Shown: positions 1 through 56,152 of the stretch, one piece after another
Layout of the letters: each line of letters starts with the position of its first letter
How positions within the stretch are numbered: the first letter of the stretch is position 1
IMG/VR virus record: IMGVR_UViG_3300027711_000002
Coordinates: 1 to 56,152 of that record
Reading direction: 5' to 3' (one strand)
Length of the DNA: 56,152 nucleotides
Source: a virus
Taxonomy: Duplodnaviria; Caudoviricetes
Position numbers and translations under genes: made by a program
The notes under the pieces: generated by a model
What the model saw: the letters and a program-made list of their open reading frames with translations, nothing else
Told to the model about the DNA's origin: nothing
The model's database searches: none

Positions 1-127
1 TCCTTCTCCGCCACGCGCGCCTCCAGGTACTCCTGGAGTTCCATGCGGGTACCGGTGTACAGGTCGTCCCGCCCCTTCAGGTCCTCGAAGGGAGACGGGC
101 ACGAGCACCCGGCGTCGCTGGCCCAGA
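1..127. repeat. Exact terminal duplication of 56026-56152 (circular assembly overlap)
   Basis: First 127 nt are identical to the last 127 nt, and an ORF reads through the junction. Confidence 0.95.
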
Positions 128-266
128 ACAGGACGTTGGAGTTCTCCGCGTCCCGCCACACGGCGGTCAGGTTGAACTGGAAGGACTCCTCGTCCCACTC
201 GATCTCACCGATGAACTCCAGTCCGAAGTTCCCCGGCCTGTTGTAGGGGTTGTCGTCCCAGCTCAT
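1..266 (-). CDS. Hypothetical protein spanning the assembly junction (5' part; continues at 55920-56152)
   Basis: ATG at 266-264 after AGTGAGGAG RBS; reads MSWDDNPYNRPGNFGLEFIGEIEW...GCSCPSPF... to a TGA at 55920. Confidence 0.8.
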   Translation of the reverse strand, partial: MSWDDNPYNRPGNFGLEFIGEIEWDEESFQFNLTAVWRDAENSNVLFWASDAGCSCPSPFEDLKGRDDLYTGTRMELQEYLEARVAEK

Positions 267-323
267 AGCACTCCTCACTTCTCGACTGCACTGTCTGTAA
301 TGTCCGCCATGATAGCGGGGAAG

Positions 324-354
324 GGGCGCGGATGTTGACAGATATCCGCGCCCC
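324..354. terminator. GC-rich hairpin, terminator-like
   Basis: GGGGCGCGGAT...ATCCGCGCCCC inverted repeat downstream of 370-666. Confidence 0.55.
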
Positions 355-369
355 AACCTCACACCATGG

Positions 370-666
370 TCACGACTTCGGGACCTTGGCCCGGGTGTTC
401 TCGCTGGCCCACTGGTCCAGCGCCGGAAGCTGGCCGATGCTCCAGCCGTAGTTGGCGTACCCGTTGTCCTGACGAATCGTCACAGCGGGCTCGGGCATGG
501 GGTTGGCCGCTCCCTTGCCCGGCCCGTACCGCTTGATCCACGAGTGCACAGCCTGGCGTGTGCGTCCGTACCTCTTGGCCAGAGCACCGATGCCCAGGTA
601 CTCCTCGCCGTCCTTGACGACGAGTTCTGCCGCCTCCTCCATGTCCTGCTCCTGTCTCTCGCTCAC
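370..666 (-). CDS. HTH DNA-binding protein
   Basis: IGALAKRYGRTRQAVHSWIKRY is HTH-like. Confidence 0.65.
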   Translation of the reverse strand: MSERQEQDMEEAAELVVKDGEEYLGIGALAKRYGRTRQAVHSWIKRYGPGKGAANPMPEPAVTIRQDNGYANYGWSIGQLPALDQWASENTRAKVPKS

Positions 667-872
667 GCCACCACGTCCTTCTGCTGGTGCTTGTTCAGGA
701 GGTGCCTCACGTAGAGCAGGCAGGCCAGGTTGACGGCTGCTGCCGCGCCGTTGCGCAGCATGTCTCCCGTGTCCTCGCCCGCCGACATGATGGCCAGCCC
801 GGCGTTCAGGCTGCCGAAGCCCATGTTCATGAGCACGGTGAACACGAGCACGGGGTTGTACGGGGTCCTCAC
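663..872 (-). CDS. Small membrane protein
   Basis: Two hydrophobic segments; 4-nt overlaps with both neighbours. Confidence 0.7.
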   Translation of the reverse strand: MRTPYNPVLVFTVLMNMGFGSLNAGLAIMSAGEDTGDMLRNGAAAAVNLACLLYVRHLLNKHQQKDVVA

Positions 873-1234
873 TGCCCGTCCTCCTGCTTCTGCCCCGAGG
901 CGGAGCCGACGAACTTCGGCGTCTTCAGTGCCGACAGCGCCCGCATCTGCGCGCGGTTGTACTGCGTGATCAGCCCGGCGTTGACCACCTCCAGCACACG
1001 CAGCGCTTCCCGCGCCGTGTGGCCCAGGAACCCGTTACCTCCGGGCACCAGCCCCGTGTCTCCGTAACCACCGATCCCGTCCGTGGCGGTGTGCAGGCGG
1101 TAGGGGATGCCGTTCATCCGCTCGGCCTCGATCAACACCAGGACCTGATCATCTCGGAGCAGTCCCACCTTGCGCATGTTCTTGCTGACGTTCTCCGACA
1201 TCTGACGAACGTGCTTCACAGTAACCCGACTCAT
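869..1234 (-). CDS. Hypothetical protein
   Basis: ATG at 1234 after AGTGAGGAG; packed in the operon. Confidence 0.75.
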   Translation of the reverse strand: MSRVTVKHVRQMSENVSKNMRKVGLLRDDQVLVLIEAERMNGIPYRLHTATDGIGGYGDTGLVPGGNGFLGHTAREALRVLEVVNAGLITQYNRAQMRALSALKTPKFVGSASGQKQEDGQ

Positions 1235-1300
1235 GTTACATCTCCTCACTCTTCCTCGGGCTGAACACCCGATCGGACTTCTCGCTGAGCACAGCCCTCC

Positions 1301-1396
1301 TCAGATGCTGATGAACAGCCAGATGATGCCGATGGTCAGCAGAGCACCGGCGGCCACGCCCACGGCGACACCCGCAGCCGTGGCCAAGAACTGCAT
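1301..1396 (-). CDS. 31-aa single-TM peptide
   Basis: MQFLATAAGVAVGVAAGALLTIGIIWLFISI; below the ORF-track cutoff. Confidence 0.5.
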   Translation of the reverse strand: MQFLATAAGVAVGVAAGALLTIGIIWLFISI

Positions 1397-1425
1397 GAGC
1401 AGGCTACCGCCTGCTCTCCTGCGCC

Positions 1426-1866
1426 TCACCATCCCTGCCGCCCGATGGTGCCCTCGTGGCTCAGCTCGGACCGCTCGGTCTCCACCCAGAAGAAGGACTG
1501 TCCCTTCAGGGCGTAGGAGGCCGTGTGCTGGTGCTGCGTGGTCGTCAGGCTGTGGCGGAAGGGCGGCATGTGCACACCACCCGAGCCGTCCACCCAGGCG
1601 ATCACGGTGTTGTACGACTCCACGATGTAGGCCACGTGCAGGCGCTCCATCTGGTCCGACATCGTGTGGAAGTACTCGGCGGGCAGCGCACCCTCACGAC
1701 CTTCGGCCGTTCCGTAGTACCCAACCACCTCCAGCGGGCGGTATCCCCTCATGCTGTGCTTGATGTCCAGGTAGTCCCGGACGTACTTGCTAGCCCGGAC
1801 GCCGAAGTCCAGCCGGTCCTCGATGGCGCGGCCCGCGTCCTTCATACGGATGTTCTGGAGCTGCAT
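1426..1866 (-). CDS. Hypothetical protein
   Basis: Start MQLQ after GAGGAG; GC3-rich codons. Confidence 0.75.
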   Translation of the reverse strand: MQLQNIRMKDAGRAIEDRLDFGVRASKYVRDYLDIKHSMRGYRPLEVVGYYGTAEGREGALPAEYFHTMSDQMERLHVAYIVESYNTVIAWVDGSGGVHMPPFRHSLTTTQHQHTASYALKGQSFFWVETERSELSHEGTIGRQGW

Positions 1867-1868
1867 GG

Positions 1869-2063
1869 TTACTTCTCCTCGTAGTTCGCGGGTAGTTCGT
1901 AAGCCGCAGCCAGTTTTTGGATGTCCTTGAGGGGGATACCGATCATGTCTCCGCCTCGATCCGCCAGCCACCCCTTGTCCACCCAGGCGAAGCCGTTACT
2001 GTCAACGGCCCACATGTGGCCATTGACTTTGAGCCATTCCCATGTCACAGGCTGTCTCTTCAC
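1869..2063 (-). CDS. Hypothetical protein
   Basis: GTG start after GGAGGAG, overlapping the upstream stop. Confidence 0.65.
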   Translation of the reverse strand: MKRQPVTWEWLKVNGHMWAVDSNGFAWVDKGWLADRGGDMIGIPLKDIQKLAAAYELPANYEEK

Positions 2064-2269
2064 TTCTCCTCCCGCAGGTCCTTGACCTGCACGCTCTCGT
2101 AGTCCGAGTGGACGTCTTCGAACCCGTTCCGGCACGCCTTGGACAGGTGCTGTGCACAGGTGTACGTGCCCTTGAGTTCCTTGTCCCGGTTCACCCAGCG
2201 CACCCAGAACGTAGCCACGGCACTGCACGTGAACTCTGGGTAGTTGGACTGCTTCTGTCTGCAACGCAT
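2060..2269 (-). CDS. Small Cys-containing hypothetical protein
   Basis: MRCRQ start after GAGG; CxxH motif. Confidence 0.65.
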   Translation of the reverse strand: MRCRQKQSNYPEFTCSAVATFWVRWVNRDKELKGTYTCAQHLSKACRNGFEDVHSDYESVQVKDLREEK

Positions 2270-2429
2270 CGCTACCTCTTCACCGCTGGCTGATCCCAGC
2301 AGGCAGGCCACAGCCCGAAGGCTGCGGCCCACCCTCCCGGATCAGGTGTCGTCGTCCTGCGAGCACCAGCCCTGTGCCTGCTGGCGCTCCTCCTCGCTCG
2401 CCTCACTCACCCACTCGGGGCGCTCGTCT

Positions 2430-2660
2430 TCAGGTCCGAGCACTGGCGGTCACCTCCTTCCAGGTCTTGTGACGGCTCTCGGCCATCGCGATGAACTCGG
2501 CGGCCTCGGCTTGGCGGCCGAAGTCGTAGGCGTCCATCAGGATGGACACGGTCAGGCGGATGACGTCCCGGTCCTCGGGGTCCGCCTTGCCGTCGAACTC
2601 GTCCCGGATGATCTCCAGCAGCTCCCGAGCCAGGGGCTTCAGCTCCTCACGCCTGCTCAC
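2430..2660 (-). CDS. Hypothetical protein
   Basis: GTGA overlap with upstream gene; typical codon usage. Confidence 0.7.
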   Translation of the reverse strand: MSRREELKPLARELLEIIRDEFDGKADPEDRDVIRLTVSILMDAYDFGRQAEAAEFIAMAESRHKTWKEVTASART

Positions 2661-3028
2661 TTGAGCCCCCAGTCCCGCTTGTCCTCGGTGGCCCAGGCGA
2701 ACAGCGTCGCCAAGTTCACCGCGATCACGGGGAACTCGTTGATGTACAGCACGATGTGCTGCTCGTTGGCGAGCGACTGGTAGGCGTCGACCGACCTTCC
2801 CCAGAACCCGGCGTTGTCGAAGCTGCGGCCGAAGTGCAGGGCCGTCAGGTCCTGCTCGTCCGGCTCGTGCCAGTCCAGACGGGTGCCCACCTCGTTGGCG
2901 AAGTAGGCCAGCTCCTCGCGCTCGTCAACGCGGATGGGGTCCTCGAACCGGTACGACATGGGCTTGGCCACGCGGTCTCGGATGGCCTTCTGCTTGGCGG
3001 TACGCGGCTTGTTGTGGTCCTCGGTCAC
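2657..3028 (-). CDS. Hypothetical protein
   Basis: RBS-like AGTGAAGAG; typical codon usage. Confidence 0.75.
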   Translation of the reverse strand: MTEDHNKPRTAKQKAIRDRVAKPMSYRFEDPIRVDEREELAYFANEVGTRLDWHEPDEQDLTALHFGRSFDNAGFWGRSVDAYQSLANEQHIVLYINEFPVIAVNLATLFAWATEDKRDWGLK

Positions 3029-3081
3029 TTCTCTTCACTCCCTGTCCAGCCGCCCGGCCTGTCGCCGGGCGGCGCTCTCAC

Positions 3082-3399
3082 TCAGCGGGGGTTGTTCAAG
3101 CTCGCGCTCTTGATGTTGGCTGCCGCCTTCTTGGCCGCCTTCAGTGCTCCGTTGCGACTGGTGTAGGACTGGAAGCCGTCCAGCGTGGTGATGTCGCCGT
3201 CGTCCCAGGCCCGGCGGATGGTGTACCGGCGGACGTCACCCTCGCGCCGCTCGCTGGTCACGAAGAGCGCGCCGTCCTCCAGCGGGAAGACGTCCTGCAT
3301 GACCCGGCTCTTGAAGAACCGCATCGTGTCCGGGCTGAAGTAGTGCTGGCCGATCTTGGCGTTGGCGTCCTTGATGGCCTGGATGCTGAAGAGTGCCAC
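3082..3399 (-). CDS. Hypothetical phage protein
   Basis: HYFSPDTMRFFKSR segment recalled from small phage proteins; RBS GAGAGG. Confidence 0.75.
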   Translation of the reverse strand: MALFSIQAIKDANAKIGQHYFSPDTMRFFKSRVMQDVFPLEDGALFVTSERREGDVRRYTIRRAWDDGDITTLDGFQSYTSRNGALKAAKKAAANIKSASLNNPR

Positions 3400-3515
3400 G
3401 GTCTTACCCTCTCACTCGGAAGTAATGTCAGTCATGTTAGTGCTCGAAGTGAGCAGACGGTACACGGACGGGGTCAGGGTCCGTGTGCCATCCTCCTACT
3501 TCGCGCCCGGCTGGC

Positions 3516-3764
3516 TCAGCCGAGGTTGCGAACCTCGGGCTCCAGGTTCTCCACCTCGTCCGCCTCGTAGACGGACAGAGCCTCGTTGTAGCAAAGGTTC
3601 TTCGCTACGGTGTGCTCACCGGTCACGGTGTCCAGGTACGCCCCCGTGCCAGGCAGGATCTCCCCGACCTTGATGCCGGTCCGCGCCGTCAGCTCAGCCA
3701 GGTCCCGCAGGAACTCGGCCAGGTTGTCCCGCACCTCGGGCCGAAGGTTGTCGTGCTCACCCAT
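3516..3764 (-). CDS. Hypothetical protein
   Basis: MGEHDNL start after GAGGAGTGAG. Confidence 0.7.
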   Translation of the reverse strand: MGEHDNLRPEVRDNLAEFLRDLAELTARTGIKVGEILPGTGAYLDTVTGEHTVAKNLCYNEALSVYEADEVENLEPEVRNLG

Positions 3765-3802
3765 GCTCTCACTCCTCAATTGATGGTGTACTTCTTGGCT
3801 AC

Positions 3803-4039
3803 TCACTTGCGCACGCTCCAGCCCAGCGCCAGCAACAGCAGTCCCATTGCCAACACCGTGAACAGCAGCACCGGCCACGGCACCGTGATGATCAGGACCA
3901 CCAGCAGAGCCACGACGCACACCCAGAAGATCAGCAGCATGTTGCCCTCGGTGTGTGCTCCGTGCCTGCCCACGTGCTTCTGGAGGATGCGCAGCAGCTC
4001 GTGCCACCCCACACCCAGGATGTGGAGAACGCTCCGCAT
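3803..4039 (-). CDS. Membrane protein
   Basis: MRSVLH start after AAGGAGG; hydrophobic C-terminal half. Confidence 0.7.
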   Translation of the reverse strand: MRSVLHILGVGWHELLRILQKHVGRHGAHTEGNMLLIFWVCVVALLVVLIITVPWPVLLFTVLAMGLLLLALGWSVRK

Positions 4040-4218
4040 CGTCAGCCCTCCTTTCCGTAGCGCTGCCAGACCATGCCCACGTCCTCGACACGCTCGGGGG
4101 CCTTGTGCCAGTACATGTCGTAACCCATGCGTCACCTCTCGTCAAGCTGGCCGGTGTGCCAGCAGACAGCGCACACCCCAGCCCGAGCCGGGCGTGTGCG
4201 CCATCCCCCGTCACCGGA

Positions 4219-4464
4219 TCACTCGTCCTCGTCCTCCTCGAAGGGTCCCAGCCTCTCGTACTCCTCGCGGACGGCCGCCTCGGCGTCCTCCTCGTCGTCG
4301 TACGTGCCGAGCTGGTACTCCTTCAGCTCCTCGCGGTCACGGAAGGCGTAGGCGTACCAGAAGTCCCCGCAGTGGTCGCACTCCCCCTCTTCGATGTAGC
4401 CGATGACGATCTCGTCGTCACCGTCCGGAACCGTGATGTCGTTGGTGTCACCCGTTGCGCACAT
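4219..4464 (-). CDS. Acidic hypothetical protein with CxxC
   Basis: CDHC motif; AGTGAGGAG RBS. Confidence 0.7.
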   Translation of the reverse strand: MCATGDTNDITVPDGDDEIVIGYIEEGECDHCGDFWYAYAFRDREELKEYQLGTYDDEEDAEAAVREEYERLGPFEEDEDE

Positions 4465-4466
4465 GC

Positions 4467-4694
4467 TCAGCTCTTCTCCTCACTCAGCGGGACGGCCACC
4501 CACACACCGTCGTACTCGTCCCGCACCTTGAACCGCTCCCCGTCCACCAGGCGCATCCGCTGAACGAAGCGGAACGCCTGGTCACGGGTCAGGTCGTACA
4601 GCACACGCATGTCCGCGATGCCGCAGTTCAGGCCCAGCCACTCCGAGTTGTGGTTCTGTACCCACACTCCGTAGCGGCGCTCCTTCTCCGACAC
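4467..4694 (-). CDS. Hypothetical protein
   Basis: GTG start after GGAGG. Confidence 0.65.
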   Translation of the reverse strand: MSEKERRYGVWVQNHNSEWLGLNCGIADMRVLYDLTRDQAFRFVQRMRLVDGERFKVRDEYDGVWVAVPLSEEKS

Positions 4695-4695
4695 G

Positions 4696-4977
4696 TCAGT
4701 CCTCCATGTAGTAGGTCGTGTACCAGTGCTCCGGGATAAAGCTCCAGCCGTTCTCATGCTCGCAGTAGAGCACGGTCAGGCCAGCGTCACGGCCAAGCTC
4801 GGTAGGAAGCTCCAGCCCACAGCCAGAGTCGGTTTCACCCGCGAACTTGAGTCCCGCATAGGTGTACTCCGATGCGTAGGCCGTCCATTCACCGAAGGCA
4901 ACGAGTGCTCCGGTGATGCCGAAGGCCGACAGCACACCCACACCCGCACCGATCAGCAGCCCCTTGACCTTGTTCAT
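4696..4977 (-). CDS. Membrane-anchored hypothetical protein
   Basis: MNKVK start after GGAG; N-terminal TM segment. Confidence 0.7.
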   Translation of the reverse strand: MNKVKGLLIGAGVGVLSAFGITGALVAFGEWTAYASEYTYAGLKFAGETDSGCGLELPTELGRDAGLTVLYCEHENGWSFIPEHWYTTYYMED

Positions 4978-4978
4978 G

Positions 4979-5554
4979 TCACTCTCCGTCCTTGAATGCC
5001 TGCGGGTAGTTGTAACGCATGACGTCGTGGATCTCCTCGTCCTCCCACGGGTCCATGACCTCGGCCAGGATGGCGCCCACCTCAACCCAGACGACGAACT
5101 TCTCGTCAATGTCGGGGAACTCCACGGTCGCACGGCGCTTGACCGTGATGTCCACGACCACTCCGCCCTGCTCCGGAGCGTAGTCGTCCGCGTGCTTCCA
5201 AGTGATCTGGTGATCCTCCTTCAGCTTGGGCTTCTCCCCCTCCAGCAGGGGCAGACGTCCGTTCGAGTCCAGCCGAGCGATGACGGCCAGCTTGTCCGCC
5301 ACGTCCTGCTCACTCAGCCCGGGAAGGACGTCATCGGTCACAACGGTGCTGTAGCACAGCTCCCAGCCTCCGCCACGGTTGAACTTCAGGACAGCCAGCT
5401 CCCACAGATCTCCGCTGGGGATCACCGACGCACCGAAGTTGTTGGGGAAGCGGAACCGGTAGGCGTATCCGCTCCCGGTCCAGTGCGCCTCCTTGGTAAT
5501 CGGCGCGAAGTCCGTGGGGAACGGACTCGACAGCGCGTGCAGGTTCTCACCCAT
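4979..5554 (-). CDS. Hypothetical phage protein
   Basis: FRFPNNFGASVI...WELAVL segment; AGTGAGGAG RBS. Confidence 0.75.
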   Translation of the reverse strand: MGENLHALSSPFPTDFAPITKEAHWTGSGYAYRFRFPNNFGASVIPSGDLWELAVLKFNRGGGWELCYSTVVTDDVLPGLSEQDVADKLAVIARLDSNGRLPLLEGEKPKLKEDHQITWKHADDYAPEQGGVVVDITVKRRATVEFPDIDEKFVVWVEVGAILAEVMDPWEDEEIHDVMRYNYPQAFKDGE

Positions 5555-5637
5555 GGTGTATCTCTCCTCACTCACTGGCAGGGTGCCAGTATCGGGCGCA
5601 CGGGCCGGAGCCCGTGCACCCTCCTACCGTCTCCCTG

Positions 5638-6612
5638 CTACTCGTTGACCACGTACGTGTCCTTGAGCTTCATACGCTTGACCCACTCCCGACGATTGGC
5701 GAACCACTCGTAGTAGTAGCCGTCCGTCCAGCGGATGACGAGTCCATCCCCGTTCGAGGGGTCGAAGTCGTACATCTCCTGGCACGCCTCGTCCGCCTCC
5801 TCCCGCCGGATGCGGAAGTCCTCCCCGCAGGAGGGGCACAGCGGGTTGGGGTGCCTCTCGACTCCGTCAGCTTCTACGTCGAACCAGTCCCCGCAGTCGT
5901 TGCACTCCGAGTAGTCGTCCGACTCCTCCAAGTACTCCTGCGGGTCCTTGTTCCACCCGCACTCCGGGCACGTGCTGTCCAGCTCGCCCCGGAACTCCTG
6001 CTCCAGTACGTCAGCGTCGATGGACGAGTCCAGACGCGGAAGGGACTGGTGGAAGACCGCACGCCACATGTCGTCCATGATCTCGGACTCCGCCTCTTCG
6101 TTGAGGATGGGGTAGTCCGACAGCGCGCGCTCGATCGAGAGCACTTCCTTCTGAATGGCCACGGCTCCCAGGTCGTAGAGGTACACGTCTTCCGTGCCCT
6201 CGAACCAGCGTTCGCGGTCCTCACCTTCCTCCGCGCGGTAGTCGCGAAGGTCCGCCTCCTTCAAGGCAGCCTCAATGGCCTGGCCGTTGGACGCGAGGAT
6301 GGCCACCTCACACATGTGACCGTTGCCGACCGTGTGACGTCCGTAGTCGTCCGACGTCACGCCAGCGTGGAAGAGGGAACCGTCCGCGTTGGTGACGACA
6401 CCGATCCCGGTCCAGCCCTCCTCCTGCACGTGGTCGTACATCTCCTCGACCATGTTCCGGAAGTGCCAGTTGTCCATCACGAGCCGGTACAGCTCGTTCT
6501 GAAGCAGAACGGTGTCCCCGTCCGCGAACTGGTACTCCGTCACGTCCACCTCTCCGATGGCAGCGGCTTCACCGTGCTTGTCGAACCGGATTTCGTGCAT
6601 GATGCGCTCCAC
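5638..6612 (-). CDS. Acidic protein with three CxxC pairs (Zn-binding)
   Basis: CPEC, CNDC, CPSC; start uncertain (6600, 6612 or 6630). Confidence 0.75.
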   Translation of the reverse strand: MERIMHEIRFDKHGEAAAIGEVDVTEYQFADGDTVLLQNELYRLVMDNWHFRNMVEEMYDHVQEEGWTGIGVVTNADGSLFHAGVTSDDYGRHTVGNGHMCEVAILASNGQAIEAALKEADLRDYRAEEGEDRERWFEGTEDVYLYDLGAVAIQKEVLSIERALSDYPILNEEAESEIMDDMWRAVFHQSLPRLDSSIDADVLEQEFRGELDSTCPECGWNKDPQEYLEESDDYSECNDCGDWFDVEADGVERHPNPLCPSCGEDFRIRREEADEACQEMYDFDPSNGDGLVIRWTDGYYYEWFANRREWVKRMKLKDTYVVNE

Positions 6613-6683
6613 TTCTCTCACTGCTGACACACTGTGGTGTGCGCCAACACCGCCGGTCCCCCGCAGGGGACCGACAGAATCGG

Positions 6684-6911
6684 TTACACATCCTCCAGCA
6701 CCAGTCCGCTCCGCCGCAGACTGGCCTTCAGGTTCTTCAGGGTCCGCACATCCGAGAACGTCACCCCGCAGAACACGGGCGGTTTCGACTTGTCAGGCGG
6801 AAGGAACTTGACGTGACTCCTGCCGGTCTCCGTGACTTTCCACCCCTGAAGGCGGGCAGCACGCATGATCGGTCGGAGTTCCTTGTTAGACGATTGGTAC
6901 GTCTTACCCAC
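6684..6911 (-). CDS. HicA-like mRNA interferase-fold protein
   Basis: GWKVTETGRSHVKF pattern (GW...G.SH.K) and size match the HicA family. Confidence 0.65.
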   Translation of the reverse strand: MGKTYQSSNKELRPIMRAARLQGWKVTETGRSHVKFLPPDKSKPPVFCGVTFSDVRTLKNLKASLRRSGLVLEDV

Positions 6912-7167
6912 CCGTCACCACTTCCCTAAGAAAGTAGGTGCTCCTGGTCTGCCGGTTCGGTCCACACGAACACGGCGCGGTAGAGAACTCGAAGTACTCC
7001 ACCACCGCGCTCTGTCCGTCTTCAGCCACCGACACCACACGCCCGGCCACGTACTCCAGGTGCGTCCAGGTACGGCAGGATTCCCCGTTGGGCATGTGGA
7101 AGACGGGCTTCACCAGCACGTTCTGTCCAGCCTTCAGGGTCCTGTGCTTGGGCATAGGTCTCTCCAC
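6904..7167 (-). CDS. Hypothetical protein
   Basis: Operon packing; start may be the ATG at 7155. Confidence 0.6.
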   Translation of the reverse strand: MERPMPKHRTLKAGQNVLVKPVFHMPNGESCRTWTHLEYVAGRVVSVAEDGQSAVVEYFEFSTAPCSCGPNRQTRSTYFLREVVTGG

Positions 7168-7243
7168 TCACTCACTGACTGCGGTGTGCAGCCATGGCAG
7201 GGCACACCCCCGGTGTGGGGGTGTGCTCCACCACGTGCGCACA

Positions 7244-7693
7244 TCACACGATGGGACGGTACTCCCAGTCCTTACGGGAAATTTCACTCAGGTACACAGT
7301 CCGGACACGTCCACTGACGTCCTTGGCGCGAAGCCAGTTCGCCATACGGATACGGGCGTTGCGCACGAACTCCAGGGTCTCCCCGTTCTTGAGAACGACG
7401 ACCCGGACGCGCTTGACACGCACCTTCACCTCAAGGTCACCGAACACGACCATGGAAAACTGCTGGTTGTTGTCAGCCCACTTCTTGCCGTGTCCGAAGC
7501 CCTTGATCTCGACCTTGGCCGGAACGAGCTTGCCGTCCCGGGTCTCGACCTTGACAGTCCCGTCCGCCTCACGAACGGGCTCGACGCTGGTCACCTTCAG
7601 GAAGTCCGGGAGCTTCGCACCCGCCTTGAAGCGGGCAATGTTCCCGGGGCGCACCTGGTAGGCCAGAACTTCAGCAGTCTTAGGGGCAGCCAT
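7244..7693 (-). CDS. Basic hypothetical protein
   Basis: MAAPK start after GGAG; typical codon usage. Confidence 0.75.
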   Translation of the reverse strand: MAAPKTAEVLAYQVRPGNIARFKAGAKLPDFLKVTSVEPVREADGTVKVETRDGKLVPAKVEIKGFGHGKKWADNNQQFSMVVFGDLEVKVRVKRVRVVVLKNGETLEFVRNARIRMANWLRAKDVSGRVRTVYLSEISRKDWEYRPIV

Positions 7694-7789
7694 GGCATAT
7701 CTCCACTTCTCACGAGGTTCTGAAAGATGGCTCATTCAGGCCGTGGTCTCTCACACCACAACGACGCGCACACCGCGCGTTTCGCCTTG

Positions 7790-8281
7790 TTACTGGAACG
7801 AAGCGGTCAGGTTCTCGGTACGGATGACCGAGAACTGTCGCGTTCCGTTCTCGTGTTCTCCCCACCAGTAGGCCAGCTTGCGCACGACCTTGACCGGCTT
7901 GCCCCAACGGCGCACCTGCGCTTCGGCTCCACCGAAGCTGTGCGCGGTGGTGCACGGGCGGTCCTCCCAAGACAGCGTGTAACTGACCTTGAGTTCACCG
8001 GTCGTGGGGACCATGACGTACTGCTGCACGGTCACCGGAGTGTTCAGCATCTCCGTCTGAACACGGTCACCATGCCGCTGCGTACGGATGCGCACGGTCT
8101 GACCAGTGGCGGACTCGATACGGCTGGCCAGGGTTCGGGCGGCATCTCGCGCCGCTCCACCCATCCGCGAACCGATCGACCGATTGTCCAGGTCGGCACT
8201 GTGCCCGACGTACACCGTCGTGATGTCGGTGCTGGTCGGGATGATGTCAACCCACTTGATTCCGGACATGTCACGCTCCAC
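7790..8281 (-). CDS. Hypothetical protein, first gene downstream of the ncRNA locus
   Basis: AGTGAGAAG/GGAG upstream; start 8281 or 8269. Confidence 0.7.
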   Translation of the reverse strand: MERDMSGIKWVDIIPTSTDITTVYVGHSADLDNRSIGSRMGGAARDAARTLASRIESATGQTVRIRTQRHGDRVQTEMLNTPVTVQQYVMVPTTGELKVSYTLSWEDRPCTTAHSFGGAEAQVRRWGKPVKVVRKLAYWWGEHENGTRQFSVIRTENLTASFQ

Positions 8282-8288
8282 TTCTCAC

Positions 8289-8560
8289 TACGCACACACC
8301 GTGTGTGCGTACGGCTTGCGCCGTGGGAGGGCAGGGATTGCAAGAGGGAACCCGGTTGGTTCGGCCCTGCCCTCTCACGACGGGAGAGTGTCACACCAGC
8401 ACACACGCACTCAGTCCGAAGACCAGACTGTGTGTGCGCTGCACTCTCCGCGCCGTTCGCCCTACCGTGGAGTAGTAGGACTTCCGTCCCGCCCGGTAGC
8501 GCGCTGTGCATTCCGCTGTGCGGATCACCCAACGCGCTACCCGTTCACCTGTGAAGGTGT
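8289..8560 (-). ncRNA. Multi-hairpin structured block (3' part of the P1 transcript or a leader)
   Basis: Inverted repeats TACGCACACAC/GTGTGTGCGTA, CGTGGGAGGGCAGGG/CCCTGCCCTCTCACG, GGAGAGTG/CACTCTCC, GGTAGCGCG/CGCGCTACC. Confidence 0.55.
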
Positions 8561-8565
8561 GGCGG

Positions 8566-8582
8566 TAACAGCATTGACATTA
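8566..8582 (+). promoter_or_regulatory. 17-bp operator-like motif (related copies at 298, 3423, 11171, 20613, 51443)
   Basis: TAACAGCATTGACATTA; consensus of six copies approx. TAACAkSAnTGACATTA. Confidence 0.6.
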
Positions 8583-8586
8583 CGAT

Positions 8587-9084
8587 ATGTAGGCGAGTCG
8601 CTAACTCACGTGCGTTCAGTTCCGGAGTCGGATCGGGCCGAAGCCCTCCCCGCAATCCTCCCCACAATCGGAGCTAAACCCGACTGCGAAGCCTACAATT
8701 CGGTGTCTTTTGGGAATCCAGAGGTTACCTAAACCCCCGCCATTCACCTTAGTCCGAAACTGCGCACGATATCCAGGAATCAAAGTGGCCCACCATCCGG
8801 CCGCTAGCCCACAAGGGGAGTGAGTGCCCAAATACTCGCACAATGCGTCTGATATGACGTCCAAGACTTCTGGCTGTGATACTAGGCCCCGAACTAGCCG
8901 TTATTCACGGGATCAGGGATTCTTTGGGTTGGCACATTCCACTCGGCTCGTGTGTCCAGTGGCGGGTAACCGCCCGATATTACCGCCCGGGAAACCCCGA
9001 ACGTTTCGTTTTACTGGTCTTTACTGCCTTTGGGACAGTCCCGAAGAATACTTCGCTAGCGCCAATGCGCTTGTGCTTTCAATT
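8587..9084 (-). ncRNA. Putative 16S rRNA 3' major (head) domain mimic RNA
   Basis: Colinear 16S-like landmarks: AATTGA..GCACAAGCG, GCGAAG, ACGAGC..CAACCC, GACGTCATATCA, CCCCTTGTG, TGGGCCAC, AATGGC, ATTCCCAAAAG, CGAATTGTAGGC...GCGACTCGCCTACAT. Confidence 0.55.
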
Positions 9085-9170
9085 AGCACTCACTATGGAT
9101 TTTTCCCAACTGCCGAACCGTCATGTTCACTGGGAACCGGTCCGCTTGTTCAGTTGGTGTTGCGTGTCCC

Positions 9171-9199
9171 ACGTTATCGGCTAGTGCCGTATCTGTCAA
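9171..9199 (-). promoter_or_regulatory. sigma70/HrdB-type promoter P1
   Basis: TTGACA-17 nt-TAACGT; spacer contains ATACGGCACTAG. Confidence 0.85.
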
Positions 9200-9222
9200 C
9201 CCCTAGTTTCTAGCGGATTGTG

Positions 9223-9443
9223 TGCTGCCCTCTTGCGAAGCAAGAAGTAAGTGGACAGAGTCCACCCGTGTCCGGTCGCCCAATGGACCGTAATCCACTA
9301 AGCCGGATACCCGTCATAGCCTAGGTGCGCCATTACCACACCTACTAGCTGATAGGCCGCGTGCCGACACTTTCCACGTCGTACACACGTGTTACTCACC
9401 CAACGCCGCCAATCCACCCCTAAAGGCTTCCCGACGACTCGCA
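9223..9443 (-). ncRNA. Miniature 16S rRNA 5'-domain mimic (about h5-h7 and h11-h14)
   Basis: GAAGCCTTTAGGGGTGGATTGGCGGCGTTGGGTGAGTAACACGTG and GCGGCCTATCAGCTAGTAGGTGTGGTAATGGCGCACCTAGGCTATGACGGGTATCCGG...GGGCGACCGGACAC...GGCAGCA match actinobacterial 16S with compensatory stem changes. Confidence 0.88.
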
Positions 9444-9517
9444 CTTGCGAGACACGCTATTCAGGAGTCAAACACCGGGGCCGGAGCCCCGCCGTCGCCC
9501 GTTGGCGACTGATCAAC

Positions 9518-9546
9518 AACCTAGTGCCTAGTGCCGTATGTGTCAA
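9518..9546 (-). promoter_or_regulatory. sigma70/HrdB-type promoter P2
   Basis: TTGACA-17 nt-TAGGTT; same spacer motif. Confidence 0.85.
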
Positions 9547-9559
9547 CCCCGTTGTTTGT

Positions 9560-9820
9560 ACCGACTTGTGTAGCAACCCCGGACCGAACCGGTCGCCCGG
9601 TTTCACTTACCCATACGGGAGAGTGACCTAGGCCAGTAGCTACGCGATACGAACGGGAAGACACGGCAGGAACCGAGTCATGACCGGCCGCTGTAGGCCA
9701 GACATCCGAACGCGCTTGTCTCGCGTTGTAGGACACGCTGTGGAGTTTTCAAGCGGTAGGACTTGCGTCCCGTGGCCCCCCGCTGGGAGCCCCGCCGTTC
9801 GGCTGACTGCTCCGAACTGG
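9560..9820 (-). ncRNA. Putative structured ncRNA from P3
   Basis: No credible ORF; leader shared with the P2 unit, GNAA hairpin, boxA-like CTTGAAAACTCCACAGCGTGTC. Confidence 0.5.
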
Positions 9821-9825
9821 TCACC

Positions 9826-9854
9826 AACTTAGGTCCTAGTGCCGTATCCGTCAA
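9826..9854 (-). promoter_or_regulatory. sigma70/HrdB-type promoter P3
   Basis: TTGACG-17 nt-TAAGTT; same spacer motif. Confidence 0.85.
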
Positions 9855-10265
9855 CTCAACTGTGTACCGACTTTTGTTTGCCCTGGCCAAGTGCGGTAAA
9901 TCGAACACTGTTCGATCGGCCGGTAAGGGGTTGGGAGGGTCCGAGGTGGAGACCTCAGCCCGCGCGTATCGCGTGCGTGTGCGCACAGAGGTTCTAGAAC
10001 GCGCGTAGACGCCTCGGGAGGGGCGAACCGGGGAACGAGTCGGAGAAGACAACACAGCGGCGAGGAAGGCCAAGAGCCCGCGCGCGCGCAGGGTACGCGC
10101 ACACGCGCGCGGAATCGGTGCGCTCTGGGTTGTGCGAACTGGTGTTCGTTGGCGGTAATCGGACAAGAGAAGTCGGGGACGAGTGACGCATACGCACAGT
10201 GAGGGTCGCGGGGAGGGGGCGGGAAGTGGTGTTTGTGCAGGTGGGAGGGGGTGCGTAAGGGGGTG

Positions 10266-10922
10266 CGCAACCATACCGGCCACAAGTGGAAAGGTGGGAT
10301 GTATTGGTGTTTGCGCAGGTCAGAAGGGGTGAGTGGCCAGGATGGTTGTATTTTCGCTTGGTGGGTGGGTGTGAGTGATGGTGTGTGTGGAGAAACAGTA
10401 ACGACAGAAACATTTGACAGAAGTAAAGTTTACCGGGGCAAAGGTATATAGGCTGCCCCCTCGAAATCTCGCACTTTTACAACCAACCATGCCACACGCT
10501 CGCATTGGTGCAGGTGAAAGCATGTGGCCAGAATGGTTGCAACAACCAACCATGCCACAACCGGTGTGGCAGGTTTGGTTGCACCGGCGCGTTTGCGCAG
10601 GTCAGACTAGGTGGCAGGGTTGGTTGTATTTAGGTGACCCTTACTGGCAGGAATGGTTGCATGTGGCAGGCGTGGTTGTGGCCCATGCGTGAAAAGGCAC
10701 GGCTGTATTAAGAATGGTCACCGGCAGGTCTCTGCCTACTCCTATTCCGTGACCTAGCATTCTGATACAAGCCTGATGCCAGGCCGTGACCTTACACTGT
10801 ATGTGGCAGGAATCGTTGCATATTTTGGTGACTCTGAGTAATGGTTGACAGAATGGCGCAACCATGCCTGCCACAGCTAGGGGGTAGAGGGTGGCAGGAA
10901 TGGTTGTTTGTGCAGGTCAGAC
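10266..10922. repeat. Array of about 12 degenerate 18-mers (GTGGCAGGAATGGTTGCA) in both orientations plus TTTGYGCAGGTCAGA repeats; candidate ori or pac region
   Basis: Forward copies at 10333, 10524, 10566, 10611, 10644, 10663, 10803, 10891; inverted copies at 10266, 10478, 10541, 10857. Confidence 0.8.
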
Positions 10923-11170
10923 CATATGTATGGTAGATAACGAGTGAGAATGAAGTGAGAGTGTGGCGAGAGTGTGGCGCGTGGCGGTGTGCATGTGGCG
11001 GTGGCGAGGCTGAGAGCAGGGCGAATAAACCATTGAAGACAGGGGGTGACTAAACCAATACTGGCAGTAGGCCCTATAAAGTAGGGGAGGTGACCGCCCC
11101 ACGACCTCGCTCGACCCCACACGTCTGGCCCCATACGTCAAAAAATCTCGCGCCTCGCGCGCACGTGTGG

Positions 11171-11187
11171 TAATGTCAGTGCCATGA
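11171..11187 (+). promoter_or_regulatory. -10 box of a probable leaderless promoter overlapping a 17-bp operator
   Basis: TGG-TAATGT then 7 nt then ATG at 11184; no SD. Confidence 0.6.
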
Positions 11188-11411
11188 CAGACCCGATCCC
11201 TTCACCGATGAGCCGCCTGCGGGCCTACCGCAGAGCCCTCGGGATCTCCCAGCGCACGCTCGCGGAGCGCTCGGGGTACGCACGGGAGGAGGTCTGCCAG
11301 TGGGAGCTGGGCCGCAGGAGCATCAAGCTCCACCAGTTCGAGGACCTGCTCGGTGCACTGGGTGTGCGCATGGAGCTGGTCCCGCCCACGAGCAGTACCG
11401 ATGAGGAGTGA
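11184..11411 (+). CDS. XRE-family HTH regulator
   Basis: LRAYRRALGISQRTLAERSG...VCQWELG. Confidence 0.85.
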   Translation: MTDPIPSPMSRLRAYRRALGISQRTLAERSGYAREEVCQWELGRRSIKLHQFEDLLGALGVRMELVPPTSSTDEE

Positions 11412-11644
11412 GCATGACCGAACAGACCCACCGCAACGCGGCCGAGGTCTTCCCCGTGCTGCGCTACTTCAGCTACGCGCACCTGCCCAGGCACCTGCGC
11501 TCTGTGAGCCAGCCGTTCTTCACGCTGGCGCACGTGATCGCCAACCAGTACGCGGACGGTGCGGACGAGCGTGAGCTGGCCAAGGCCCTGGACCGCCTGC
11601 TGGAGGCCAAGGACGCGGCCGTCCGAGCGGCGGTGAAGCCGTGA
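11408..11644 (+). CDS. Small helical phage protein
   Basis: LRYFSYAHLP...ALDRLLEAKDAAVRA pattern recalled from many phages. Confidence 0.8.
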   Translation: MSMTEQTHRNAAEVFPVLRYFSYAHLPRHLRSVSQPFFTLAHVIANQYADGADERELAKALDRLLEAKDAAVRAAVKP

Positions 11645-11910
11645 GTAAGGTGCGCTACGCCCGCATCTGGGCCGGCAGCCTGAAGGTCGGAGACGTCTTC
11701 GAGCGCACCAGCGAGGGCGACTACACCGGCCGCAAGACGACGGCCTGGTACGAGGTCACCGACATCCGCGAGCTGGCCAAGCCGCTGCACGAGGACTCCC
11801 GGTACGAGGTCCTGGCCACGCGCTCGGGCGGGGAGCACGGAGCCTTCATCGGCTACATCCGCGAGGTCTTCGCGGCCGACGACGTTCTGACCATCGACAG
11901 GGGGAAGTGA
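11641..11910 (+). CDS. Hypothetical protein
   Basis: GTGA overlap; typical codon usage. Confidence 0.75.
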   Translation: MSKVRYARIWAGSLKVGDVFERTSEGDYTGRKTTAWYEVTDIRELAKPLHEDSRYEVLATRSGGEHGAFIGYIREVFAADDVLTIDRGK

Positions 11911-11911
11911 C

Positions 11912-12097
11912 ATGGTCTTCCGCAACGGCACGCAGTGGGGCGACGACGTCCCCAACCTGGGACCGGACAACGACGACACTGCCCGGGGCCAGGCAGCGGC
12001 CCCCGACAGCTTCCGCCTGGTGGGCACCACCTGCGCCCACCGGGGTTGCTTCGAGGACGACGGGGTGCACAGCCAGGACTGCCCCCGCAACAACTGA
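11912..12097 (+). CDS. Small Cys/His protein
   Basis: CAHRGC...HSQDC; operon packing. Confidence 0.6.
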   Translation: MVFRNGTQWGDDVPNLGPDNDDTARGQAAAPDSFRLVGTTCAHRGCFEDDGVHSQDCPRNN

Positions 12098-12140
12098 CCG
12101 GCGACAACAGTCGCCGCACGACAAGAGTGAGAGGACGGCC

Positions 12141-12308
12141 ATGGCCGACGACAAGCAGGACCCGGACACCACGCACATCCTGGACCCGTCCAAGGACGAG
12201 CACACCGACGCCAGCGGTAAGCCCTCGATCAAGCTGACCGGCACGGTCTGCTCGCGCTGCGGCGGCAGCAACGGCAAGCACTACAACATCTGCCCCAAGA
12301 CGAACTGA
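12141..12308 (+). CDS. Small Zn-finger-like protein
   Basis: MADDK start after GAGAGGA; CSRC...HYNIC. Confidence 0.7.
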   Translation: MADDKQDPDTTHILDPSKDEHTDASGKPSIKLTGTVCSRCGGSNGKHYNICPKTN

Positions 12309-12748
12309 TGAACATCATCGCGGAGTTCGACCGGCTGCTCTCCTTCCGTGAGGGGGAGCAGTCGGCCGAGTACGCCGAAGGCCGTGACCAGGGTCTGGCC
12401 ACCGGCCGCAAGCTGGCGCTGGCCTACGTCAAGCAGCGCCAGGCCATGGACATCGAGTGCTCCAAGCTGATCCACCAGTTGCTGGAGGAGAACGCGGCCC
12501 TGCTCAAGCAGCAGGACGAGGCTCGGCACGACCTGGCCCGAGCTGTGGGGCTGATCGTTCCTGGGCACCACACCTTCGAGGAGTTGCTGGCCCAGCTCAG
12601 CAAGCAGCGGGACGAGGCTCGCCGTGAGCTGGAGCAGCACGAGTGCGAGGACCGCCGCTGGGGCTACATCGACGACGACTGCGGCGAGTGCGACAACACG
12701 GCGGCCACGGTGAAGCGGGCCATCGAAATCCTGGAGGAGTTGACGTAG
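12308..12748 (+). CDS. Coiled-coil hypothetical protein
   Basis: TGATG overlap; repeated KQ.DEAR; CGEC. Confidence 0.75.
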   Translation: MNIIAEFDRLLSFREGEQSAEYAEGRDQGLATGRKLALAYVKQRQAMDIECSKLIHQLLEENAALLKQQDEARHDLARAVGLIVPGHHTFEELLAQLSKQRDEARRELEQHECEDRRWGYIDDDCGECDNTAATVKRAIEILEELT

Positions 12749-12888
12749 TGGGCAAGAAGGAAGTCGAGGACGCTATCCGCAAGGCGCTCTCCGATGAGGC
12801 CGACCGCACCGACAACGCGGACAGCAGCAACTACACCGACGACGAGGCCCTGGCCGAGATCCTGCGCCGGGCCAACGGGGGCAAGTGA
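12748..12888 (+). CDS. Small hypothetical protein
   Basis: GTG after GGAGGAG, TAGTG overlap. Confidence 0.6.
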   Translation: MGKKEVEDAIRKALSDEADRTDNADSSNYTDDEALAEILRRANGGK

Positions 12889-13100
12889 TGACGAACACCT
12901 ACCGCCTGCGCCTGAACGGCTGCGGCGAGCAGCGCACCAAGGAGATCGACCTGGAGCTGTCGGCCGCCGACGCCCGTCGTCTGGCCGAGTGGGACCTGGG
13001 CTACCTGGACTGCTGCGGCGGTCCGACGCTCTACATCGAACCGGTCAAGACCGGGGCCACCTACGGCACCGGCATCCTGCGCGAGGACAACGATGGCTGA
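12885..13100 (+). CDS. Hypothetical protein
   Basis: Operon packing. Confidence 0.65.
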   Translation: MMTNTYRLRLNGCGEQRTKEIDLELSAADARRLAEWDLGYLDCCGGPTLYIEPVKTGATYGTGILREDNDG

Positions 13101-13317
13101 CAAGGACTCCCGTTACCGGTTCCTGCGCCTGTACGTGATGCAGGACCTGGGCCTGGAGTACCTGGACGGCTGGCAGCGCGAGGCCGTTCTGGCGGCGGCG
13201 CTGGAGGGCTCTGTGCCCTTCCGGGCCGCCGTCCCGTACGAGGTGCAGGAGCGCTTCTTCACCTCGCTCAAGGAGGGCCTGGGCTCGCTGAGCCGGGCCT
13301 ACGACCAAGGGGAGTAA
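13093..13317 (+). CDS. Hypothetical protein
   Basis: GAGGA RBS; overlaps upstream gene. Confidence 0.7.
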   Translation: MADKDSRYRFLRLYVMQDLGLEYLDGWQREAVLAAALEGSVPFRAAVPYEVQERFFTSLKEGLGSLSRAYDQGE

Positions 13318-13319
13318 CG

Positions 13320-13499
13320 GTGTCCGAGAGTTTGGTACTGCTGGGTGTGCTCGCCTTCTGTGTGTGGTTCACCGTGAAGGTCAGCCGCTTCGTGTGGCGT
13401 GCGACCGACCCCAAGGTCCTGGCCGAGCTGCGCACCCGATCGGCCATGGCCCGCATGGAGCGCGAGCGTGAGGCGCAGCGCAGGCTGGAGGGGAAGTGA
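13320..13499 (+). CDS. 59-aa membrane protein
   Basis: GTG after GGGGAG; MSESLVLLGVLAFCVWF...; below the ORF-track cutoff. Confidence 0.65.
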   Translation: MSESLVLLGVLAFCVWFTVKVSRFVWRATDPKVLAELRTRSAMARMEREREAQRRLEGK

Positions 13500-13765
13500 C
13501 CACACCTCAGCGCAGGGCTGTTCGACTGGACAGCGACCTGCTGTACCGCACGGTCAAGTCGGTGGCCGCCTTCCGGGGAGTGACCCTGGCGCAGGCGGCC
13601 ACCGAGGCCGGGGTACCAGTGAGCACGATTAAGAAGATGTCCGGCCGCAGGGACAAGAGCTACAACCCCTCGGCCGACAACCTGCTGCGGTTGCTGGTGT
13701 GGATGAACGAGACCGATGCCACGGAGTACGCTGTGGACGACGAGGGAGGGGAGGACGATGCCTGA
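13496..13765 (+). CDS. HTH DNA-binding protein
   Basis: TLAQAATEAGVPVSTIKKM...PSADNLLRLLVW. Confidence 0.8.
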   Translation: MTTPQRRAVRLDSDLLYRTVKSVAAFRGVTLAQAATEAGVPVSTIKKMSGRRDKSYNPSADNLLRLLVWMNETDATEYAVDDEGGEDDA

Positions 13766-14378
13766 CGAGGAGTACAAGCCCACGCACACGCTCGTGGACC
13801 TGCTTGTGGGCTTGCGCGCCCGTGGCCTGACCTGGGCTCAGATCGAGACTGAGACCGAGATCGACGCCGAGCGCGCGGCCACGCTGGTGCAGGAGTACCT
13901 GACCAGCAACTACGGCGCGAGCACGGTGGCCGAGCAGCGGATGCTCCAGCTTCGCAGGCTGGAGCAGATCGCCAACGCGCTGTGGGACCAGGTCATGGCC
14001 GGTGACCGGATCACCGAGGGCAAGCAGACCAAGAACCTGCTGGACACCCTGAACATGATCACCGAGCTGCTGGACCTGAAGAAGGACCGGGTGCGGGATG
14101 AGCTGGTGCAGCTCACGCGGGCGCAGACGGACCTGGTGCGCACGGTCCTGGTGCAGGCGCGCATGGACATCCTCCAACAGTTGCTGGACATGGTGCACAC
14201 GCTGCCCCTGTCGGGGACTCCGGAGGAGATGAGGTCGGCGTTCCGTGTCCGTCTGGAGTCGGGCTTCTCGCAGATCTACGCCGAGGCCAGTGCCAGGGCA
14301 CTGGAGGGTGACCAGTCCAAGGTGGTGCGCATCGACCCCAACCAAGTCGGCCACTCTGCGGAGCGGGTCGTGGACTGA
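13758..14378 (+). CDS. Putative terminase small subunit
   Basis: N-terminal HTH (LRARGLTWAQIE) followed by helices; upstream of the large terminase. Confidence 0.5.
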   Translation: MPDEEYKPTHTLVDLLVGLRARGLTWAQIETETEIDAERAATLVQEYLTSNYGASTVAEQRMLQLRRLEQIANALWDQVMAGDRITEGKQTKNLLDTLNMITELLDLKKDRVRDELVQLTRAQTDLVRTVLVQARMDILQQLLDMVHTLPLSGTPEEMRSAFRVRLESGFSQIYAEASARALEGDQSKVVRIDPNQVGHSAERVVD

Positions 14379-14494
14379 TACGATCACACAGAGCGCACGT
14401 ACCGCGCGGTTGGCCATCACTGTCGAGATGAGGCCGAGGGCGTCCCCCCTTCCGCTGCGTGGTACGTGCGCTCTTTCGCGTCTGGAGGGAAGTC

Positions 14495-14761
14495 ATGACC
14501 GAGAGTCTGCGTACCGACTACGGCCCCGTACACGAGCCCACCCCGCAGGAGAAGTACGAGTGCGGCATCCGGATGGCCGAATCCGCCATCCGTGTGGAGC
14601 GCTGGCGCAAGAAGGGGAAGGAGCGACGGGACCATGATCTTGTAACAGTGCTACTATCACTAGGTGTGATAGAGGACGAAGCACCAGAACACGCCGAGCG
14701 ACGCAAGCGCTCGGACGTGATGGCGTCCATAGCCCAGGAGGAGAACCAGTGGCCGAAGTGA
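14495..14761 (+). CDS. Hypothetical protein
   Basis: MTESL start after GGAGG. Confidence 0.6.
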   Translation: MTESLRTDYGPVHEPTPQEKYECGIRMAESAIRVERWRKKGKERRDHDLVTVLLSLGVIEDEAPEHAERRKRSDVMASIAQEENQWPK

Positions 14762-15138
14762 AGCAGGGCCTGATCGAGCGCGCTGCCGAGCAGGCGTACG
14801 ACGTCGCGTTGGAGGTCTACACCAAGCACCAGGGTGGGGTGCTCCGCCGCCCGCGCCCGGCCTTCCTCAGCAAGGAGATGACCAACGCCATCGTGGCCAA
14901 GGTCGTGCCGCTGATCGAGGACGAGCTGAACAGCCAGCAGGACAAGAGCAGGGAGGTCTTCCTGGCCGACGCGGTGCACCAGGCCGAGGTCAACCGGGGC
15001 AAGGACGAGGGCTACGCCGCCGGGCTGCACCACGCCTGGCACATCGTGGAGACCCTGGAGGGTCGGCCGGGCAAGAAGATGATCGCGGAGCTGCTGCGCA
15101 AGGAGCTGCGCAAGGCCGAGGGGGCGGCGGAAGAGTGA
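14749..15138 (+). CDS. Hypothetical protein
   Basis: AGGAGGAG RBS; typical codon usage. Confidence 0.75.
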   Translation: MAEVKQGLIERAAEQAYDVALEVYTKHQGGVLRRPRPAFLSKEMTNAIVAKVVPLIEDELNSQQDKSREVFLADAVHQAEVNRGKDEGYAAGLHHAWHIVETLEGRPGKKMIAELLRKELRKAEGAAEE

Positions 15139-15257
15139 ACGGGATCAAGATCGGCGGCCGGGCGGCCGGACACAAGACGGAGCACGAACCGGTGGAGGAA
15201 GCCGACCAGACCGAGGTCGAACCCACCGACGACGAGCAACAGGACTGAGGGGGACAC

Positions 15258-18200
15258 GTGCAGGGAGAACTGGGAGTCGTACACGAGGCCGTGGCCTCTC
15301 TGCGCGTGGACGGCGTTCAGGACTCGTACCGGCTCAACCCTCCGGGCTGGGCCAAGGACGTGTTGGGTGTGCACCTGTGGTCGAAGCAGCGCGAGATCAC
15401 CGAGTCGGTGCGTGATCACAAGCGCACGGTGGTGGCGTCCTGCCACGGCTCGGGCAAGGCCCTGGCTCTGGACACGGAGCTGCCCACGCCCACGGGCTGG
15501 ACCACCATGGGCGAGGTGCAGCCGGGGGACGAGCTGATCGGGGTGGACGGCCGGGCGGCCAAGGTGGTGGCCGTCACCCCTGAGTGGGAGGTGGACACCT
15601 ACGAGGTCGTCTTCTCGGACGGCACCACCATTACCTGCTCGGGCGACCACGAGTGGAACACGCTGCCCGCCAAGGTGCGCAACCGTATCCGGGTACAGTG
15701 CCACCGCGATGACATGGCGGTGGACTGGTCGTTCTGGTGGCACTTGACCGAGACCTACACCACCGTCGAGCTGGCCGAAAGCCTGCGCACGAACACCTAC
15801 GAGCACAACCACGCGGTCCCGCTGCCCAGCGGCATCGAGGGCGTGGAGACGGCGTTCGTGGAGGCCCCCTACGAGATGGCCACACGCTACGGGCCGACCA
15901 ACATGGTGGGGGACAAGCTTCTGCGCTCGGCCAAGTGGCAGCGGTGGGAGTTCATCCAGGGCCTGGCCGACCGCCTCGCGCACGTGGACCGCACGGGGGC
16001 CGTAGTCTTCATGCTCACCGATCCGCTGGACGCCGAGCGCACGGTGGAGCTAGTGCGCGCCTCGGGCAAGGCCATGGTCACGCGCCGCTACGAGGACAAG
16101 TCCGGTAACTGGCGTGTGGTGGCTCGCATCGAGGAGTCGCCGTTCGCGCACAACGCCGACGAGGACGCGCGCTGGAGAGAGCGCAACCACGGCAAGCGGA
16201 CCTACAGCCGCAACACCGCGCGCATGATCGTGGACGTACGGCGTGTGCCCACGGTCAAGACGAAATGCGTCCAGGTGGACGCACCGCACAACCTGTATCT
16301 GGCCGGGCGCGAGATGGTGCCCACGCACAACTCCATGATCGCTTCGGTGATCTCGGCGTGGTTCGTGAGCGTCCACCCGCCCGGCCAGGCCATCGTCATC
16401 ACCACGGCTCCGACCTACCACCAGGTCAACGCCATCCTCTGGGAGGAGCTGCGCAAGCACCACCGGGCGGCCCAGGCAGCGGGCCTACCGCTGCCCGGCA
16501 AGATCACGCAGGACAACCAGTGGAAGCTCAGCGACGGCACGCTCATCGGCATGGGCCGCAAGCCCGCTGACGGCGACGCACACGCCTTCCAGGGCATCCA
16601 CCGGCCCTACGTCCTGGTCGTGATCGACGAGGCATGCCACGACGATCAGACGGACGTACTGACCGACCAGGGGTGGAAGCGCTTTGCTGACCTGGACGGT
16701 AGTGAGCGTCTACTGACGATGGACGCCCAAACCCATGAGGCGTACTACGACAAGCCCGTCAAGCTCGTGTCTAAGCCCTACAGCGGCCCTATGCACTACT
16801 ACAGCGCCAAGGGCCTGAACTACGCGGTGACGCCTGACCACACCATGCTCTACGGCCAGCGCAAGCACGGCAAGCCGTTGGACTGGAGGACGCAGGAGCG
16901 CCAGGAGATCGCCACCTGGAACAACAAGTTCGTGAAGAAGGTGATCGACTGGGGCCAGCCGGACGATGCTGAGCTGTCGGATGACTGGCTGACGTTCCTG
17001 GGCTGGTTCGGGTCGGAAGGGTCGATCAGCAAGGACCTGACGCGCGTGTGCATCACGCAGTCGGCCGAACGCGAGGCGTACCAGCGCATCTTCGAGCTGT
17101 GCGAGCGTCTGGGCTTCAATCCCAAGAAGCACGGTGACCACGTGCTGATCAACTCCACCAAGCTGGCTCGGGAGTTGGCGCAGTGGGGGCGCACACAGCT
17201 CGTGCGCCGTGTTCCCGACTTCGTGCGCAATGCGTCCGCGCGACAGATTGGGGTCTACCTGGACGCCTACGCCGAGGGCGACGGGTACTGGCACGGTACT
17301 CGTGAGGTGATCTATACCAGCTCTCCACAGATGGCTGACGACCTCCAGGAGCTAATCCTGAAGACGGGCATGCCTTCTGTCGTATCCAAGCGTGAGCTGG
17401 CGGGAAAGCAGACCACGTTCCCGGATGGGCACGTGGCTACGTCCTCTGTGGACGGGTACGTGGTGACGAGACCTTACCGGTCCTCCAACGCCAAGATGTA
17501 CAACGAGAATGAGCAGGTCAACCACTACGAGGGCATGGTCTACTGTGCGACGATGCCCAAGGATCACCTGCTGTTCACTCGCCGCAACGGGTACACCATG
17601 TGGTCAGGCAACTGCGGCGTGCCCGAGGAGCTGTGGACCGGCGTCGAGGCCATCACCACCACCGCCAACTCCCGCATCCTGGCCATCGGTAACCCCGACG
17701 ACCGGGACACGGAGTTCGGCCGGGTGTTCCTGGACGAGCGCTACGCCTCGATGTGGAACCGGATCTCGATCCCCGCCAGCGTCACGCCGAACTTCACCGG
17801 TGAACCCGTGCCCATGCCGCTGCCGGACGTGCTGGTGCAGCGGGACTGGGTGGACGAGCGTCGGCGGGCCTGGACCGAGGACGACCCGCGCTACATGTCC
17901 AAGGTCGAGGCGAAGTTCCCCGAGCAGGGTGTGATGAGTCTGTTCGGCCCGGCCGTCCTGGCACGCGGCTTCGACCAGGACAACCTCCCCAAGCCGGACG
18001 GCAAGCTCAAGATCGGCGTGGACCCGGCGCGCTTCGGTGACGACCGCACGACGGTGGTGGCCCGGCGCGGGCGGCTCATGTGGGTCGTGGACTCGTGGCA
18101 GGGCATGGACACCGTGCAGACCGCGCACAAGGTGATGAACCTTGCCGACGAGCTGCGCGAGGTGGACGACAACGGCAAGAAGGCCGAGTTCGACGTGGAG

Positions 18201-18689
18201 ATCCGCGTGGACGTCGTGGGCCTCGGCGCTGGTGTGGTGGACACCCTGGCCTTCGAGCACCGCAAGCTGGAGGCCGAGGGTCAGGCGTGGTTCACCGTCA
18301 TCGAGATGAACGGTGCGGCTGCCCCGCCGCTGGAGCAGGGCGGTTCAGTGCAGGGTTACGGCAACGCCCGAGCGTACTGGTACGACAAGCTCAAGCAGGG
18401 GATGGCCAACGGCAGCCGCCGTGTGGTCGAGCACGAGCTGGCCAGGGACGAGCTGGAAGGCATCCGCTTCAACTACCGCACCTCCAAGATGTACATCGAG
18501 ACCAAGGAGGAGATGCGCAAGCGGGGTGTGAAGTCTCCTGACTACGCGGACGGCATGGTCTACGCCAGCGCAGAGATCTTCGACGGCCCCCAGGACGGGG
18601 ACACCATGACCAGTCCAGCGGAGGACATCGCCAACGCGGAGCTGGAGGAGATGCTGGAGGCCGCCGAGATGATGATCAGCCCGTACTGA
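15258..18689 (+). CDS. terL: Terminase large subunit with two inteins (about 526 aa spliced)
   Basis: Walker A SCHGSGK|S, Walker B VVIDEA|C, IGNP, nuclease GVDPARFGDD and SPDYADG. Confidence 0.95.
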   Translation: MQGELGVVHEAVASLRVDGVQDSYRLNPPGWAKDVLGVHLWSKQREITESVRDHKRTVVASCHGSGKALALDTELPTPTGWTTMGEVQPGDELIGVDGRAAKVVAVTPEWEVDTYEVVFSDGTTITCSGDHEWNTLPAKVRNRIRVQCHRDDMAVDWSFWWHLTETYTTVELAESLRTNTYEHNHAVPLPSGIEGVETAFVEAPYEMATRYGPTNMVGDKLLRSAKWQRWEFIQGLADRLAHVDRTGAVVFMLTDPLDAERTVELVRASGKAMVTRRYEDKSGNWRVVARIEESPFAHNADEDARWRERNHGKRTYSRNTARMIVDVRRVPTVKTKCVQVDAPHNLYLAGREMVPTHNSMIASVISAWFVSVHPPGQAIVITTAPTYHQVNAILWEELRKHHRAAQAAGLPLPGKITQDNQWKLSDGTLIGMGRKPADGDAHAFQGIHRPYVLVVIDEACHDDQTDVLTDQGWKRFADLDGSERLLTMDAQTHEAYYDKPVKLVSKPYSGPMHYYSAKGLNYAVTPDHTMLYGQRKHGKPLDWRTQERQEIATWNNKFVKKVIDWGQPDDAELSDDWLTFLGWFGSEGSISKDLTRVCITQSAEREAYQRIFELCERLGFNPKKHGDHVLINSTKLARELAQWGRTQLVRRVPDFVRNASARQIGVYLDAYAEGDGYWHGTREVIYTSSPQMADDLQELILKTGMPSVVSKRELAGKQTTFPDGHVATSSVDGYVVTRPYRSSNAKMYNENEQVNHYEGMVYCATMPKDHLLFTRRNGYTMWSGNCGVPEELWTGVEAITTTANSRILAIGNPDDRDTEFGRVFLDERYASMWNRISIPASVTPNFTGEPVPMPLPDVLVQRDWVDERRRAWTEDDPRYMSKVEAKFPEQGVMSLFGPAVLARGFDQDNLPKPDGKLKIGVDPARFGDDRTTVVARRGRLMWVVDSWQGMDTVQTAHKVMNLADELREVDDNGKKAEFDVEIRVDVVGLGAGVVDTLAFEHRKLEAEGQAWFTVIEMNGAAAPPLEQGGSVQGYGNARAYWYDKLKQGMANGSRRVVEHELARDELEGIRFNYRTSKMYIETKEEMRKRGVKSPDYADGMVYASAEIFDGPQDGDTMTSPAEDIANAELEEMLEAAEMMISPY
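15459..16331 (+). mobile_element. Ala-start (class 3-type) intein, 291 aa, in Walker A
   Basis: ALALDTELPTP...DHEW...KCVQV...PTHN|S; W-C-T signature; degenerate LAGLIDADG remnant. Confidence 0.88.
16635..17612 (+). mobile_element. Intein, 326 aa, with LAGLIDADG homing endonuclease, after Walker B
   Basis: CHDDQTDVLT...VTPDH...FLGWFGSEGS...YLDAYAEGDG...WSGN|C. Confidence 0.92.
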
Positions 18690-19376
18690 TCACCACTTCA
18701 CGATCAGCCCTTTGGGCGGGGTGCGCGACCAGTCCACGTCGGCGGCCGAGCCCTCGGCCAGGAAGTTGTGCGCACGCCTGCCCTCGGGGCTGGTCGTGCC
18801 GTGGCCGACCAGACTGACGCCGTCCCTGTGCTCGACCAGGCTGGGGTTGGTGTACCAGGTCCGCCACTTCAGCACGTCCCGGTAGTACATCCCCACGCGC
18901 ATGTCGTAGTTCAGACGTTCACGCGGGGTGAGCGAGCACCAGCGCAGCATGGGCTTGATGGTCTTCACCGGTGCGACGATGGCCACACCCCAGCACAGGG
19001 ATTTCGTGGACCACCAGGCGTGGCCCTTCTCGTCGGCGTGTGCGATGTTGCGTTTCACGTGAAACTGGTTGGGCTTGCCGGTGCCGCTGTAGGGAGCCAC
19101 CAACCCTTCCGGCCCCAGGATCTTCAGCGCGTTCTCCAGCCCGGCCACGAGGTCCTGAGCGGGAATGGCGTCGTCCTGGATGACCATGTGCCAGTCGGCG
19201 CTGGGGTCGTGCATCTCCCAGGCCAGACGACCGGTGACCCACCGCTGGCGGGGGTCGGCCGAGGTCTGGGGTTTGGGGTCCCACGCGATGCGCGTGTCCC
19301 CGCCGAGCCAGCCCTGGAGTTCTTCGGCCTCCGCCTGGCGCTGGCGGTGGGCCATGATCGAGACGGAGAGCTTCAT
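18690..19376 (-). CDS. Glycosyltransferase (GT-A-like)
   Basis: IMAH..R, WHMVIQDDA, PSLVEHRD motifs of actinophage glycosyltransferases. Confidence 0.75.
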   Translation of the reverse strand: MKLSVSIMAHRQRQAEAEELQGWLGGDTRIAWDPKPQTSADPRQRWVTGRLAWEMHDPSADWHMVIQDDAIPAQDLVAGLENALKILGPEGLVAPYSGTGKPNQFHVKRNIAHADEKGHAWWSTKSLCWGVAIVAPVKTIKPMLRWCSLTPRERLNYDMRVGMYYRDVLKWRTWYTNPSLVEHRDGVSLVGHGTTSPEGRRAHNFLAEGSAADVDWSRTPPKGLIVKW

Positions 19377-19984
19377 CGGACCTCCCGCTCACGCCACGGG
19401 ATGAAGCCGCACACGGCCAGGCGGTCGAACAGCACGGGCTCGGAGAGCACGTCCTTGTCGACCAGCCCCTGGACAGCGGCGGGAACTCCCGGATGCGACT
19501 CGTTGTGGTCATCGAAGGCGATGACCGCGTCCTCGGACAGGTGCTTCTCCCAGGCGGCGAAGTCCTTGCGGACAGCGTCCTGGCGGTGGTCACCGTCGAT
19601 GAACAGCAGGCCGACCTTGGGGCCGTGCCACTGCTGGCCGACCTCCACGGAGAAGCCCTGGATCATGGTGACGTGCTCGGTCAGACCCATCTCCCGGATC
19701 TGGCGCTCCGCGTCCTCGCGGATGCTCGGGTCGGTGAAGTCCAGACCGCCCCGGCCCCGCCCGGTAGTGGTGCGGTATCCGGGCAGGTCGTGAGGGTCGA
19801 TGGTGTAGACGTGCGCACCGAACCCGTCGCGTGCTCCGGCCCCCAGCCAGCAAGCCGACGCACCTCGATAGGTGCCGATCTCGATGATGACTTCGTCCTC
19901 GGGGACCATGGCCGCCAGCTCGTACAGCGGCTCCAGCGTCTCCAGCGGAGTGAGTGTGCGCAGGTCGCGCAGCTTGTCCTTCAC
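19373..19984 (-). CDS. Class I SAM-dependent methyltransferase (Methyltransf_24-like)
   Basis: IEIGTYRGAS, LLFIDGDH, IAFDD. Confidence 0.9.
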   Translation of the reverse strand: MKDKLRDLRTLTPLETLEPLYELAAMVPEDEVIIEIGTYRGASACWLGAGARDGFGAHVYTIDPHDLPGYRTTTGRGRGGLDFTDPSIREDAERQIREMGLTEHVTMIQGFSVEVGQQWHGPKVGLLFIDGDHRQDAVRKDFAAWEKHLSEDAVIAFDDHNESHPGVPAAVQGLVDKDVLSEPVLFDRLAVCGFIPWREREVR

Positions 19985-20616
19985 AGCTCGCCTTTCGCGA
20001 TGAGGTCAGTGCGGTTCTGCCAGTGGTGCTTGGTGTACGCCTCGCCCACCGGCTTGGTGTCGCGCTGGTCCAGCTCGGACCAGTGCAGCGGGTAGATGAG
20101 TCCTGCGTCGAGAATACGCACGTCGGGAATGCGGCGTGCAATTCGGGTGATGTAGTGCGCTCCGATCTGACGGTTCACTCGGGCTCGGGGCTGTGCGAGT
20201 ACGGACCTGCGGAGTCCGGCGAGGATGGCAGAGATGTAGCGGCCACGGGGCACTGTGCCGAGGAAGGCGTTGTTGATGTAGGTGCGGTCCTCGCGGGCCA
20301 CGACCGCGTTGCACCCCTGCACCAGAGGCTCGATGGACTTCAGCGGTTCGAGGTCGCAGTCGATGTAGAGGCCGCCTTGGTCGCACAGCAGCTCGTAGCG
20401 GGCCAGGTCCGACTTCCACTGCCACGGGTTCGAGGCCGGGCTGTACTTCTCGGGCTGGTCGAATAGGTCCTGGTTGCGCAGCTCGGGCAGCGTGTCCGGT
20501 GACCAGACCTTCAGCTCCCAGTCCGGGTGCAGGTCCTCCCACCTGCGGAGGTAGCTGCGCAGGTGCGCTGGCATCGGCGGGCCGCCCCAGAAGGCGTGGA
20601 GAATCTTCGGTATCAT
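19981..20616 (-). CDS. Glycosyltransferase family 32 (DXD)
   Basis: MIPKILH..W, SDLARYELL..GGLYIDCD, INNAF; probable leaderless start. Confidence 0.9.
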   Translation of the reverse strand: MIPKILHAFWGGPPMPAHLRSYLRRWEDLHPDWELKVWSPDTLPELRNQDLFDQPEKYSPASNPWQWKSDLARYELLCDQGGLYIDCDLEPLKSIEPLVQGCNAVVAREDRTYINNAFLGTVPRGRYISAILAGLRRSVLAQPRARVNRQIGAHYITRIARRIPDVRILDAGLIYPLHWSELDQRDTKPVGEAYTKHHWQNRTDLIAKGEL

Positions 20617-20725
20617 GTCACTGATGTTACACTCCGGCCCCCGGACATAGCACAGGCCCGGAGCCGAAGCTACCGGGCCTGGTACCATGGGGACTGTCTA
20701 GTTTCCCTACGGGTGAGGATACCCC

Positions 20726-21478
20726 ATGTCCATCAGTAGTGAAGTCCTGGTTGAGTCTCGCACCATGCGCTCCCAGTTCACTGACCGCTTCGACGTTCTC
20801 GACAAGGCTGGCTCGCTGAGCCTTCTGCCGGACAACACCCACGCCACTACTGAGATGGTGGCGCGCTTCTACGAAGTTGATGTAGAGGTGGTGAAGAAGA
20901 TAGTCCAGCGCAACCGAGAAGAGTTGGAGAGCAATGGGTACCGGGTTCTTCGGGGCCAGGAGCGCACTGACTTCGTAAGGGACAACATGTCCCTTACACT
21001 CCCGGCTGCTCGCCACCTGGCTCTTTTCAACCGCAAGGCCATCCTCAACGTAGGGATGCTCCTCACCGAGTCGGACGTAGCTCGCAAGGTCCGGGCCTAC
21101 CTCCTCAGTGCTGAGGAGATGTTGACTGACGAGCAGCGTCGGCAGGCATGGCTGCGGTCACGTCTTAGCGGGATCGAAGCTCGTAACTCCTTCACCGAAA
21201 CCCTCAAGATCATCTACGAGATGAGCGAGACGTCCAAGTCCTTCGGCATTTGGGCCTCCACCTTCACCACGATGATGACCAAGGCCACCCTGAAGATTGA
21301 CCACGCTGAGTTCAAGGCTCTGAAGGCTGAGGGTGGTGGCAACGCTCGCAACGCCATGACCGAAGACCAGCTCAAGCGCATGGACATGGCTGAGCAGTTG
21401 GTGCGCAGCTACGCACAGCTCAAGGATGCCGACTCGATCAAGAAGCTGTACCACGAGGCCAAGGAGCTGATGAACTGA
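20726..21478 (+). CDS. Antirepressor-like DNA-binding protein
   Basis: ATTEMVARFYEV...RKAILNVGMLLTESDVARKVRAYLL. Confidence 0.6.
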   Translation: MSISSEVLVESRTMRSQFTDRFDVLDKAGSLSLLPDNTHATTEMVARFYEVDVEVVKKIVQRNREELESNGYRVLRGQERTDFVRDNMSLTLPAARHLALFNRKAILNVGMLLTESDVARKVRAYLLSAEEMLTDEQRRQAWLRSRLSGIEARNSFTETLKIIYEMSETSKSFGIWASTFTTMMTKATLKIDHAEFKALKAEGGGNARNAMTEDQLKRMDMAEQLVRSYAQLKDADSIKKLYHEAKELMN

Positions 21479-21663
21479 TGGAGCGTTCTGATGAGGTTGT
21501 CAAGAACTTGCAGGCCATGGAGTTGGCGCTGAACGCTGTGAAGGACGCGGCTGAGCGTGATGGATTGTGGGATGACAACGCGGCTGCCGAGGTAGTGACT
21601 ACCCCATACGGGGAGTTCACTGTGGATGGGCAGGGGCAGTACAGCTTCACCTGGTTCGCTTAG
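21478..21663 (+). CDS. Hypothetical protein
   Basis: TGATG overlap; AAGGAG upstream. Confidence 0.65.
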   Translation: MERSDEVVKNLQAMELALNAVKDAAERDGLWDDNAAAEVVTTPYGEFTVDGQGQYSFTWFA

Positions 21664-21669
21664 AACGGG

Positions 21670-21698
21670 TTGCGGACTGAATGGCCAGTAGGTAATGT
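21670..21698 (+). promoter_or_regulatory. Promoter upstream of the tRNA
   Basis: TTGCGG-17 nt-TAATGT. Confidence 0.6.
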
Positions 21699-21790
21699 GA
21701 GTTCTGCGAGCGAAGGATCTCCTACCACCCATGGTCCTCTGCTTCACTTCTCACTGGGGGCGGTACATCTCCGGAGGTACCGCCCCGCAA

Positions 21791-21863
21791 CTGCGTGTAG
21801 CTCAATGGGTAGAGCACCCGGTCTGGGACCGGGAGGTTGTTGGTTCAAGTCCAGCCAGGCAGG
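21791..21863 (+). tRNA. tRNA-Pro(UGG), atypical
   Basis: Cloverleaf: D arm GCTC/GAGC, anticodon stem CCCGG/CCGGG with loop TCTGGGA, T loop TTCAAGT; C33, G5:G68 mismatch, G73, no encoded CCA. Confidence 0.85.
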
Positions 21864-21885
21864 CACATTACGGATGAGGGGGAAG

Positions 21886-21919
21886 AAGGCCCGGCAGCCT
21901 GGTAACTGCCGGGCCTTTC
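21886..21919 (+). terminator. Hairpin after the tRNA
   Basis: AAGGCCCGGCAG/CTGCCGGGCCTT. Confidence 0.7.
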
Positions 21920-21960
21920 CCATGCCGTTACACTGGCCTCACCAGATGAAGGGGAGGACC

Positions 21961-23421
21961 ATGAGCGAGCAGGTGATGACAGGTGGTCGAGACCTGTCTC
22001 AGCTCGATGATCCGCAGGTGCGGGAAGTCATCGCGGAGCTGGAGCATCGCAACGAGGAACTGACCGAGTCCATGGCCCAGCTTGTGCTGGCGGTGGACGA
22101 CATCGGATGGAAGCCGCTCGGGCCGCTCCAGTCCGAAGAGGAGATGCCGCTCGACACGCTGAAGCGGGCGGCCGAAACCTGCCGGGCGCTGGTCACCATC
22201 AACCCCCTGGTCAAGCGTGGCATCGCTGTGCGCACTTCCTACATCTGGGGCAAGGGTGTGAAGATCGGTGAGCCCAACGCGGCCTGGCGCACACCCTCAG
22301 TGAACCGCACCTTCGGCACCACGCTGGCCCAGCTCGAACTGGAGCGTACGGCGGCCAGCGACGGCAACCTGATCTTCCTGGTGGACGCGGCCCGGCGCAC
22401 GGTGCAGCGCATCCCCTTCTACCAGATGAGCGGCGTCGTCACGGCGGTGGATGACACGGAGACGGCGCTGTACTACAAGCGCACGTACACCCGGCGAGCG
22501 ACCAACCTCTCGGACTACAACACCTCGGCCCCGGCCGAGGAGCAGGTCGAGGTCTGGTACCCCTCCGACGAGCTGGACACTGCGCCCGTCTCCCGTATCG
22601 GGCAGGTCCAGGTGGACGCCAGCAAGCGCATCGTGCACGTGGCCTTCAACCGCCAGGTCGGCTGGACGTGGGGTGTGCCCGACGTCTTCGCCGTGGTGTT
22701 CTGGTCCAAGGCGTACAAGGAGTTCCTGGAGAACTGTGCGACGCTGGCCAAGGCATATGCCCGCTTCGCCTGGAAGGTCACCAGCTCCACGAAGAAGGGC
22801 CAGCAGCGCGTCTCCAGCAAGCTGGCCACGGCACCCTCGCACGACCCGGCTACGGGCCGTGTGGCGGACGTAGGGGCCGCCGTCAGCCTCGGGGCCAACC
22901 AGGACGTGCAGGCCCTCCAGACTGTGCGCCCTGTGGACTTCAGTGCTGGGCTGCCGCTGGCGTCGATGATCGCCGCTGGGCTGGAGATCCCGCTGCCGAT
23001 GCTGACCTCGGACCCAGGCTCGGGCAACCGGGCCACAGCCGAGACGCTGGACACGCCGACCAACACGGCGATGGAAGCGCGTCAGCAGCTCATGGACGAC
23101 GCACTGCGGCGTGTGCTCAGGGCTCTGGGCGTCGGTGAGGTCGAGCTGGACTGGCCGCCGGTCTCGGAGGACCCGCTGCACCGCCTGATCCAGGCGTACG
23201 ACATGGCGGGACGCACGGGTGTGCTCTTCCCCCAGGAGTGGCGCGAGTTGATCCTGAAGGCGGTCAAGCTGGAGACGACCACGGTCGAACCACCCACCGA
23301 GGACGAGCTGCCCCTGGCGGTCAAGAACCAGACGGCACCGCCCGAGCAGGTGGACCCGATGAGCCGTGGCGACCACGAGCTGCGGGACGAGGGTGGCCAG
23401 GCGCACACGGACGAGACATGA
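21961..23421 (+). CDS. Portal protein
   Basis: Position between terminase and head genes; NPLVKRGIAVRTSYIWG; start reassigned to ATG after GGGGAGG. Confidence 0.88.
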   Translation: MSEQVMTGGRDLSQLDDPQVREVIAELEHRNEELTESMAQLVLAVDDIGWKPLGPLQSEEEMPLDTLKRAAETCRALVTINPLVKRGIAVRTSYIWGKGVKIGEPNAAWRTPSVNRTFGTTLAQLELERTAASDGNLIFLVDAARRTVQRIPFYQMSGVVTAVDDTETALYYKRTYTRRATNLSDYNTSAPAEEQVEVWYPSDELDTAPVSRIGQVQVDASKRIVHVAFNRQVGWTWGVPDVFAVVFWSKAYKEFLENCATLAKAYARFAWKVTSSTKKGQQRVSSKLATAPSHDPATGRVADVGAAVSLGANQDVQALQTVRPVDFSAGLPLASMIAAGLEIPLPMLTSDPGSGNRATAETLDTPTNTAMEARQQLMDDALRRVLRALGVGEVELDWPPVSEDPLHRLIQAYDMAGRTGVLFPQEWRELILKAVKLETTTVEPPTEDELPLAVKNQTAPPEQVDPMSRGDHELRDEGGQAHTDET

Positions 23422-23423
23422 CA

Positions 23424-23459
23424 GAAGCCCGGGGAGGACAAGTCAACTCCCCGGGCTTC
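23424..23459 (+). terminator. Hairpin after the portal gene
   Basis: GAAGCCCGGGGAG/CTCCCCGGGCTTC. Confidence 0.7.
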
Positions 23460-23664
23460 AACACAAGGCTGATCAGTCCGCCCCACGGACGCACTCGTGC
23501 CCAAACCCTCAGTCGCGGCCCTCGCGTGCGCGGGGGCGGGATTCATCGGTTTGATGTCGAGGAACACGATACCCGAGTTTCGTAGCGGGGGAAACGTTTC
23601 ATTACGTTGCTCGGTTACGTTACGCTATTGATGTCGAGTACCATACGCGCGAGGAGGAGGTGAC

Positions 23665-24615
23665 ATGGGACAGCAGGCCGTACTCCATGAGGCGACCGCC
23701 AAGGCCAAGGCCACCGAGAGCAAGGGCATCTGGCGGATCAAGCTCATCGAGGGGGACGTGCACGGCTCGTCCGGGTACTACCCCGCCTCCGTGCTGGAGC
23801 GCGATGGTGCCACGGCGTTCCCGGCCGGGACCCACATCTACCTCGATCACCCCACGTGGGAAGAGGACTGGCAGCGGCCGGAACGATCCGTCAAGGATCT
23901 GGTCGGTGCCATGACCGAGGCAGCGCAGTACGAGGACGACCCCGTCGAGGGGAAGGGCCTGTACGCCAAGGTCAAGTTCCGTGAGTCTGTGCGAGAGGAC
24001 GTCGAGTTCTACGCGGAGACCGCCGGGATGTCCATCCGGGCCATCGGTATCACCGATGAGAGCCCGGCCACGGGGGAACTGATCGTGACCGAACTGGTCG
24101 AGGGCCTGTCGGTCGATATCGTCACCCATGCGGGTGCAGGAGGGAAGTTGGTCAGTATGGCCGAGAACGCCCGCAAGGGCACGGAGTCGGGTACCGAGCA
24201 GCGTGAGCTGTTCGCCCAGCTCACCGAGAAGGACAAGCAGGGCCTGGCCAAGCTGTTCGAGTCGATCACCGCGCTGTCCGAGCGCTTCGACCGGCTGGAG
24301 CAGAAGGCGGCCGAGCACGAGCAGAAGGTGGAGGAGGCCAACACCCTCACCGCTGCGCAGCTCATCGAGAAGCTGGACGCCACCGACCTCCCGGCCGTGA
24401 GCCGGAAGCGTCTGGCCGAGGCGTACAAGCCCGGCGACGACTTCGACGCGGCCATCGCCGCCGAGGTCGAGTACTTCAAGCAGGTGCAGGAGTCGGTCAA
24501 GCCCGAGGGCAAGGGCCACGACACCAACACCGGCACTGGCACCGGCACCGTCCGTGAGGCGGCTGCGGGCGGCCGGGACGCCTACAAGAACGCCTTCGCG
24601 CAGATGGGCTGGTAG
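23665..24615 (+). CDS. Capsid maturation protease / scaffold fusion
   Basis: GSSGYYP, YLDHP, GMSI, SVDIVT.AGAGG followed by a coiled-coil C-terminus. Confidence 0.85.
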   Translation: MGQQAVLHEATAKAKATESKGIWRIKLIEGDVHGSSGYYPASVLERDGATAFPAGTHIYLDHPTWEEDWQRPERSVKDLVGAMTEAAQYEDDPVEGKGLYAKVKFRESVREDVEFYAETAGMSIRAIGITDESPATGELIVTELVEGLSVDIVTHAGAGGKLVSMAENARKGTESGTEQRELFAQLTEKDKQGLAKLFESITALSERFDRLEQKAAEHEQKVEEANTLTAAQLIEKLDATDLPAVSRKRLAEAYKPGDDFDAAIAAEVEYFKQVQESVKPEGKGHDTNTGTGTGTVREAAAGGRDAYKNAFAQMGW

Positions 24616-24618
24616 CAG

Positions 24619-25047
24619 ATGGCCACCAACGAGATCTTCAAGGAAGCCGACTACCTCTCCCTGCCGGTCCCGGAGGGCACCCTGTCCGGTGACCCCGTGC
24701 TGGTGGGCGAGCTGGTCGGTGTCGCCCAGACGTCCGAGGGCGACAACAGCTACACCTCCACCCCGATCCGGCGCGCGATGGGCGACCCGGCGTGGAACAC
24801 CGTGCCCGCCTCCACCGGTGGGAACGAGGCTGGTTACGCCAGCGTCGCTCTCAAGGGTGCGTTCGCCTTCGAGATCGAGGGCGGCGACGCGCTGACCCAC
24901 GGCACCGCCGTGGGCATCAGCGAGGGCACCGGCCCCGATGGGCGGAACGTGCTGGTCACCGGTGCCGGTGACGCGCGCTTCGGTCACGTGGTCGGGCACA
25001 CCTCTGACGGCCGTGTGGTCGTCCGTATCGCCAACCCGGTCGCGTAG
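24619..25047 (+). CDS. Capsid decoration/cement protein (DUF2190-like)
   Basis: MATN...SGDPVLVGELVGVA; directly before the major capsid gene. Confidence 0.75.
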   Translation: MATNEIFKEADYLSLPVPEGTLSGDPVLVGELVGVAQTSEGDNSYTSTPIRRAMGDPAWNTVPASTGGNEAGYASVALKGAFAFEIEGGDALTHGTAVGISEGTGPDGRNVLVTGAGDARFGHVVGHTSDGRVVVRIANPVA

Positions 25048-25058
25048 GAGAGGACCTG

Positions 25059-26213
25059 ATGTACAAGATCAACACGCCCGTCGAGCTGGCGCAGAAGCTG
25101 GCCGAGGCGTACAAGGGCGGGTTCATGGCCCGCGCGCAGCTCAAGGAAGCGCTGTCCACCTCGGACATGCCCGAGCTGTTCCGCGTCATGACCCAGTACG
25201 CACTGCTCGGGCAGTACGAGCAGATCCAGCCCCAGTGGCGCGAGTTCTCCACCCCGTGGCAGGTCTCGGACTTCCGGCCGCAGCGCTTCATGCGCTGGGA
25301 GTCGGACATGTCCCAGATGATCAACTCCAACGGTGGGTTCGAGCGGCACAGCCTGGCGCTGCCCCGCATCCCCGAGCTGACCGAGTACCCGACCTTCTCC
25401 CTCGAAGCCGAGGAGGAGCTGTTCGGGATCAACAAGTACGGTGGTCGCTACGCCTTCAGCTTCGAGGCGTTCCTGAACGACGAGTACCAGGTCATCCAGA
25501 CCCTCCCGGGCGAGATGGCCAACTCGGCGCGCGACACCGAGGACGTCCTGACCACGGGTGTGCTCGCCACGGAGGACGGCCCCAACCCGGCGTTCTTCAA
25601 CACCGGCTGGGACTTCGGCCCCCGGGCTCCCCAGGGCAACATCTTCCCGGACAACCCGCCGCTCACCATGGACACCCTCCAGGAGGCCGTGAACCTGGTG
25701 GCGCAGCGCACCCTGGGCAACGGCACCCGGCCGGTGCGTGTGCGCTCGTTCGTCCTGGTCGTGCCTCCGTCCTTGGAGCTGACCGCCAACACCATCCTGG
25801 CCCAGGCCAACATCATCCGGCGCGTGCCGGACGGTAGTGGTGGTGAGCTGGAGACCACGATGGCCAACCCGCTGCGCGGGCGTGTGCGCGTGGTGGTCAA
25901 CGAGTGGCTGCCCATCCTGGACACCTCCGACAACAGCGCGACCACCTGGTACCTGCTCCCGGACGGTGCGGGCTCGGCGGGCAACCGTCGCCCGGCGATC
26001 ATCACCACCTTCATGTCCGGCCGCGAGGCTCCCGAGCTGCGGATCTCCGGGGACACCGGCCGCTACATCGGCGGCGGCGAGGTTCCGGGCACCGAGGGTT
26101 CGTTCCTGAACGACGACGTTCAGTACCGCGTCCGCCACATCACCGGTGCGGCCGGTGTGGACCCCTCCGGCACGCTGGTGTCGGACGGTTCCGGCGAGCC
26201 CAGCGGCAGCTAG
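25059..26213 (+). CDS. Major capsid protein
   Basis: EALSTSD, KYGGRYAFSFE, LVVPPSL, YRVRH; size and position. Confidence 0.9.
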   Translation: MYKINTPVELAQKLAEAYKGGFMARAQLKEALSTSDMPELFRVMTQYALLGQYEQIQPQWREFSTPWQVSDFRPQRFMRWESDMSQMINSNGGFERHSLALPRIPELTEYPTFSLEAEEELFGINKYGGRYAFSFEAFLNDEYQVIQTLPGEMANSARDTEDVLTTGVLATEDGPNPAFFNTGWDFGPRAPQGNIFPDNPPLTMDTLQEAVNLVAQRTLGNGTRPVRVRSFVLVVPPSLELTANTILAQANIIRRVPDGSGGELETTMANPLRGRVRVVVNEWLPILDTSDNSATTWYLLPDGAGSAGNRRPAIITTFMSGREAPELRISGDTGRYIGGGEVPGTEGSFLNDDVQYRVRHITGAAGVDPSGTLVSDGSGEPSGS

Positions 26214-26231
26214 CAGAGAGGAGGGCGAGAC

Positions 26232-26594
26232 GTGACGGTTCAACAGGTCAGGCACCTCATCCCGGACTTCGAGGAAGTCGATTGGGAGGACAACGCCTCG
26301 CCCTCCAACCTGTTCCCGGACGAGGTCATCCAGACCTACCTGGATGTCAACGACGGCAACGTCAAGCGCGCGGCAGCACAGGCGTGTCGCGCGCTGGCAG
26401 TGTCCGAGGCCCTGATCTCCAAGGTGATCAAGACCGAGGACTTGCAGACGGACGGCGCGAAGGTGGCCAACGCCCTGCTCGGCGTGGCCCGCGACCTTGA
26501 GCAGTCCGCCGACCGGGACGACGAACGCGACGACAACAGCGCGTTCGACATCATCCCCTTCTACCCCCGCCCTCCCATCTACTGGCCGAGGTGA
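26232..26594 (+). CDS. Head-to-tail adaptor
   Basis: QVRHLIPD...KTEDLQTDGAKVA; position. Confidence 0.8.
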   Translation: MTVQQVRHLIPDFEEVDWEDNASPSNLFPDEVIQTYLDVNDGNVKRAAAQACRALAVSEALISKVIKTEDLQTDGAKVANALLGVARDLEQSADRDDERDDNSAFDIIPFYPRPPIYWPR

Positions 26595-26597
26595 CAC

Positions 26598-27068
26598 GTG
26601 GCTGTTAACGCGCGCTGGTCTTTGGACCCCCGGTGGATGCTTCACCACCGCAGGGTGCCCAAGGGCTTCATGCTGCGCGGAATCGAGATCCACGTGCAGA
26701 ACGCGCCAGTTTCGGGCTGGGACCCTGAGACCAACGAACTGATCGGCGGCGGCACCTCTGTGATCTGGACGGGCAAGGCCCGCATCCAGGGCAACAAGGA
26801 CTGGCGTGCCAGGTCGGTACGCTCGGGCAACGACCCGCAGATGCTCCACTACGTGCGTGTGCAGATCCCCTTCGGGCCGAACAACCCCGTGCCGCACATC
26901 CCCGTGGACTCCATCATCAAGATCATGCCGCCGGACCCGGACAGCACCTGGCCGCAGGACGACGACCTCGGTTCGTACACGCTGCGTGTGCGCAACACCA
27001 TCAACAGCTCCAACCCCTGGCTGCGCAACCTGTTGTGCGGCGCGGACGTGAGTGAGGCGTCTCCCTGA
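26598..27068 (+). CDS. Head-to-tail stopper (DUF6093-like)
   Basis: WDPET...IWTGKARIQ; position. Confidence 0.7.
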   Translation: MAVNARWSLDPRWMLHHRRVPKGFMLRGIEIHVQNAPVSGWDPETNELIGGGTSVIWTGKARIQGNKDWRARSVRSGNDPQMLHYVRVQIPFGPNNPVPHIPVDSIIKIMPPDPDSTWPQDDDLGSYTLRVRNTINSSNPWLRNLLCGADVSEASP

Positions 27069-27466
27069 TGGCCGAGTTCCGGTGGTACCACACCTACCGC
27101 CCCAGAAGCAGCAGGCGATTCACCTACGACGACGGTGAGTCCAGCCTGGCGCTCTGGGCGACCGACCAGCTCAACCTGAAATACGACCAGCTTGTGGCGT
27201 TCTTCGGGGAGGAGATGCTGACCGCGCGCCAGTCAGTGCGTGTGCGCTCTCGCGTAGACACAGGGCGTATGCGCTCGGAGGTCGAGTCCTACCAGTTCGC
27301 TTCACTGACCCTGGTGGGCATCGAGTTCGGCTGGGCCGAGGGCAATCCGCACTATGCCCCCTACCAGGAGTTCGGCGTGCCCTCGCACAACATCAAGCCG
27401 ATGCGCGCTGTACAGCAGACCTACCATGAGGTCTGGGGTCGGACACGGACGGAGGTGGCGCGGTAG
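27068..27466 (+). CDS. Neck protein (HK97 gp10-like)
   Basis: RVDTGRMR, YAPYQEFG, IKPM. Confidence 0.7.
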   Translation: MAEFRWYHTYRPRSSRRFTYDDGESSLALWATDQLNLKYDQLVAFFGEEMLTARQSVRVRSRVDTGRMRSEVESYQFASLTLVGIEFGWAEGNPHYAPYQEFGVPSHNIKPMRAVQQTYHEVWGRTRTEVAR

Positions 27467-27897
27467 TGGCCAACCTGCGTGACTGGCAGAAAGCCATCCT
27501 GGCCCGGCTGCACGAGCTGCTGCCCGTGGACCAGGTGTATGAAGAAGGCGTCCCCGACGAGGCAGAGTTGCCGATGTACGACTCACGCAAAGTGAAGCCG
27601 TACGTCGTCGCCTGGTGGGGTCAGCGAGTGGATGGGGGCCTCGGCTTCAATTCACTCGGTGGTGTGCGTACGAATGCGCACACGGTACCGTTTATCTTGC
27701 AGATCTGTGGACCCACAGGACCCGCCGTGAGGGATCTGGCCGAAGCGGTCAGCGACCTTCTGCTGGGCTTCCAGCCTCTGGGCGAGGGAGAGCTGCGGGA
27801 GGACGGTGCTGGGACGATCCGGCAGCCTCTGGACATGTCGGGTGTCAACAGTCGATACCAGGTGCCGGTGTCCTACGTCGGCACCGTAGACGTATAG
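27466..27897 (+). CDS. Tail terminator
   Basis: KPYVVAW; position before the major tail gene. Confidence 0.7.
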   Translation: MANLRDWQKAILARLHELLPVDQVYEEGVPDEAELPMYDSRKVKPYVVAWWGQRVDGGLGFNSLGGVRTNAHTVPFILQICGPTGPAVRDLAEAVSDLLLGFQPLGEGELREDGAGTIRQPLDMSGVNSRYQVPVSYVGTVDV

Positions 27898-27909
27898 AAG
27901 GAGGGCCAA

Positions 27910-28446
27910 GTGGCCGGAGAGGTCAAGATGCTCCCCCCGAACATTCGGGTGGACTGGATTCCTGTCACCGAGGGTGACCCAGGCATCGAGGACGTGAACG
28001 CGCCCACCGCCGAGGAGCTGAACGCAGGCGAGAACATCACCTGCGCCATCACCTCGCCGGACTACACGCTCGGATGGACCGAGCGTGACACCGACGACAC
28101 GAAGAGCCTCTGCGACGACAGCAACGTGGCCAACCCGGTCTACAAGAACTACGAGGGCAACCTCACGTTCTTCCGCGACCGGGACAGCACGAACGCTCTG
28201 TCGGCGTACAACATCGCGTACGAGCTGTTCAAGACGCCGCTCCAGCAGGGGTACCTGGTCGAGCGCGTCGGCAAGCCGCACGATGAGCCGTACGTGGACG
28301 GCGACGAGGTCTCCGTCTTCCTCTTCCTGAGCGGCGACCCCCGGACCCTACACGAGGACGGCGTGCCGATCCGGATGCAGGTTCCGTTCTACGCCCAGGG
28401 CCGGTCCTCGGAGGGCATCGTCACCGTGGGTGGCGCTGTCTCCTAA
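27910..28446 (+). CDS. Major tail tube protein
   Basis: APTAEELNAG...SLCD...GYLVERVGK. Confidence 0.85.
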   Translation: MAGEVKMLPPNIRVDWIPVTEGDPGIEDVNAPTAEELNAGENITCAITSPDYTLGWTERDTDDTKSLCDDSNVANPVYKNYEGNLTFFRDRDSTNALSAYNIAYELFKTPLQQGYLVERVGKPHDEPYVDGDEVSVFLFLSGDPRTLHEDGVPIRMQVPFYAQGRSSEGIVTVGGAVS

Positions 28447-28539
28447 ACTGGGGAGAAGCATCAGCGGGGTGTGCGCGGGCTCCCGTGTCGTTCGCGCACA
28501 CCCTCTTGACACGGGTGACACGGAAGGAAGAGGACGAGC

Positions 28540-29223
28540 ATGAGCGAGAACGAGAGCGGCCAGCTCACCGAGGAGCAGGTGGCCGAGCTGGAGAACCTGG
28601 ACGCCGAGACCTTCGACCTGGACGAGTTCCTGGACCGGAAGTGGAGCTACCCCGCCTTCAGCGCCACGGTGTACCTGGACGGCGAGAAGGCCGGGCGGAT
28701 CAACGACATCGACCGCCGCGTCAAGGACCTGCGCCGGACCATCGAGGAGAAGCAGAAGGCCGCCAAGCAGTCCGGGGTCGGATCAAGCCTGGCCGGGGGC
28801 ACCTTCGCGGACACCTACGAGGAGGAACAGGAGATCTCCGAGCTGCGTGAGCAGCGTGAGGCCCTGTCCGAGAAGTTCCGTACCAGCTCGCTCAAGTTCG
28901 TCTTCCGCCTGTCCATGCCCTCGGACGAGGTCCACAAGGAGTCCGAGAAGCTGACGAAGCGGAAGTTCCCCAACGTCAAGGACATCGACAAGGACGAGGA
29001 GGCGGCGACCTACCGGGGCAAGTGCCTCATGCTCGCCACCATCCACGGCATCTACAACCACGCCGGTGCCCAGTTCGGCGGTGACCTGACGGTGGAGAAG
29101 CTGGACAAGCTCTACGCCCGGCTCGTCCCCAGCGAGCGCCAGAAGCTGGAGTCCAACATGGTGCTGGCCATCTCGGGCGGCAACGTGATGCAGCGCGCGG
29201 CCGATGCCGGGTTTCCTGGCTGA
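28540..29223 (+). CDS. Tail assembly chaperone (G)
   Basis: Between major tail and tape measure; ends GGG TTT CCT GGC TGA. Confidence 0.75.
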   Translation: MSENESGQLTEEQVAELENLDAETFDLDEFLDRKWSYPAFSATVYLDGEKAGRINDIDRRVKDLRRTIEEKQKAAKQSGVGSSLAGGTFADTYEEEQEISELREQREALSEKFRTSSLKFVFRLSMPSDEVHKESEKLTKRKFPNVKDIDKDEEAATYRGKCLMLATIHGIYNHAGAQFGGDLTVEKLDKLYARLVPSERQKLESNMVLAISGGNVMQRAADAGFPG

Positions 29224-29623
29224 GGTCCTGGCCAAGCCGCACAACAGGAACTACCTGACGGCGGTGAAGACCGCGCGTGAGTGGAAGGTCCCCCCGCGTA
29301 CCATGATCCACGGCGCACAGCCGGGAGAGTGGACGCGGGAGGACGTCCTGCTGGCCAACGCACTCACGGTCCTGGAGAATGAGACCTGCAAGGAGTGCGG
29401 TATCCCGGCCTGGTGGGGCTACAGTACGGACAACCGGATTCTCTTCAAGACTGAGACGTCGCACTGCTACGGCTGCGAAGAGCTGGAGAAGGCCAGAGAC
29501 AAGGCCAGTAAGGACAAGTCGAACAAGGGCTTCGGGGATACGATCTACCCTGTGCCCTACATGTTCGGGGGCAAGGAACCTCTGCCTTCGAGGCGAGAGT
29601 CGTACGAGAGTCGGAGGCAGTAG
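29204..29623 (+). CDS. Tail assembly chaperone (T part), in the +1 frame
   Basis: Overlaps G; no SD before its ATG; CKECG..W and CYGC. Confidence 0.7.
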   Translation: MPGFLAEVLAKPHNRNYLTAVKTAREWKVPPRTMIHGAQPGEWTREDVLLANALTVLENETCKECGIPAWWGYSTDNRILFKTETSHCYGCEELEKARDKASKDKSNKGFGDTIYPVPYMFGGKEPLPSRRESYESRRQ

Positions 29624-32600
29624 ATGACGGCGGCCTATGAAGCCAAGGCACGTATCACCGTTGATACCAGCCAGCTTCTGCGTGCTTCGCGCGAAGCGGC
29701 CCGCAGCATCGGCACTCTGACGGCGGCCACACGCGAGGCCACCGCTGCCCTGAACAGCATGGAGCGTTCGGGCCGCACCGCTGCACAGGCGATGCGGCCC
29801 TTCGCCTCTATGATGCAGACGCTGGCGGCCGACAGTCGGCAGGCTGACACGGCGAACCAGCAGCTCTCCCGAGGGCTGCGCGAGAACGCCACCGCCTTCA
29901 CCACGGCTTCCGAGTCGGCACAGCAGTACCAGCAGAACCAGACCATGACGGCGGCCGGTGCCCGCCGCCTGGCCCGTGAGATCGTGGACACCGACGAGCG
30001 CCTGTCCCAGGTGCGCCGGGCCATGGACATGGGGGTCAACTCCGCAGGCGAGTTGGACACCGCGTACACCACTCTGCGGCAGGAACTCCAGCGCCTGCGC
30101 CAGACCTACGACAGCCTCGGTACCGGGCAGCGGCAGGCCGTCCGGTCCCAGATGAACCTCATCACCGCACAGCGAGACGCCAGCCAGGCCGCCCGCGATG
30201 CCGATGCGGCTGCGCGCGAGGTGAACAAGCAGCGCATGGAGCAGGTGCGCATCGCTGTGCGTGCTGCGGAGCAGGAGGCCAAAGCCGCTGCCGCCGCAGA
30301 CCGTGCTGCGCAGAAGCAGCGCGAGCTTGCAGCTTCCGCCCGGCAGGCCGCACAAGGGCAGCAGAGGCTCGCGCAGACCGGTGGGGCAGTGGCGGCCGGG
30401 CTCGCCCAGAGCACGCGCGCTGTAGGCGGTCTGGACAGCTCTCTGTGGGCTCTGCGCTCTTCGGTCGGTGAAATCGAAGGGATGCTCTACAGCCTCCAGA
30501 ACACGTCGATCCGTGTTTCGCGGGCAATGTGGGAGAACTTCTCCACGCAGGAGATGGCCATCGCCCAGATTGCCCGTGTATCACAGGCGACGGTCTCCGA
30601 ACTCGACACCATCGTCGGTGCCGTGCGGAATATGAGTCGTGAGATCCCCATTGCCTTCGAGGAACTCGCGGAGATCACCAAGCTCGGCTCTCAGGTCGGT
30701 GTGGCCAACGAATACCTGATCGAGTTCACCGAGACGGTGGCTCTGTTCGCGGCGACTTCTGAAGTCACTGCGGATGAGACGTCCACGCTTCTTGCCCGCA
30801 TCACGCAGATGGCTGATGTTCCGCAGGATGAGGTTATGAACCTCGGCTCTGCCATCGCCTTCTTGGGATCGAACTCCGCAGCCACCGATAAGGAGATCCT
30901 GAACACGGTCGAGTCGATTGCGACCGTTGGTAACCAGGCCGGTCTCAGCGAGACAGCCATTGTGGGTCTGGGTGGTGCAATGGCCTCTCTGCGTATTCGT
31001 CCCGAGCTTGCTCGTGGTGCTATGCAGCGAGTCTTCAACCACCTGGAAGTCAGCGCCCGTGGTGCTGGCGACTCCATGCAGATCTTGACCGACATCACTG
31101 GCCAGAGTCAGGATGCGCTGCTCGACCTTCTGGACAGCGGCGACAACGCCGACCAGTTCTTCTGGACGATCATCTCCAGTCTGAACGAGATGTACAAGGA
31201 GGGGACCAACCTCATCCCTGTGCTTCGTGAGATGGGGATCATCAACACCCGAGACGTTGACATGCTGGCACGACTCGCAGCCAACTGGGATGTGGTCAAG
31301 GATTCGGTAACGAACGCCAGCACTGCGTACGAAGATGCTACGTACTTGTACAGTGAGTCGGATCGTATTTTCAACACGCTGACCGCGCGTGTGCAGTTGA
31401 TGTCTAACGCCTGGAACGAGTTCCTGTTCAACGCGGTCCAAGCCATCGCTCCCTTCATCACCAGGCTGGTCGAGGGTACTACCTCGATGATCCAGTTCTT
31501 GGACTCGATCGACGCCGCTCCGGTGTTGGGCTGGAGCATCGTGGCTCTGGCGGCTGCTGCCGCGTTGGGAACCTTGGGTATCGCAGGCACGACGGTGGTT
31601 CGTGGTCTTCTGGCACTGCGTACCGCACAGATGGCCGTTACTGGGGTCTTCAGCACTGGAACCGCAGCCACGGCAGCCAATACGGCCTCGCTGCTGGCGA
31701 ACACGCGCAGCGTGGGGGCGAACACGGCTTCGCGCCTGGCCGCTGTGACGTCGATGAACTCGTTCACGATTGCATCCAACGCGGCCACTGCGGGTATGGC
31801 GAGGTTCACGGCTGCTGCGTCGGCTGCTGGTGCCGCTGTGCGAACGCTCGGTTCAGTGCTGGGCTCACTAGCAGGGTTCGGTGCGCTTCTTGCCGGTGTT
31901 TCCGCTCTGGTGCTGGCCTACCAGGACTTTGCTCGCGCCGCTGACAGCTCCAGTGAGTCTGTAGTCAGAGCCAACAGGCAGTACCTTGAAGCCGCTGGAG
32001 GTAGTAAGGCCCTTCAAGATGCGCTCGCTGCTGATACGGCTGCCTACCGAGCGGCGCGGGACGCGGCGTTCGAGCAGATCGACGCCCTGGACAACACCAC
32101 CAACGCCTACTCCCAGTCGGCTCAGGCCATCCTGGAGCACTCACGCTTCCGTGTACTCAGCAACCGGGAGGGTATCGAGTCCGATCGTGAAGCACAGCAG
32201 TCCGCTGAGGACCTCGCCAGGGCACAGGAAGCCATCGCTGGGGTCCTTCGGGAGTCGGGTGACAGTGCTCGGGGTCAGGCTGATGCCATGGCGGAGTTGG
32301 AGCAAGCCACCAGCGATGCGGCTGACGCTCCCGTGGGTCTGTTCGACGCTCAGGAACGTCTCCGTGATGCGACCGTAGACACTACGGAGGCGGTGCAGGA
32401 CAACATCGTCGCTGTTGGTCTGGCCGCTCGTGCGTATGGTGCCGCTGTACTCGACGCAGCGCTCATGGAGACTGCCGCGTACAACAATGCGGAAGCACTG
32501 GAGGTCATGAAGGACGCCGGTGTGGACCTGGGGGCGGCGCTCACACTGGAGATGGCCAACGCTGGAGATGGCGTTGCTCTGTTGGACGCACAAGTCCAGG

Positions 32601-34084
32601 CCATGTACGGCAACATGACCACGGGGCAAAAGACGTTGGACCACATGGCCAACGCGCTCCGTGTGGTCACCTTCGGTACCGTGGATCTGCGCTCTGAGCA
32701 GGCTTTGGCGCTGGATGCCACACACGACATGAGTGAGGCGCTCGAAGCGGTAACGGCTTCGATGCTCGGTACAGTGTCCGCCCAGGATCTCATGGTCGGC
32801 GAAACCCTGCGGTTGAAGGATGGCACTGAGGTCACCGCGATGGAACTCTCGGAGATGGATCTCCAGGCGGAGATCATGTCCGACACCATCACGGGGCTGG
32901 GCATTAGCGTGAACACCCTCGCTGAGGGCTTCGCTTCCTTCATCGATCCCTTGACCGCTTGGGGTGATGCGCTAGCCGTAGCCAATGATGGGCTCGAAGA
33001 CCAATTCGCCAGCTTGCTGGAGGTAGAGGGCGGCTTCAGCCTCTATCTGGATCAGTTGCAGATCGCCAGTGAAGCTCAAATGGAGTGGGCTCAGAACCTC
33101 CTCCAGCTCTCTGCTGACGGCGTTCCAGCGGATGTCGTGGCCGGACTTACCGAGATGGGTTCCGAGGGCGCTGAGATCGTTCAGGGGCTCGTTAACGCTA
33201 CAGACGAGGAAGTGGCCCGCTTCGTCGATCTGTGGCGACAGGGTGGAGGTCAGGTACTCGATGACTTCAGCCTTGTATTCGCCGACTTCATGGTGCAGGC
33301 CGCCCAGGCTGGTGACCAGGGCGGTGTGGACTTCGCCAACAACCTGCTAGAGCAGGTGGGTGAGGGCGAAATCTCCATGGGTGAGGCCGTAGACCGCATG
33401 ACCGAGTACGCCGAGACGGAGTTCGACAACGCCGACCCCACGTTGGAGTTCTACGGCGACGCCACTGAGGCTCTGGAAGAGATGAACAGCCTCCTCTCTG
33501 ACATCGAAACGTTGATGCGAGAGGCCAACGAGGCTGCGGTTGTCGAACCTACTACCAGCACCGGAGGGTTCTGGGAATCCATTACCGGTTGGTGGGACTC
33601 GGTCAAGGGTTGGTGGAACCGTAACGTCCGCTTGACGGTCAGCCCGACCGTGTCTACGGGGGCTGGCGGACAGTACGGATCTCAGGGCCATAAGGACGGT
33701 GGTTGGGTCTCCGGACCTGGCGGCACACGCCAGGACAAGATTCCTGCGCTGCTCTCGGACCGGGAGTTCGTCGTCAACGCCCGGTCGGCTCGGGAGTTCG
33801 GACCGCTGCTGGAGTGGATCAACCGCCAGAACAGTTCGGGTGGGGCGCAGGTCCTCACGCCGAACTTCGTTCCGGACGACATCTTCCGCATCCCCCGACG
33901 TCCGCTCAGCGCCATGCGCGATTCGGCCCCGGCGGGTGTGCGCCGTAGTCTGTCCTCGGTGCGCCGACCGGATGTCAGCGGCTGGAAGATCCAGATCAAC
34001 AACCAGTACCCGCAGGCTGAGCCCACTTCGGTCACGGTCAACCGCGCGCTGGCCTACGCTGCCGCCCTGGACGGAGTGGACTGA
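29624..34084 (+). CDS. Tape measure protein
   Basis: 1486 aa, Ala-rich, TP901-like core, C-terminal GPGG..QDKIPALLSDREFVVNA. Confidence 0.95.
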   Translation: MTAAYEAKARITVDTSQLLRASREAARSIGTLTAATREATAALNSMERSGRTAAQAMRPFASMMQTLAADSRQADTANQQLSRGLRENATAFTTASESAQQYQQNQTMTAAGARRLAREIVDTDERLSQVRRAMDMGVNSAGELDTAYTTLRQELQRLRQTYDSLGTGQRQAVRSQMNLITAQRDASQAARDADAAAREVNKQRMEQVRIAVRAAEQEAKAAAAADRAAQKQRELAASARQAAQGQQRLAQTGGAVAAGLAQSTRAVGGLDSSLWALRSSVGEIEGMLYSLQNTSIRVSRAMWENFSTQEMAIAQIARVSQATVSELDTIVGAVRNMSREIPIAFEELAEITKLGSQVGVANEYLIEFTETVALFAATSEVTADETSTLLARITQMADVPQDEVMNLGSAIAFLGSNSAATDKEILNTVESIATVGNQAGLSETAIVGLGGAMASLRIRPELARGAMQRVFNHLEVSARGAGDSMQILTDITGQSQDALLDLLDSGDNADQFFWTIISSLNEMYKEGTNLIPVLREMGIINTRDVDMLARLAANWDVVKDSVTNASTAYEDATYLYSESDRIFNTLTARVQLMSNAWNEFLFNAVQAIAPFITRLVEGTTSMIQFLDSIDAAPVLGWSIVALAAAAALGTLGIAGTTVVRGLLALRTAQMAVTGVFSTGTAATAANTASLLANTRSVGANTASRLAAVTSMNSFTIASNAATAGMARFTAAASAAGAAVRTLGSVLGSLAGFGALLAGVSALVLAYQDFARAADSSSESVVRANRQYLEAAGGSKALQDALAADTAAYRAARDAAFEQIDALDNTTNAYSQSAQAILEHSRFRVLSNREGIESDREAQQSAEDLARAQEAIAGVLRESGDSARGQADAMAELEQATSDAADAPVGLFDAQERLRDATVDTTEAVQDNIVAVGLAARAYGAAVLDAALMETAAYNNAEALEVMKDAGVDLGAALTLEMANAGDGVALLDAQVQAMYGNMTTGQKTLDHMANALRVVTFGTVDLRSEQALALDATHDMSEALEAVTASMLGTVSAQDLMVGETLRLKDGTEVTAMELSEMDLQAEIMSDTITGLGISVNTLAEGFASFIDPLTAWGDALAVANDGLEDQFASLLEVEGGFSLYLDQLQIASEAQMEWAQNLLQLSADGVPADVVAGLTEMGSEGAEIVQGLVNATDEEVARFVDLWRQGGGQVLDDFSLVFADFMVQAAQAGDQGGVDFANNLLEQVGEGEISMGEAVDRMTEYAETEFDNADPTLEFYGDATEALEEMNSLLSDIETLMREANEAAVVEPTTSTGGFWESITGWWDSVKGWWNRNVRLTVSPTVSTGAGGQYGSQGHKDGGWVSGPGGTRQDKIPALLSDREFVVNARSAREFGPLLEWINRQNSSGGAQVLTPNFVPDDIFRIPRRPLSAMRDSAPAGVRRSLSSVRRPDVSGWKIQINNQYPQAEPTSVTVNRALAYAAALDGVD

Positions 34085-34923
34085 TGCTCGAATACACGAT
34101 CGAAGGCTTCAACCTGCACCAACCCGAGCTGGGGTTCCAGCTTCTGGAGGGGAGCAGCTACGCTGCGGAGATCGCTCCTCGCAGGGTGAACCTGGAGGTG
34201 CCGGGTGTGCACGGGGAGATCCCGCAGTGGAACGACCCGCTCTCCAGCACCAACATGACCTTCAATGTGCGCATCCGTGACCAGAATCCGGTGGGGCTGC
34301 GACAGAAGTGGCAGTACCTTCGATCGCTCATGCGCACAGGAGGCAACAATCCTGTGACTGTGCGTCGTTTGGAGGAAGGTCAGGTCACTTCGACGCAGAT
34401 GCAGTTGCTCTCGATGAGCGAGCCGGACTTCTACTGCGCCGCCGGGATGATCACCACCACGATCATGCTGCACAACCCCTCGGGAAGGTGGCAGAGCATC
34501 AACGCCAGTGAGCAGCAGCTCACCATCCCCGGCACTGACCAGGTGGTAACGGTGGCTGCGGCGTCGTCCGGCCCCATCACAGATGCCCTGGTGCGTGTGC
34601 GTGGTCCTGTGTCCAACGTTATCGTGCGGGACAACACCAGCGACACGGGGTTCCAGTGGCAGCTCAGCCCGGTGATCAGCGCCAGCCAGTACCTTCTGGT
34701 GGACTGCGCGACCTACACGGCGTGGCGCAACACGACCGATGACTGGGAACAGCGTGGCTCGGACGTCAGTTCGGGACTGCGCACGATCGGCAACGGTATG
34801 CTGTCCCTGGTGTCCGTTCCTTCGTTCGTCGTGGGCAACAACTCGAACTCCGTGACGGTGTCAGCAGCGGGCACGACGAGCAATACTGAGCTGACCATCC
34901 TGGCTCGACAGACGCACATCTAG
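34084..34923 (+). CDS. Distal tail protein
   Basis: Follows tape measure; VPGVHG motif. Confidence 0.75.
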   Translation: MLEYTIEGFNLHQPELGFQLLEGSSYAAEIAPRRVNLEVPGVHGEIPQWNDPLSSTNMTFNVRIRDQNPVGLRQKWQYLRSLMRTGGNNPVTVRRLEEGQVTSTQMQLLSMSEPDFYCAAGMITTTIMLHNPSGRWQSINASEQQLTIPGTDQVVTVAAASSGPITDALVRVRGPVSNVIVRDNTSDTGFQWQLSPVISASQYLLVDCATYTAWRNTTDDWEQRGSDVSSGLRTIGNGMLSLVSVPSFVVGNNSNSVTVSAAGTTSNTELTILARQTHI

Positions 34924-34932
34924 GAGGAACGC

Positions 34933-35280
34933 ATGGCTTTCCAGAACACGCTCTTCAACGTGGCGCTGGACGCGATGGCGGGGGCCATCACGTCGATCTC
35001 GCTGCACGAGTCGGACCCCGGCGGCACGGGTGCCAACGAGGTGAGCGGGGGTGCCTACGCTCGCCAGACCCCGAGCTGGGGCGCGGCCACGGCGGGCTCG
35101 GTGGGCATCGACACCCCGGCCGAGTTCGAGATCCCCGGCGGCAGCACCGTGGCCTACGTCGGCCTGTGGAGCGCTGGTCCGCAGTGGGAGGGCTCGATCA
35201 TCCTGGACAACTCCGAGGTCTACGCAGGCGACGGCACCTTCACCCTGACTCAGCTTTCCATCACCGCGTCCAACGCTTAG
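34933..35280 (+). CDS. Minor tail protein
   Basis: ISLHESDPG..GANEVSGGAYARQ motif. Confidence 0.75.
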   Translation: MAFQNTLFNVALDAMAGAITSISLHESDPGGTGANEVSGGAYARQTPSWGAATAGSVGIDTPAEFEIPGGSTVAYVGLWSAGPQWEGSIILDNSEVYAGDGTFTLTQLSITASNA

Positions 35281-35295
35281 TCCAAGGAGGCTGCC

Positions 35296-38200
35296 GTGGC
35301 GATCACGGTCCAGAACAGCCTCTCCGGGCCTGATGGCACGCAGCCGACGACGGGCACCATCGCCGCTTCGGGCACGCCAGCCACTGCCTTGAGCAACCCG
35401 GAGTCGCTGCTTTACGACGACACCTATCCCATCAACGGCCTGACGAACATCAACTTCAGGGCGCACTACACCCGAGACGACACAGGCCGTATCAGCTATG
35501 CGCTCCCCAGCGGTGCGTGGGCTGTGCGTTTCTACGTGCGCCCGCTCCCGTTGACCAGCCCGTTCGACATCAACGAGTACCGCCACCTCTTCACGCTGGG
35601 CACTGCCAGCACCGACGAGGTGACCTTGGTGATGCGCGAATCCTCGGGTCGCAACGTGGTGACGAGGTACCAGCTCCCCGACCTGGCGACTCCAGCGGTG
35701 CAGGGTAGTGAGTCCGGCAATGCCGTGCCGTTCGACCAGCTCCTGCGGTACGAGATCATCTACGATGGCTCGGGCAACATCACGAGTCGGGTGTTCGCTG
35801 GCAACACCACCACGAGATTCCGGCAGAACACCTGGGCTCACACCCTCACCAACACGGACCGCTTCACGCTGTCCGGGTACCGCTGGTACAAGTACACGAC
35901 CCTGCGCCTGGGGGACAACGACGCCAACACCGGTGGGCTGGTCACGCCCTACCAGGAGAAGCTGCTCGCCTGGGACCCCGGAATCCTGCCGAACTTCGGG
36001 GCGGATGGTGACTACGGCGGTGAGACTCAGGATGCGACCGTTGCCTTCCAGCAGGCATACGATTTGCTGGTGGACGGCGAGGCCGGTCCCGAGGTGCAGA
36101 GTGCGCTGGACCTGGTAGTCGCACGTAAGAGCAACCCGAACTTCTACCCCATCCCGATCCGCATCGGCGGCTTGGCCGTCTCGGACCAGGGAGCGTACAT
36201 CGGACCTGCAACGGCAGTCACCGGACAGGGTGCGGCTGCTCTGGAGTTCAGCGGTGGCGTGGACGCGGCCAAGAGCAGTGCCGTGCTGCTCAACGCCCCT
36301 GTCGTCTTCGACGCACAGACGGCGGTCCTGCTCGGCCGCAGCGGTTCCGGCACGGGAGCTGTGGTCTTCGAGGGGCAGGAGGAGCACAGCCAGGGGATCG
36401 GAGGGAGCGCTGAGGGCTCGGTCGTCTTCGGCGGCCAGGCTTCCGGTACGAAGGCTGTCTCCGCCATGACTGAAGGGGGTGTGCTCTTCGGGGCGCACGC
36501 CCACGGAGAGGACACGACCGGCGGTGTGGCGGTCGGGGAGTTCACGGTGTCCGGGGCAGTCGCCGGAACGAGCACCCGGAACGACGCTGTGTCGGGCGCT
36601 GTGGCCGTTGCAGGGTCGGCAGCGGGTGTTCGGTCCATGGACGTCTCTGCGGACGGCTCCGTGGCTTTCAGCGGTCTTCTTCAGTGGCAGCGCAGCAGCG
36701 AGGACACCGGCTCCGGCGCGTTCGTTGTCGGCACGGAGGTGGCAGGGCACAAGCGCAGCGACGATGCGGCCTCGGCAGGGGTCGTCTTCAGCGCTGCGGC
36801 GTCGGGTGTGCAGGGAACTGCACACCAGGTGACCGCAACAGCGGTCTTCGATGGTGGCGGCGAGGGTGTGGCCGCACGCACGGGTGCAGCCGAGGGCGTT
36901 GTGGCCTTCGCGGGCGATGGTCTGGGGGCCAAGGACACCTCGGACAGCGGTTCGGCGGCCATCGTGTTCGGTGGCAGTGCCTCCGGCACCTCGGAGAGCA
37001 TCCTGCCGGGCATCGTTCGTACCGGACTGCGCTACCGGCTGATCGCCTACGCTCCCAACGGCTCTCGGTTGGGCCAGCTCCCCATGCCGCTGAGCTGGAA
37101 CGCTGGCATCCCGCTCAACGACCTGCCGTCACTGGCTCTGGAGTACCCCAAGCACGTGCCGGGGGCCACGTACCTGGCCAACCCGTGTGAGGTGGCGCTG
37201 GAGCTGGCTCCGCAGGACGATCCGAACTACATCGAGCCTCCGAACTGCCGCTTCCTGGCCATCCGGGAGCAGGACGACCCCACTGACCGGCTCGGGATCG
37301 TTCGCTACTCGATGCCGCACTACGGCTGGCAGCTCCGCAAGATCCGGAACATGAACACCTCCCAGTTCGATGAGGAGGGGAAGCGTTCCTTCGCTGCGGC
37401 CACGCCTGGCCGCATCCTGAGCACGTTCATCGAGGAGGCCAAGGCCCGAGGCAACGTGCCGGGCCTCACCTACGACTTCACCAACACGCACGACTCGGCC
37501 GGACAGCCGTGGAACATCACGCTGACGCTCAGCTTCGACGCTGGCCAGGACCTGTGGTCCATCGTGGACGCCCTGTGCAGTCAGGGGGTCTTCGACTGGC
37601 GGTTCGACCGCCGTACGTTCCAGGTCTACAACGTGGACACCACGTTGCACGCCGATCGCACCAGTTCGGTGACCCTGCACGCGCAGAGGGACCTGCTCGA
37701 CGCTCCGAACGACTCGTCCTACGAGGCGCTGGCCGGGCGCATCTTCATCATGGGCGACGGAACCCGGGTCACGGTCACCAACAACACCTCCCTCCAGCCC
37801 TGGGGCACGTGGGAGGAGGCCATGAACCAGAGCGGTGTGTCCGACTCGGGCACGCTCATCGCTCTGGCGCAGGCCAGGCTGTCGCAGACGACAGGGCGGC
37901 GTGTGCAGATGACACGCGAGATCGCCTTCCCGACCACGCTGTACCTGCCGCTCATCAACTACTTCCCGGGTGACTTCATCACGGCCCCGGGCAAGGACGG
38001 TACCAACGACGACCTGCGTGTGCGCCAGATCACCCTGACCTCGGACAAGAGTCAGGGTGTCACGGGCAACCTGGTGCTCAACGACCGCTTCATCGAGCGG
38101 GACCTGCGACGTCAGCGCACACTCGACTCGCTGACCACCAGTACTGGCCAGCCCGGCGGCGGTGGTGGCGCTCCCAGCGAGGACACCCGCCTGCCTGCTG

Positions 38201-40446
38201 CACCTGCGGGTCTGGTTCTCAACTCCGAGACGTACATCGACAACCGGGGCGAGGCTGTCGGCCAGATCAGCGCGGGCTGGCTGCCGGTGACCACGGCCAC
38301 AGATGGCACACCGATGGACATCCGGCGCTACGAGGTGTGGGTGCGCCACGCGGTGGCCACTGCCCCGTGGCAGCTCGTGACGGTGGTGGACTCTCCGGAC
38401 ACGCAGGCGTTCCTGTCTCCGTTCGACGTCGAAGAGCTGTACCAGGTGCGTGTGCGCGCTGTTGGGCGCAACGAACGCCGTGGCCCCTTCACGCCTACGC
38501 AGACGATCCTGGTTGACCCGGACCAGGAACCGCCGCCGCCGCCGACCACCCCTGTGCTCTCGACGCGCCTCGGCGTGATCCAGGCGTACTGGGACGGGCT
38601 GGCGGCCGGAAGCCTGCCGATGCCGCTGGACTTCGACCACATCCAGGTGTGGATGAGCGCCGACCCGGTCGAGGACTTCGAGCGGATCGACACGTTGTAC
38701 CGGGAGGGCTCGGCCGTGGTGCCGAACCAGCCCTACAACGAGCTGCGCTACTTCTACTTCGTGGCCGTGGACCGTTCGGGCAACGAGTCCGAGCCCTCGG
38801 GTGTGCAGTCGATCGCCACCGATCAGCTCGTGCCCACGGATGTCTCGCCCGGTTCCATCGGCTACGAGCTGCTGGAGGAGGGTGCGGTCCGTGACGACAT
38901 CCTGGCCGACGATGCGGTGCGCAACCGGCACGTGGCGGCCGGGCAGATCACGGGTGACAAGGTCAGGGCCTACTCTCTGACGGCTGACCGCATCGCTGTC
39001 GGCAACACGAAGAACCTGATCACCGACCCGAACATGCAGGACGCCGATCTCAGCGCCCTGCGTGAGTCCCTGTCCAGTGCACACTCCGGAGGTAGCTGGG
39101 GATCGCACTCGACGCCGACCGGTGAGAACGGGATCAGCCTGTTCTACGACGCCGATGGCACCCACCGCTTCTTCTATGTGCAGAGCGTGGAAGCGGCCTC
39201 ACTGAACGACCTCAACGCGGGCATCCAGATAGACCAGGACCTGGGCCGGGTCATCTTCCGTGCCCAGCTCATCTCTTCTGGCCAGCCTGCGGGTAGTACG
39301 GTGCAGGTGGCGGGGTACGCGCGCTTCCTGGACGTCAACGGCAACCTGCTGGAACAGCCTGCGACGACCGCAACCGTCCAGTTCACCTCCAGCGGGATCG
39401 GTGAGCTGATCTCGTCCAACGGTGCGGCCATCCCGGAAGGCTCGTTCTCCGTCATCGTCTACTTCCGTGTCATCCTGAGCGGAATGGACGGCAGTGGTGG
39501 CTTGCTCAGCATCACCAAGCCCTTCGCGGCTACCACCAACGGCCAGGTCCTGATCGAGGACGGCGCGATCAGCGCCAACAAGATCCAGGCCAACGCGATC
39601 ACCACGGACAAGATCGACGCCGGGGCGATCGTCGCACAGCACATCCAGGCCAACGCGATCACCACGGACAAGCTAGCAGCCGACGCGATCACGGCCAAGC
39701 ACACCATCACCGGTGCCACGATCCAGACCACAGCCACGACCAACCGTGGCGTGAAGATGACCAGCACCGGACTGCGTGCGTACGACCAGAACGGCAACGA
39801 GACCTTCAGCGTCTCGTCGGCCACGGGCAACGTGGTGACCACGGGCACCTACCGCTCAGGCTTGAGCGGGCAGAACCGCATCGTCATCTCGGACACGGCT
39901 ACCTGGGCCTCCAACCCTGGCCTGACCATGTACTCCGGTGCCTCTGGTGCCCGCGACTCCTCGCTGTTCATGAGCACCCCCGGCGACGGTTCCGGCTTCG
40001 GGTCCTACAGCGTGGTGCTCTCGGGTTCCGAGGTCACGCGCAACAGCTCCGGACGTACGGACCTGGTGCTGAACCACGGAAACGGCGGCGGCGCATACCT
40101 GCGCTACCAGTTCGGCAGCTACGGCAACATCGGTGTGCAGTTCGAGACCTGGAACCTGTTCCTTCGAGGGCGTCTGACCGGTGGCCAGGGTTCTCACGAC
40201 TTCGTGATCTGGGGGCAGAGCGGGACTACCGGCTCTGGGACCACGAACTGGGAGTTCCCGTACGGCTCGAACTCCCCCAACGGGGATCGCCTCGCGATTG
40301 CGACTGGCCACGGCAACGGAACTCTGGGGCGGCAGGTCCAGGTCACCGTCACTGTGCAGAACACCGGCAACTTCTTCGCTACCAGTTCGAGTGACGGTAC
40401 GCACCGCGTCCAGTACGTATCCTTCTGGGTAGACCGGAACATCTAA
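35296..40446 (+). CDS. Large multidomain tail/baseplate protein
   Basis: Peptidoglycan-binding motif, Gly/Ala/Val repeats, hub-like region, FN3-like motifs (VRAVGRN, AVDRSGNES), AITTDKI repeats. Confidence 0.85.
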   Translation: MAITVQNSLSGPDGTQPTTGTIAASGTPATALSNPESLLYDDTYPINGLTNINFRAHYTRDDTGRISYALPSGAWAVRFYVRPLPLTSPFDINEYRHLFTLGTASTDEVTLVMRESSGRNVVTRYQLPDLATPAVQGSESGNAVPFDQLLRYEIIYDGSGNITSRVFAGNTTTRFRQNTWAHTLTNTDRFTLSGYRWYKYTTLRLGDNDANTGGLVTPYQEKLLAWDPGILPNFGADGDYGGETQDATVAFQQAYDLLVDGEAGPEVQSALDLVVARKSNPNFYPIPIRIGGLAVSDQGAYIGPATAVTGQGAAALEFSGGVDAAKSSAVLLNAPVVFDAQTAVLLGRSGSGTGAVVFEGQEEHSQGIGGSAEGSVVFGGQASGTKAVSAMTEGGVLFGAHAHGEDTTGGVAVGEFTVSGAVAGTSTRNDAVSGAVAVAGSAAGVRSMDVSADGSVAFSGLLQWQRSSEDTGSGAFVVGTEVAGHKRSDDAASAGVVFSAAASGVQGTAHQVTATAVFDGGGEGVAARTGAAEGVVAFAGDGLGAKDTSDSGSAAIVFGGSASGTSESILPGIVRTGLRYRLIAYAPNGSRLGQLPMPLSWNAGIPLNDLPSLALEYPKHVPGATYLANPCEVALELAPQDDPNYIEPPNCRFLAIREQDDPTDRLGIVRYSMPHYGWQLRKIRNMNTSQFDEEGKRSFAAATPGRILSTFIEEAKARGNVPGLTYDFTNTHDSAGQPWNITLTLSFDAGQDLWSIVDALCSQGVFDWRFDRRTFQVYNVDTTLHADRTSSVTLHAQRDLLDAPNDSSYEALAGRIFIMGDGTRVTVTNNTSLQPWGTWEEAMNQSGVSDSGTLIALAQARLSQTTGRRVQMTREIAFPTTLYLPLINYFPGDFITAPGKDGTNDDLRVRQITLTSDKSQGVTGNLVLNDRFIERDLRRQRTLDSLTTSTGQPGGGGGAPSEDTRLPAAPAGLVLNSETYIDNRGEAVGQISAGWLPVTTATDGTPMDIRRYEVWVRHAVATAPWQLVTVVDSPDTQAFLSPFDVEELYQVRVRAVGRNERRGPFTPTQTILVDPDQEPPPPPTTPVLSTRLGVIQAYWDGLAAGSLPMPLDFDHIQVWMSADPVEDFERIDTLYREGSAVVPNQPYNELRYFYFVAVDRSGNESEPSGVQSIATDQLVPTDVSPGSIGYELLEEGAVRDDILADDAVRNRHVAAGQITGDKVRAYSLTADRIAVGNTKNLITDPNMQDADLSALRESLSSAHSGGSWGSHSTPTGENGISLFYDADGTHRFFYVQSVEAASLNDLNAGIQIDQDLGRVIFRAQLISSGQPAGSTVQVAGYARFLDVNGNLLEQPATTATVQFTSSGIGELISSNGAAIPEGSFSVIVYFRVILSGMDGSGGLLSITKPFAATTNGQVLIEDGAISANKIQANAITTDKIDAGAIVAQHIQANAITTDKLAADAITAKHTITGATIQTTATTNRGVKMTSTGLRAYDQNGNETFSVSSATGNVVTTGTYRSGLSGQNRIVISDTATWASNPGLTMYSGASGARDSSLFMSTPGDGSGFGSYSVVLSGSEVTRNSSGRTDLVLNHGNGGGAYLRYQFGSYGNIGVQFETWNLFLRGRLTGGQGSHDFVIWGQSGTTGSGTTNWEFPYGSNSPNGDRLAIATGHGNGTLGRQVQVTVTVQNTGNFFATSSSDGTHRVQYVSFWVDRNI
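39583..39672 (+). repeat. Exact 30-bp direct repeat, 60-bp period, inside the tail gene
   Basis: ATCCAGGCCAACGCGATCACCACGGACAAG at 39583 and 39643. Confidence 0.9.
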
Positions 40447-40455
40447 GGAGGGGGG

Positions 40456-41127
40456 ATGATGTCCCGCTACACACGAGTGGAGTTCGTAGAGCGGCGTGTG
40501 CAGGGCAGGAACGTACTCGACCGAATCATCATGCGCAACGATGAAGGGAGTGCGTTCACCGAAGACGGACAGCCCCTGCACTGGGTTCGTGAGATCCCTG
40601 TGCAGGCACTGGGGAATCGTACCGAGGTGTTCGGGCTGACCGACAATGCACAGGCGCTGGAATACATCGGACGTGGCCTGCAAGACCCCGAGGCCGATGA
40701 CTTCGCTGCGGTGACCGTGTACCCCGCCTACACGGACTTCGTCCAGGCCGAGTGCAGGGCGGTACTCAACGGAGCGCAGCCACTTCCGCGAGGGCCGCAG
40801 CAGAGGATGCAGCCCAGAACGCTGATGGCCGCCGACAACGCGGTTCCTGCGCTGCCGACTGAGAACTTGGACAAGGCCCGAGCCTTCGCCAAGGAGCGTG
40901 TGCGCCTGTCCACGTCAGAACGTGGGCGCATGATGCTGTCGTCGTTCTCTACGACCGTATCCAGCCCTGCCGCAGCCGCCCTGAACTGCACTGAGGATGT
41001 TCTTCAGCAGATCTTGCTGGCAACTGACAAGGCAGCGGACATCATCGAGGCATTTCGTCTGGACACTGTGTTCAATGCTGCACCGTTCTTCCAGCAGGCG
41101 TTGGTTAATGGTCCGACCACAAGTTAG
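40456..41127 (+). CDS. Hypothetical protein (tail region)
   Basis: AAGGAGG RBS. Confidence 0.75.
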   Translation: MMSRYTRVEFVERRVQGRNVLDRIIMRNDEGSAFTEDGQPLHWVREIPVQALGNRTEVFGLTDNAQALEYIGRGLQDPEADDFAAVTVYPAYTDFVQAECRAVLNGAQPLPRGPQQRMQPRTLMAADNAVPALPTENLDKARAFAKERVRLSTSERGRMMLSSFSTTVSSPAAAALNCTEDVLQQILLATDKAADIIEAFRLDTVFNAAPFFQQALVNGPTTS

Positions 41128-41159
41128 GGTGGGTTCGTACCAATATGCAGGGGGGCGTC

Positions 41160-41339
41160 ATGTATCAGAACACCCAGCCGGGCGTGCAAATTGACGCGAT
41201 GCTGGTGATCGAGCAGTTGCGCGCTCAACTCTCACAGGTCCAGTACGATCTCGCCATCGCGCAGGCCCGTCTGGCTCAGTACCAGACACGGGAGATCCAT
41301 GACCACGCAGAACCCGTCAGCAGCGATGATCGAAGCTAA
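41160..41339 (+). CDS. Small coiled-coil protein
   Basis: VIEQLRAQLSQVQYDLAIAQARL. Confidence 0.6.
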   Translation: MYQNTQPGVQIDAMLVIEQLRAQLSQVQYDLAIAQARLAQYQTREIHDHAEPVSSDDRS

Positions 41340-41679
41340 ACACCTGGCAGATCGGCTCGCCAGTCTGCACAAGGACCTTGCAGAGATGCGCAAGGAAGTG
41401 CGGGAGAGCCTGAACCAGCGGGTGACGCACGCTGAGATCGGGGCTTTCACTCAGCTCATGGATCTGAGAATCGCTAGCGTCGAACGGCTTGTCGCTGAGC
41501 TGGAGAAGGACTTCAAGGAGGCGACTGCCCGCACCGAGGCGGACTACAAGGAACGCACGGCGCGCATCGAGAAGGCGCACAACGAGGACATCGACGGGCG
41601 CAAGAAGCTGATCTACCTGCTGGTCGCAGCAGTCCTGACTGCGGTCGGCACCATCATCGTCCAGGCCATCACGGGGTGA
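41299..41679 (+). CDS. Coiled-coil membrane protein
   Basis: C-terminal TM segment; upstream of the lysin. Confidence 0.75.
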   Translation: MTTQNPSAAMIEAKHLADRLASLHKDLAEMRKEVRESLNQRVTHAEIGAFTQLMDLRIASVERLVAELEKDFKEATARTEADYKERTARIEKAHNEDIDGRKKLIYLLVAAVLTAVGTIIVQAITG

Positions 41680-41681
41680 GC

Positions 41682-41822
41682 ATGAGGAATGAGCAGGAAC
41701 CGGAGGTCGTGGAAAGCACGACCACCGAAGAAGAGGACTGGCTGCCCGAGGCTTCCAAGCAGGTCGTACGGAGGCAGCCGGACTACCAGCGCGTTGACAC
41801 CGTGTGCGACGCCTGCCAGTAA
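41682..41822 (+). CDS. 46-aa acidic peptide ending VCDACQ
   Basis: ATG 41682 to TAA 41822 fills the gap; not in the ORF track. Confidence 0.55.
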   Translation: MRNEQEPEVVESTTTEEEDWLPEASKQVVRRQPDYQRVDTVCDACQ

Positions 41823-41831
41823 GGGAACGAC

Positions 41832-42701
41832 ATGGCTCTTCCGGAGAACTTCGTCAGCCGGGCTGACCTCGGCTGGGGGAACACGGCGGCCTCCTACGCC
41901 AACATCAGCCAGGGGCTGGTGATCCACTACGACAGCGGCAACCTCGGCCTGGCCAGCAAGCCGCACAGTGCGTGTGTGCAGTACTGGCACAACACGCGCG
42001 CCTTCCACCGAGGGCCGCAGCGGGGCTGGGCCGACATCGGCTACAGCTTCTTCAGTTGCCCTCACGACTACATCCTCGAAGGCCGGGGCCTGAACCGGCA
42101 GCAGGCTGCGCAGCCGGGCGGCAACGCCACGCACTACAGCGTGACGCTGGCCACCGGACCGGCGGAGGAGATCCCGGACGCACAGATCAACTCGGTGCGT
42201 CGGCTGCGCAAGTGGCTGATCGAGGACCACGACAACCACCCGCGTGTGCTCGGGCACAGGGACTTCATCTCGACGTCCTGTCCCGGCGACAAGGCATATG
42301 CGCTGGTGACCAATGGAACGTTCGCACAGCCCCCTGGGGCCATCACGGAAGGAGCCGACTTGCTCGGACTCAAGGAAGGCGACGGCATCCCCAACCCCTC
42401 GGAGGGGGTCAAGGCCGTCCAGCGACTCATCGTGGCCGCCGGTTTCGGTGACCTGCTCGGGTCCACCGGTGTGGACGGCCAGTGGGGGCCGGCCACCAGC
42501 GCCGGGCTCCTGGCCGCCCGCCAGTACGTCGGGTCCGGTCTCACCTCCATCCAGACCATGACCGGTGAGTCCTACGCCCAGCTCATCCGGGCGTGTGCTC
42601 GCCGGGAGGCCGAGCGCGCCGTCAAGAACCTGGACATCCCGTCCAGCGGCGGTGAGGGCGGCCTGCCCACGCAGTTCGACGCGACGATCAAGGTGAAGTA
42701 G
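41832..42701 (+). CDS. Endolysin, N-acetylmuramoyl-L-alanine amidase with peptidoglycan-binding domain
   Basis: VIHY, GWADIGY, ILEGRG, GHRDF.STSCPG; VDGQWGPAT. Confidence 0.92.
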   Translation: MALPENFVSRADLGWGNTAASYANISQGLVIHYDSGNLGLASKPHSACVQYWHNTRAFHRGPQRGWADIGYSFFSCPHDYILEGRGLNRQQAAQPGGNATHYSVTLATGPAEEIPDAQINSVRRLRKWLIEDHDNHPRVLGHRDFISTSCPGDKAYALVTNGTFAQPPGAITEGADLLGLKEGDGIPNPSEGVKAVQRLIVAAGFGDLLGSTGVDGQWGPATSAGLLAARQYVGSGLTSIQTMTGESYAQLIRACARREAERAVKNLDIPSSGGEGGLPTQFDATIKVK

Positions 42702-42959
42702 ATGACGAACCCGGTTCCCGAGCCCCGAGACGGGGACAACGCGTACGGCGAGATCGTGGCTCAGAAGGACGCTGCGAACCGAGGATGGCGGACCCTGGGT
42801 CAGGCCATTAGTGCCTCGGTTCTGGCCTTCCTGGGCGCGCTGGGGGCCGATCTGGCGGTCCCTGGCTTCCAGCTCGACTGGGAGTTGGCGGCGGTCGGCG
42901 GTGCCATCGCCGTCCTGACTCCTGTGCTGGCCTGGCTCCAGCGCCGGGTCGGTAAGTAA
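42702..42959 (+). CDS. Holin
   Basis: RGWRTLGQ followed by two TM segments; directly after the lysin. Confidence 0.75.
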   Translation: MTNPVPEPRDGDNAYGEIVAQKDAANRGWRTLGQAISASVLAFLGALGADLAVPGFQLDWELAAVGGAIAVLTPVLAWLQRRVGK

Positions 42960-42966
42960 CCGAACG

Positions 42967-42998
42967 ACGGAAGCCCCCTGCGTGTGCAGGGGGCTTCT
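42967..42998. terminator. Terminator hairpin between the convergent arms
   Basis: GAAGCCCCCTGC/GCAGGGGGCTTC. Confidence 0.8.
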
Positions 42999-43003
42999 TC
43001 GTG

Positions 43004-43219
43004 TTACAGGCCGGTCAGCGCGTGTACCTGCGCCTGACGGCAGGCGGGGCACACGATCTCCTGGTTGCTCATCTTCGTGTTGCTGGGCACCTTCCACCCG
43101 TCAGCTCGGGCCAGCTTGCGCGCAGCGCCCACCTCCCTAGCGAAGGCGTTGTTCTCCGGCTGGTGGTAGACACCGCAGCCCTTGTCGCACCAGAGCACGT
43201 ACATGCGTTGAACCGGCAT
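43004..43219 (-). CDS. Small Zn-finger protein
   Basis: CDKGC...ARADGW...CPAC. Confidence 0.75.
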   Translation of the reverse strand: MPVQRMYVLWCDKGCGVYHQPENNAFAREVGAARKLARADGWKVPSNTKMSNQEIVCPACRQAQVHALTGL

Positions 43220-43350
43220 CAGAACCTCCTGGTCTCCTCGCCCGAGCAGGTCGGGCAGTGCTCCTGCGGGTTGTTCAGTAGGTCACCGCCCCGACAGGGG
43301 CACACCTGTGTGCGCTCGGGCAGTGTCGGCTGGTCATTCTCGTCGGTCAT
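43219..43350 (-). CDS. 43-aa Cys-rich peptide
   Basis: MTDEND...CPCRGG...CPTCSG; overlaps both neighbours. Confidence 0.6.
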   Translation of the reverse strand: MTDENDQPTLPERTQVCPCRGGDLLNNPQEHCPTCSGEETRRF

Positions 43351-45572
43351 GATGTCTCCGCCCATGTCTTACCCCAGTTCGCATCGGTTGCAAATGGGAC
43401 TTCCGGGAAGTGCAGGGCTGCTCGGCCCTTCAGCTTCCGCTCCAACAGCTCAGCCGCTCCCTCGATCTCCTTCTCGGGAGCGTCGATGGTGGTGGCGTCG
43501 TGGACAAGGGCCACGATGTGCCAGTCCCAGCCCTTGTCCTCGATCTCGTCCTGTGCGTCGCAGGCCGCCAGCAGGTTGATGTCCGAGCTGTTCGACTGCG
43601 GCTTGAAGCTCAGCGCTGACCGCTCGACGTTGCCCGCGTTCTTGCGTGTGATGACTTCGTGCTGGAAGTGACGTCCGAAACGGGACACCAGCGGTGTGCC
43701 GTTGTGAACGGAGCGAATGATGTTCTCTCGCCACGGGCCGACCTTGGCCGCGTTGGTGAAGAACATGTCGATGATGCGCTGCGCTTCTTCCAACGAGGAC
43801 CCGATCGCACCCGCGATAGCCCGAGCGCCCCGGCCGAAGTTGAGTCCGTAGATCACACCCTTGAGCTTGGCCCGCAACTCCTTCTTCGTGGCGTCATCGG
43901 CCGTGGTGAAGTCCACGTGCGGGAACACGCCGGGCAGCATCTGCGTGAAGATGTCCACGTCGGGGTTGTGGAACAGTTCCAGCAGGTAGGGGTCACCGGC
44001 CTCGGCCGCGATGACGCGCAGCTCAGCCTGGCTCATGTCCACCTGCACGTGCAGGCGCTCGTGCGTGTACGGCACGAACATCCTGCGCAGGCGCTTCTCC
44101 CGAGGGATGTTCTGGATGTTCGGGTTCTCGCTGGACAGACGGCCGGTCACCGTTCCGTGCAGCTTGTAGGTGGTGAACAGGCGCGGTCGAGGGCCACCGA
44201 GCACAGGGTTCTGCTTCTCCAGCAGGCTCACCACGTAGGTACTGAGCTGCTTGGTAATCCCACGCCACTTGAGGAGGGTAGCCGCGAACTCATCCCCCCG
44301 CTCAGCCCTGGGCAGCATCGTCTTCTCGTCCGTCGAGGCCAGGTCAACACCTGCCTGTGCGTACAGAGCCTTGATCTGCTGCCACGAGCCCGGGTTGAAC
44401 TCGTACTCGACCTCCTTGGCCTCCTTCCAGGTGGTCCTGATCTTCTCTCCGGTCTCCGGGTCCTTCACCGTCTTGGACCGCTGGCGCATGACCTCGCGTG
44501 TGCGCGGGAGCACGCGGTGTGCCATCTCCACCAGGGTCTTGCGGAGCCTGGTGGCGTCGATCTCCAGGACCTCGGCCAGTTCCTCCCGGGTGTACTCCGG
44601 GTCGAAGCCGATGCCGTAGGGCTCCCGCTTCTGGAGCATCCGGGAGGCCCGCATGAGCACGTTCTCGAACACGTTGCGGACATCGCTGTCGGCAGCGACC
44701 AGTGGCTCGAACAGTTCGAGCAGTTCCCACCCGTACTGCACGTCCAGTGCGTTATAGCGGTGCAGTTGCAGAGGGTCACGAGAGGCGAGGTTGGTCTTGT
44801 CCCCTCCCACGTCCCACGGCTCAGCACCCAGGTAACGCACAGCGAGTGCTTCAAGCGCGTGCTCACCGGCGGCCGGTTGCAGAGCGTAGTGTGCGAGCTG
44901 CGTGTCGAAGGCCAGCTCCAGGGAGCGCTCGTCACCGCCCAGGCCGTAGCCCAGGGTCGGCAGGTCGAACTTGCCGTTGTGTGCGACGAGCTGGAAGTTC
45001 CGCAGTGCCGTGATCAGCTCGGGCCAGGGCTGGCCGAGCTGGTCGCGCGGGATGACCAGCGTCCCCTGGAGCGGGTTGTGCAGACCGACGCACAGCAGCT
45101 CTCGCTGGCTGTGGTGCAGCTTCTTGATGTCGCCCTGCGTCTCGATGTCTACGTAGAGCCGCAGGTCATCCGTTGTTTCGAGCAGCGCGGACAACCACGA
45201 CAACGTTTCCGTCCTGGTCGATGAGACCAGATGCCTGCCCGAGGGCAACGCAGCCCTCGTGCCCGACAGAGTCGAGCGTGCAAGGCCAAGCGAGGCCCGC
45301 AAGCATGTGAGAGTATCCGCCCTCGTCGTGATCTGCGCGGATGAAAGCGTTGGGATCACTGGCACTGATGGCGGTATCGCCCCAGAGGACAGGGAATCCA
45401 TCGACCCCATCCGGATAAGGCAGGTGGCCTTCCGGCCAGCTTCCGGGGTCAACGGCCCACACACCAGTGAGACTGGCGGCCTCGGCTCCTTCGTCCACAC
45501 CTGCCTCACTGCGTGCCTCAGCACGTCCTTCGCTGGCGGTGTCAGTGGTTCCGACGACCAGATCACGATCAT
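43347..45572 (-). CDS. polA: DNA polymerase, family A, with 3'-5' exonuclease
   Basis: VDIET, AHNGKFD, TGRLSS.NPNIQNIP, DMSQAELR, LVHDA. Confidence 0.97.
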   Translation of the reverse strand: MIVIWSSEPLTPPAKDVLRHAVRQVWTKEPRPPVSLVCGPLTPEAGRKATCLIRMGSMDSLSSGAIPPSVPVIPTLSSAQITTRADTLTCLRASLGLARSTLSGTRAALPSGRHLVSSTRTETLSWLSALLETTDDLRLYVDIETQGDIKKLHHSQRELLCVGLHNPLQGTLVIPRDQLGQPWPELITALRNFQLVAHNGKFDLPTLGYGLGGDERSLELAFDTQLAHYALQPAAGEHALEALAVRYLGAEPWDVGGDKTNLASRDPLQLHRYNALDVQYGWELLELFEPLVAADSDVRNVFENVLMRASRMLQKREPYGIGFDPEYTREELAEVLEIDATRLRKTLVEMAHRVLPRTREVMRQRSKTVKDPETGEKIRTTWKEAKEVEYEFNPGSWQQIKALYAQAGVDLASTDEKTMLPRAERGDEFAATLLKWRGITKQLSTYVVSLLEKQNPVLGGPRPRLFTTYKLHGTVTGRLSSENPNIQNIPREKRLRRMFVPYTHERLHVQVDMSQAELRVIAAEAGDPYLLELFHNPDVDIFTQMLPGVFPHVDFTTADDATKKELRAKLKGVIYGLNFGRGARAIAGAIGSSLEEAQRIIDMFFTNAAKVGPWRENIIRSVHNGTPLVSRFGRHFQHEVITRKNAGNVERSALSFKPQSNSSDINLLAACDAQDEIEDKGWDWHIVALVHDATTIDAPEKEIEGAAELLERKLKGRAALHFPEVPFATDANWGKTWAETS

Positions 45573-46044
45573 CCTGCGTCATCCTCGCCTTCTTCAGCAT
45601 GTTCGACACGTAACTGGTCGAGACGCCGAGCAGCCGAGCAATGACCACAGTGCTCATCCCACCTTCGTAGGCGAGCCTGATATGCTGGATGCCGTACGCC
45701 TCGTTCTCGTTCTTTTCGCGGAGGGCTTGGACCAGGTAGTCGAGGAGGGCGGGGTCGAAGGCCCCGCCCATCTTCGTCTGTCCGGTGTTCACCTTGATGC
45801 CGAGCCGGGTCAGCATGGAGCGGTGCACACGCACGATCTTGGCGATGTGTGCCGCCGAGAAGATGCCGAACGTGGCCAGCCGCTCCATCGCTTCGCGCCG
45901 CTCGTCCTTGTCGAAGACGTGCGCTCGCTTGTAGATGGAGGAGGCGTAGCCCAGGTACGCCTCCCGCACCTCCGGGTCGATCTCGAAGCGAGCGACCGTG
46001 GAACCGCCGCCGTTGCGCACCTTACGGATCGACACGAGAGCCAT
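45166..46044 (-). CDS. HTH-containing protein whose frame overlaps the polymerase by 407 nt
   Basis: Two HTH-like segments (HIAKIVRVHRS; VIARLLGVSTSYVS); ATG at 46044. Confidence 0.7.
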   Translation of the reverse strand: MALVSIRKVRNGGGSTVARFEIDPEVREAYLGYASSIYKRAHVFDKDERREAMERLATFGIFSAAHIAKIVRVHRSMLTRLGIKVNTGQTKMGGAFDPALLDYLVQALREKNENEAYGIQHIRLAYEGGMSTVVIARLLGVSTSYVSNMLKKARMTQDDRDLVVGTTDTASEGRAEARSEAGVDEGAEAASLTGVWAVDPGSWPEGHLPYPDGVDGFPVLWGDTAISASDPNAFIRADHDEGGYSHMLAGLAWPCTLDSVGHEGCVALGQASGLIDQDGNVVVVVRAARNNG

Positions 46045-46046
46045 GC

Positions 46047-48407
46047 CTACCACCCCATCTTCCTGATGACCTTGGTCGAGCCCTGGTACTCGACCATGAT
46101 GCGGTTGCCATACTCCAACGCTTCGATGATCTCACCGAACTCCCGGGGGCGGAAGCGGGATCGCACCTTGTTGTATGCCTTGGAGTACGAGACTACCTCA
46201 CCGAAGGTCCCCAGCGCCTCTTCGACCTCCTCCTGGCGCTTCGCCCACTCGCTCTCGCGCACCTTGCCAGCGAGAAGCAGCAGGTTGGAGTACCAGTGCT
46301 CCGCGAAGGAGATGGCCTTCACGATGTGGCGCATCTCGACCTCATCACGCTGCTCCACCATGGCCAGGATGCACGCCACCTTCAGCGTGCTCTTGGACAG
46401 GCGGTCGGTGGTCGGCTCGATCACCGATGCCAGGTCGTGACGCTCCGCCTCGGACCCGATGTCCCAGACGAAGTCGTTGAACCGCTGCCACGCCTTGGCC
46501 TCAACGCCGATGGGCACCTGGTTGCCCGGCTTCGTCATGTTCTCCCAGAACATCCGGGCCTGTGCGATCTCGGCCACCAGCTCCTCATGCTCGATGTCCA
46601 CCACGGCCGTGAGCGAAGGCGCACCCGAGCCGGGCTGGACGAACCGCGCGGGCTCATCCATCTGCTGCATGTAGACCGACTCGCGTGTGCGCTTGGGCGG
46701 CTCAGCGTACTCGAAGAGGAACCGAGCCAGGAAGCCCGAGCCGAAGTCCCGCAGTTCCAGGACCTCCGTGATGTCCTCGGTGATGCCGGAGAGGAACATG
46801 TTGAAGGAGGTACGTGCCGCCTTCGTCTTACCCGTCGTCGCCCGCAGCCGACCACGCACACGCCCGTCGTACAGCTCCGTGAAGGTCTCCTTCAGGCCGG
46901 ACATGTAGCCCTTGGCCCCGATCTCCCGGAACATGCCATGGACCTCGTCACGGTTGTACAACTTCGACCGGCCGGGATCGTCGGCCAGCTCGACCGTGAG
47001 CCCTTCTGCCGTGGCATCCGAACCGAGGTCGTACTGGTAGTAGTCGCTCTCCAGCGCCTCGATGGTGTCGAGCATGTAGCCCCTGGCCGTGGACTTCCGA
47101 GACCGCGTTGTACCGCCGAGGATCATGAACCAGAGGTTCAGCCCTCCCATCTTGAAGCGGGTAGCTGGGTACGCGAAGTCCGAGAACACCGTCGAGAGCA
47201 CAGTCAGGATGCCCGCACGCTGGTACCCCTCGGCGGCGTCCGTCCGTGTGCGCGCCCAGGCGATGTAGCGGTCCACGATCGTGTTGTCCGGCACAGAGGG
47301 ACGCTCGTGGGGACGGAGAAAGGTCAGCCCGTCCTTGCGCCGTAGCTTCTGCACAGAGGCTTGCTGGACCCCTTGCGTCGCGGCGGGCAGGACATCGGAC
47401 ATGTCCAGCTCCATCGCACGCAGCGTCTCCAGTTCGTTGAAGTCCAGCTCGCTCTTGGGCGGCGCGTTCACGGGGTCCGAGTACGCCTTCTGGACCTCCT
47501 TCCAGAAGTCCTCCTGCGGGCGGCCGTCCTGCTCGTACTTGTTGCACCCGGCGTTCCAACCGAGAACGAAAGCCGCCTCGATCGGCACACCCTGGCGCGA
47601 GAGTTCGCTCAGGAAGTTCCACATCCGGGACGAGCGGTCACCCTTCATCCCTCCGTTGCGCCCCACCTTCCGGTGGAACAGGTCGTGCAGCCGTGTGCTG
47701 GAGCCCAGGTACCGCATGGCCCGCTCCAGGGTGGGCAGCTCCTGCTGGATGGGCATCGGCAGCTTGGTGACCTCCGCGCGGGAGGGCTCGACGGGCGGGT
47801 AGATCTCGTGGATGTTGGCCAAGGTCGTGAAGACCTTGGTGTGCAGGGTGCAGGTCACCTCCCACGGTGCGTCCAGGTTCGGCTTGTTGTTCATGGTGCC
47901 GGGGATGCGCAGCAACTGGCCGATGTCCCAGCCCGAGGTGTCACAGCCCTCGGCCGCGTGGCCGTGCGCGATACGCCGAGAAGCCCGTGCCAGCTTCTCG
48001 GGGTCCCGGCAGTCGTCGTCGCCCTCGATCCTCCAGTAGAGCTGGAACCGGCCGGGGCTGGTCTCCACCGTCAGCGTCGGCTCCAGCTTGAACAGCTCGG
48101 GCCGGGCCGTGTCGGCGTCCGCGTAGGCCACCCTGCCGATGGCAGCGTTCTCCGCCTTGCGGTTGTCCGCCGTGTGGAACAGGGTCGGGACGAAGTACAG
48201 GTCCTTGTGCTTGTTAGCCACGACGTAGGCCACGACGTCATCCCGCTGCTGCGGCCACTTGAAGAAGGCGTTCTTCGACGGGCCGTTGTCCGGAGACGGG
48301 TCGAACTTCCCGTTGCCGGGGAAGCTGGCGATGCACAGGTAGCCGGTCAGCTCGTGGAACAACAGCCCGAAGAAGCCACCGGCCTTGATCGACTTCCGCT
48401 CTGACAT
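46047..48407 (-). CDS. Primase-helicase (RepB-type primase plus DUF3987-like ATPase)
   Basis: YADAD, VETSPGRFQLYW, LLRIPGT; GGTTRSRKST, RDEVHG, SGFLARF. Confidence 0.88.
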   Translation of the reverse strand: MSERKSIKAGGFFGLLFHELTGYLCIASFPGNGKFDPSPDNGPSKNAFFKWPQQRDDVVAYVVANKHKDLYFVPTLFHTADNRKAENAAIGRVAYADADTARPELFKLEPTLTVETSPGRFQLYWRIEGDDDCRDPEKLARASRRIAHGHAAEGCDTSGWDIGQLLRIPGTMNNKPNLDAPWEVTCTLHTKVFTTLANIHEIYPPVEPSRAEVTKLPMPIQQELPTLERAMRYLGSSTRLHDLFHRKVGRNGGMKGDRSSRMWNFLSELSRQGVPIEAAFVLGWNAGCNKYEQDGRPQEDFWKEVQKAYSDPVNAPPKSELDFNELETLRAMELDMSDVLPAATQGVQQASVQKLRRKDGLTFLRPHERPSVPDNTIVDRYIAWARTRTDAAEGYQRAGILTVLSTVFSDFAYPATRFKMGGLNLWFMILGGTTRSRKSTARGYMLDTIEALESDYYQYDLGSDATAEGLTVELADDPGRSKLYNRDEVHGMFREIGAKGYMSGLKETFTELYDGRVRGRLRATTGKTKAARTSFNMFLSGITEDITEVLELRDFGSGFLARFLFEYAEPPKRTRESVYMQQMDEPARFVQPGSGAPSLTAVVDIEHEELVAEIAQARMFWENMTKPGNQVPIGVEAKAWQRFNDFVWDIGSEAERHDLASVIEPTTDRLSKSTLKVACILAMVEQRDEVEMRHIVKAISFAEHWYSNLLLLAGKVRESEWAKRQEEVEEALGTFGEVVSYSKAYNKVRSRFRPREFGEIIEALEYGNRIMVEYQGSTKVIRKMGW

Positions 48408-48482
48408 CCGTGTCCTTCCAAAGAGGCGGGGCTGCACACCACCATGATGGCGGTGCGCAGCCCCGGGGGTGTGCTCTTGAGA

Positions 48483-49076
48483 CTAGCTGAACAGGCCGCC
48501 GTCACCGGACGCGAACTCGTCCAGGCCGCCCGAGTCGTTCGGGCCGCCCTCGGTCACGGCGCGGAAGGCGTCGAACCGTTCGAAGAGGCGCGGGTTGCCC
48601 TCGTCGTCGGTGGTGTTGCCCTGCTCGTGCTTGGTGACCCTGGCCTCCAGCGTCTTGCCGTACAGCTTGTTCGGGCCGGGGACGCGGAAGTTGATCCGCT
48701 CGCCCTCCTTCGGCGGCTTCGGGATGTCGAAGCCCAGGGCCTTGAAGACCTTGAAGGCGGTGAAGAAGGCACCGCTCCAGAGCGGCGCGTAGATGGTGAA
48801 CCGGCGGCCCGAGCCCCACTTCGCCTCCTCCTGCGGGAGGACCTTGAGGGTGATGTGGTAGACCGGCTTGCCCTCGTTCTTCTGGCTCTTGGAGGGCTTG
48901 ACCTCGGCCTCGTAGATGGAGAACTTGACCCAGGTCCCGATGGGGATGAGGGGGAACTTGGTGGTCTTGAGGTCGTCGCCGGACAGGTCGAGAACGATGT
49001 CGTCCCCGTCGCCCCCGGCCGCGCCGCCGAGCAGGTTCTCCTCGTCGGTGGTCTTCATGAAGTCGTTGTTGCTCAT
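48483..49076 (-). CDS. ssDNA-binding protein (DUF669-like)
   Basis: Follows the AAA ATPase; acidic tail ending LFS. Confidence 0.7.
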   Translation of the reverse strand: MSNNDFMKTTDEENLLGGAAGGDGDDIVLDLSGDDLKTTKFPLIPIGTWVKFSIYEAEVKPSKSQKNEGKPVYHITLKVLPQEEAKWGSGRRFTIYAPLWSGAFFTAFKVFKALGFDIPKPPKEGERINFRVPGPNKLYGKTLEARVTKHEQGNTTDDEGNPRLFERFDAFRAVTEGGPNDSGGLDEFASGDGGLFS

Positions 49077-49131
49077 TGTGATTCTTTCTGTTCGTTCTGT
49101 GTGTTTGGTTAGTTCTGTTACTGGTTGGTAG

Positions 49132-49890
49132 CTACGAGTAGATGGTCTTGTGGATCTCCGCCATCGTCGGGTTGGTCATCTCCTTCGGGAGCTTACGGAA
49201 GCGGTCACCCGCCACCACACCCGACGCTCCGGCGAACCGGACGACCGGCACGGACTGGCCGTCCTCGGTCTGCGTCATGCGAGTGTAGCCCACGACCGAG
49301 GGGACGCGCACGACCTCGTTCTTGGTCTTATTGCCCTGCATCAGCGGCTCCATGACCACGTTGCCCAGGCCGTCCTGGCTCGTGTCCGCGTGTGCGGTGA
49401 TGATGGTCGTGAACGGCGCAGCGTGGAAAGTCTCCAGGATCTTGCGCATCCTGGTCCACACCACCCCCCAATCAGCCAGCAGCATGGCGCGGTCACCCAT
49501 GCTGTTGTTCGGCTTGGCTCCCGGCTGAGTCGTCGCCTGACGGCGAATGATCTCATCGGTGAGCTGCACCTGAAGGGCGTTGACCGGGTCCAGGATCACC
49601 GTCTTGTAACCGTGGTCCTGGTTGATCATGGCGTCGAGCACGGCGGACGACTGCTGCCACGTCTCCGTACGGTACACGTCCACGTTCGGGTAGGTGGTAG
49701 CCCCCACCTCCGCACTGCCCTCGAAGTCCACGATGGCAACGGGAGACATCTCCTCGACCACCGAGGCCGACATCGCCAACGTGGTCTTACCGGTCTTCCC
49801 ACGTCCGTAGAACAGGAACGTCGGGCTCTTGGCCAAGTCCTTCGGGGACTGCATGGTCACACCCTTGACCTTGCTCAGGTCGAGAGGCAT
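49132..49890 (-). CDS. AAA_24 / Sak4-like ATPase
   Basis: YGRGKTGKT, DFEG, VILD, ITAH; start reassigned to MPLDL. Confidence 0.85.
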   Translation of the reverse strand: MPLDLSKVKGVTMQSPKDLAKSPTFLFYGRGKTGKTTLAMSASVVEEMSPVAIVDFEGSAEVGATTYPNVDVYRTETWQQSSAVLDAMINQDHGYKTVILDPVNALQVQLTDEIIRRQATTQPGAKPNNSMGDRAMLLADWGVVWTRMRKILETFHAAPFTTIITAHADTSQDGLGNVVMEPLMQGNKTKNEVVRVPSVVGYTRMTQTEDGQSVPVVRFAGASGVVAGDRFRKLPKEMTNPTMAEIHKTIYS

Positions 49891-49894
49891 CTGC

Positions 49895-50332
49895 TCACTT
49901 CTCCTTTCGGCTGCGCTTGGCGCGCCGCTTCTCACGATTTCGATGGCAGGTAAGGCAATCGCCTGGTCGGCCATCCGAACGCTTCATCCGGTTGTCCGAG
50001 GTCATGGCGTGACCCCGCTTACAGCGACTCTTCGGACCCGCCAATCCCCGGTGAACATTCTCCTTGTTCGTTACCGGCTCCAGATGGTCCGGACGAACAC
50101 ATGCCCTGTTCCTACACAGGTGGTCCAGGTGCAGTCCTTCAGGGATAGGACCGACGAACGACTCGTACATCACACGATGTCCGTAGAGTGTCTTCGTCTT
50201 TCCATCACGTCGGACACCGAGCTGCGAGTAACCGCTCTTCATGAGGTCGCCCGACCAGACCATACATCCCTGGTCGTTGGGCAACTGCACCTTCGTCAGG
50301 AACCGTCGCAGCTCCTTCTCACTGACCTGCAA
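49895..50332 (-). CDS. HNH endonuclease
   Basis: GHRVMYE, LDHLCRNRACVRPDHLEPVT..EN, CKRGH. Confidence 0.92.
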   Translation of the reverse strand: MQVSEKELRRFLTKVQLPNDQGCMVWSGDLMKSGYSQLGVRRDGKTKTLYGHRVMYESFVGPIPEGLHLDHLCRNRACVRPDHLEPVTNKENVHRGLAGPKSRCKRGHAMTSDNRMKRSDGRPGDCLTCHRNREKRRAKRSRKEK

Positions 50333-50341
50333 TGATGCCTC

Positions 50342-51064
50342 TCAGATACCGTAGCGCCTGCCGCAAACCCAGCAGTCCGGGTCTTGGGGCAAGGACATCA
50401 GCCGCCCCTCCTGCACCTGCTGCCACACTTCTTCCAATCTCACCAGGGCCATCTCCGCCACACCTCGGTTGTACGGGGCGAAGCACTGCCAGGTGTCGTC
50501 CAGGTTGTTGCTGTCCCGGGGGATGAAGTTGATCCCCACGTCCAGCGGCGGGCTGCCTGTCTGCTGCTCGACGCCGAACCCGTAGAGGTCTGTCTGGAAG
50601 ACGTACTCCTCGGGCACACCGTGCAGCTTGTAGTTCTTGAGCTTGGCCTTGTCGGTCGTCTTGTGGTCCACGATGGCGACGTACCCCGTGCGGTGCACAG
50701 CCACGACGTCCACATGGCCCTTGATCATCCCGTATCCGGCCAGCTCGTAGATCGGGAAGCTGCCCTCAATGACCAGTGTCCACTCGTCCGGGTCAGCTAC
50801 CTGGGCCAGGCCCACCTCCATCTGGTGGTGTGCGCCTGTGCCCAGCCACGCCTTGAGCCCGAAGTTCTGGCGCAGCAGATCGGGGTTGTACCCTTCGGGT
50901 CGGTACTGCGGGTACATCCTCGTGAGCTTCAAGCCCAGACAGAAGTCACAGCGATAACCGAGGTCTGAAGGCCCCACCATGCGCTGCTCGTCTCGTGCGG
51001 TACGGGCGGTGATGGCGTCCCTCAGCAGCTTCTTGAGAGCCATCCGCCCCTCGTCACGACTCAT
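50342..51064 (-). CDS. Cas4-like PD-(D/E)XK exonuclease
   Basis: GPSDLG..C, GHVD, VDHKT, Q..LY, C-terminal CWVC. Confidence 0.85.
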   Translation of the reverse strand: MSRDEGRMALKKLLRDAITARTARDEQRMVGPSDLGYRCDFCLGLKLTRMYPQYRPEGYNPDLLRQNFGLKAWLGTGAHHQMEVGLAQVADPDEWTLVIEGSFPIYELAGYGMIKGHVDVVAVHRTGYVAIVDHKTTDKAKLKNYKLHGVPEEYVFQTDLYGFGVEQQTGSPPLDVGINFIPRDSNNLDDTWQCFAPYNRGVAEMALVRLEEVWQQVQEGRLMSLPQDPDCWVCGRRYGI

Positions 51065-51368
51065 CGGACTCCGAATGGTCGCAGATATCGCCCCACGCCT
51101 TGCCTCGCATCGTCTGCTTGGCCTGCTCCTGCACCAGCGTGGGCATCGCCTCCCACAGCATGGCGGGCAGCTCGGTGCCGTAGGTGATCCGGACCTCGTC
51201 CGGCTCACCGTCGTCGTCCTCGGCGTCCTCGTCCCGCCACGGCGGCCGGGAGACCACGACCACCATGTCCATGGTCCCGTCGTCCTCGCACAGGACGGGG
51301 TTGACCTCCCAGGTGTTGATCCAGTCCAGCGTCTCGCGCTCGTCTTCGGTCAGCTCGTTCTCTTCCAT
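51054..51368 (-). CDS. Acidic hypothetical protein
   Basis: Typical codon usage; overlaps downstream start. Confidence 0.7.
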   Translation of the reverse strand: MEENELTEDERETLDWINTWEVNPVLCEDDGTMDMVVVVSRPPWRDEDAEDDDGEPDEVRITYGTELPAMLWEAMPTLVQEQAKQTMRGKAWGDICDHSESDES

Positions 51369-51387
51369 CGCCCCACTCTCTCACGTA

Positions 51388-51419
51388 GGGGTGACCATCC
51401 AGCGATGGATGGCCACCCC
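51388..51419. terminator. Intergenic hairpin
   Basis: GGGGTGACCATCCA/TGGATGGCCACCCC. Confidence 0.55.
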
Positions 51420-51456
51420 GTGTAAACGCCCCCGCCGGGTGATTACAGCAGTGACA

Positions 51457-51873
51457 TTAGCACACCTCGGCGGCCCGCTCCGCCTGGGCCTTGGCCGTGT
51501 TCTGCACCTGCGTGTGCAGAGCCTCCGCCATGATCTGGATCACCAGGTGCGGGGTCTGCTCAGCCATCGCTCGTACCAGGTCGGCCACCTTCACCGCCAT
51601 CGGCACGGTCACCGTACCATCCGGCAAGCCCGGCACGGGCAGGGGCATGTTGACCAGGATCGAGCTGTCCATGAAGCCCTCGGACTCCATGTCCTGCGCC
51701 GTGCTGACGGACAGCTCGGTGATCAGGTCCACGCTCCAGTCCACGTCGGCCATGCCACGGTCCACGTCGAGCAGGAAGTCCATGATCTCCCGTCGCTCGG
51801 ACTCGCTGTTGCCCGAGTACTCGATGGCCAGGGCCACGTCGCTCAGGCTGACGTCCACACTCAGGCTGGTCAC
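51457..51873 (-). CDS. Hypothetical protein
   Basis: GTGA overlap; GGAGG upstream. Confidence 0.7.
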   Translation of the reverse strand: MTSLSVDVSLSDVALAIEYSGNSESERREIMDFLLDVDRGMADVDWSVDLITELSVSTAQDMESEGFMDSSILVNMPLPVPGLPDGTVTVPMAVKVADLVRAMAEQTPHLVIQIMAEALHTQVQNTAKAQAERAAEVC

Positions 51874-52016
51874 TTCCCGCCTCCGAGCACACGCTGTGCG
51901 CTGTCTCGCTGGTCTGCGGTCTGGCCCGGGTCAGACGCCATCCGCTCCAGCTCCTCCTTGGACCGGCCACTGTTGGCCTCGTCCAGCTTCTTGTCCAGGT
52001 ACTCGCTACGCCCCAT
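51870..52016 (-). CDS. 48-aa hypothetical protein
   Basis: MGRSEYLDKK start overlapping the upstream stop. Confidence 0.55.
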   Translation of the reverse strand: MGRSEYLDKKLDEANSGRSKEELERMASDPGQTADQRDSAQRVLGGGK

Positions 52017-52270
52017 CACAGACCCCTGTCCATGTTCTCCTGGTGAACGAACAGCCGCAGCTCCGACCCGTGCTTGGCGCACGTGTCCACCCAGTAGCCG
52101 GGGTGTTCGAGCGGCGGCGGCCAGGCGAGGAGGTGGAAGGCTTCGACGGCCTCCTCCTCGCACAGCACGCACTCGTGCGGTCCTTCGTCCACCCGCTGCG
52201 CCGTGCTGTGGTGCTTGGCCAGCGGCAGGTCGGTGATGTGGCAGCCCAAGAACTTCTCCAGTGCCGTCAC
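52016..52270 (-). CDS. Small Zn-binding protein
   Basis: CVLC...CAKH. Confidence 0.7.
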   Translation of the reverse strand: MTALEKFLGCHITDLPLAKHHSTAQRVDEGPHECVLCEEEAVEAFHLLAWPPPLEHPGYWVDTCAKHGSELRLFVHQENMDRGL

Positions 52271-52407
52271 TGCTGGTGGTTCCTCTCGTCGTCTCGGGCC
52301 ACGGCCTCGTCCACAGCGAGCTGGAGTTCGGCCTTGTCACCCTTCTCGGCCAGCTTGACCAGGTCCTCGTCGTGCAGGTCCTTGAGCGGTCGGTTGTCCT
52401 TCGCCAT
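52267..52407 (-). CDS. 46-aa hypothetical protein
   Basis: MAKDNRPLKD start after AGTGAGAAGAG. Confidence 0.6.
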   Translation of the reverse strand: MAKDNRPLKDLHDEDLVKLAEKGDKAELQLAVDEAVARDDERNHQQ

Positions 52408-52482
52408 CTCTTCTCACTCTCCTCATCGGGCGCGGTCGGCCCGGCGCACACCCGAGGGCTTGGGGTGTGCACCGTACCCGTC

Positions 52483-52677
52483 CTACCGAACGGTGTGCAG
52501 CAGGTTCATCAGCTCCGTGGTGTTGATCCGCAGAACCTCCTCGGTCACCGAGTCGGCCAGCAGGGCGGTGCCTCGGGAGGGAACCGCGTGCACACCCACG
52601 CACTGCTTGGTCCAGTCGGTGTCGGACTTGCTGCTCTTGGTGAAGGTCAGGCCCTGGGCCTCGAACGTGTGCTTCAT
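52483..52677 (-). CDS. DUF397-like protein
   Basis: FTKSSKS....CVGV....LADS matches WRKSSYS..CVEV..RDSK. Confidence 0.75.
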   Translation of the reverse strand: MKHTFEAQGLTFTKSSKSDTDWTKQCVGVHAVPSRGTALLADSVTEEVLRINTTELMNLLHTVR

Positions 52678-52680
52678 CCT

Positions 52681-53013
52681 CTACTCCTTGGTCTTCCAGA
52701 TGTAGCGGGTCACCTGGACAGGGACGACCCGGTGCCACACGATGAACTTCTGTCCCTCCTCGTCCCGCTCTTCCCAGAGAGGGTCATCGGGGTAGGAGAC
52801 GTCCACGAAGGTGGTGAAGTATCCGTCATGGGGCACGCGGATCACGAGTTGGCGTTGGTCCTCGTGGTTCACCGCTCCGACCAGGCCGTACCCGTCTTCC
52901 GAGTACTTGTATTCAGCCAGGTAGGGGGGCTTGTCCATGTCGGTGATGTCCGGGAGCTGCCAGCTCCAGAGCTTCACCGAGTCCCACGCGATCAGCATCT
53001 CGTCTGCATTCAT
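52681..53013 (-). CDS. Hypothetical protein
   Basis: AGTGAGGAG RBS; start 53013 or 53022. Confidence 0.7.
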   Translation of the reverse strand: MNADEMLIAWDSVKLWSWQLPDITDMDKPPYLAEYKYSEDGYGLVGAVNHEDQRQLVIRVPHDGYFTTFVDVSYPDDPLWEERDEEGQKFIVWHRVVPVQVTRYIWKTKE

Positions 53014-53083
53014 ATTACACACTCCTCACTGTCCTCCAGCGGAGGCGGCGGGTGTGCGTCGGGATCAGGGACGCACACCACCG

Positions 53084-53278
53084 TCACTGCTGCGGTCGGT
53101 GGAGTTCCAGCAGCCGGGCCAGGCGGGTGACCGTGTCGGCAGGGGACTCTGCCCCGTCCTCGGTCACCTCATAGCAGTCCAGGACGATCTCGGTGATCTC
53201 GTCCAGCAACTGCTCCGCGAACTCGGCGCGCTTGCCCTCGTCGGCCTTCACGCGCTTGGGCTTGCGGTGGCGGCCCAT
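53084..53278 (-). CDS. Hypothetical protein
   Basis: MGRHRKP; operon packing. Confidence 0.65.
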   Translation of the reverse strand: MGRHRKPKRVKADEGKRAEFAEQLLDEITEIVLDCYEVTEDGAESPADTVTRLARLLELHRPQQ

Positions 53279-53279
53279 C

Positions 53280-53654
53280 TCACAGCACCTTGAACCCGAC
53301 GCGCGTGGTGTCCGGCAGGGTCACCTCGCGGTAGTCGTCCGGGGCCAGCACCTTCTTGGCCAGGCTCCCGTCCAGCTTCTCGACGGTGATCTTGGCCAGC
53401 TCCTGCTCGGTCAGCAGCTCCCGCGCCAGCTTCTCGTTGAACTTGCGGGGGTAGGTCAGCTTGACTTCGATGCCCGGGGCGTTGCCACCCTGCGGCACGG
53501 AGAGCTTGGTGTGCTTGCCCTCGAACCGGCGACGGATCTCGTCCTTGTAGGTGTCCGCGTCCTGCTTGGCCAGCTCCTGGCGGGCGGCGGCTTCGGCGGC
53601 CAGTCGGATCAGGGTCTCGTCGGTCAGGTTCTGGATGCTCTCGCTACGGTCCAT
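53280..53654 (-). CDS. Hypothetical protein
   Basis: GAGG RBS; typical codon usage. Confidence 0.75.
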   Translation of the reverse strand: MDRSESIQNLTDETLIRLAAEAAARQELAKQDADTYKDEIRRRFEGKHTKLSVPQGGNAPGIEVKLTYPRKFNEKLARELLTEQELAKITVEKLDGSLAKKVLAPDDYREVTLPDTTRVGFKVL

Positions 53655-53670
53655 GGTTCTGCCTCTTCTC

Positions 53671-54159
53671 TCACTGGTTGAAACTGTTCAGAGGGCTGTG
53701 TGCGTGCCCTGCCGCCTGGAGCAGCGTGATCATGGCGTCGAAGGTGACCTCGACAGCCTCGTTGTCCAACGATTCGGGTATGACCCCACCGCACCAGCAG
53801 TTGCTGTTGGTCAGCAGGTCCTGCATGGTCAGCATGGTGACGAACGCTCGCCACATCCCAACCCGCTTGGCCCCGTAGCCCGCCCGCTTGGTCACGAGCA
53901 CGGCCAGCTTGCCCTCGGCGTTCTCCCGCTGTGCCTCGGCGTCGGCCAGCCACTGCTTGATCTGGTTGCAGCTTGCCTGCTCGGCAGCCTTACCGCTCTT
54001 GACCTGGAACACAACACCCCGTGTCCCGGTGATGTCTCCCTTGTCGTTGATCCCGTACAGCACACGCGGCTCGGCGTCGGGGAAGGCTCCCCGCTCACGT
54101 AGCCGCCCGGCCACGGCGTTCTCGCCTTCTCGGCCGATGCGCTTGGGCTTGTTGGTCAC
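53671..54159 (-). CDS. Holliday junction resolvase-like nuclease
   Basis: KRIGREGE, DKGDI, QVK, W. Confidence 0.75.
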   Translation of the reverse strand: MTNKPKRIGREGENAVAGRLRERGAFPDAEPRVLYGINDKGDITGTRGVVFQVKSGKAAEQASCNQIKQWLADAEAQRENAEGKLAVLVTKRAGYGAKRVGMWRAFVTMLTMQDLLTNSNCWCGGVIPESLDNEAVEVTFDAMITLLQAAGHAHSPLNSFNQ

Positions 54160-55916
54160 GTCGTGGTCCGTCCTCTCAGCTTGGCCAGAGCCTCTTCGTG
54201 CCTGGCCACCTCTGCGTCAACGAACCGTGACACCTTGCGCGCGTCGATGGCGTCGCTCACCTGCCCGGCCTTCATGTCCGGAGTGACGTCGATCCCCATC
54301 TTGCGCGCCAGTGCTGCCTGCTTGTCGCTCGGCTTGCGCTTGCGCCACGGTGCGTCCTTGTTGTCCCAGTCTCCCGCCTTGGCCCTGGCGATACGCTCCA
54401 GCTCTTCACGAGCCTGCGCCAGCGAGGGTACGGCGGGGTCCTTGGGAGGCTTGCTGGCGACACCGTCGATGATGACCCGAGCGTGGTAGGTACCCGGCGC
54501 GATGCCCGGTACCAGGAAGTAACCCCGCCCTCCCGCCACGATGAAGGGGTAACCCTTCTTCGAGGTGACCCACCTCACATCAGAGGTGGCGGCGAACAGG
54601 TCGATGTCCTTCCACCCTCCGATGACCAGCAGTTCCTTCTGCATCTCCATCCCGGCCTCAGTCTCGGCCGTGATGGTGGGCTCGGTCTCCTCTTCCTCGT
54701 CCTCCTCTTCGAGGAAGGAGTTCTTGGTCTTCTTGGCCTTGCCCGTCAGGTCCACGATGGACGCCAGCCTGTGCCGGGTGGTCACCCCCGTCACGTCCAG
54801 GATGAGCGCGTCCGTCTTGCCCGTCTCGGGTGCAGGACGAAGCACACGCCCGGCCATCTGGATGTACAGGCCCGGGTTCATCGTCGGCCGGGCCACCACC
54901 AGGCAGCTCACCTTGGGCTCATCGAAGCCCTCGGTCAGCACCATGCAGTTGACCACCACCTGGATCAGCCCGAGGTTCAGCTTGCGCAGGACCTCCCGCC
55001 GCTCCTCGTCAGCCATGTCACCCCAGACCGTGGCGGCCGGGATGCCGGTGTCGTTGAAGGCGTCGGTCATGGCGTGTGCCACTTCGACCGTGGGGCAGAA
55101 GACGATGCCCGGCCGGTCGCTGGCGTACTCCTGGTACGCCTTGGCGATCTCGCTCATGGCGTCGGCGTCCAGCATGAGCTGGGCCAGGCTCTTGGCCGTG
55201 AAGTCTCCGGCCGTCTTCTTCGCCTGGTCCAGGTCCATGCCCGGCACCACGACCTGCTTGGCGTGCGGCTTGACCAGGAAGCCATCGCTGATCATGTCCG
55301 CGATGTCCCGGGTATAGACCACGTCCTCCCAGACCTTGGCCAGGCCACCCTTGTCCCGGGTCATCGTGGCCGTGAACCCTGCCACGGGGATGCCGCCCTC
55401 ATCGAAGCCACCGTAGTGCCGCAGCACCCGCTTGTAGCTCGGAGCAGCAGCGTGGTGTGCCTCGTCCACGATGATGGCCTGGATGCCCTTGATCTGCTCG
55501 GCACGGGGAAGTACCGAACAGCGGGAGCACTGGTTGCAGCGCCCCATGGGGTTGCCGTCCTCGTCCACCTGTTGGTTGCGGCAGGGTCGGCGGTACGACA
55601 TGGTCTGCACACTGGCCACGACCACGTGTGCGTTGTCGTGCTCGTTCCGTCCACCCTTGACGATGCCGACGCGCAGGTGAGGGGACACCTTGCGGATCTT
55701 GTCGGCCGCCTGCTCCAGCAACTCCTCACGATGGGCGAGCACGAGCACACGTGCGATGCGGCGTGTGCGTCGCAGCTCTCGGATCAGGTGGCTGAACACC
55801 ACCGTCTTGCCTGCCCCAGTAGGGAGGACAACGGCGAGACGCTGCCCGCCGTTGTCCCACCCACCGAGCAAGGCGTCGATCGCTGCGCTTTGATACTCAC
55901 GCAACTCGAACGCCAT
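54156..55916 (-). CDS. SF2 DEAD/DEAH-box helicase
   Basis: LREYQ, PTGAGKT, DEAHH, TAT, LTEGFDEP, QMAGR. Confidence 0.95.
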   Translation of the reverse strand: MAFELREYQSAAIDALLGGWDNGGQRLAVVLPTGAGKTVVFSHLIRELRRTRRIARVLVLAHREELLEQAADKIRKVSPHLRVGIVKGGRNEHDNAHVVVASVQTMSYRRPCRNQQVDEDGNPMGRCNQCSRCSVLPRAEQIKGIQAIIVDEAHHAAAPSYKRVLRHYGGFDEGGIPVAGFTATMTRDKGGLAKVWEDVVYTRDIADMISDGFLVKPHAKQVVVPGMDLDQAKKTAGDFTAKSLAQLMLDADAMSEIAKAYQEYASDRPGIVFCPTVEVAHAMTDAFNDTGIPAATVWGDMADEERREVLRKLNLGLIQVVVNCMVLTEGFDEPKVSCLVVARPTMNPGLYIQMAGRVLRPAPETGKTDALILDVTGVTTRHRLASIVDLTGKAKKTKNSFLEEEDEEEETEPTITAETEAGMEMQKELLVIGGWKDIDLFAATSDVRWVTSKKGYPFIVAGGRGYFLVPGIAPGTYHARVIIDGVASKPPKDPAVPSLAQAREELERIARAKAGDWDNKDAPWRKRKPSDKQAALARKMGIDVTPDMKAGQVSDAIDARKVSRFVDAEVARHEEALAKLRGRTTT

Positions 55917-55919
55917 GGG

Positions 55920-56152
55920 TCAGCCCACCACCCGAGCCATCATCCCGGCCATGCGCATCTGCGCCTGCTCGCGGCTCAGGCCGTAGATGTAGGGCTCCTC
56001 CCCGTCCTCGCCGGGCTCCTCGGACTCCTTCTCCGCCACGCGCGCCTCCAGGTACTCCTGGAGTTCCATGCGGGTACCGGTGTACAGGTCGTCCCGCCCC
56101 TTCAGGTCCTCGAAGGGAGACGGGCACGAGCACCCGGCGTCGCTGGCCCAGA
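55920..56152 (-). CDS. 3' part of the junction-spanning hypothetical protein (starts at 266)
   Basis: ...LYTGTRMELQEYLEARV...MMARVVG*, stop at 55920-55922. Confidence 0.8.
   Translation of the reverse strand, partial: WASDAGCSCPSPFEDLKGRDDLYTGTRMELQEYLEARVAEKESEEPGEDGEEPYIYGLSREQAQMRMAGMMARVVG

What the first reader, a model, noticed from the sequence alone, without database searches (positions are those of the whole stretch)
8289..9860. Phage-encoded mini-rrn locus: three promoter / boxA / rRNA-mimic RNA units
Seen: about 1.6 kb without credible ORFs, holding three near-consensus leftward promoters. Each is followed by a boxA-like sequence and a structured segment; at least one, probably two, resemble 16S rRNA domains. 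Known: phages often carry tRNAs but not normally rRNA, and actinobacterial rrn operons use tandem promoters with boxA antitermination. Inference: the phage transcribes abundant rRNA-domain mimics. They could be decoys for rRNA-cleaving defence toxins, sponges for r-proteins or assembly factors, or scaffolds for an rrn-type antitermination complex that carries RNA polymerase through the left arm. I know of no described system like this.
Basis: partly seen in the sequence, partly recalled or inferred. Interest (0 to 1): 0.96.

Follow-up and report, generated by a model that had tools for sequence, protein, structure and literature searches.

The report
Phage mini-16S RNA in rRNA-style leader
This soil phage, like several cultured Streptomyces phages, carries a shrunken but correctly folding piece of 16S ribosomal RNA behind a copy of the host's rRNA-operon leader signal, a kind of phage RNA that I found described in no paper.

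Summary
The core observation is real. The window is a complete 56-kb high-GC phage. It has no credible ORF from 8282 to 11183. Three copies of one promoter-like 19-mer point left. Rfam places a 221-nt match to bacterial 16S (64 bits; helices h6-h14, with h8-h10 replaced by a 13-nt stub) behind the middle one.

Two claims fail. Only the first leader (P3) matches the actinobacterial rrn leader motif, not all three. Units A and C show no rRNA likeness.

The 16S piece is neither a chimera nor a one-off. Ten distinct versions occur in phage DNA, including Streptomyces phages Stella and Omar. In these, 24 of 42 base pairs change on both sides and helix 11 is almost invariant. Nine of the ten have an rrn-leader motif on the same strand within 900 nt. 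Several have one on each side, as leader and spacer boxA flank 16S.

A close relative replaces the piece with 89 other bases, so it is an accessory cassette.

Best reading (0.5): an rRNA-style early leader recruits host Nus factors and carries a selected module that keeps the uS17-binding junction. No binding or transcription was tested.

This scan has noted phage boxA leaders on other DNA, but not a 16S piece.

The parts
9826..9854 (-). P3 promoter-like site: TTGACG, 17 nt, TAAGTT
   Evidence: One of 3 exact copies of the 19-mer. The homologous site in L006 has an 18-nt spacer.
9759..9772 (-). GNRA-capped hairpin (GGGAC-GCAA-GUCC) just upstream of the leader motif, boxB-like in position
   Evidence: Sequence and centroid fold. 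A near copy lies at 8478-8490 (repeat D4).
9734..9752 (-). rrn-leader (boxA/boxC region) motif, TTGAAAACTCCACAGCGTG
   Evidence: One mismatch to the motif; the match is exact in L006. In hosts the motif lies 106-225 nt upstream of 16S in 8 of 8 loci checked. Host-leader HMM: E 0.016 and 1.2e-3.
9550..9733 (-). Unit A cargo: non-coding, partly conserved, no known family
   Evidence: No Rfam match, no match to host rrn operons, fold z -1.44.
9518..9546 (-). P2 promoter-like site: TTGACA, 17 nt, TAGGTT
9453..9471 (-). Degenerate leader-like motif behind two hairpins; not significant
   Evidence: 4 substitutions from the motif. HMM E 0.93. Hairpins seen in the fold.
9223..9443 (-). Mini-16S RNA: h6 stub, h7, h11, h12 with an inserted hairpin, h13, h14; h8-h10 replaced by 13 nt. 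The conserved core is 9268-9399.
   Evidence: Rfam 64.1 bits. Model R1 151.8 bits. Covariation. A relative swaps exactly 9220-9446 for 89 other letters.
9171..9199 (-). P1 promoter-like site: TTGACA, 17 nt, TAACGT
   Evidence: This site and its first ~130 nt of leader are almost identical in L006.
8273..9168 (-). Unit C: 896-nt highly structured untranslated leader running up to the first gene. Its ends are conserved and its ~480-nt middle is variable.
   Evidence: Fold -387.6 kcal/mol, z -6.64, with 0 of 20 shuffles folding as well. Alignment A1. No Rfam or rRNA likeness.
8460..8490 (-). Second copy of the GNRA hairpin followed by ACUCCACGG, a possible remnant of a leader motif
   Evidence: Repeat D4. 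It lies in a 55-nt block identical in L006. Not scored by the HMM.
7790..8272 (-). First gene of the leftward operon (160 aa, no known family)
   Evidence: Nine homologue clusters at 72-92% identity.
7724..7787 (-). Type II hammerhead-like motif just after the first gene; in this window the core reads CUGAAUGAG
   Evidence: L014 40 bits and Omar 47.8 bits against a gathering score of 37; L006 25.6 bits. The window copy was aligned and is below the gathering score.

Best explanation
The 8.3-9.9 kb stretch is the untranslated early-left leader of an actinophage, and it is built like the start of a host rRNA operon.

Inferred from sequence: three tandem sigma-A-type promoters fire leftward into one long, highly folded RNA that runs into gene 8272-7790.

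Shown by sequence, function inferred: behind P3 lie a hairpin and a near copy of the actinobacterial rrn leader signal (boxA/boxC region). In cells this signal loads NusB/NusE/NusA onto RNA polymerase and makes it resistant to Rho. The phage would use it to carry polymerase through about 1.5 kb of untranslated RNA into its early genes.

Shown: behind P2 sits an accessory cassette, a true but miniaturised derivative of the 16S 5' domain. It keeps the h7-h11-h12 three-way junction, caps the deleted arms with short stable loops, and is under selection for that fold in ten phage versions.

Inferred: h7 and h11 form the uS17-binding domain of 16S, so the module most likely binds uS17 (or another factor that reads h11) as it is transcribed. 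That would make the phage leader look and behave like nascent pre-16S.
For: 1. Rfam scores above the gathering score of 50: window 64.1, L014 63.2, L006 50.4, Stella 85.4, L191 71.2, Omar 68.4 and L145 60.5 bits.

2. Covariation across 11 aligned sequences: 91.6% of cells are paired, 24 of 42 pairs change on both sides, 0 of 500 shuffles reach this, and slid controls give 6-10 pairs. In h11, 8 of 11 pairs never vary and 100% are paired. The same trend holds with 4 and with 6 sequences.

3. h8-h10 is replaced by different short stubs in different lineages, including UACG, UUCG and UCCG loops.

4. The leader motif is specific to actinobacterial rrn leaders. All 80 genome titles shown are actinobacterial by my reading, and the motif lies 106-225 nt upstream of 16S in 8 of 8 loci checked.

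5. Nine of 10 mini-16S copies have a same-strand leader-HMM hit within 900 nt at E<=1.2e-3: upstream in 7, downstream in 5, on both sides in 3.

6. The motif, usually behind a GC hairpin, occurs in Streptomyces phages that lack the mini-16S, mostly twice per locus. It occurs in 49 IMG/VR stretches, and blastn with one Streptomyces 16S found no real 16S in those loci.

7. The terminator-like scan found 5 sites against 2.8 +/- 1.4 expected, and the only sites on the - strand inside the units form one weak overlapping pair at 9267-9249. This fits read-through.

8. [quoted passage not shown] Passages of PMC2724277 describe rrn boxA binding by NusB/NusE and M. tuberculosis NusA binding boxC.
Against: Only 1 of the 3 window leaders is a significant match, and modestly so: E 0.016, and 10 of 100 shuffles of the window give at least one hit at up to 3 mismatches.

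Omar has no leader-HMM hit within the DNA held.

The mini-16S is dispensable. A relative that differs at 47 of about 1,530 aligned letters (about 97% identical) swaps it for 89 other letters. FlowerPower, Dennebes, Percastrophe, Immanuel3 and JXY1 lack it while Stella has it.

uS17 binding is inferred only. The h9 and central-domain contacts that I recall for S17 are absent from the module.

RNA contigs show no excess depth over this stretch (29.5 against 53.3 and 32.9) and cannot show strand or ends.

The covariation alignments were fitted to the 16S-derived structure, which favours it.

Nus binding, Rho resistance and promoter activity were not tested.
Confidence: 0.5

Rival explanations
1. 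The mini-16S is mainly a trans-acting sponge. Made in quantity, it titrates uS17 or an early 30S assembly factor and so stalls host ribosome biogenesis. The rrn-style leader only ensures that it is made.
For: The h7/h11 junction is the S17 domain. h11 and its unpaired bases are nearly invariant in phage copies while other helices covary. The module sits behind a strong-looking promoter and is a swappable accessory, as host-takeover functions often are.
Against: No evidence of abundance: depth is 29.5 against 33-53 for neighbouring genes (weak data). A sponge would need to compete with thousands of nascent 16S copies. No terminator defines a discrete small RNA.
Confidence: 0.2
2. The mini-16S is a decoy for a host defence that cuts or senses 16S rRNA.
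For: It is an accessory, patchily distributed cassette, as counter-defence genes often are.
Against: I know of no rRNA-targeting toxin that acts on h7, h11 or h12; those I recall act at the decoding site, the anti-Shine-Dalgarno end or 23S. Nothing in the window links it to a defence system. The tight link to rrn leader motifs is not explained.
Confidence: 0.07
3. It is a decaying, functionless remnant of host rDNA picked up with an rrn promoter and leader.
For: It is clearly derived from actinobacterial-type 16S. It lies next to a leader-like motif, as a captured rrn 5' end would. It is lost in close relatives.
Against: Ten versions keep pairing through 24 double changes. Deleted arms are neatly capped with stable loops that differ between lineages. 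Unpaired h11 bases stay fixed. Identity to real 16S is only 75-78%, yet the Rfam structure score stays above the gathering score in 7 sequences.
Confidence: 0.06
4. The three 19-mers are binding sites for a phage regulator rather than promoters, or as well as promoters. The whole 2.9-kb gap would then be a control/origin region whose RNA content is incidental.
For: The spacer (ATACGGCACTAG) is conserved between copies, which promoters do not need. Next to the stretch lies an array of at least 11 copies of an 18-mer in both orientations, at the GC-skew switch.
Against: In L006 the spacer of P3 differs while the -35 and -10 stay in place. This reading does not explain the structural conservation of the mini-16S or the leader motifs.
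Confidence: 0.07
5. It is an assembly chimera or rRNA contamination.
For: Metagenome origin. rRNA reads of other organisms do pile up on 9302-9365.
Against: The same element is in two further assemblies, L014 and L006, and in complete genomes of cultured phages. It carries internal deletions with compensated stems that no cellular 16S would have.
Confidence: 0.01

Closest known systems
Actinobacterial rrn operon 5' end (tandem promoters, hairpin-boxA-boxC leader, 16S 5' domain, spacer boxA)
   Same: Tandem promoters. A hairpin plus a leader motif matching at 18 of 19 positions (exact in L006). A 16S-derived h7-h11-h12 fold downstream. Leader motifs on both sides of the 16S piece in some phages.
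   Different: No full 16S, 23S or 5S. The 16S piece covers helices within model 56-353 only, with h8-h10 removed. The operon continues into protein genes. It sits on a phage.
Lambda nutL/nutR and other phage antitermination sites (N-dependent boxA/boxB; HK022 put RNA)
   Same: A phage early-transcript signal related to rrn boxA that would modify host RNA polymerase. Background from passages of PMC2724277.
   Different: Here the copy extends through the host boxA/boxC region. No N-like protein was identified, though I did not search specifically. It is joined to an rRNA-derived module. HK022 put is recalled, not checked.
Ribosomal-protein operon leaders that mimic rRNA binding sites
   Same: An RNA outside the ribosome that reproduces an r-protein binding site of rRNA.
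   Different: Those leaders are short convergent mimics in front of r-protein genes. This one is a true homologue of 16S (Rfam SSU hit) of 110-220 nt, on phages, in front of unrelated small genes. The first genes of the window, Omar and Stella are not homologous.
Virus-encoded translation RNAs: phage tRNAs and tmRNA; the '18S rRNA intronic region' copies of Tupanvirus
   Same: A virus carrying a piece of host translation-machinery RNA.
   Different: tRNAs are complete functional molecules. For the Tupanvirus case I saw only the search listing and the start of the abstract of PMC5829246, and it concerns a eukaryotic giant virus. No phage case turned up in 7 searches.

Membership tests
Bacterial SSU rRNA (Rfam RF00177) | Score at or above the curated gathering score | tested here: met
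   64.1 bits against 50. Also met in L014, L006, Stella, L191, Omar and L145. L146 and L192-L194 are below it.
Bacterial SSU rRNA (Rfam RF00177) | Full-length 16S with central, 3' major and 3' minor domains (a working rRNA gene) | tested here: not met
   Only model positions 56-353 of 1533 are matched, with 100 nt of h8-h10 replaced by 13 nt. There is no other SSU match at E<=10 nearby. It is a fragment derivative, not an rRNA gene.
rrn antitermination leader (hairpin-boxA-boxC) | Sequence match to the host-clade leader motif | tested here: met
   P3 leader: 1 mismatch and HMM E 0.016 or 1.2e-3. Not met for P2 (E 0.93) or P1 (no hit).
rrn antitermination leader (hairpin-boxA-boxC) | Placed on the transcript just downstream of a promoter and behind a hairpin | tested here: met
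   The motif starts about 75 nt after the P3 -10. Hairpins at about 9790-9773 and 9772-9759 appear in the centroid fold. Promoter activity itself was not tested.
rrn antitermination leader (hairpin-boxA-boxC) | Binds NusB/NusE (and NusA) and confers Rho resistance | not testable with these tools
   Needs binding and transcription assays.
Ribosomal-protein autoregulatory leader | Lies in the 5' UTR of an r-protein gene that it regulates | tested here: not met
   The first downstream gene has no Pfam or PHROG family. The first genes differ between the window, Omar and Stella.
Known large structured non-coding RNAs (GOLLD, ROOL, HEARO and others in Rfam 15) | Covariance-model match | tested here: not met
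   In 8000-10500 at E<=10 there was only the SSU match plus three chance-level matches to a miRNA, an sRNA and a lncRNA family.
uS17-binding domain of 16S (h7-h11 junction) | h7, h11 and their junction present with conserved unpaired bases | tested here: met
   Alignment A6: h11 pairs are 100% kept, and the apical loop GGUAAYGGC and the internal-loop bases are conserved. The definition of the domain comes from passages of PMC5591316.
uS17-binding domain of 16S (h7-h11 junction) | Actually binds uS17 | not testable with these tools
   The complex predictor takes proteins only. Needs a gel-shift or pull-down experiment.

The most novel reading that the evidence does not exclude
Actinophages disguise their early transcripts as pre-rRNA. 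A boxA / mini-16S / boxA cassette loads the host rrn antitermination complex. The minimised h7-h11-h12 junction captures uS17 as it is transcribed. The cell's rRNA transcription, folding and protection machinery then works for the phage leader, and early 30S assembly may be starved at the same time. This would be a new class of phage RNA: an autonomously folding rRNA domain kept as a mobile accessory module.
Probability: 0.3. Interest if true: 0.92.

Novelty: categorically new. Interest (0 to 1): 0.86.

Why it matters
Phages are known to carry tRNAs, tmRNA and ribosomal proteins. I found no description of a conserved, structurally selected fragment of ribosomal RNA on a phage.

The fragment is a natural minimisation experiment on the 16S 5' domain. 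It shows which helices fold and are useful on their own, namely the h7-h11-h12 junction.

It is tied to copies of the host rrn leader signal. That points to factor-independent use of the rrn antitermination complex by actinophages, and this is directly testable because Stella, Omar and their Streptomyces hosts are in culture.

In GenBank the Stella element lies partly under a 'hypothetical protein' call (gene 90, opposite strand), so annotation would also change.

The boxA half of the story is a variant of known phage biology. The mini-16S half is what I rate as new. Its function is still inferred.

Tried and rejected
Second rRNA mimic.

Phage-specific h11 signature. I first thought GUAGG/CCUAG was a shared derived state of the phage copies, since 0 of 12 actinobacterial h11 sequences have it. 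I dropped the idea. The contig-end hit L195 carries the same state, and by my recollection it is typical E. coli-type 16S. L195 has h11 only and lies at a contig end, so I do not count it as a phage mini-16S, although it is one of the 11 rows of A6.

A conserved protein partner. The first genes downstream in the window, Omar and Stella show no similarity (E 0.2-3.3).

More relatives. Of the 5 records reached through the portal and gene-7790 searches (four through the portal), only the record already known as L006 had the element. The region's DNA matched 0 of 4 records. G001 is a 41-kb fragment, so its blank says nothing. The promoter 19-mer found 4 IMG/VR stretches, of which only the L006 record is a relative, and there were no Rfam hits in them.

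RNA runs. X16, X17 and X19 pile up at 9302-9365 with loose ends on both sides. That is real rRNA of other organisms, not evidence for this RNA. Small contigs of X16, X17 and X19 on 8255-8551, 8734-9151 and 9473-9786 show presence in RNA libraries only. Uncovered parts mean nothing.

Papers. Searches found nothing on phage rRNA fragments or actinophage boxA. PMC1276712 and PMC420393 are not held, so the exact M. tuberculosis boxA/boxC letters are from recall. Supplements were closed and not needed.

More than 30 Logan/ENA contigs of close relatives could not be fetched, so the structures of units A and C could not be tested by covariation.
Full report
WHAT THE WINDOW IS. The window is one complete IMG/VR virus record of 56,152 bp with a 127-bp direct terminal repeat. 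It has 64% G+C. It encodes a terminase carrying a LAGLIDADG insertion, a portal protein, a family-A DNA polymerase, a primase and a helicase. It also has one tRNA-Pro gene. Genes left of 8272 run leftward and genes right of 11184 run rightward. A GC3-based filter passes no ORF between these points. Eight mechanical ORFs in 8044-10413 have no PHROG or Pfam match at E<=0.01 (0 of 8). The finding covers the left 1.6 kb of this 2.9-kb non-coding divergent region.

PROMOTER-LIKE REPEATS. TTGACNNATACGGCACTAG occurs three times on the - strand, starting at 9854, 9546 and 9199. It occurs nowhere else with up to three mismatches. In 100 shuffles the mean was 0.07 and none had three matches (see also repeat D1). 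Each copy reads TTGAC(A/G), 17 nt, then TAAGTT, TAGGTT or TAACGT. An E. coli-type consensus scan did not score them (0 sites). They fit the actinobacterial TANNNT type only by my recollection. In the relative L006 the -35 and -10 hexamers stay in place while the P3 spacer changes. That favours promoters over operators, but activity is untested.

THE 16S PIECE. Rfam places SSU_rRNA_bacteria at 9443-9223 (-): 64.1 bits against a gathering score of 50, E 6.6e-16, model positions 56-353. The alignment shows a short h6, then h7, h11, h12, h13 and h14. The 100 model positions of h8-h10 are replaced by 13 nt, and 18 nt are inserted in the h12 loop. Folding the P2 unit alone recovers these helices (z -3.15). 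Identity to real actinobacterial 16S is 75-78%, so this is not a recent capture or a chimeric join.

WHAT IS NOT rRNA-LIKE. No other SSU or LSU match appears at E<=10 in 8000-10500. All 73 blastn matches to 120 host rrn loci fall in 9457-9266. Unit A folds no better than shuffles (z -1.44). Unit C, 896 nt up to the first start codon, is very structured (z -6.64) but matches no family. It has conserved ends and a variable middle of similar length in L006.

THE LEADER MOTIF. I took the sequence behind P3, as it stands in L006, loosened it to TTGAGAACTCNAYAGYGTG, and scanned one genome per prokaryote species. All 80 titles shown are actinobacterial genera or Actinomycetota MAGs, by my reading of the names. 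In 8 of 8 loci checked with Rfam, the motif lies 106-225 nt upstream of the 16S start on the same strand. It is therefore the actinobacterial rrn leader signal. Its naming as the boxA/boxC region rests on recall and on passages of PMC2724277 about rrn boxA and M. tuberculosis NusA binding boxC.

The window has the motif once, at 9752-9734, with one mismatch. That is modest on its own, because 10 of 100 shuffles give a hit at up to 3 mismatches. L006 has it exactly (1 of 200 shuffles). A profile of 116 host leaders gives E 0.016 for the P3 site against the whole target set and 1.2e-3 against the local set. It gives only E 0.93 for P2 and nothing for P1. A GNRA-capped hairpin precedes the P3 motif. 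A near copy of that hairpin, followed by ACUCCACGG, lies at 8490-8460 inside a 55-nt block identical in L006. So 'boxA after each promoter' holds for one of the three.

RELATIVES AND THE FAMILY. Close relatives with the same layout are L014 (95.8% identical over 3.7 kb; SSU 63.2 bits) and L006 (first gene 75% identical; SSU 50.4 bits; h6 and h13-h14 absent).

A blastn search then led to cultured phages. Streptomyces phage Stella has a 109-nt version: 85.4 bits, model 106-311, with h8-h10 reduced to a UACG loop. It lies near the right genome end, partly under an opposite-strand 'hypothetical protein' call. Streptomyces phage Omar has a 118-nt version scoring 68.4 bits.

My covariance model R1 and two IMG/VR pattern scans added L145, L146 and L191-L194. 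L145 and L146 are phage contigs by their terminase, portal and endolysin genes. The other four are viral only by IMG/VR's classification. That makes ten distinct phage versions. An eleventh hit, L195, is h11 only at a contig end and looks like ordinary 16S, so I do not count it.

On the 11-row alignment, 91.6% of cells pair and 24 of 42 pairs change on both sides. None of 500 shuffles reaches this, and slid controls give 6-10 pairs. In h11, 8 of 11 pairs never vary and none is broken. The four- and six-sequence sets behave alike. One caveat applies: the alignments were fitted to the 16S-derived structure. The stubs that replace h8-h10 differ between lineages and include UACG, UUCG and UCCG loops. 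This looks like repeated selection for a compact, stable junction.

LINK BETWEEN MINI-16S AND LEADER MOTIFS. Within 900 nt on the same strand, 9 of 10 versions have a leader-HMM hit at E<=1.2e-3.
- Upstream in 7: window, L006, Stella, L191, L145, L146, L192.
- Downstream in 5: Stella, L191, L194, L193, L146.
- On both sides in 3.
- Omar has none.
This echoes the leader boxA and spacer boxA that flank 16S in cells.

The motif also occurs, mostly twice and mostly behind a GC hairpin, in FlowerPower, Dennebes, Percastrophe, Immanuel3 and JXY1. These phages lack the mini-16S (0 of 5 loci hit by R1 at E<=1). It is also in 49 IMG/VR stretches. Blastn with one Streptomyces 16S found no real 16S in the fetched loci. 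One stretch looks like a host leader and one looks like chance.

THE MINI-16S IS AN ACCESSORY CASSETTE. In an RNA library from compost (run X15), a 1,666-nt contig of a relative covers 8257-9219 and 9447-10012, differing at 47 letters. Between the two pieces it has 89 other letters in place of the 227 nt that make up the mini-16S. Stella has the module while its genus-mates do not.

EXPRESSION DATA. Twenty of the 24 listed runs hold the stretch or part of it. They are soil, compost, bovine and sheep-gut metagenomes, and six are RNA runs. All laid runs are kept as contigs, so strand and ends are not visible. In X15 the contig over the finding has depth 29.5, against 53.3 and 32.9 for the gene contigs beside it. 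Short contigs over 10046-11117 reach 209-3,651. So I have no evidence that the P1-P3 units are abundant. There is a hint that the abundant RNA lies just to the right. The library was polyA-selected, which limits what it shows.

MECHANISM. Shown: a 16S-derived, structurally selected RNA module on phages, tied to copies of the host rrn leader signal, upstream of leftward early genes, with no convincing terminator between the units. Inferred: promoter activity, Nus-factor loading and Rho resistance, and binding of uS17. [quoted passage not shown] I put 0.5 on the combined reading. The rivals are listed separately in the report.

NOVELTY. Seven full-text searches found no report of a phage-borne rRNA fragment or of actinophage boxA. 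Earlier notes of this scan describe rrn-type boxA leaders on other phages, which I did not check. None describes a 16S piece on other DNA. Use of boxA by phages is a known kind of thing; the mini-16S family is what I rate as new.

Noticed in passing
window 7724-7787 (-); L014:4457-4522; L138:1717-1781; L006:6495-6561: A type II hammerhead ribozyme motif sits immediately after the first gene of the leftward operon. It scores 40 bits in L014 and 47.8 bits in Streptomyces phage Omar (gathering score 37) and 25.6 bits in L006. The window's copy has an extra A in the CUGAUGAG core and is below threshold. The first genes are unrelated, so the layout of leader, first gene and hammerhead recurs at the RNA level.
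   Followed up: partly
window 10260-10920: At least 11 copies of an 18-mer like GTGGCAGGAATGGTTGC, in both orientations, interleaved with four copies of GTTTGYGCAGGTCAGA. They lie in ORF-free DNA at the GC-skew switch and look like iterons or multiple operator sites.
   Followed up: partly
window 10046-11117: In RNA run X15, short contigs over this stretch have depths of 209-3,651, against 29-53 for everything around it. This may be an abundant RNA just right of the finding. Strand and ends are unknown, and the library was polyA-selected.
   Followed up: no
window 6625-6646 (-) and 8273-8300 (-): Two leftward genes share a start region of the type CACA(C)GTGTG..AGTGAGA(G)AAGTGGAGCG, a few nt, then ATG. 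At 6646 it is preceded by a GC hairpin.
   Followed up: no
window 15258-18689 (+): The large terminase ORF (1,143 aa) has its terminase matches split (residues 42-167 and 788-1109) around a LAGLIDADG domain at 667-721. This looks like an intein or homing-endonuclease insertion.
   Followed up: no
L136:2551-2844 (Stella gene 90) and L136:1884-2222 (gene 89): Two annotated 'hypothetical protein' genes of Stella lie on the opposite strand, one over the mini-16S and one over a leader-like motif. FlowerPower and 4 other sampled relatives have no gene called in the homologous gap, so these calls may be spurious.
   Followed up: no

What the first reader, a model, noticed from the sequence alone, without database searches (positions are those of the whole stretch)
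9223..9443. Miniaturised 16S rRNA 5' domain with compensatory changes
The - strand reads TGCGAGTCGTCGGGAAGCCTTTAGGGGTGGATTGGCGGCGTTGGGTGAGTAACACGTG (cf. Streptomyces-type TGCAAGTCGAACGATGAAGCCCTTCGGGGTGGATTAGTGGCGAACGGGTGAGTAACACGTG). A short hairpin replaces h8-h10, followed by h11-h14 ending GGCAGCA. Pairing is kept by double changes: h7 CGTGGGC/GCCCGCG to CGTGTGT/GCACGCG, h11 TTGGTG/CACCAA to TAGGTG/CACCTA, h12 GCCGG/CCGGC to TCCGG/CCGGA with an inserted hairpin. h13 and h14 are replaced by new stems (GGGTGGAC/GTCCACTT, CTTCTTG/CAAGAGG). This points to selection on fold rather than a decaying rDNA fragment. The retained helices are where uS17 and bS20 bind, and the h6 sequence hints at a Streptomyces-like host.
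Basis: partly seen in the sequence, partly recalled or inferred. Interest (0 to 1): 0.95.

Follow-up and report, generated by a model that had tools for sequence, protein, structure and literature searches.

The report
Phage mini-16S RNA behind rRNA-style leader
A soil phage of actinobacteria carries a cut-down, carefully folded copy of one corner of the host's small ribosomal RNA, placed behind a copy of the signal that cells use when transcribing their ribosomal RNA genes, so the phage seems to imitate the start of a ribosomal RNA operon.

Summary
Window 9443-9223 (- strand) matches Rfam bacterial 16S positions 56-353 (64.1 bits, E 6.6e-16), with 13 nt in place of h8-h10.

It is not a decaying scrap.
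- Ten distinct phage or metagenome versions keep the h7/h11/h12 three-way junction: 90.4% of cells paired, 18 of 36 pairs changed on both sides, 0 of 500 shuffles as good.
- The nearest relative (L017) keeps 11 changed pairs and breaks 4.

Only that junction is shared. L017 has lost h6 and h13/h14. In one RNA-library variant, 89 other letters replace the whole element.

The element lies between promoter-like repeats, directly behind a copy of the actinobacterial rrn leader motif (boxA/boxC, "CL2"). Six of 13 lineages have this motif upstream at 7 or fewer mismatches of 23, against 11 of 3900 shuffles. A Yersinia phage pairs an enterobacterial-type boxA with an h11/h12 copy.

Best reading: a structured RNA in an rrn-like early leader that probably binds host uS17. 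Binding and expression are untested. The Streptomyces-host hint is unresolved.

This scan had already found h11 mimics on other phage DNA. Nine paper searches found no description.

The parts
9819..9854 (-). Promoter-like repeat P1 (TTGACG, 17 nt, TAAGTT), first of three leftward copies
   Evidence: Repeat family D3; coordinates. Calling it a promoter rests on a recalled Streptomyces-type consensus. The E. coli-type scan found none.
9731..9753 (-). rrn-leader-like boxA/boxC motif of unit A (CTTGAAAACTCCACAGCGTGTCC)
   Evidence: 4 mismatches of 23 to the Streptomyces rrn leader 23-mer of L039. 0 of 3900 shuffles reach 4 or fewer.
9511..9546 (-). Promoter-like repeat P2 (-35 TTGACA 9546-9541, -10 TAGGTT 9523-9518) upstream of the mimic
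   Evidence: Both hexamers are kept in relative L017 (TAAGTT there) while the 3' half of the spacer between them differs.
9477..9509 (-). Two leader hairpins (9509-9494 and 9490-9477); the second sits just before boxA, where boxB lies in rrn leaders
   Evidence: Predicted in the fold; conserved in L017. The boxB analogy is inference.
9451..9476 (-). rrn-leader-like boxA/boxC motif of unit B (GGTGTTTGACTCCTGAATAGCGTGTC), 8 nt before the mimic
   Evidence: It is a gapped likeness to the Arthrobacter and Streptomyces leaders read, and is nearly identical in L017, L028 and L031. The gap-free 23-mer test does not score it: relatives L036/L017, which carry only this version, score 9 mismatches.
9223..9443 (-). 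The 16S 5'-domain mimic, long form (h5-closed; h6, h7 stub, h11, h12 with insert, h13, h14)
   Evidence: Rfam 64.1 bits, model 56-353; fold.
9404..9438 (-). h6-like hairpin, present only in this lineage
   Evidence: Deleted in L017 and cut to a stub in L030.
9268..9399 (-). Conserved core: closing 3-bp helix (GUG 9399-9397 with CAC 9270-9268), AGUAAC, h7 stub 9390-9357, h11 9356-9310, h12 with inserted hairpin 9307-9271
   Evidence: Covariation; own covariance model R1 scores 110.2 bits; 80% identical to L017 with no gaps.
9229..9267 (-). Remodelled h13 (8 bp, 9267-9249) and h14 (8 bp with UUCG loop, 9247-9229)
   Evidence: Absent from L017. The h13 stem with its T-rich tail also scores as terminator-like.
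9164..9199 (-). Promoter-like repeat P3, starting 23 nt after the mimic's end
   Evidence: 98% identical to L017 over 9199-9150.
9139..9157 (-). Weak boxA/boxC-like stretch of unit C (CCAACTGAACAAGCGGACC)
   Evidence: Seen by eye only; not significant on its own.

Best explanation
The element is a functional, structured phage RNA that descends from the 5' domain of a bacterial 16S rRNA and has been trimmed. The selected core is the h7/h11/h12 three-way junction.

It lies in a roughly 1.6-kb untranslated region at the head of the leftward (replication-gene) operon. That region is built like the start of an rRNA operon: three promoter-like repeats, each followed by a hairpin and a copy of the host-type rrn leader motif (boxA/boxC).

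Proposed mechanism:
1. Host RNA polymerase starts at these promoters.
2. The boxA-like RNA recruits the host rrn antitermination factors (NusB/NusE and partners).
3. The mini-16S junction folds as it is transcribed and binds the primary 5'-domain protein uS17. The long form may also bind neighbouring 5'-domain proteins.
4. The long untranslated early transcript is then handled like nascent pre-rRNA, resistant to Rho and to nucleases. The RNP may also take uS17 away from host ribosome assembly.

Shown: 16S descent, conservation of the fold by compensatory change, restriction to phage DNA, and association with the rrn leader motif.

Inferred: transcription from these promoters, Nus-factor recruitment, uS17 binding, and the effect on the transcript.
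For: - Homology to 16S: 64.1 bits, E 6.6e-16.
- Fold kept across 10 distinct sequences: 90.4% of 353 cells paired, against 36-48% when partners are slid; 18 of 36 pairs changed on both sides; 0 of 500 shuffles as good on all five measures. The structure tested was the Rfam 16S consensus, not one derived from these sequences.
- The closing helix varies as GUG/CAC, GGG/CCC, GCG/CGC, CGG/CCG, ACG/CGU and CAG/CUG in phage copies. It is GTG/CAC in all 3 real actinobacterial 16S genes.
- Against the closest relative, 49 comparable pairs: 34 unchanged, 11 changed but kept (8 on both sides), 4 broken. Substitutions fall at 23 of 94 paired and 3 of 36 unpaired core positions.
- Phage-only distribution under the strict mini-pattern: 4 of 4 viral-contig hits are mimics; 0 of 7 hits in 185,579 species genomes are, all 7 lying inside real rRNA genes; 8 of 20 metagenome hits are mimics and 12 are real rRNA genes.
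- rrn leader motif: real leaders were read from Streptomyces, Arthrobacter and Nonomuraea records. The 23-mer lies upstream of the mimic at 4 mismatches in the window, 2 in L030, 1 in L007, 6 in L038, 7 in Stella and 7 in L045. Of 3900 shuffles, 11 reach 7 or fewer and 0 reach 4 or fewer.
- A Yersinia phage has a terminator, a promoter, an enterobacterial-type boxA (1 mismatch of 12), then an h11/h12 copy, then the ribosome-binding site of the next gene.
- A boxA antiterminator behind early promoters is in print for T7 (passage read in PMC3709561).
- The window encodes no S17, S20 or S16 homologue, so any such partner would be the host's.
Against: - No RNA evidence for the mimic itself. RNA-library contigs cover its flanks in variant strains but not 9220-9446, and such libraries can contain DNA.
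- In one variant the whole element is replaced by 89 letters that I could not read, so it may be dispensable or swappable.
- There is no clear terminator or processing site. P3 follows after 23 nt, so I cannot tell whether the RNA is a free small RNA or part of a long leader.
- The leader motif was not found upstream of Omar, L020 (only 294 nt available) or the Shewanella phage. For L036, L006 and L046 the likeness is gapped and fails the substitution-only test at 9-11 mismatches.
- uS17 is not a known member of rrn antitermination complexes. One review of extraribosomal r-protein functions mentions it only as a primary assembly protein (passages read).
- Part of the covariation among distant copies could have been inherited from different donor 16S genes rather than arising in phages.
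- The promoter calls rest on a recalled consensus, and the E. coli-type scan found none.
Confidence: 0.45

Rival explanations
1. Free decoy. The element is released as a stable small RNA that soaks up newly made uS17, and perhaps bS16 or bS20, early in infection. This blocks host 30S assembly and frees resources for the phage.
For: - It has its own promoter-like repeat and stable terminal hairpins, and the h13 stem with its T-rich tail scores as terminator-like.
- Two independent long forms keep a complete h5-closed subdomain with lengthened h14 stems.
- The element behaves as a discrete cassette whose borders coincide with variant breakpoints at 9219/9447 and 9213.
- Earlier notes of this scan report an h11 copy inside a phage tRNA cluster (e1-5759068, not checked here).
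Against: - Free r-protein pools are small and ribosomes are long-lived, so the benefit within one lytic cycle is unclear (inference).
- The h6 and h13/h14 parts are lost in close relatives.
- The recurring position directly behind boxA-like leaders and just before ribosome-binding sites points to action in cis.
- No expression data.
Confidence: 0.22
2. Sensor leader. Like the rRNA-mimicking leaders of ribosomal-protein operons, the element binds a free host ribosomal protein and so couples early phage gene expression to the host's ribosome-synthesis state.
For: - In the Yersinia and Shewanella phages the h11/h12 copy ends about 15-25 nt and about 50 nt before the next gene's start codon.
- rRNA mimicry as a regulatory principle is established (a review seen only as a reference-list entry).
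Against: - In the window the mimic is about 950 nt from the first gene, and another promoter lies in between.
- No alternative pairing between the mimic and a ribosome-binding site was seen.
- No r-protein gene is regulated here.
Confidence: 0.15
3. Hitch-hiking remnant. The phage captured the 5' end of an rrn operon for its boxA antiterminator, and the 16S piece is neutral DNA that is slowly being deleted.
For: - Close relatives show stepwise shortening: 221 nt, 132 nt, and 89 unread letters.
- Leader motif and 16S piece stand in the same order as in a real operon.
Against: - Compensatory changes keep the junction.
- Loops and internal loops change less than stems: 3 of 36 against 23 of 94 positions.
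- The h1-h6 and h8-h10 parts were removed while h7/h11/h12 stayed in every lineage.
- h11/h12 copies also occur where no leader motif was found.
Confidence: 0.1
4. Artefact: host 16S contamination or a chimeric assembly, or a protein-coding region that resembles 16S by chance.
For: Public phage collections do contain real 16S contaminants; many hits were such records. Short ORFs overlap the element (9298-9444 on the - strand, 48 aa).
Against: - The same element stands in the same place in independent assemblies and in 14 runs that each hold half or more of the words sampled from window 8300-9900, and in sequenced isolates.
- Identity to real 16S is only about 80-87% over 60-100 nt, and there are internal deletions.
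- No overlapping ORF passes the codon-position GC test.
Confidence: 0.01

Closest known systems
16S rRNA 5' domain, helices h7/h11/h12 (with h5, h6, h13, h14), the region that binds primary assembly protein uS17
   Same: Significant covariance-model match to positions 56-353. h11 is nearly identical in sequence, and the helices have the same order and junction topology.
   Different: 221 nt instead of about 300. h8-h10 are replaced by 13 nt, h12 carries an 18-nt hairpin, and h13/h14 are remodelled. It stands alone in a phage with no rest of the 16S, no 23S and no 5S. That uS17 binds h7/h11 is recalled knowledge, not a call.
The h11 / h11-h12 mimic module noted earlier in this scan in unrelated phages (e1-3496127, e1-147087, e1-5759068), with no description found in print
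   Same: Same conserved h11 core next to an h12-like hairpin, closed by a stem, in non-coding phage DNA. I confirmed such copies in a Yersinia and a Shewanella phage (R1 scores 52.7 and 49.4 bits).
   Different: This is the largest version seen here, with h5, h6, the h7 stub, h13 and h14 added. It is tied to an actinobacterial rrn leader motif.
rrn-type boxA antitermination leaders used by phages
   Same: Promoter-like repeats, each followed by a hairpin and a host-type rrn leader motif, ahead of a long untranslated early region. T7's boxA behind its early promoters is in print (passage in PMC3709561).
   Different: Here the motif is the actinobacterial boxA/boxC ('CL2') type, named in PMC10218544 (passages read). 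It is followed by a piece of 16S itself, which is not reported for T7 or lambda. I recall the lambda nut sites; I did not read about them here.
rRNA-mimicking leaders of ribosomal-protein operons (for example the uS8 site in the spc operon)
   Same: An RNA outside the ribosome that copies an r-protein binding site on rRNA (uS8 passage read in PMC10931766).
   Different: Those leaders regulate the binding protein's own operon and usually mimic shape rather than copy sequence. Here there is no r-protein gene, and the RNA is a true homologue of 16S. I found no uS17-binding leader in the survey of ribosomal leaders (PMC7247131: 0 occurrences of S17 or rpsQ).

Membership tests
Bacterial 16S rRNA gene (Rfam RF00177) | Covariance-model score at or above the gathering score | tested here: met
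   64.1 bits against a cut-off of 50
Bacterial 16S rRNA gene (Rfam RF00177) | Full length, about 1500 nt covering model positions 1-1533 | tested here: not met
   Only positions 56-353 are matched, with h8-h10 missing. No other SSU match at E up to 5 in 8200-11300.
Bacterial 16S rRNA gene (Rfam RF00177) | Part of an rrn operon with 23S and 5S genes | tested here: not met
   The whole 56-kb record gives only this match and one tRNA at gathering scores.
Phage h7/h11/h12 16S-mimic module (provisional family of this scan, not in print) | h11 close to the 16S consensus, followed by an h12-like hairpin, both closed by a stem | tested here: met
   model R1 scores 110.2 bits.
Phage h7/h11/h12 16S-mimic module (provisional family of this scan, not in print) | Pairing kept by compensatory change among members | tested here: met
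   90.4% paired, 18 of 36 pairs changed on both sides, 0 of 500 shuffles as good.
Phage h7/h11/h12 16S-mimic module (provisional family of this scan, not in print) | Found in phage DNA, outside rRNA genes | tested here: met
   The window is a virus record with terminal repeats, a portal and a terminase. All 7 genome-collection hits of the mini-pattern lie in real rRNA genes.
rrn-type antitermination leader (boxA/boxC) | Sequence match to the host-clade rrn leader motif | tested here: met
   Unit A has 4 mismatches of 23 to the Streptomyces leader; 0 of 3900 shuffles reach that. Unit B is a gapped version.
rrn-type antitermination leader (boxA/boxC) | Lies on the transcript, downstream of a promoter | tested here: inconclusive
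   Three conserved TTGAC(A/G)-N17-TA(G/A)(G/C)(G/T)T repeats lie upstream, but the generic scan calls no promoter and no transcript start is mapped.
rrn-type antitermination leader (boxA/boxC) | Binds NusB/NusE and makes RNA polymerase resistant to termination | not testable with these tools
   Needs biochemistry or genetics.
Autoregulatory rRNA-mimic leader of a ribosomal-protein operon | Stands upstream of the gene of the protein it binds | tested here: not met
   No S17, S20 or S16 homologue in the record. The downstream genes have no r-protein family match.

The most novel reading that the evidence does not exclude
Phages of distant hosts build miniature pre-rRNA units: a host-type boxA plus the 16S h11 junction. 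On this reading the nascent uS17-h11 particle is itself a working part of rRNA-style processive antitermination or of RNA protection. It would follow that early 30S assembly on the nascent 5' domain feeds back on the transcribing polymerase in bacteria generally, and that phages have distilled the minimal signal for this.
Probability: 0.12. Interest if true: 0.9.

Novelty: new variant of a known kind. Interest (0 to 1): 0.74.

Why it matters
Phages are known to borrow tRNAs, a few ribosomal proteins and the boxA antitermination signal. In nine literature searches I found no report of a phage-encoded, structurally maintained piece of 16S rRNA.

This window holds the largest version seen here. 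It ties that piece to an rRNA-operon-style leader in actinophages, and a Yersinia phage shows a parallel arrangement.

If the RNA binds uS17, there are two possible gains. It would be a new way for a virus to tap or disturb ribosome biogenesis. It would also be a natural minimal uS17-binding RNA, about 105-130 nt, for studying the first steps of 30S assembly and their link to rRNA transcription.

If it turns out to be only a leader structure, it still marks an unannotated class of early regulatory regions. In the public records of Stella and of the Yersinia phage, annotated protein genes overlap it.

Tried and rejected
**Other rRNA-like units in the window.** An Rfam search of 8200-11300 at E up to 5 gave only the 9223-9443 match plus two chance-level hits. 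blastn-short against three full actinobacterial rrn loci gave only scattered 9-14-nt matches in no order, apart from the leader motif. I reject both for lack of support.

**Bacterial copies.** The strict mini-pattern found 7 places in the species-genome collection, all inside real rRNA genes. A pattern this strict can miss diverged copies.

**Looser patterns in viral contigs.** One search gave no new locus. One search gave 7 new loci; model R1 matched 2 of them (L045, L046) and not the other 5.

**Host from h6.** Identity to the three references is too even to decide.

**Expression.** Of 4 RNA-library runs laid, none covers 9220-9446. X15 bridges it with 89 other letters, X17 diverges at 9213, and X16 and X18 cover only the flanks. 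This is neither evidence for nor against transcription of the mimic.

**Phage-encoded partner.** There are no S17, S20 or S16 genes. The ten nearest leftward genes match no RNA-binding family.

**DNA-level role.** I considered homology for recombination with host rrn and rejected it by inference: the matches are only 60-100 nt at about 80-87% identity.

**Literature.** Nine searches found nothing on phage-encoded 16S fragments or mimics. Supplements were closed, so supplementary motif lists, for example those of PMC10690425, could hold it unseen. That paper states that no rRNA prediction overlapped its candidates (passage read).

Full report
**What the window is.** The window is a complete IMG/VR virus record of 56,152 bp with direct terminal repeats. 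It encodes a tailed phage.
- Terminase, portal and head genes lie on the + strand from about 11.2 to 43 kb.
- DNA polymerase, primase and helicase lie on the - strand from 43 to 56 kb.
- A run of small - strand genes occupies 370-8281.
- No ORF between 8282 and 11183 passes a codon-position GC test, and GC drops to 0.59 there.
- The portal is about 40% identical to portals of Arthrobacter, Streptomyces and Microbacterium phages, so the host is an actinobacterium of unresolved genus.

**The observation.** Rfam's bacterial 16S model matches 9443-9223 on the - strand at 64.1 bits, E 6.6e-16, model positions 56-353.
- The alignment shows h5, h6 and GUGAGUAAC.
- The h7 stem has 13 nt standing in for the 100 model positions of h8-h10.
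- h11 is nearly intact, h12 has an 18-nt insert, h13 is shortened, and h14 is lengthened with a UUCG loop.
All are correct.
- The 221 nt fold on their own into just this set of helices: -94.2 kcal/mol, z -3.1.

**Relatives.** Shorter versions of 105-132 nt, covering model positions 106-311 (h7 stub, h11, h12), occur in:
- Streptomyces phage Stella, 85.4 bits
- Streptomyces phage Omar, 68.4 bits
- viral contigs L006 and L007, 71 bits each
- metagenome contigs L020, L038 and L036
- L045 and L046

A second long form, closed by h5 and holding h13 and h14 but only a stub of h6, is in L030 at 103-109 bits. L031 is 94% identical to the window over 8.4 kb and carries the same 221 nt with a few changes. 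A Yersinia phage and a Shewanella phage carry h11/h12 copies below Rfam's cut-off, at 47 and 41 bits; my own model scores them at 52.7 and 49.4 bits.

The strict mini-pattern gave these hits:

| Collection | Hits | Mimics | In real rRNA genes |
|---|---|---|---|
| Viral contigs | 4 | 4 | 0 |
| Species genomes (185,579) | 7 | 0 | 7 |
| Metagenome contigs | 20 | 8 | 12 |

**Is the fold selected?** I aligned 10 distinct sequences with MAFFT and laid the Rfam 16S consensus pairs on them.
- 90.4% of 353 cells are standard pairs, against 36-48% when partners are slid by 1-3 columns.
- 18 of 36 pairs show changes on both sides.
- No shuffle of 500 reaches the observed value on any measure.
- The 3-bp closing helix is GTG/CAC in all three real actinobacterial 16S genes, but varies through six complementary combinations in the phage copies. 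At least that covariation therefore arose in phages.

Against the closest relative (L017, whose neighbouring gene is 75% identical in protein), 49 pairs can be compared. Of these, 34 are unchanged, 11 are changed but kept (8 on both sides), and 4 are broken. Substitutions hit 23 of 94 paired positions and only 3 of 36 unpaired ones. That pattern is expected if loops make specific contacts.

**What is and is not conserved.** L017 has the same promoter, leader and following promoter, but lacks h6 (36 nt) and h13/h14 (43 nt). The core 9399-9270 is 80% identical to L017 without a single gap. In an RNA-library contig of a further variant, 9220-9446 is replaced by 89 letters that the tool did not print, and another contig diverges at 9213. 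The element is therefore a discrete cassette of variable size. The selected unit is the three-way junction, not the whole "miniaturised 5' domain".

**Context.** Three 40-nt repeats on the - strand read as TTGAC(A/G), 17 nt, then TAAGTT, TAGGTT or TAACGT. Their -35 hexamers are at 9854, 9546 and 9199. The mimic lies between the second and third repeat.

Directly before the mimic stands GGTGTTTGACTCCTGAATAGCGTGTC. Behind the first repeat stands CTTGAAAACTCCACAGCGTGTCC. I fetched real rrn leaders from Streptomyces, Arthrobacter and Nonomuraea records. About 200 nt before the 16S they carry CTTGAGAACTCAACAGCGTGCCA or close variants. This is the conserved leader motif that a mycobacterial study calls CL2 and a putative BoxA (PMC10218544, passages read).

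Mismatches (of 23) of the best copy of the Streptomyces 23-mer upstream of each mimic:

| Lineage | Mismatches |
|---|---|
| L007 | 1 |
| L030 | 2 |
| Window | 4 |
| L038 | 6 |
| Stella | 7 |
| L045 | 7 |
| Other seven lineages | 9-12 |

Of 3900 shuffled upstream regions, 11 reach 7 or fewer mismatches and none reaches 4. L036, L006 and L046 show gapped or partial versions by eye. Omar, L020 and the Shewanella phage show none.

The Yersinia phage has, in order: a terminator, a TTGACG-N17-TATAGT promoter, GCTCATTAACAA (1 mismatch to the enterobacterial boxA as I recall it), the h11/h12 copy closed by a 14-bp stem, and then GGAGG and an ATG. The boxA type thus follows the host, while h11 stays the same.

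**Mechanism.** The layout copies the start of an rRNA operon. A boxA antiterminator behind early promoters is in print for T7 (PMC3709561, passage read).

My best reading, at 0.45, has three steps. The boxA-like RNA recruits the host's rrn antitermination factors. The junction folds co-transcriptionally and binds host uS17. The long untranslated early transcript is then treated like pre-rRNA. That uS17 binds h7/h11 is recalled textbook knowledge, and no tool here can test RNA-protein binding.

The rivals are:
- a free uS17 decoy (0.22)
- an r-protein-sensing leader (0.15)
- a neutral remnant of a captured rrn 5' end (0.10)
- an artefact (0.01)

No S17, S20 or S16 gene is present in the phage.

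**Weak points.**
- Transcription of the mimic is not shown.
- Promoters are called from a recalled consensus, and the generic scan finds none.
- No clear 3' end exists.
- The leader motif is missing in 3 of 13 lineages and weak in 3 more.
- Some covariation among distant copies may come from different donor rRNAs.

**Novelty.** Nine literature searches found no phage-encoded 16S fragment or mimic. Supplements were closed.

Earlier notes of this scan describe h11 mimics in other phages (e1-3496127, e1-147087, e1-5759068) and boxA-headed leaders in coliphages (e1-137988).

So the scan has seen this kind of element before on other DNA. This window adds the largest form, the cassette behaviour, and a statistically supported link between the mimic and the rrn leader motif.

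Noticed in passing
window 10260-10930: At least 13 copies, in both orientations, of an 18-nt motif (TGGCAGGAATGGTTGCA type), interleaved with GTTTGCGCAGGTCAGA repeats, in the ORF-free strand-switch region. It looks like an iteron or operator array, possibly an origin.
   Followed up: no
window 8301-8406 (- strand): A long imperfect hairpin of about 106 nt just upstream of the first leftward gene (ATG near 8269). RNA-library run X17 has short contigs of high word depth (97-344) over 8371-8620.
   Followed up: partly
window 9220-9446, variants in runs X15 and X17: In related strains the mimic is swapped. One contig replaces it with 89 unread letters and another diverges at 9213. The breakpoints coincide with the mimic's borders.
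   Followed up: partly
Rfam at E up to 5 and blastn-short against three real rrn loci give no support.
   Followed up: yes
window about 7705-7770 (- strand); L031 4457-4522: Relative L031 has a type II hammerhead ribozyme (40 bits) between the first two leftward genes. The homologous window stretch reads CTGAATGAG where L031 has CTGATGAG, and it did not reach Rfam's cut-off. Phage Omar has nine such hammerheads between its early genes.
   Followed up: partly
window 15258-18689 (+): The terminase large-subunit ORF is 1143 aa. Its terminase matches are split (residues 42-135 and 788-1109) around a middle part that hits unrelated families. This suggests an intein or an inserted domain.
   Followed up: no
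window 21791-21864 (+): tRNA-Pro (TGG) lies inside the longest portal ORF call. The true portal start is probably downstream, since the family match begins at residue 107.
   Followed up: no
L001 1551-1844 (Stella gene 90) and L005 1148-1810 (Yersinia phage gene 026): Annotated hypothetical-protein genes overlap the RNA element: on the opposite strand in Stella, and with a start far upstream of a good GGAGG-ATG in the Yersinia phage. These are probably mis-annotations.
   Followed up: partly
L007 437-691, L030 8100-7894 (- strand), window 9730-9560 (- strand): Between the rrn-leader motif and the mimic (or the next promoter) lie 170-280 nt of non-coding, hairpin-rich sequence with no Rfam match in the window. 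These may be further RNA cargo of the same units.
   Followed up: no
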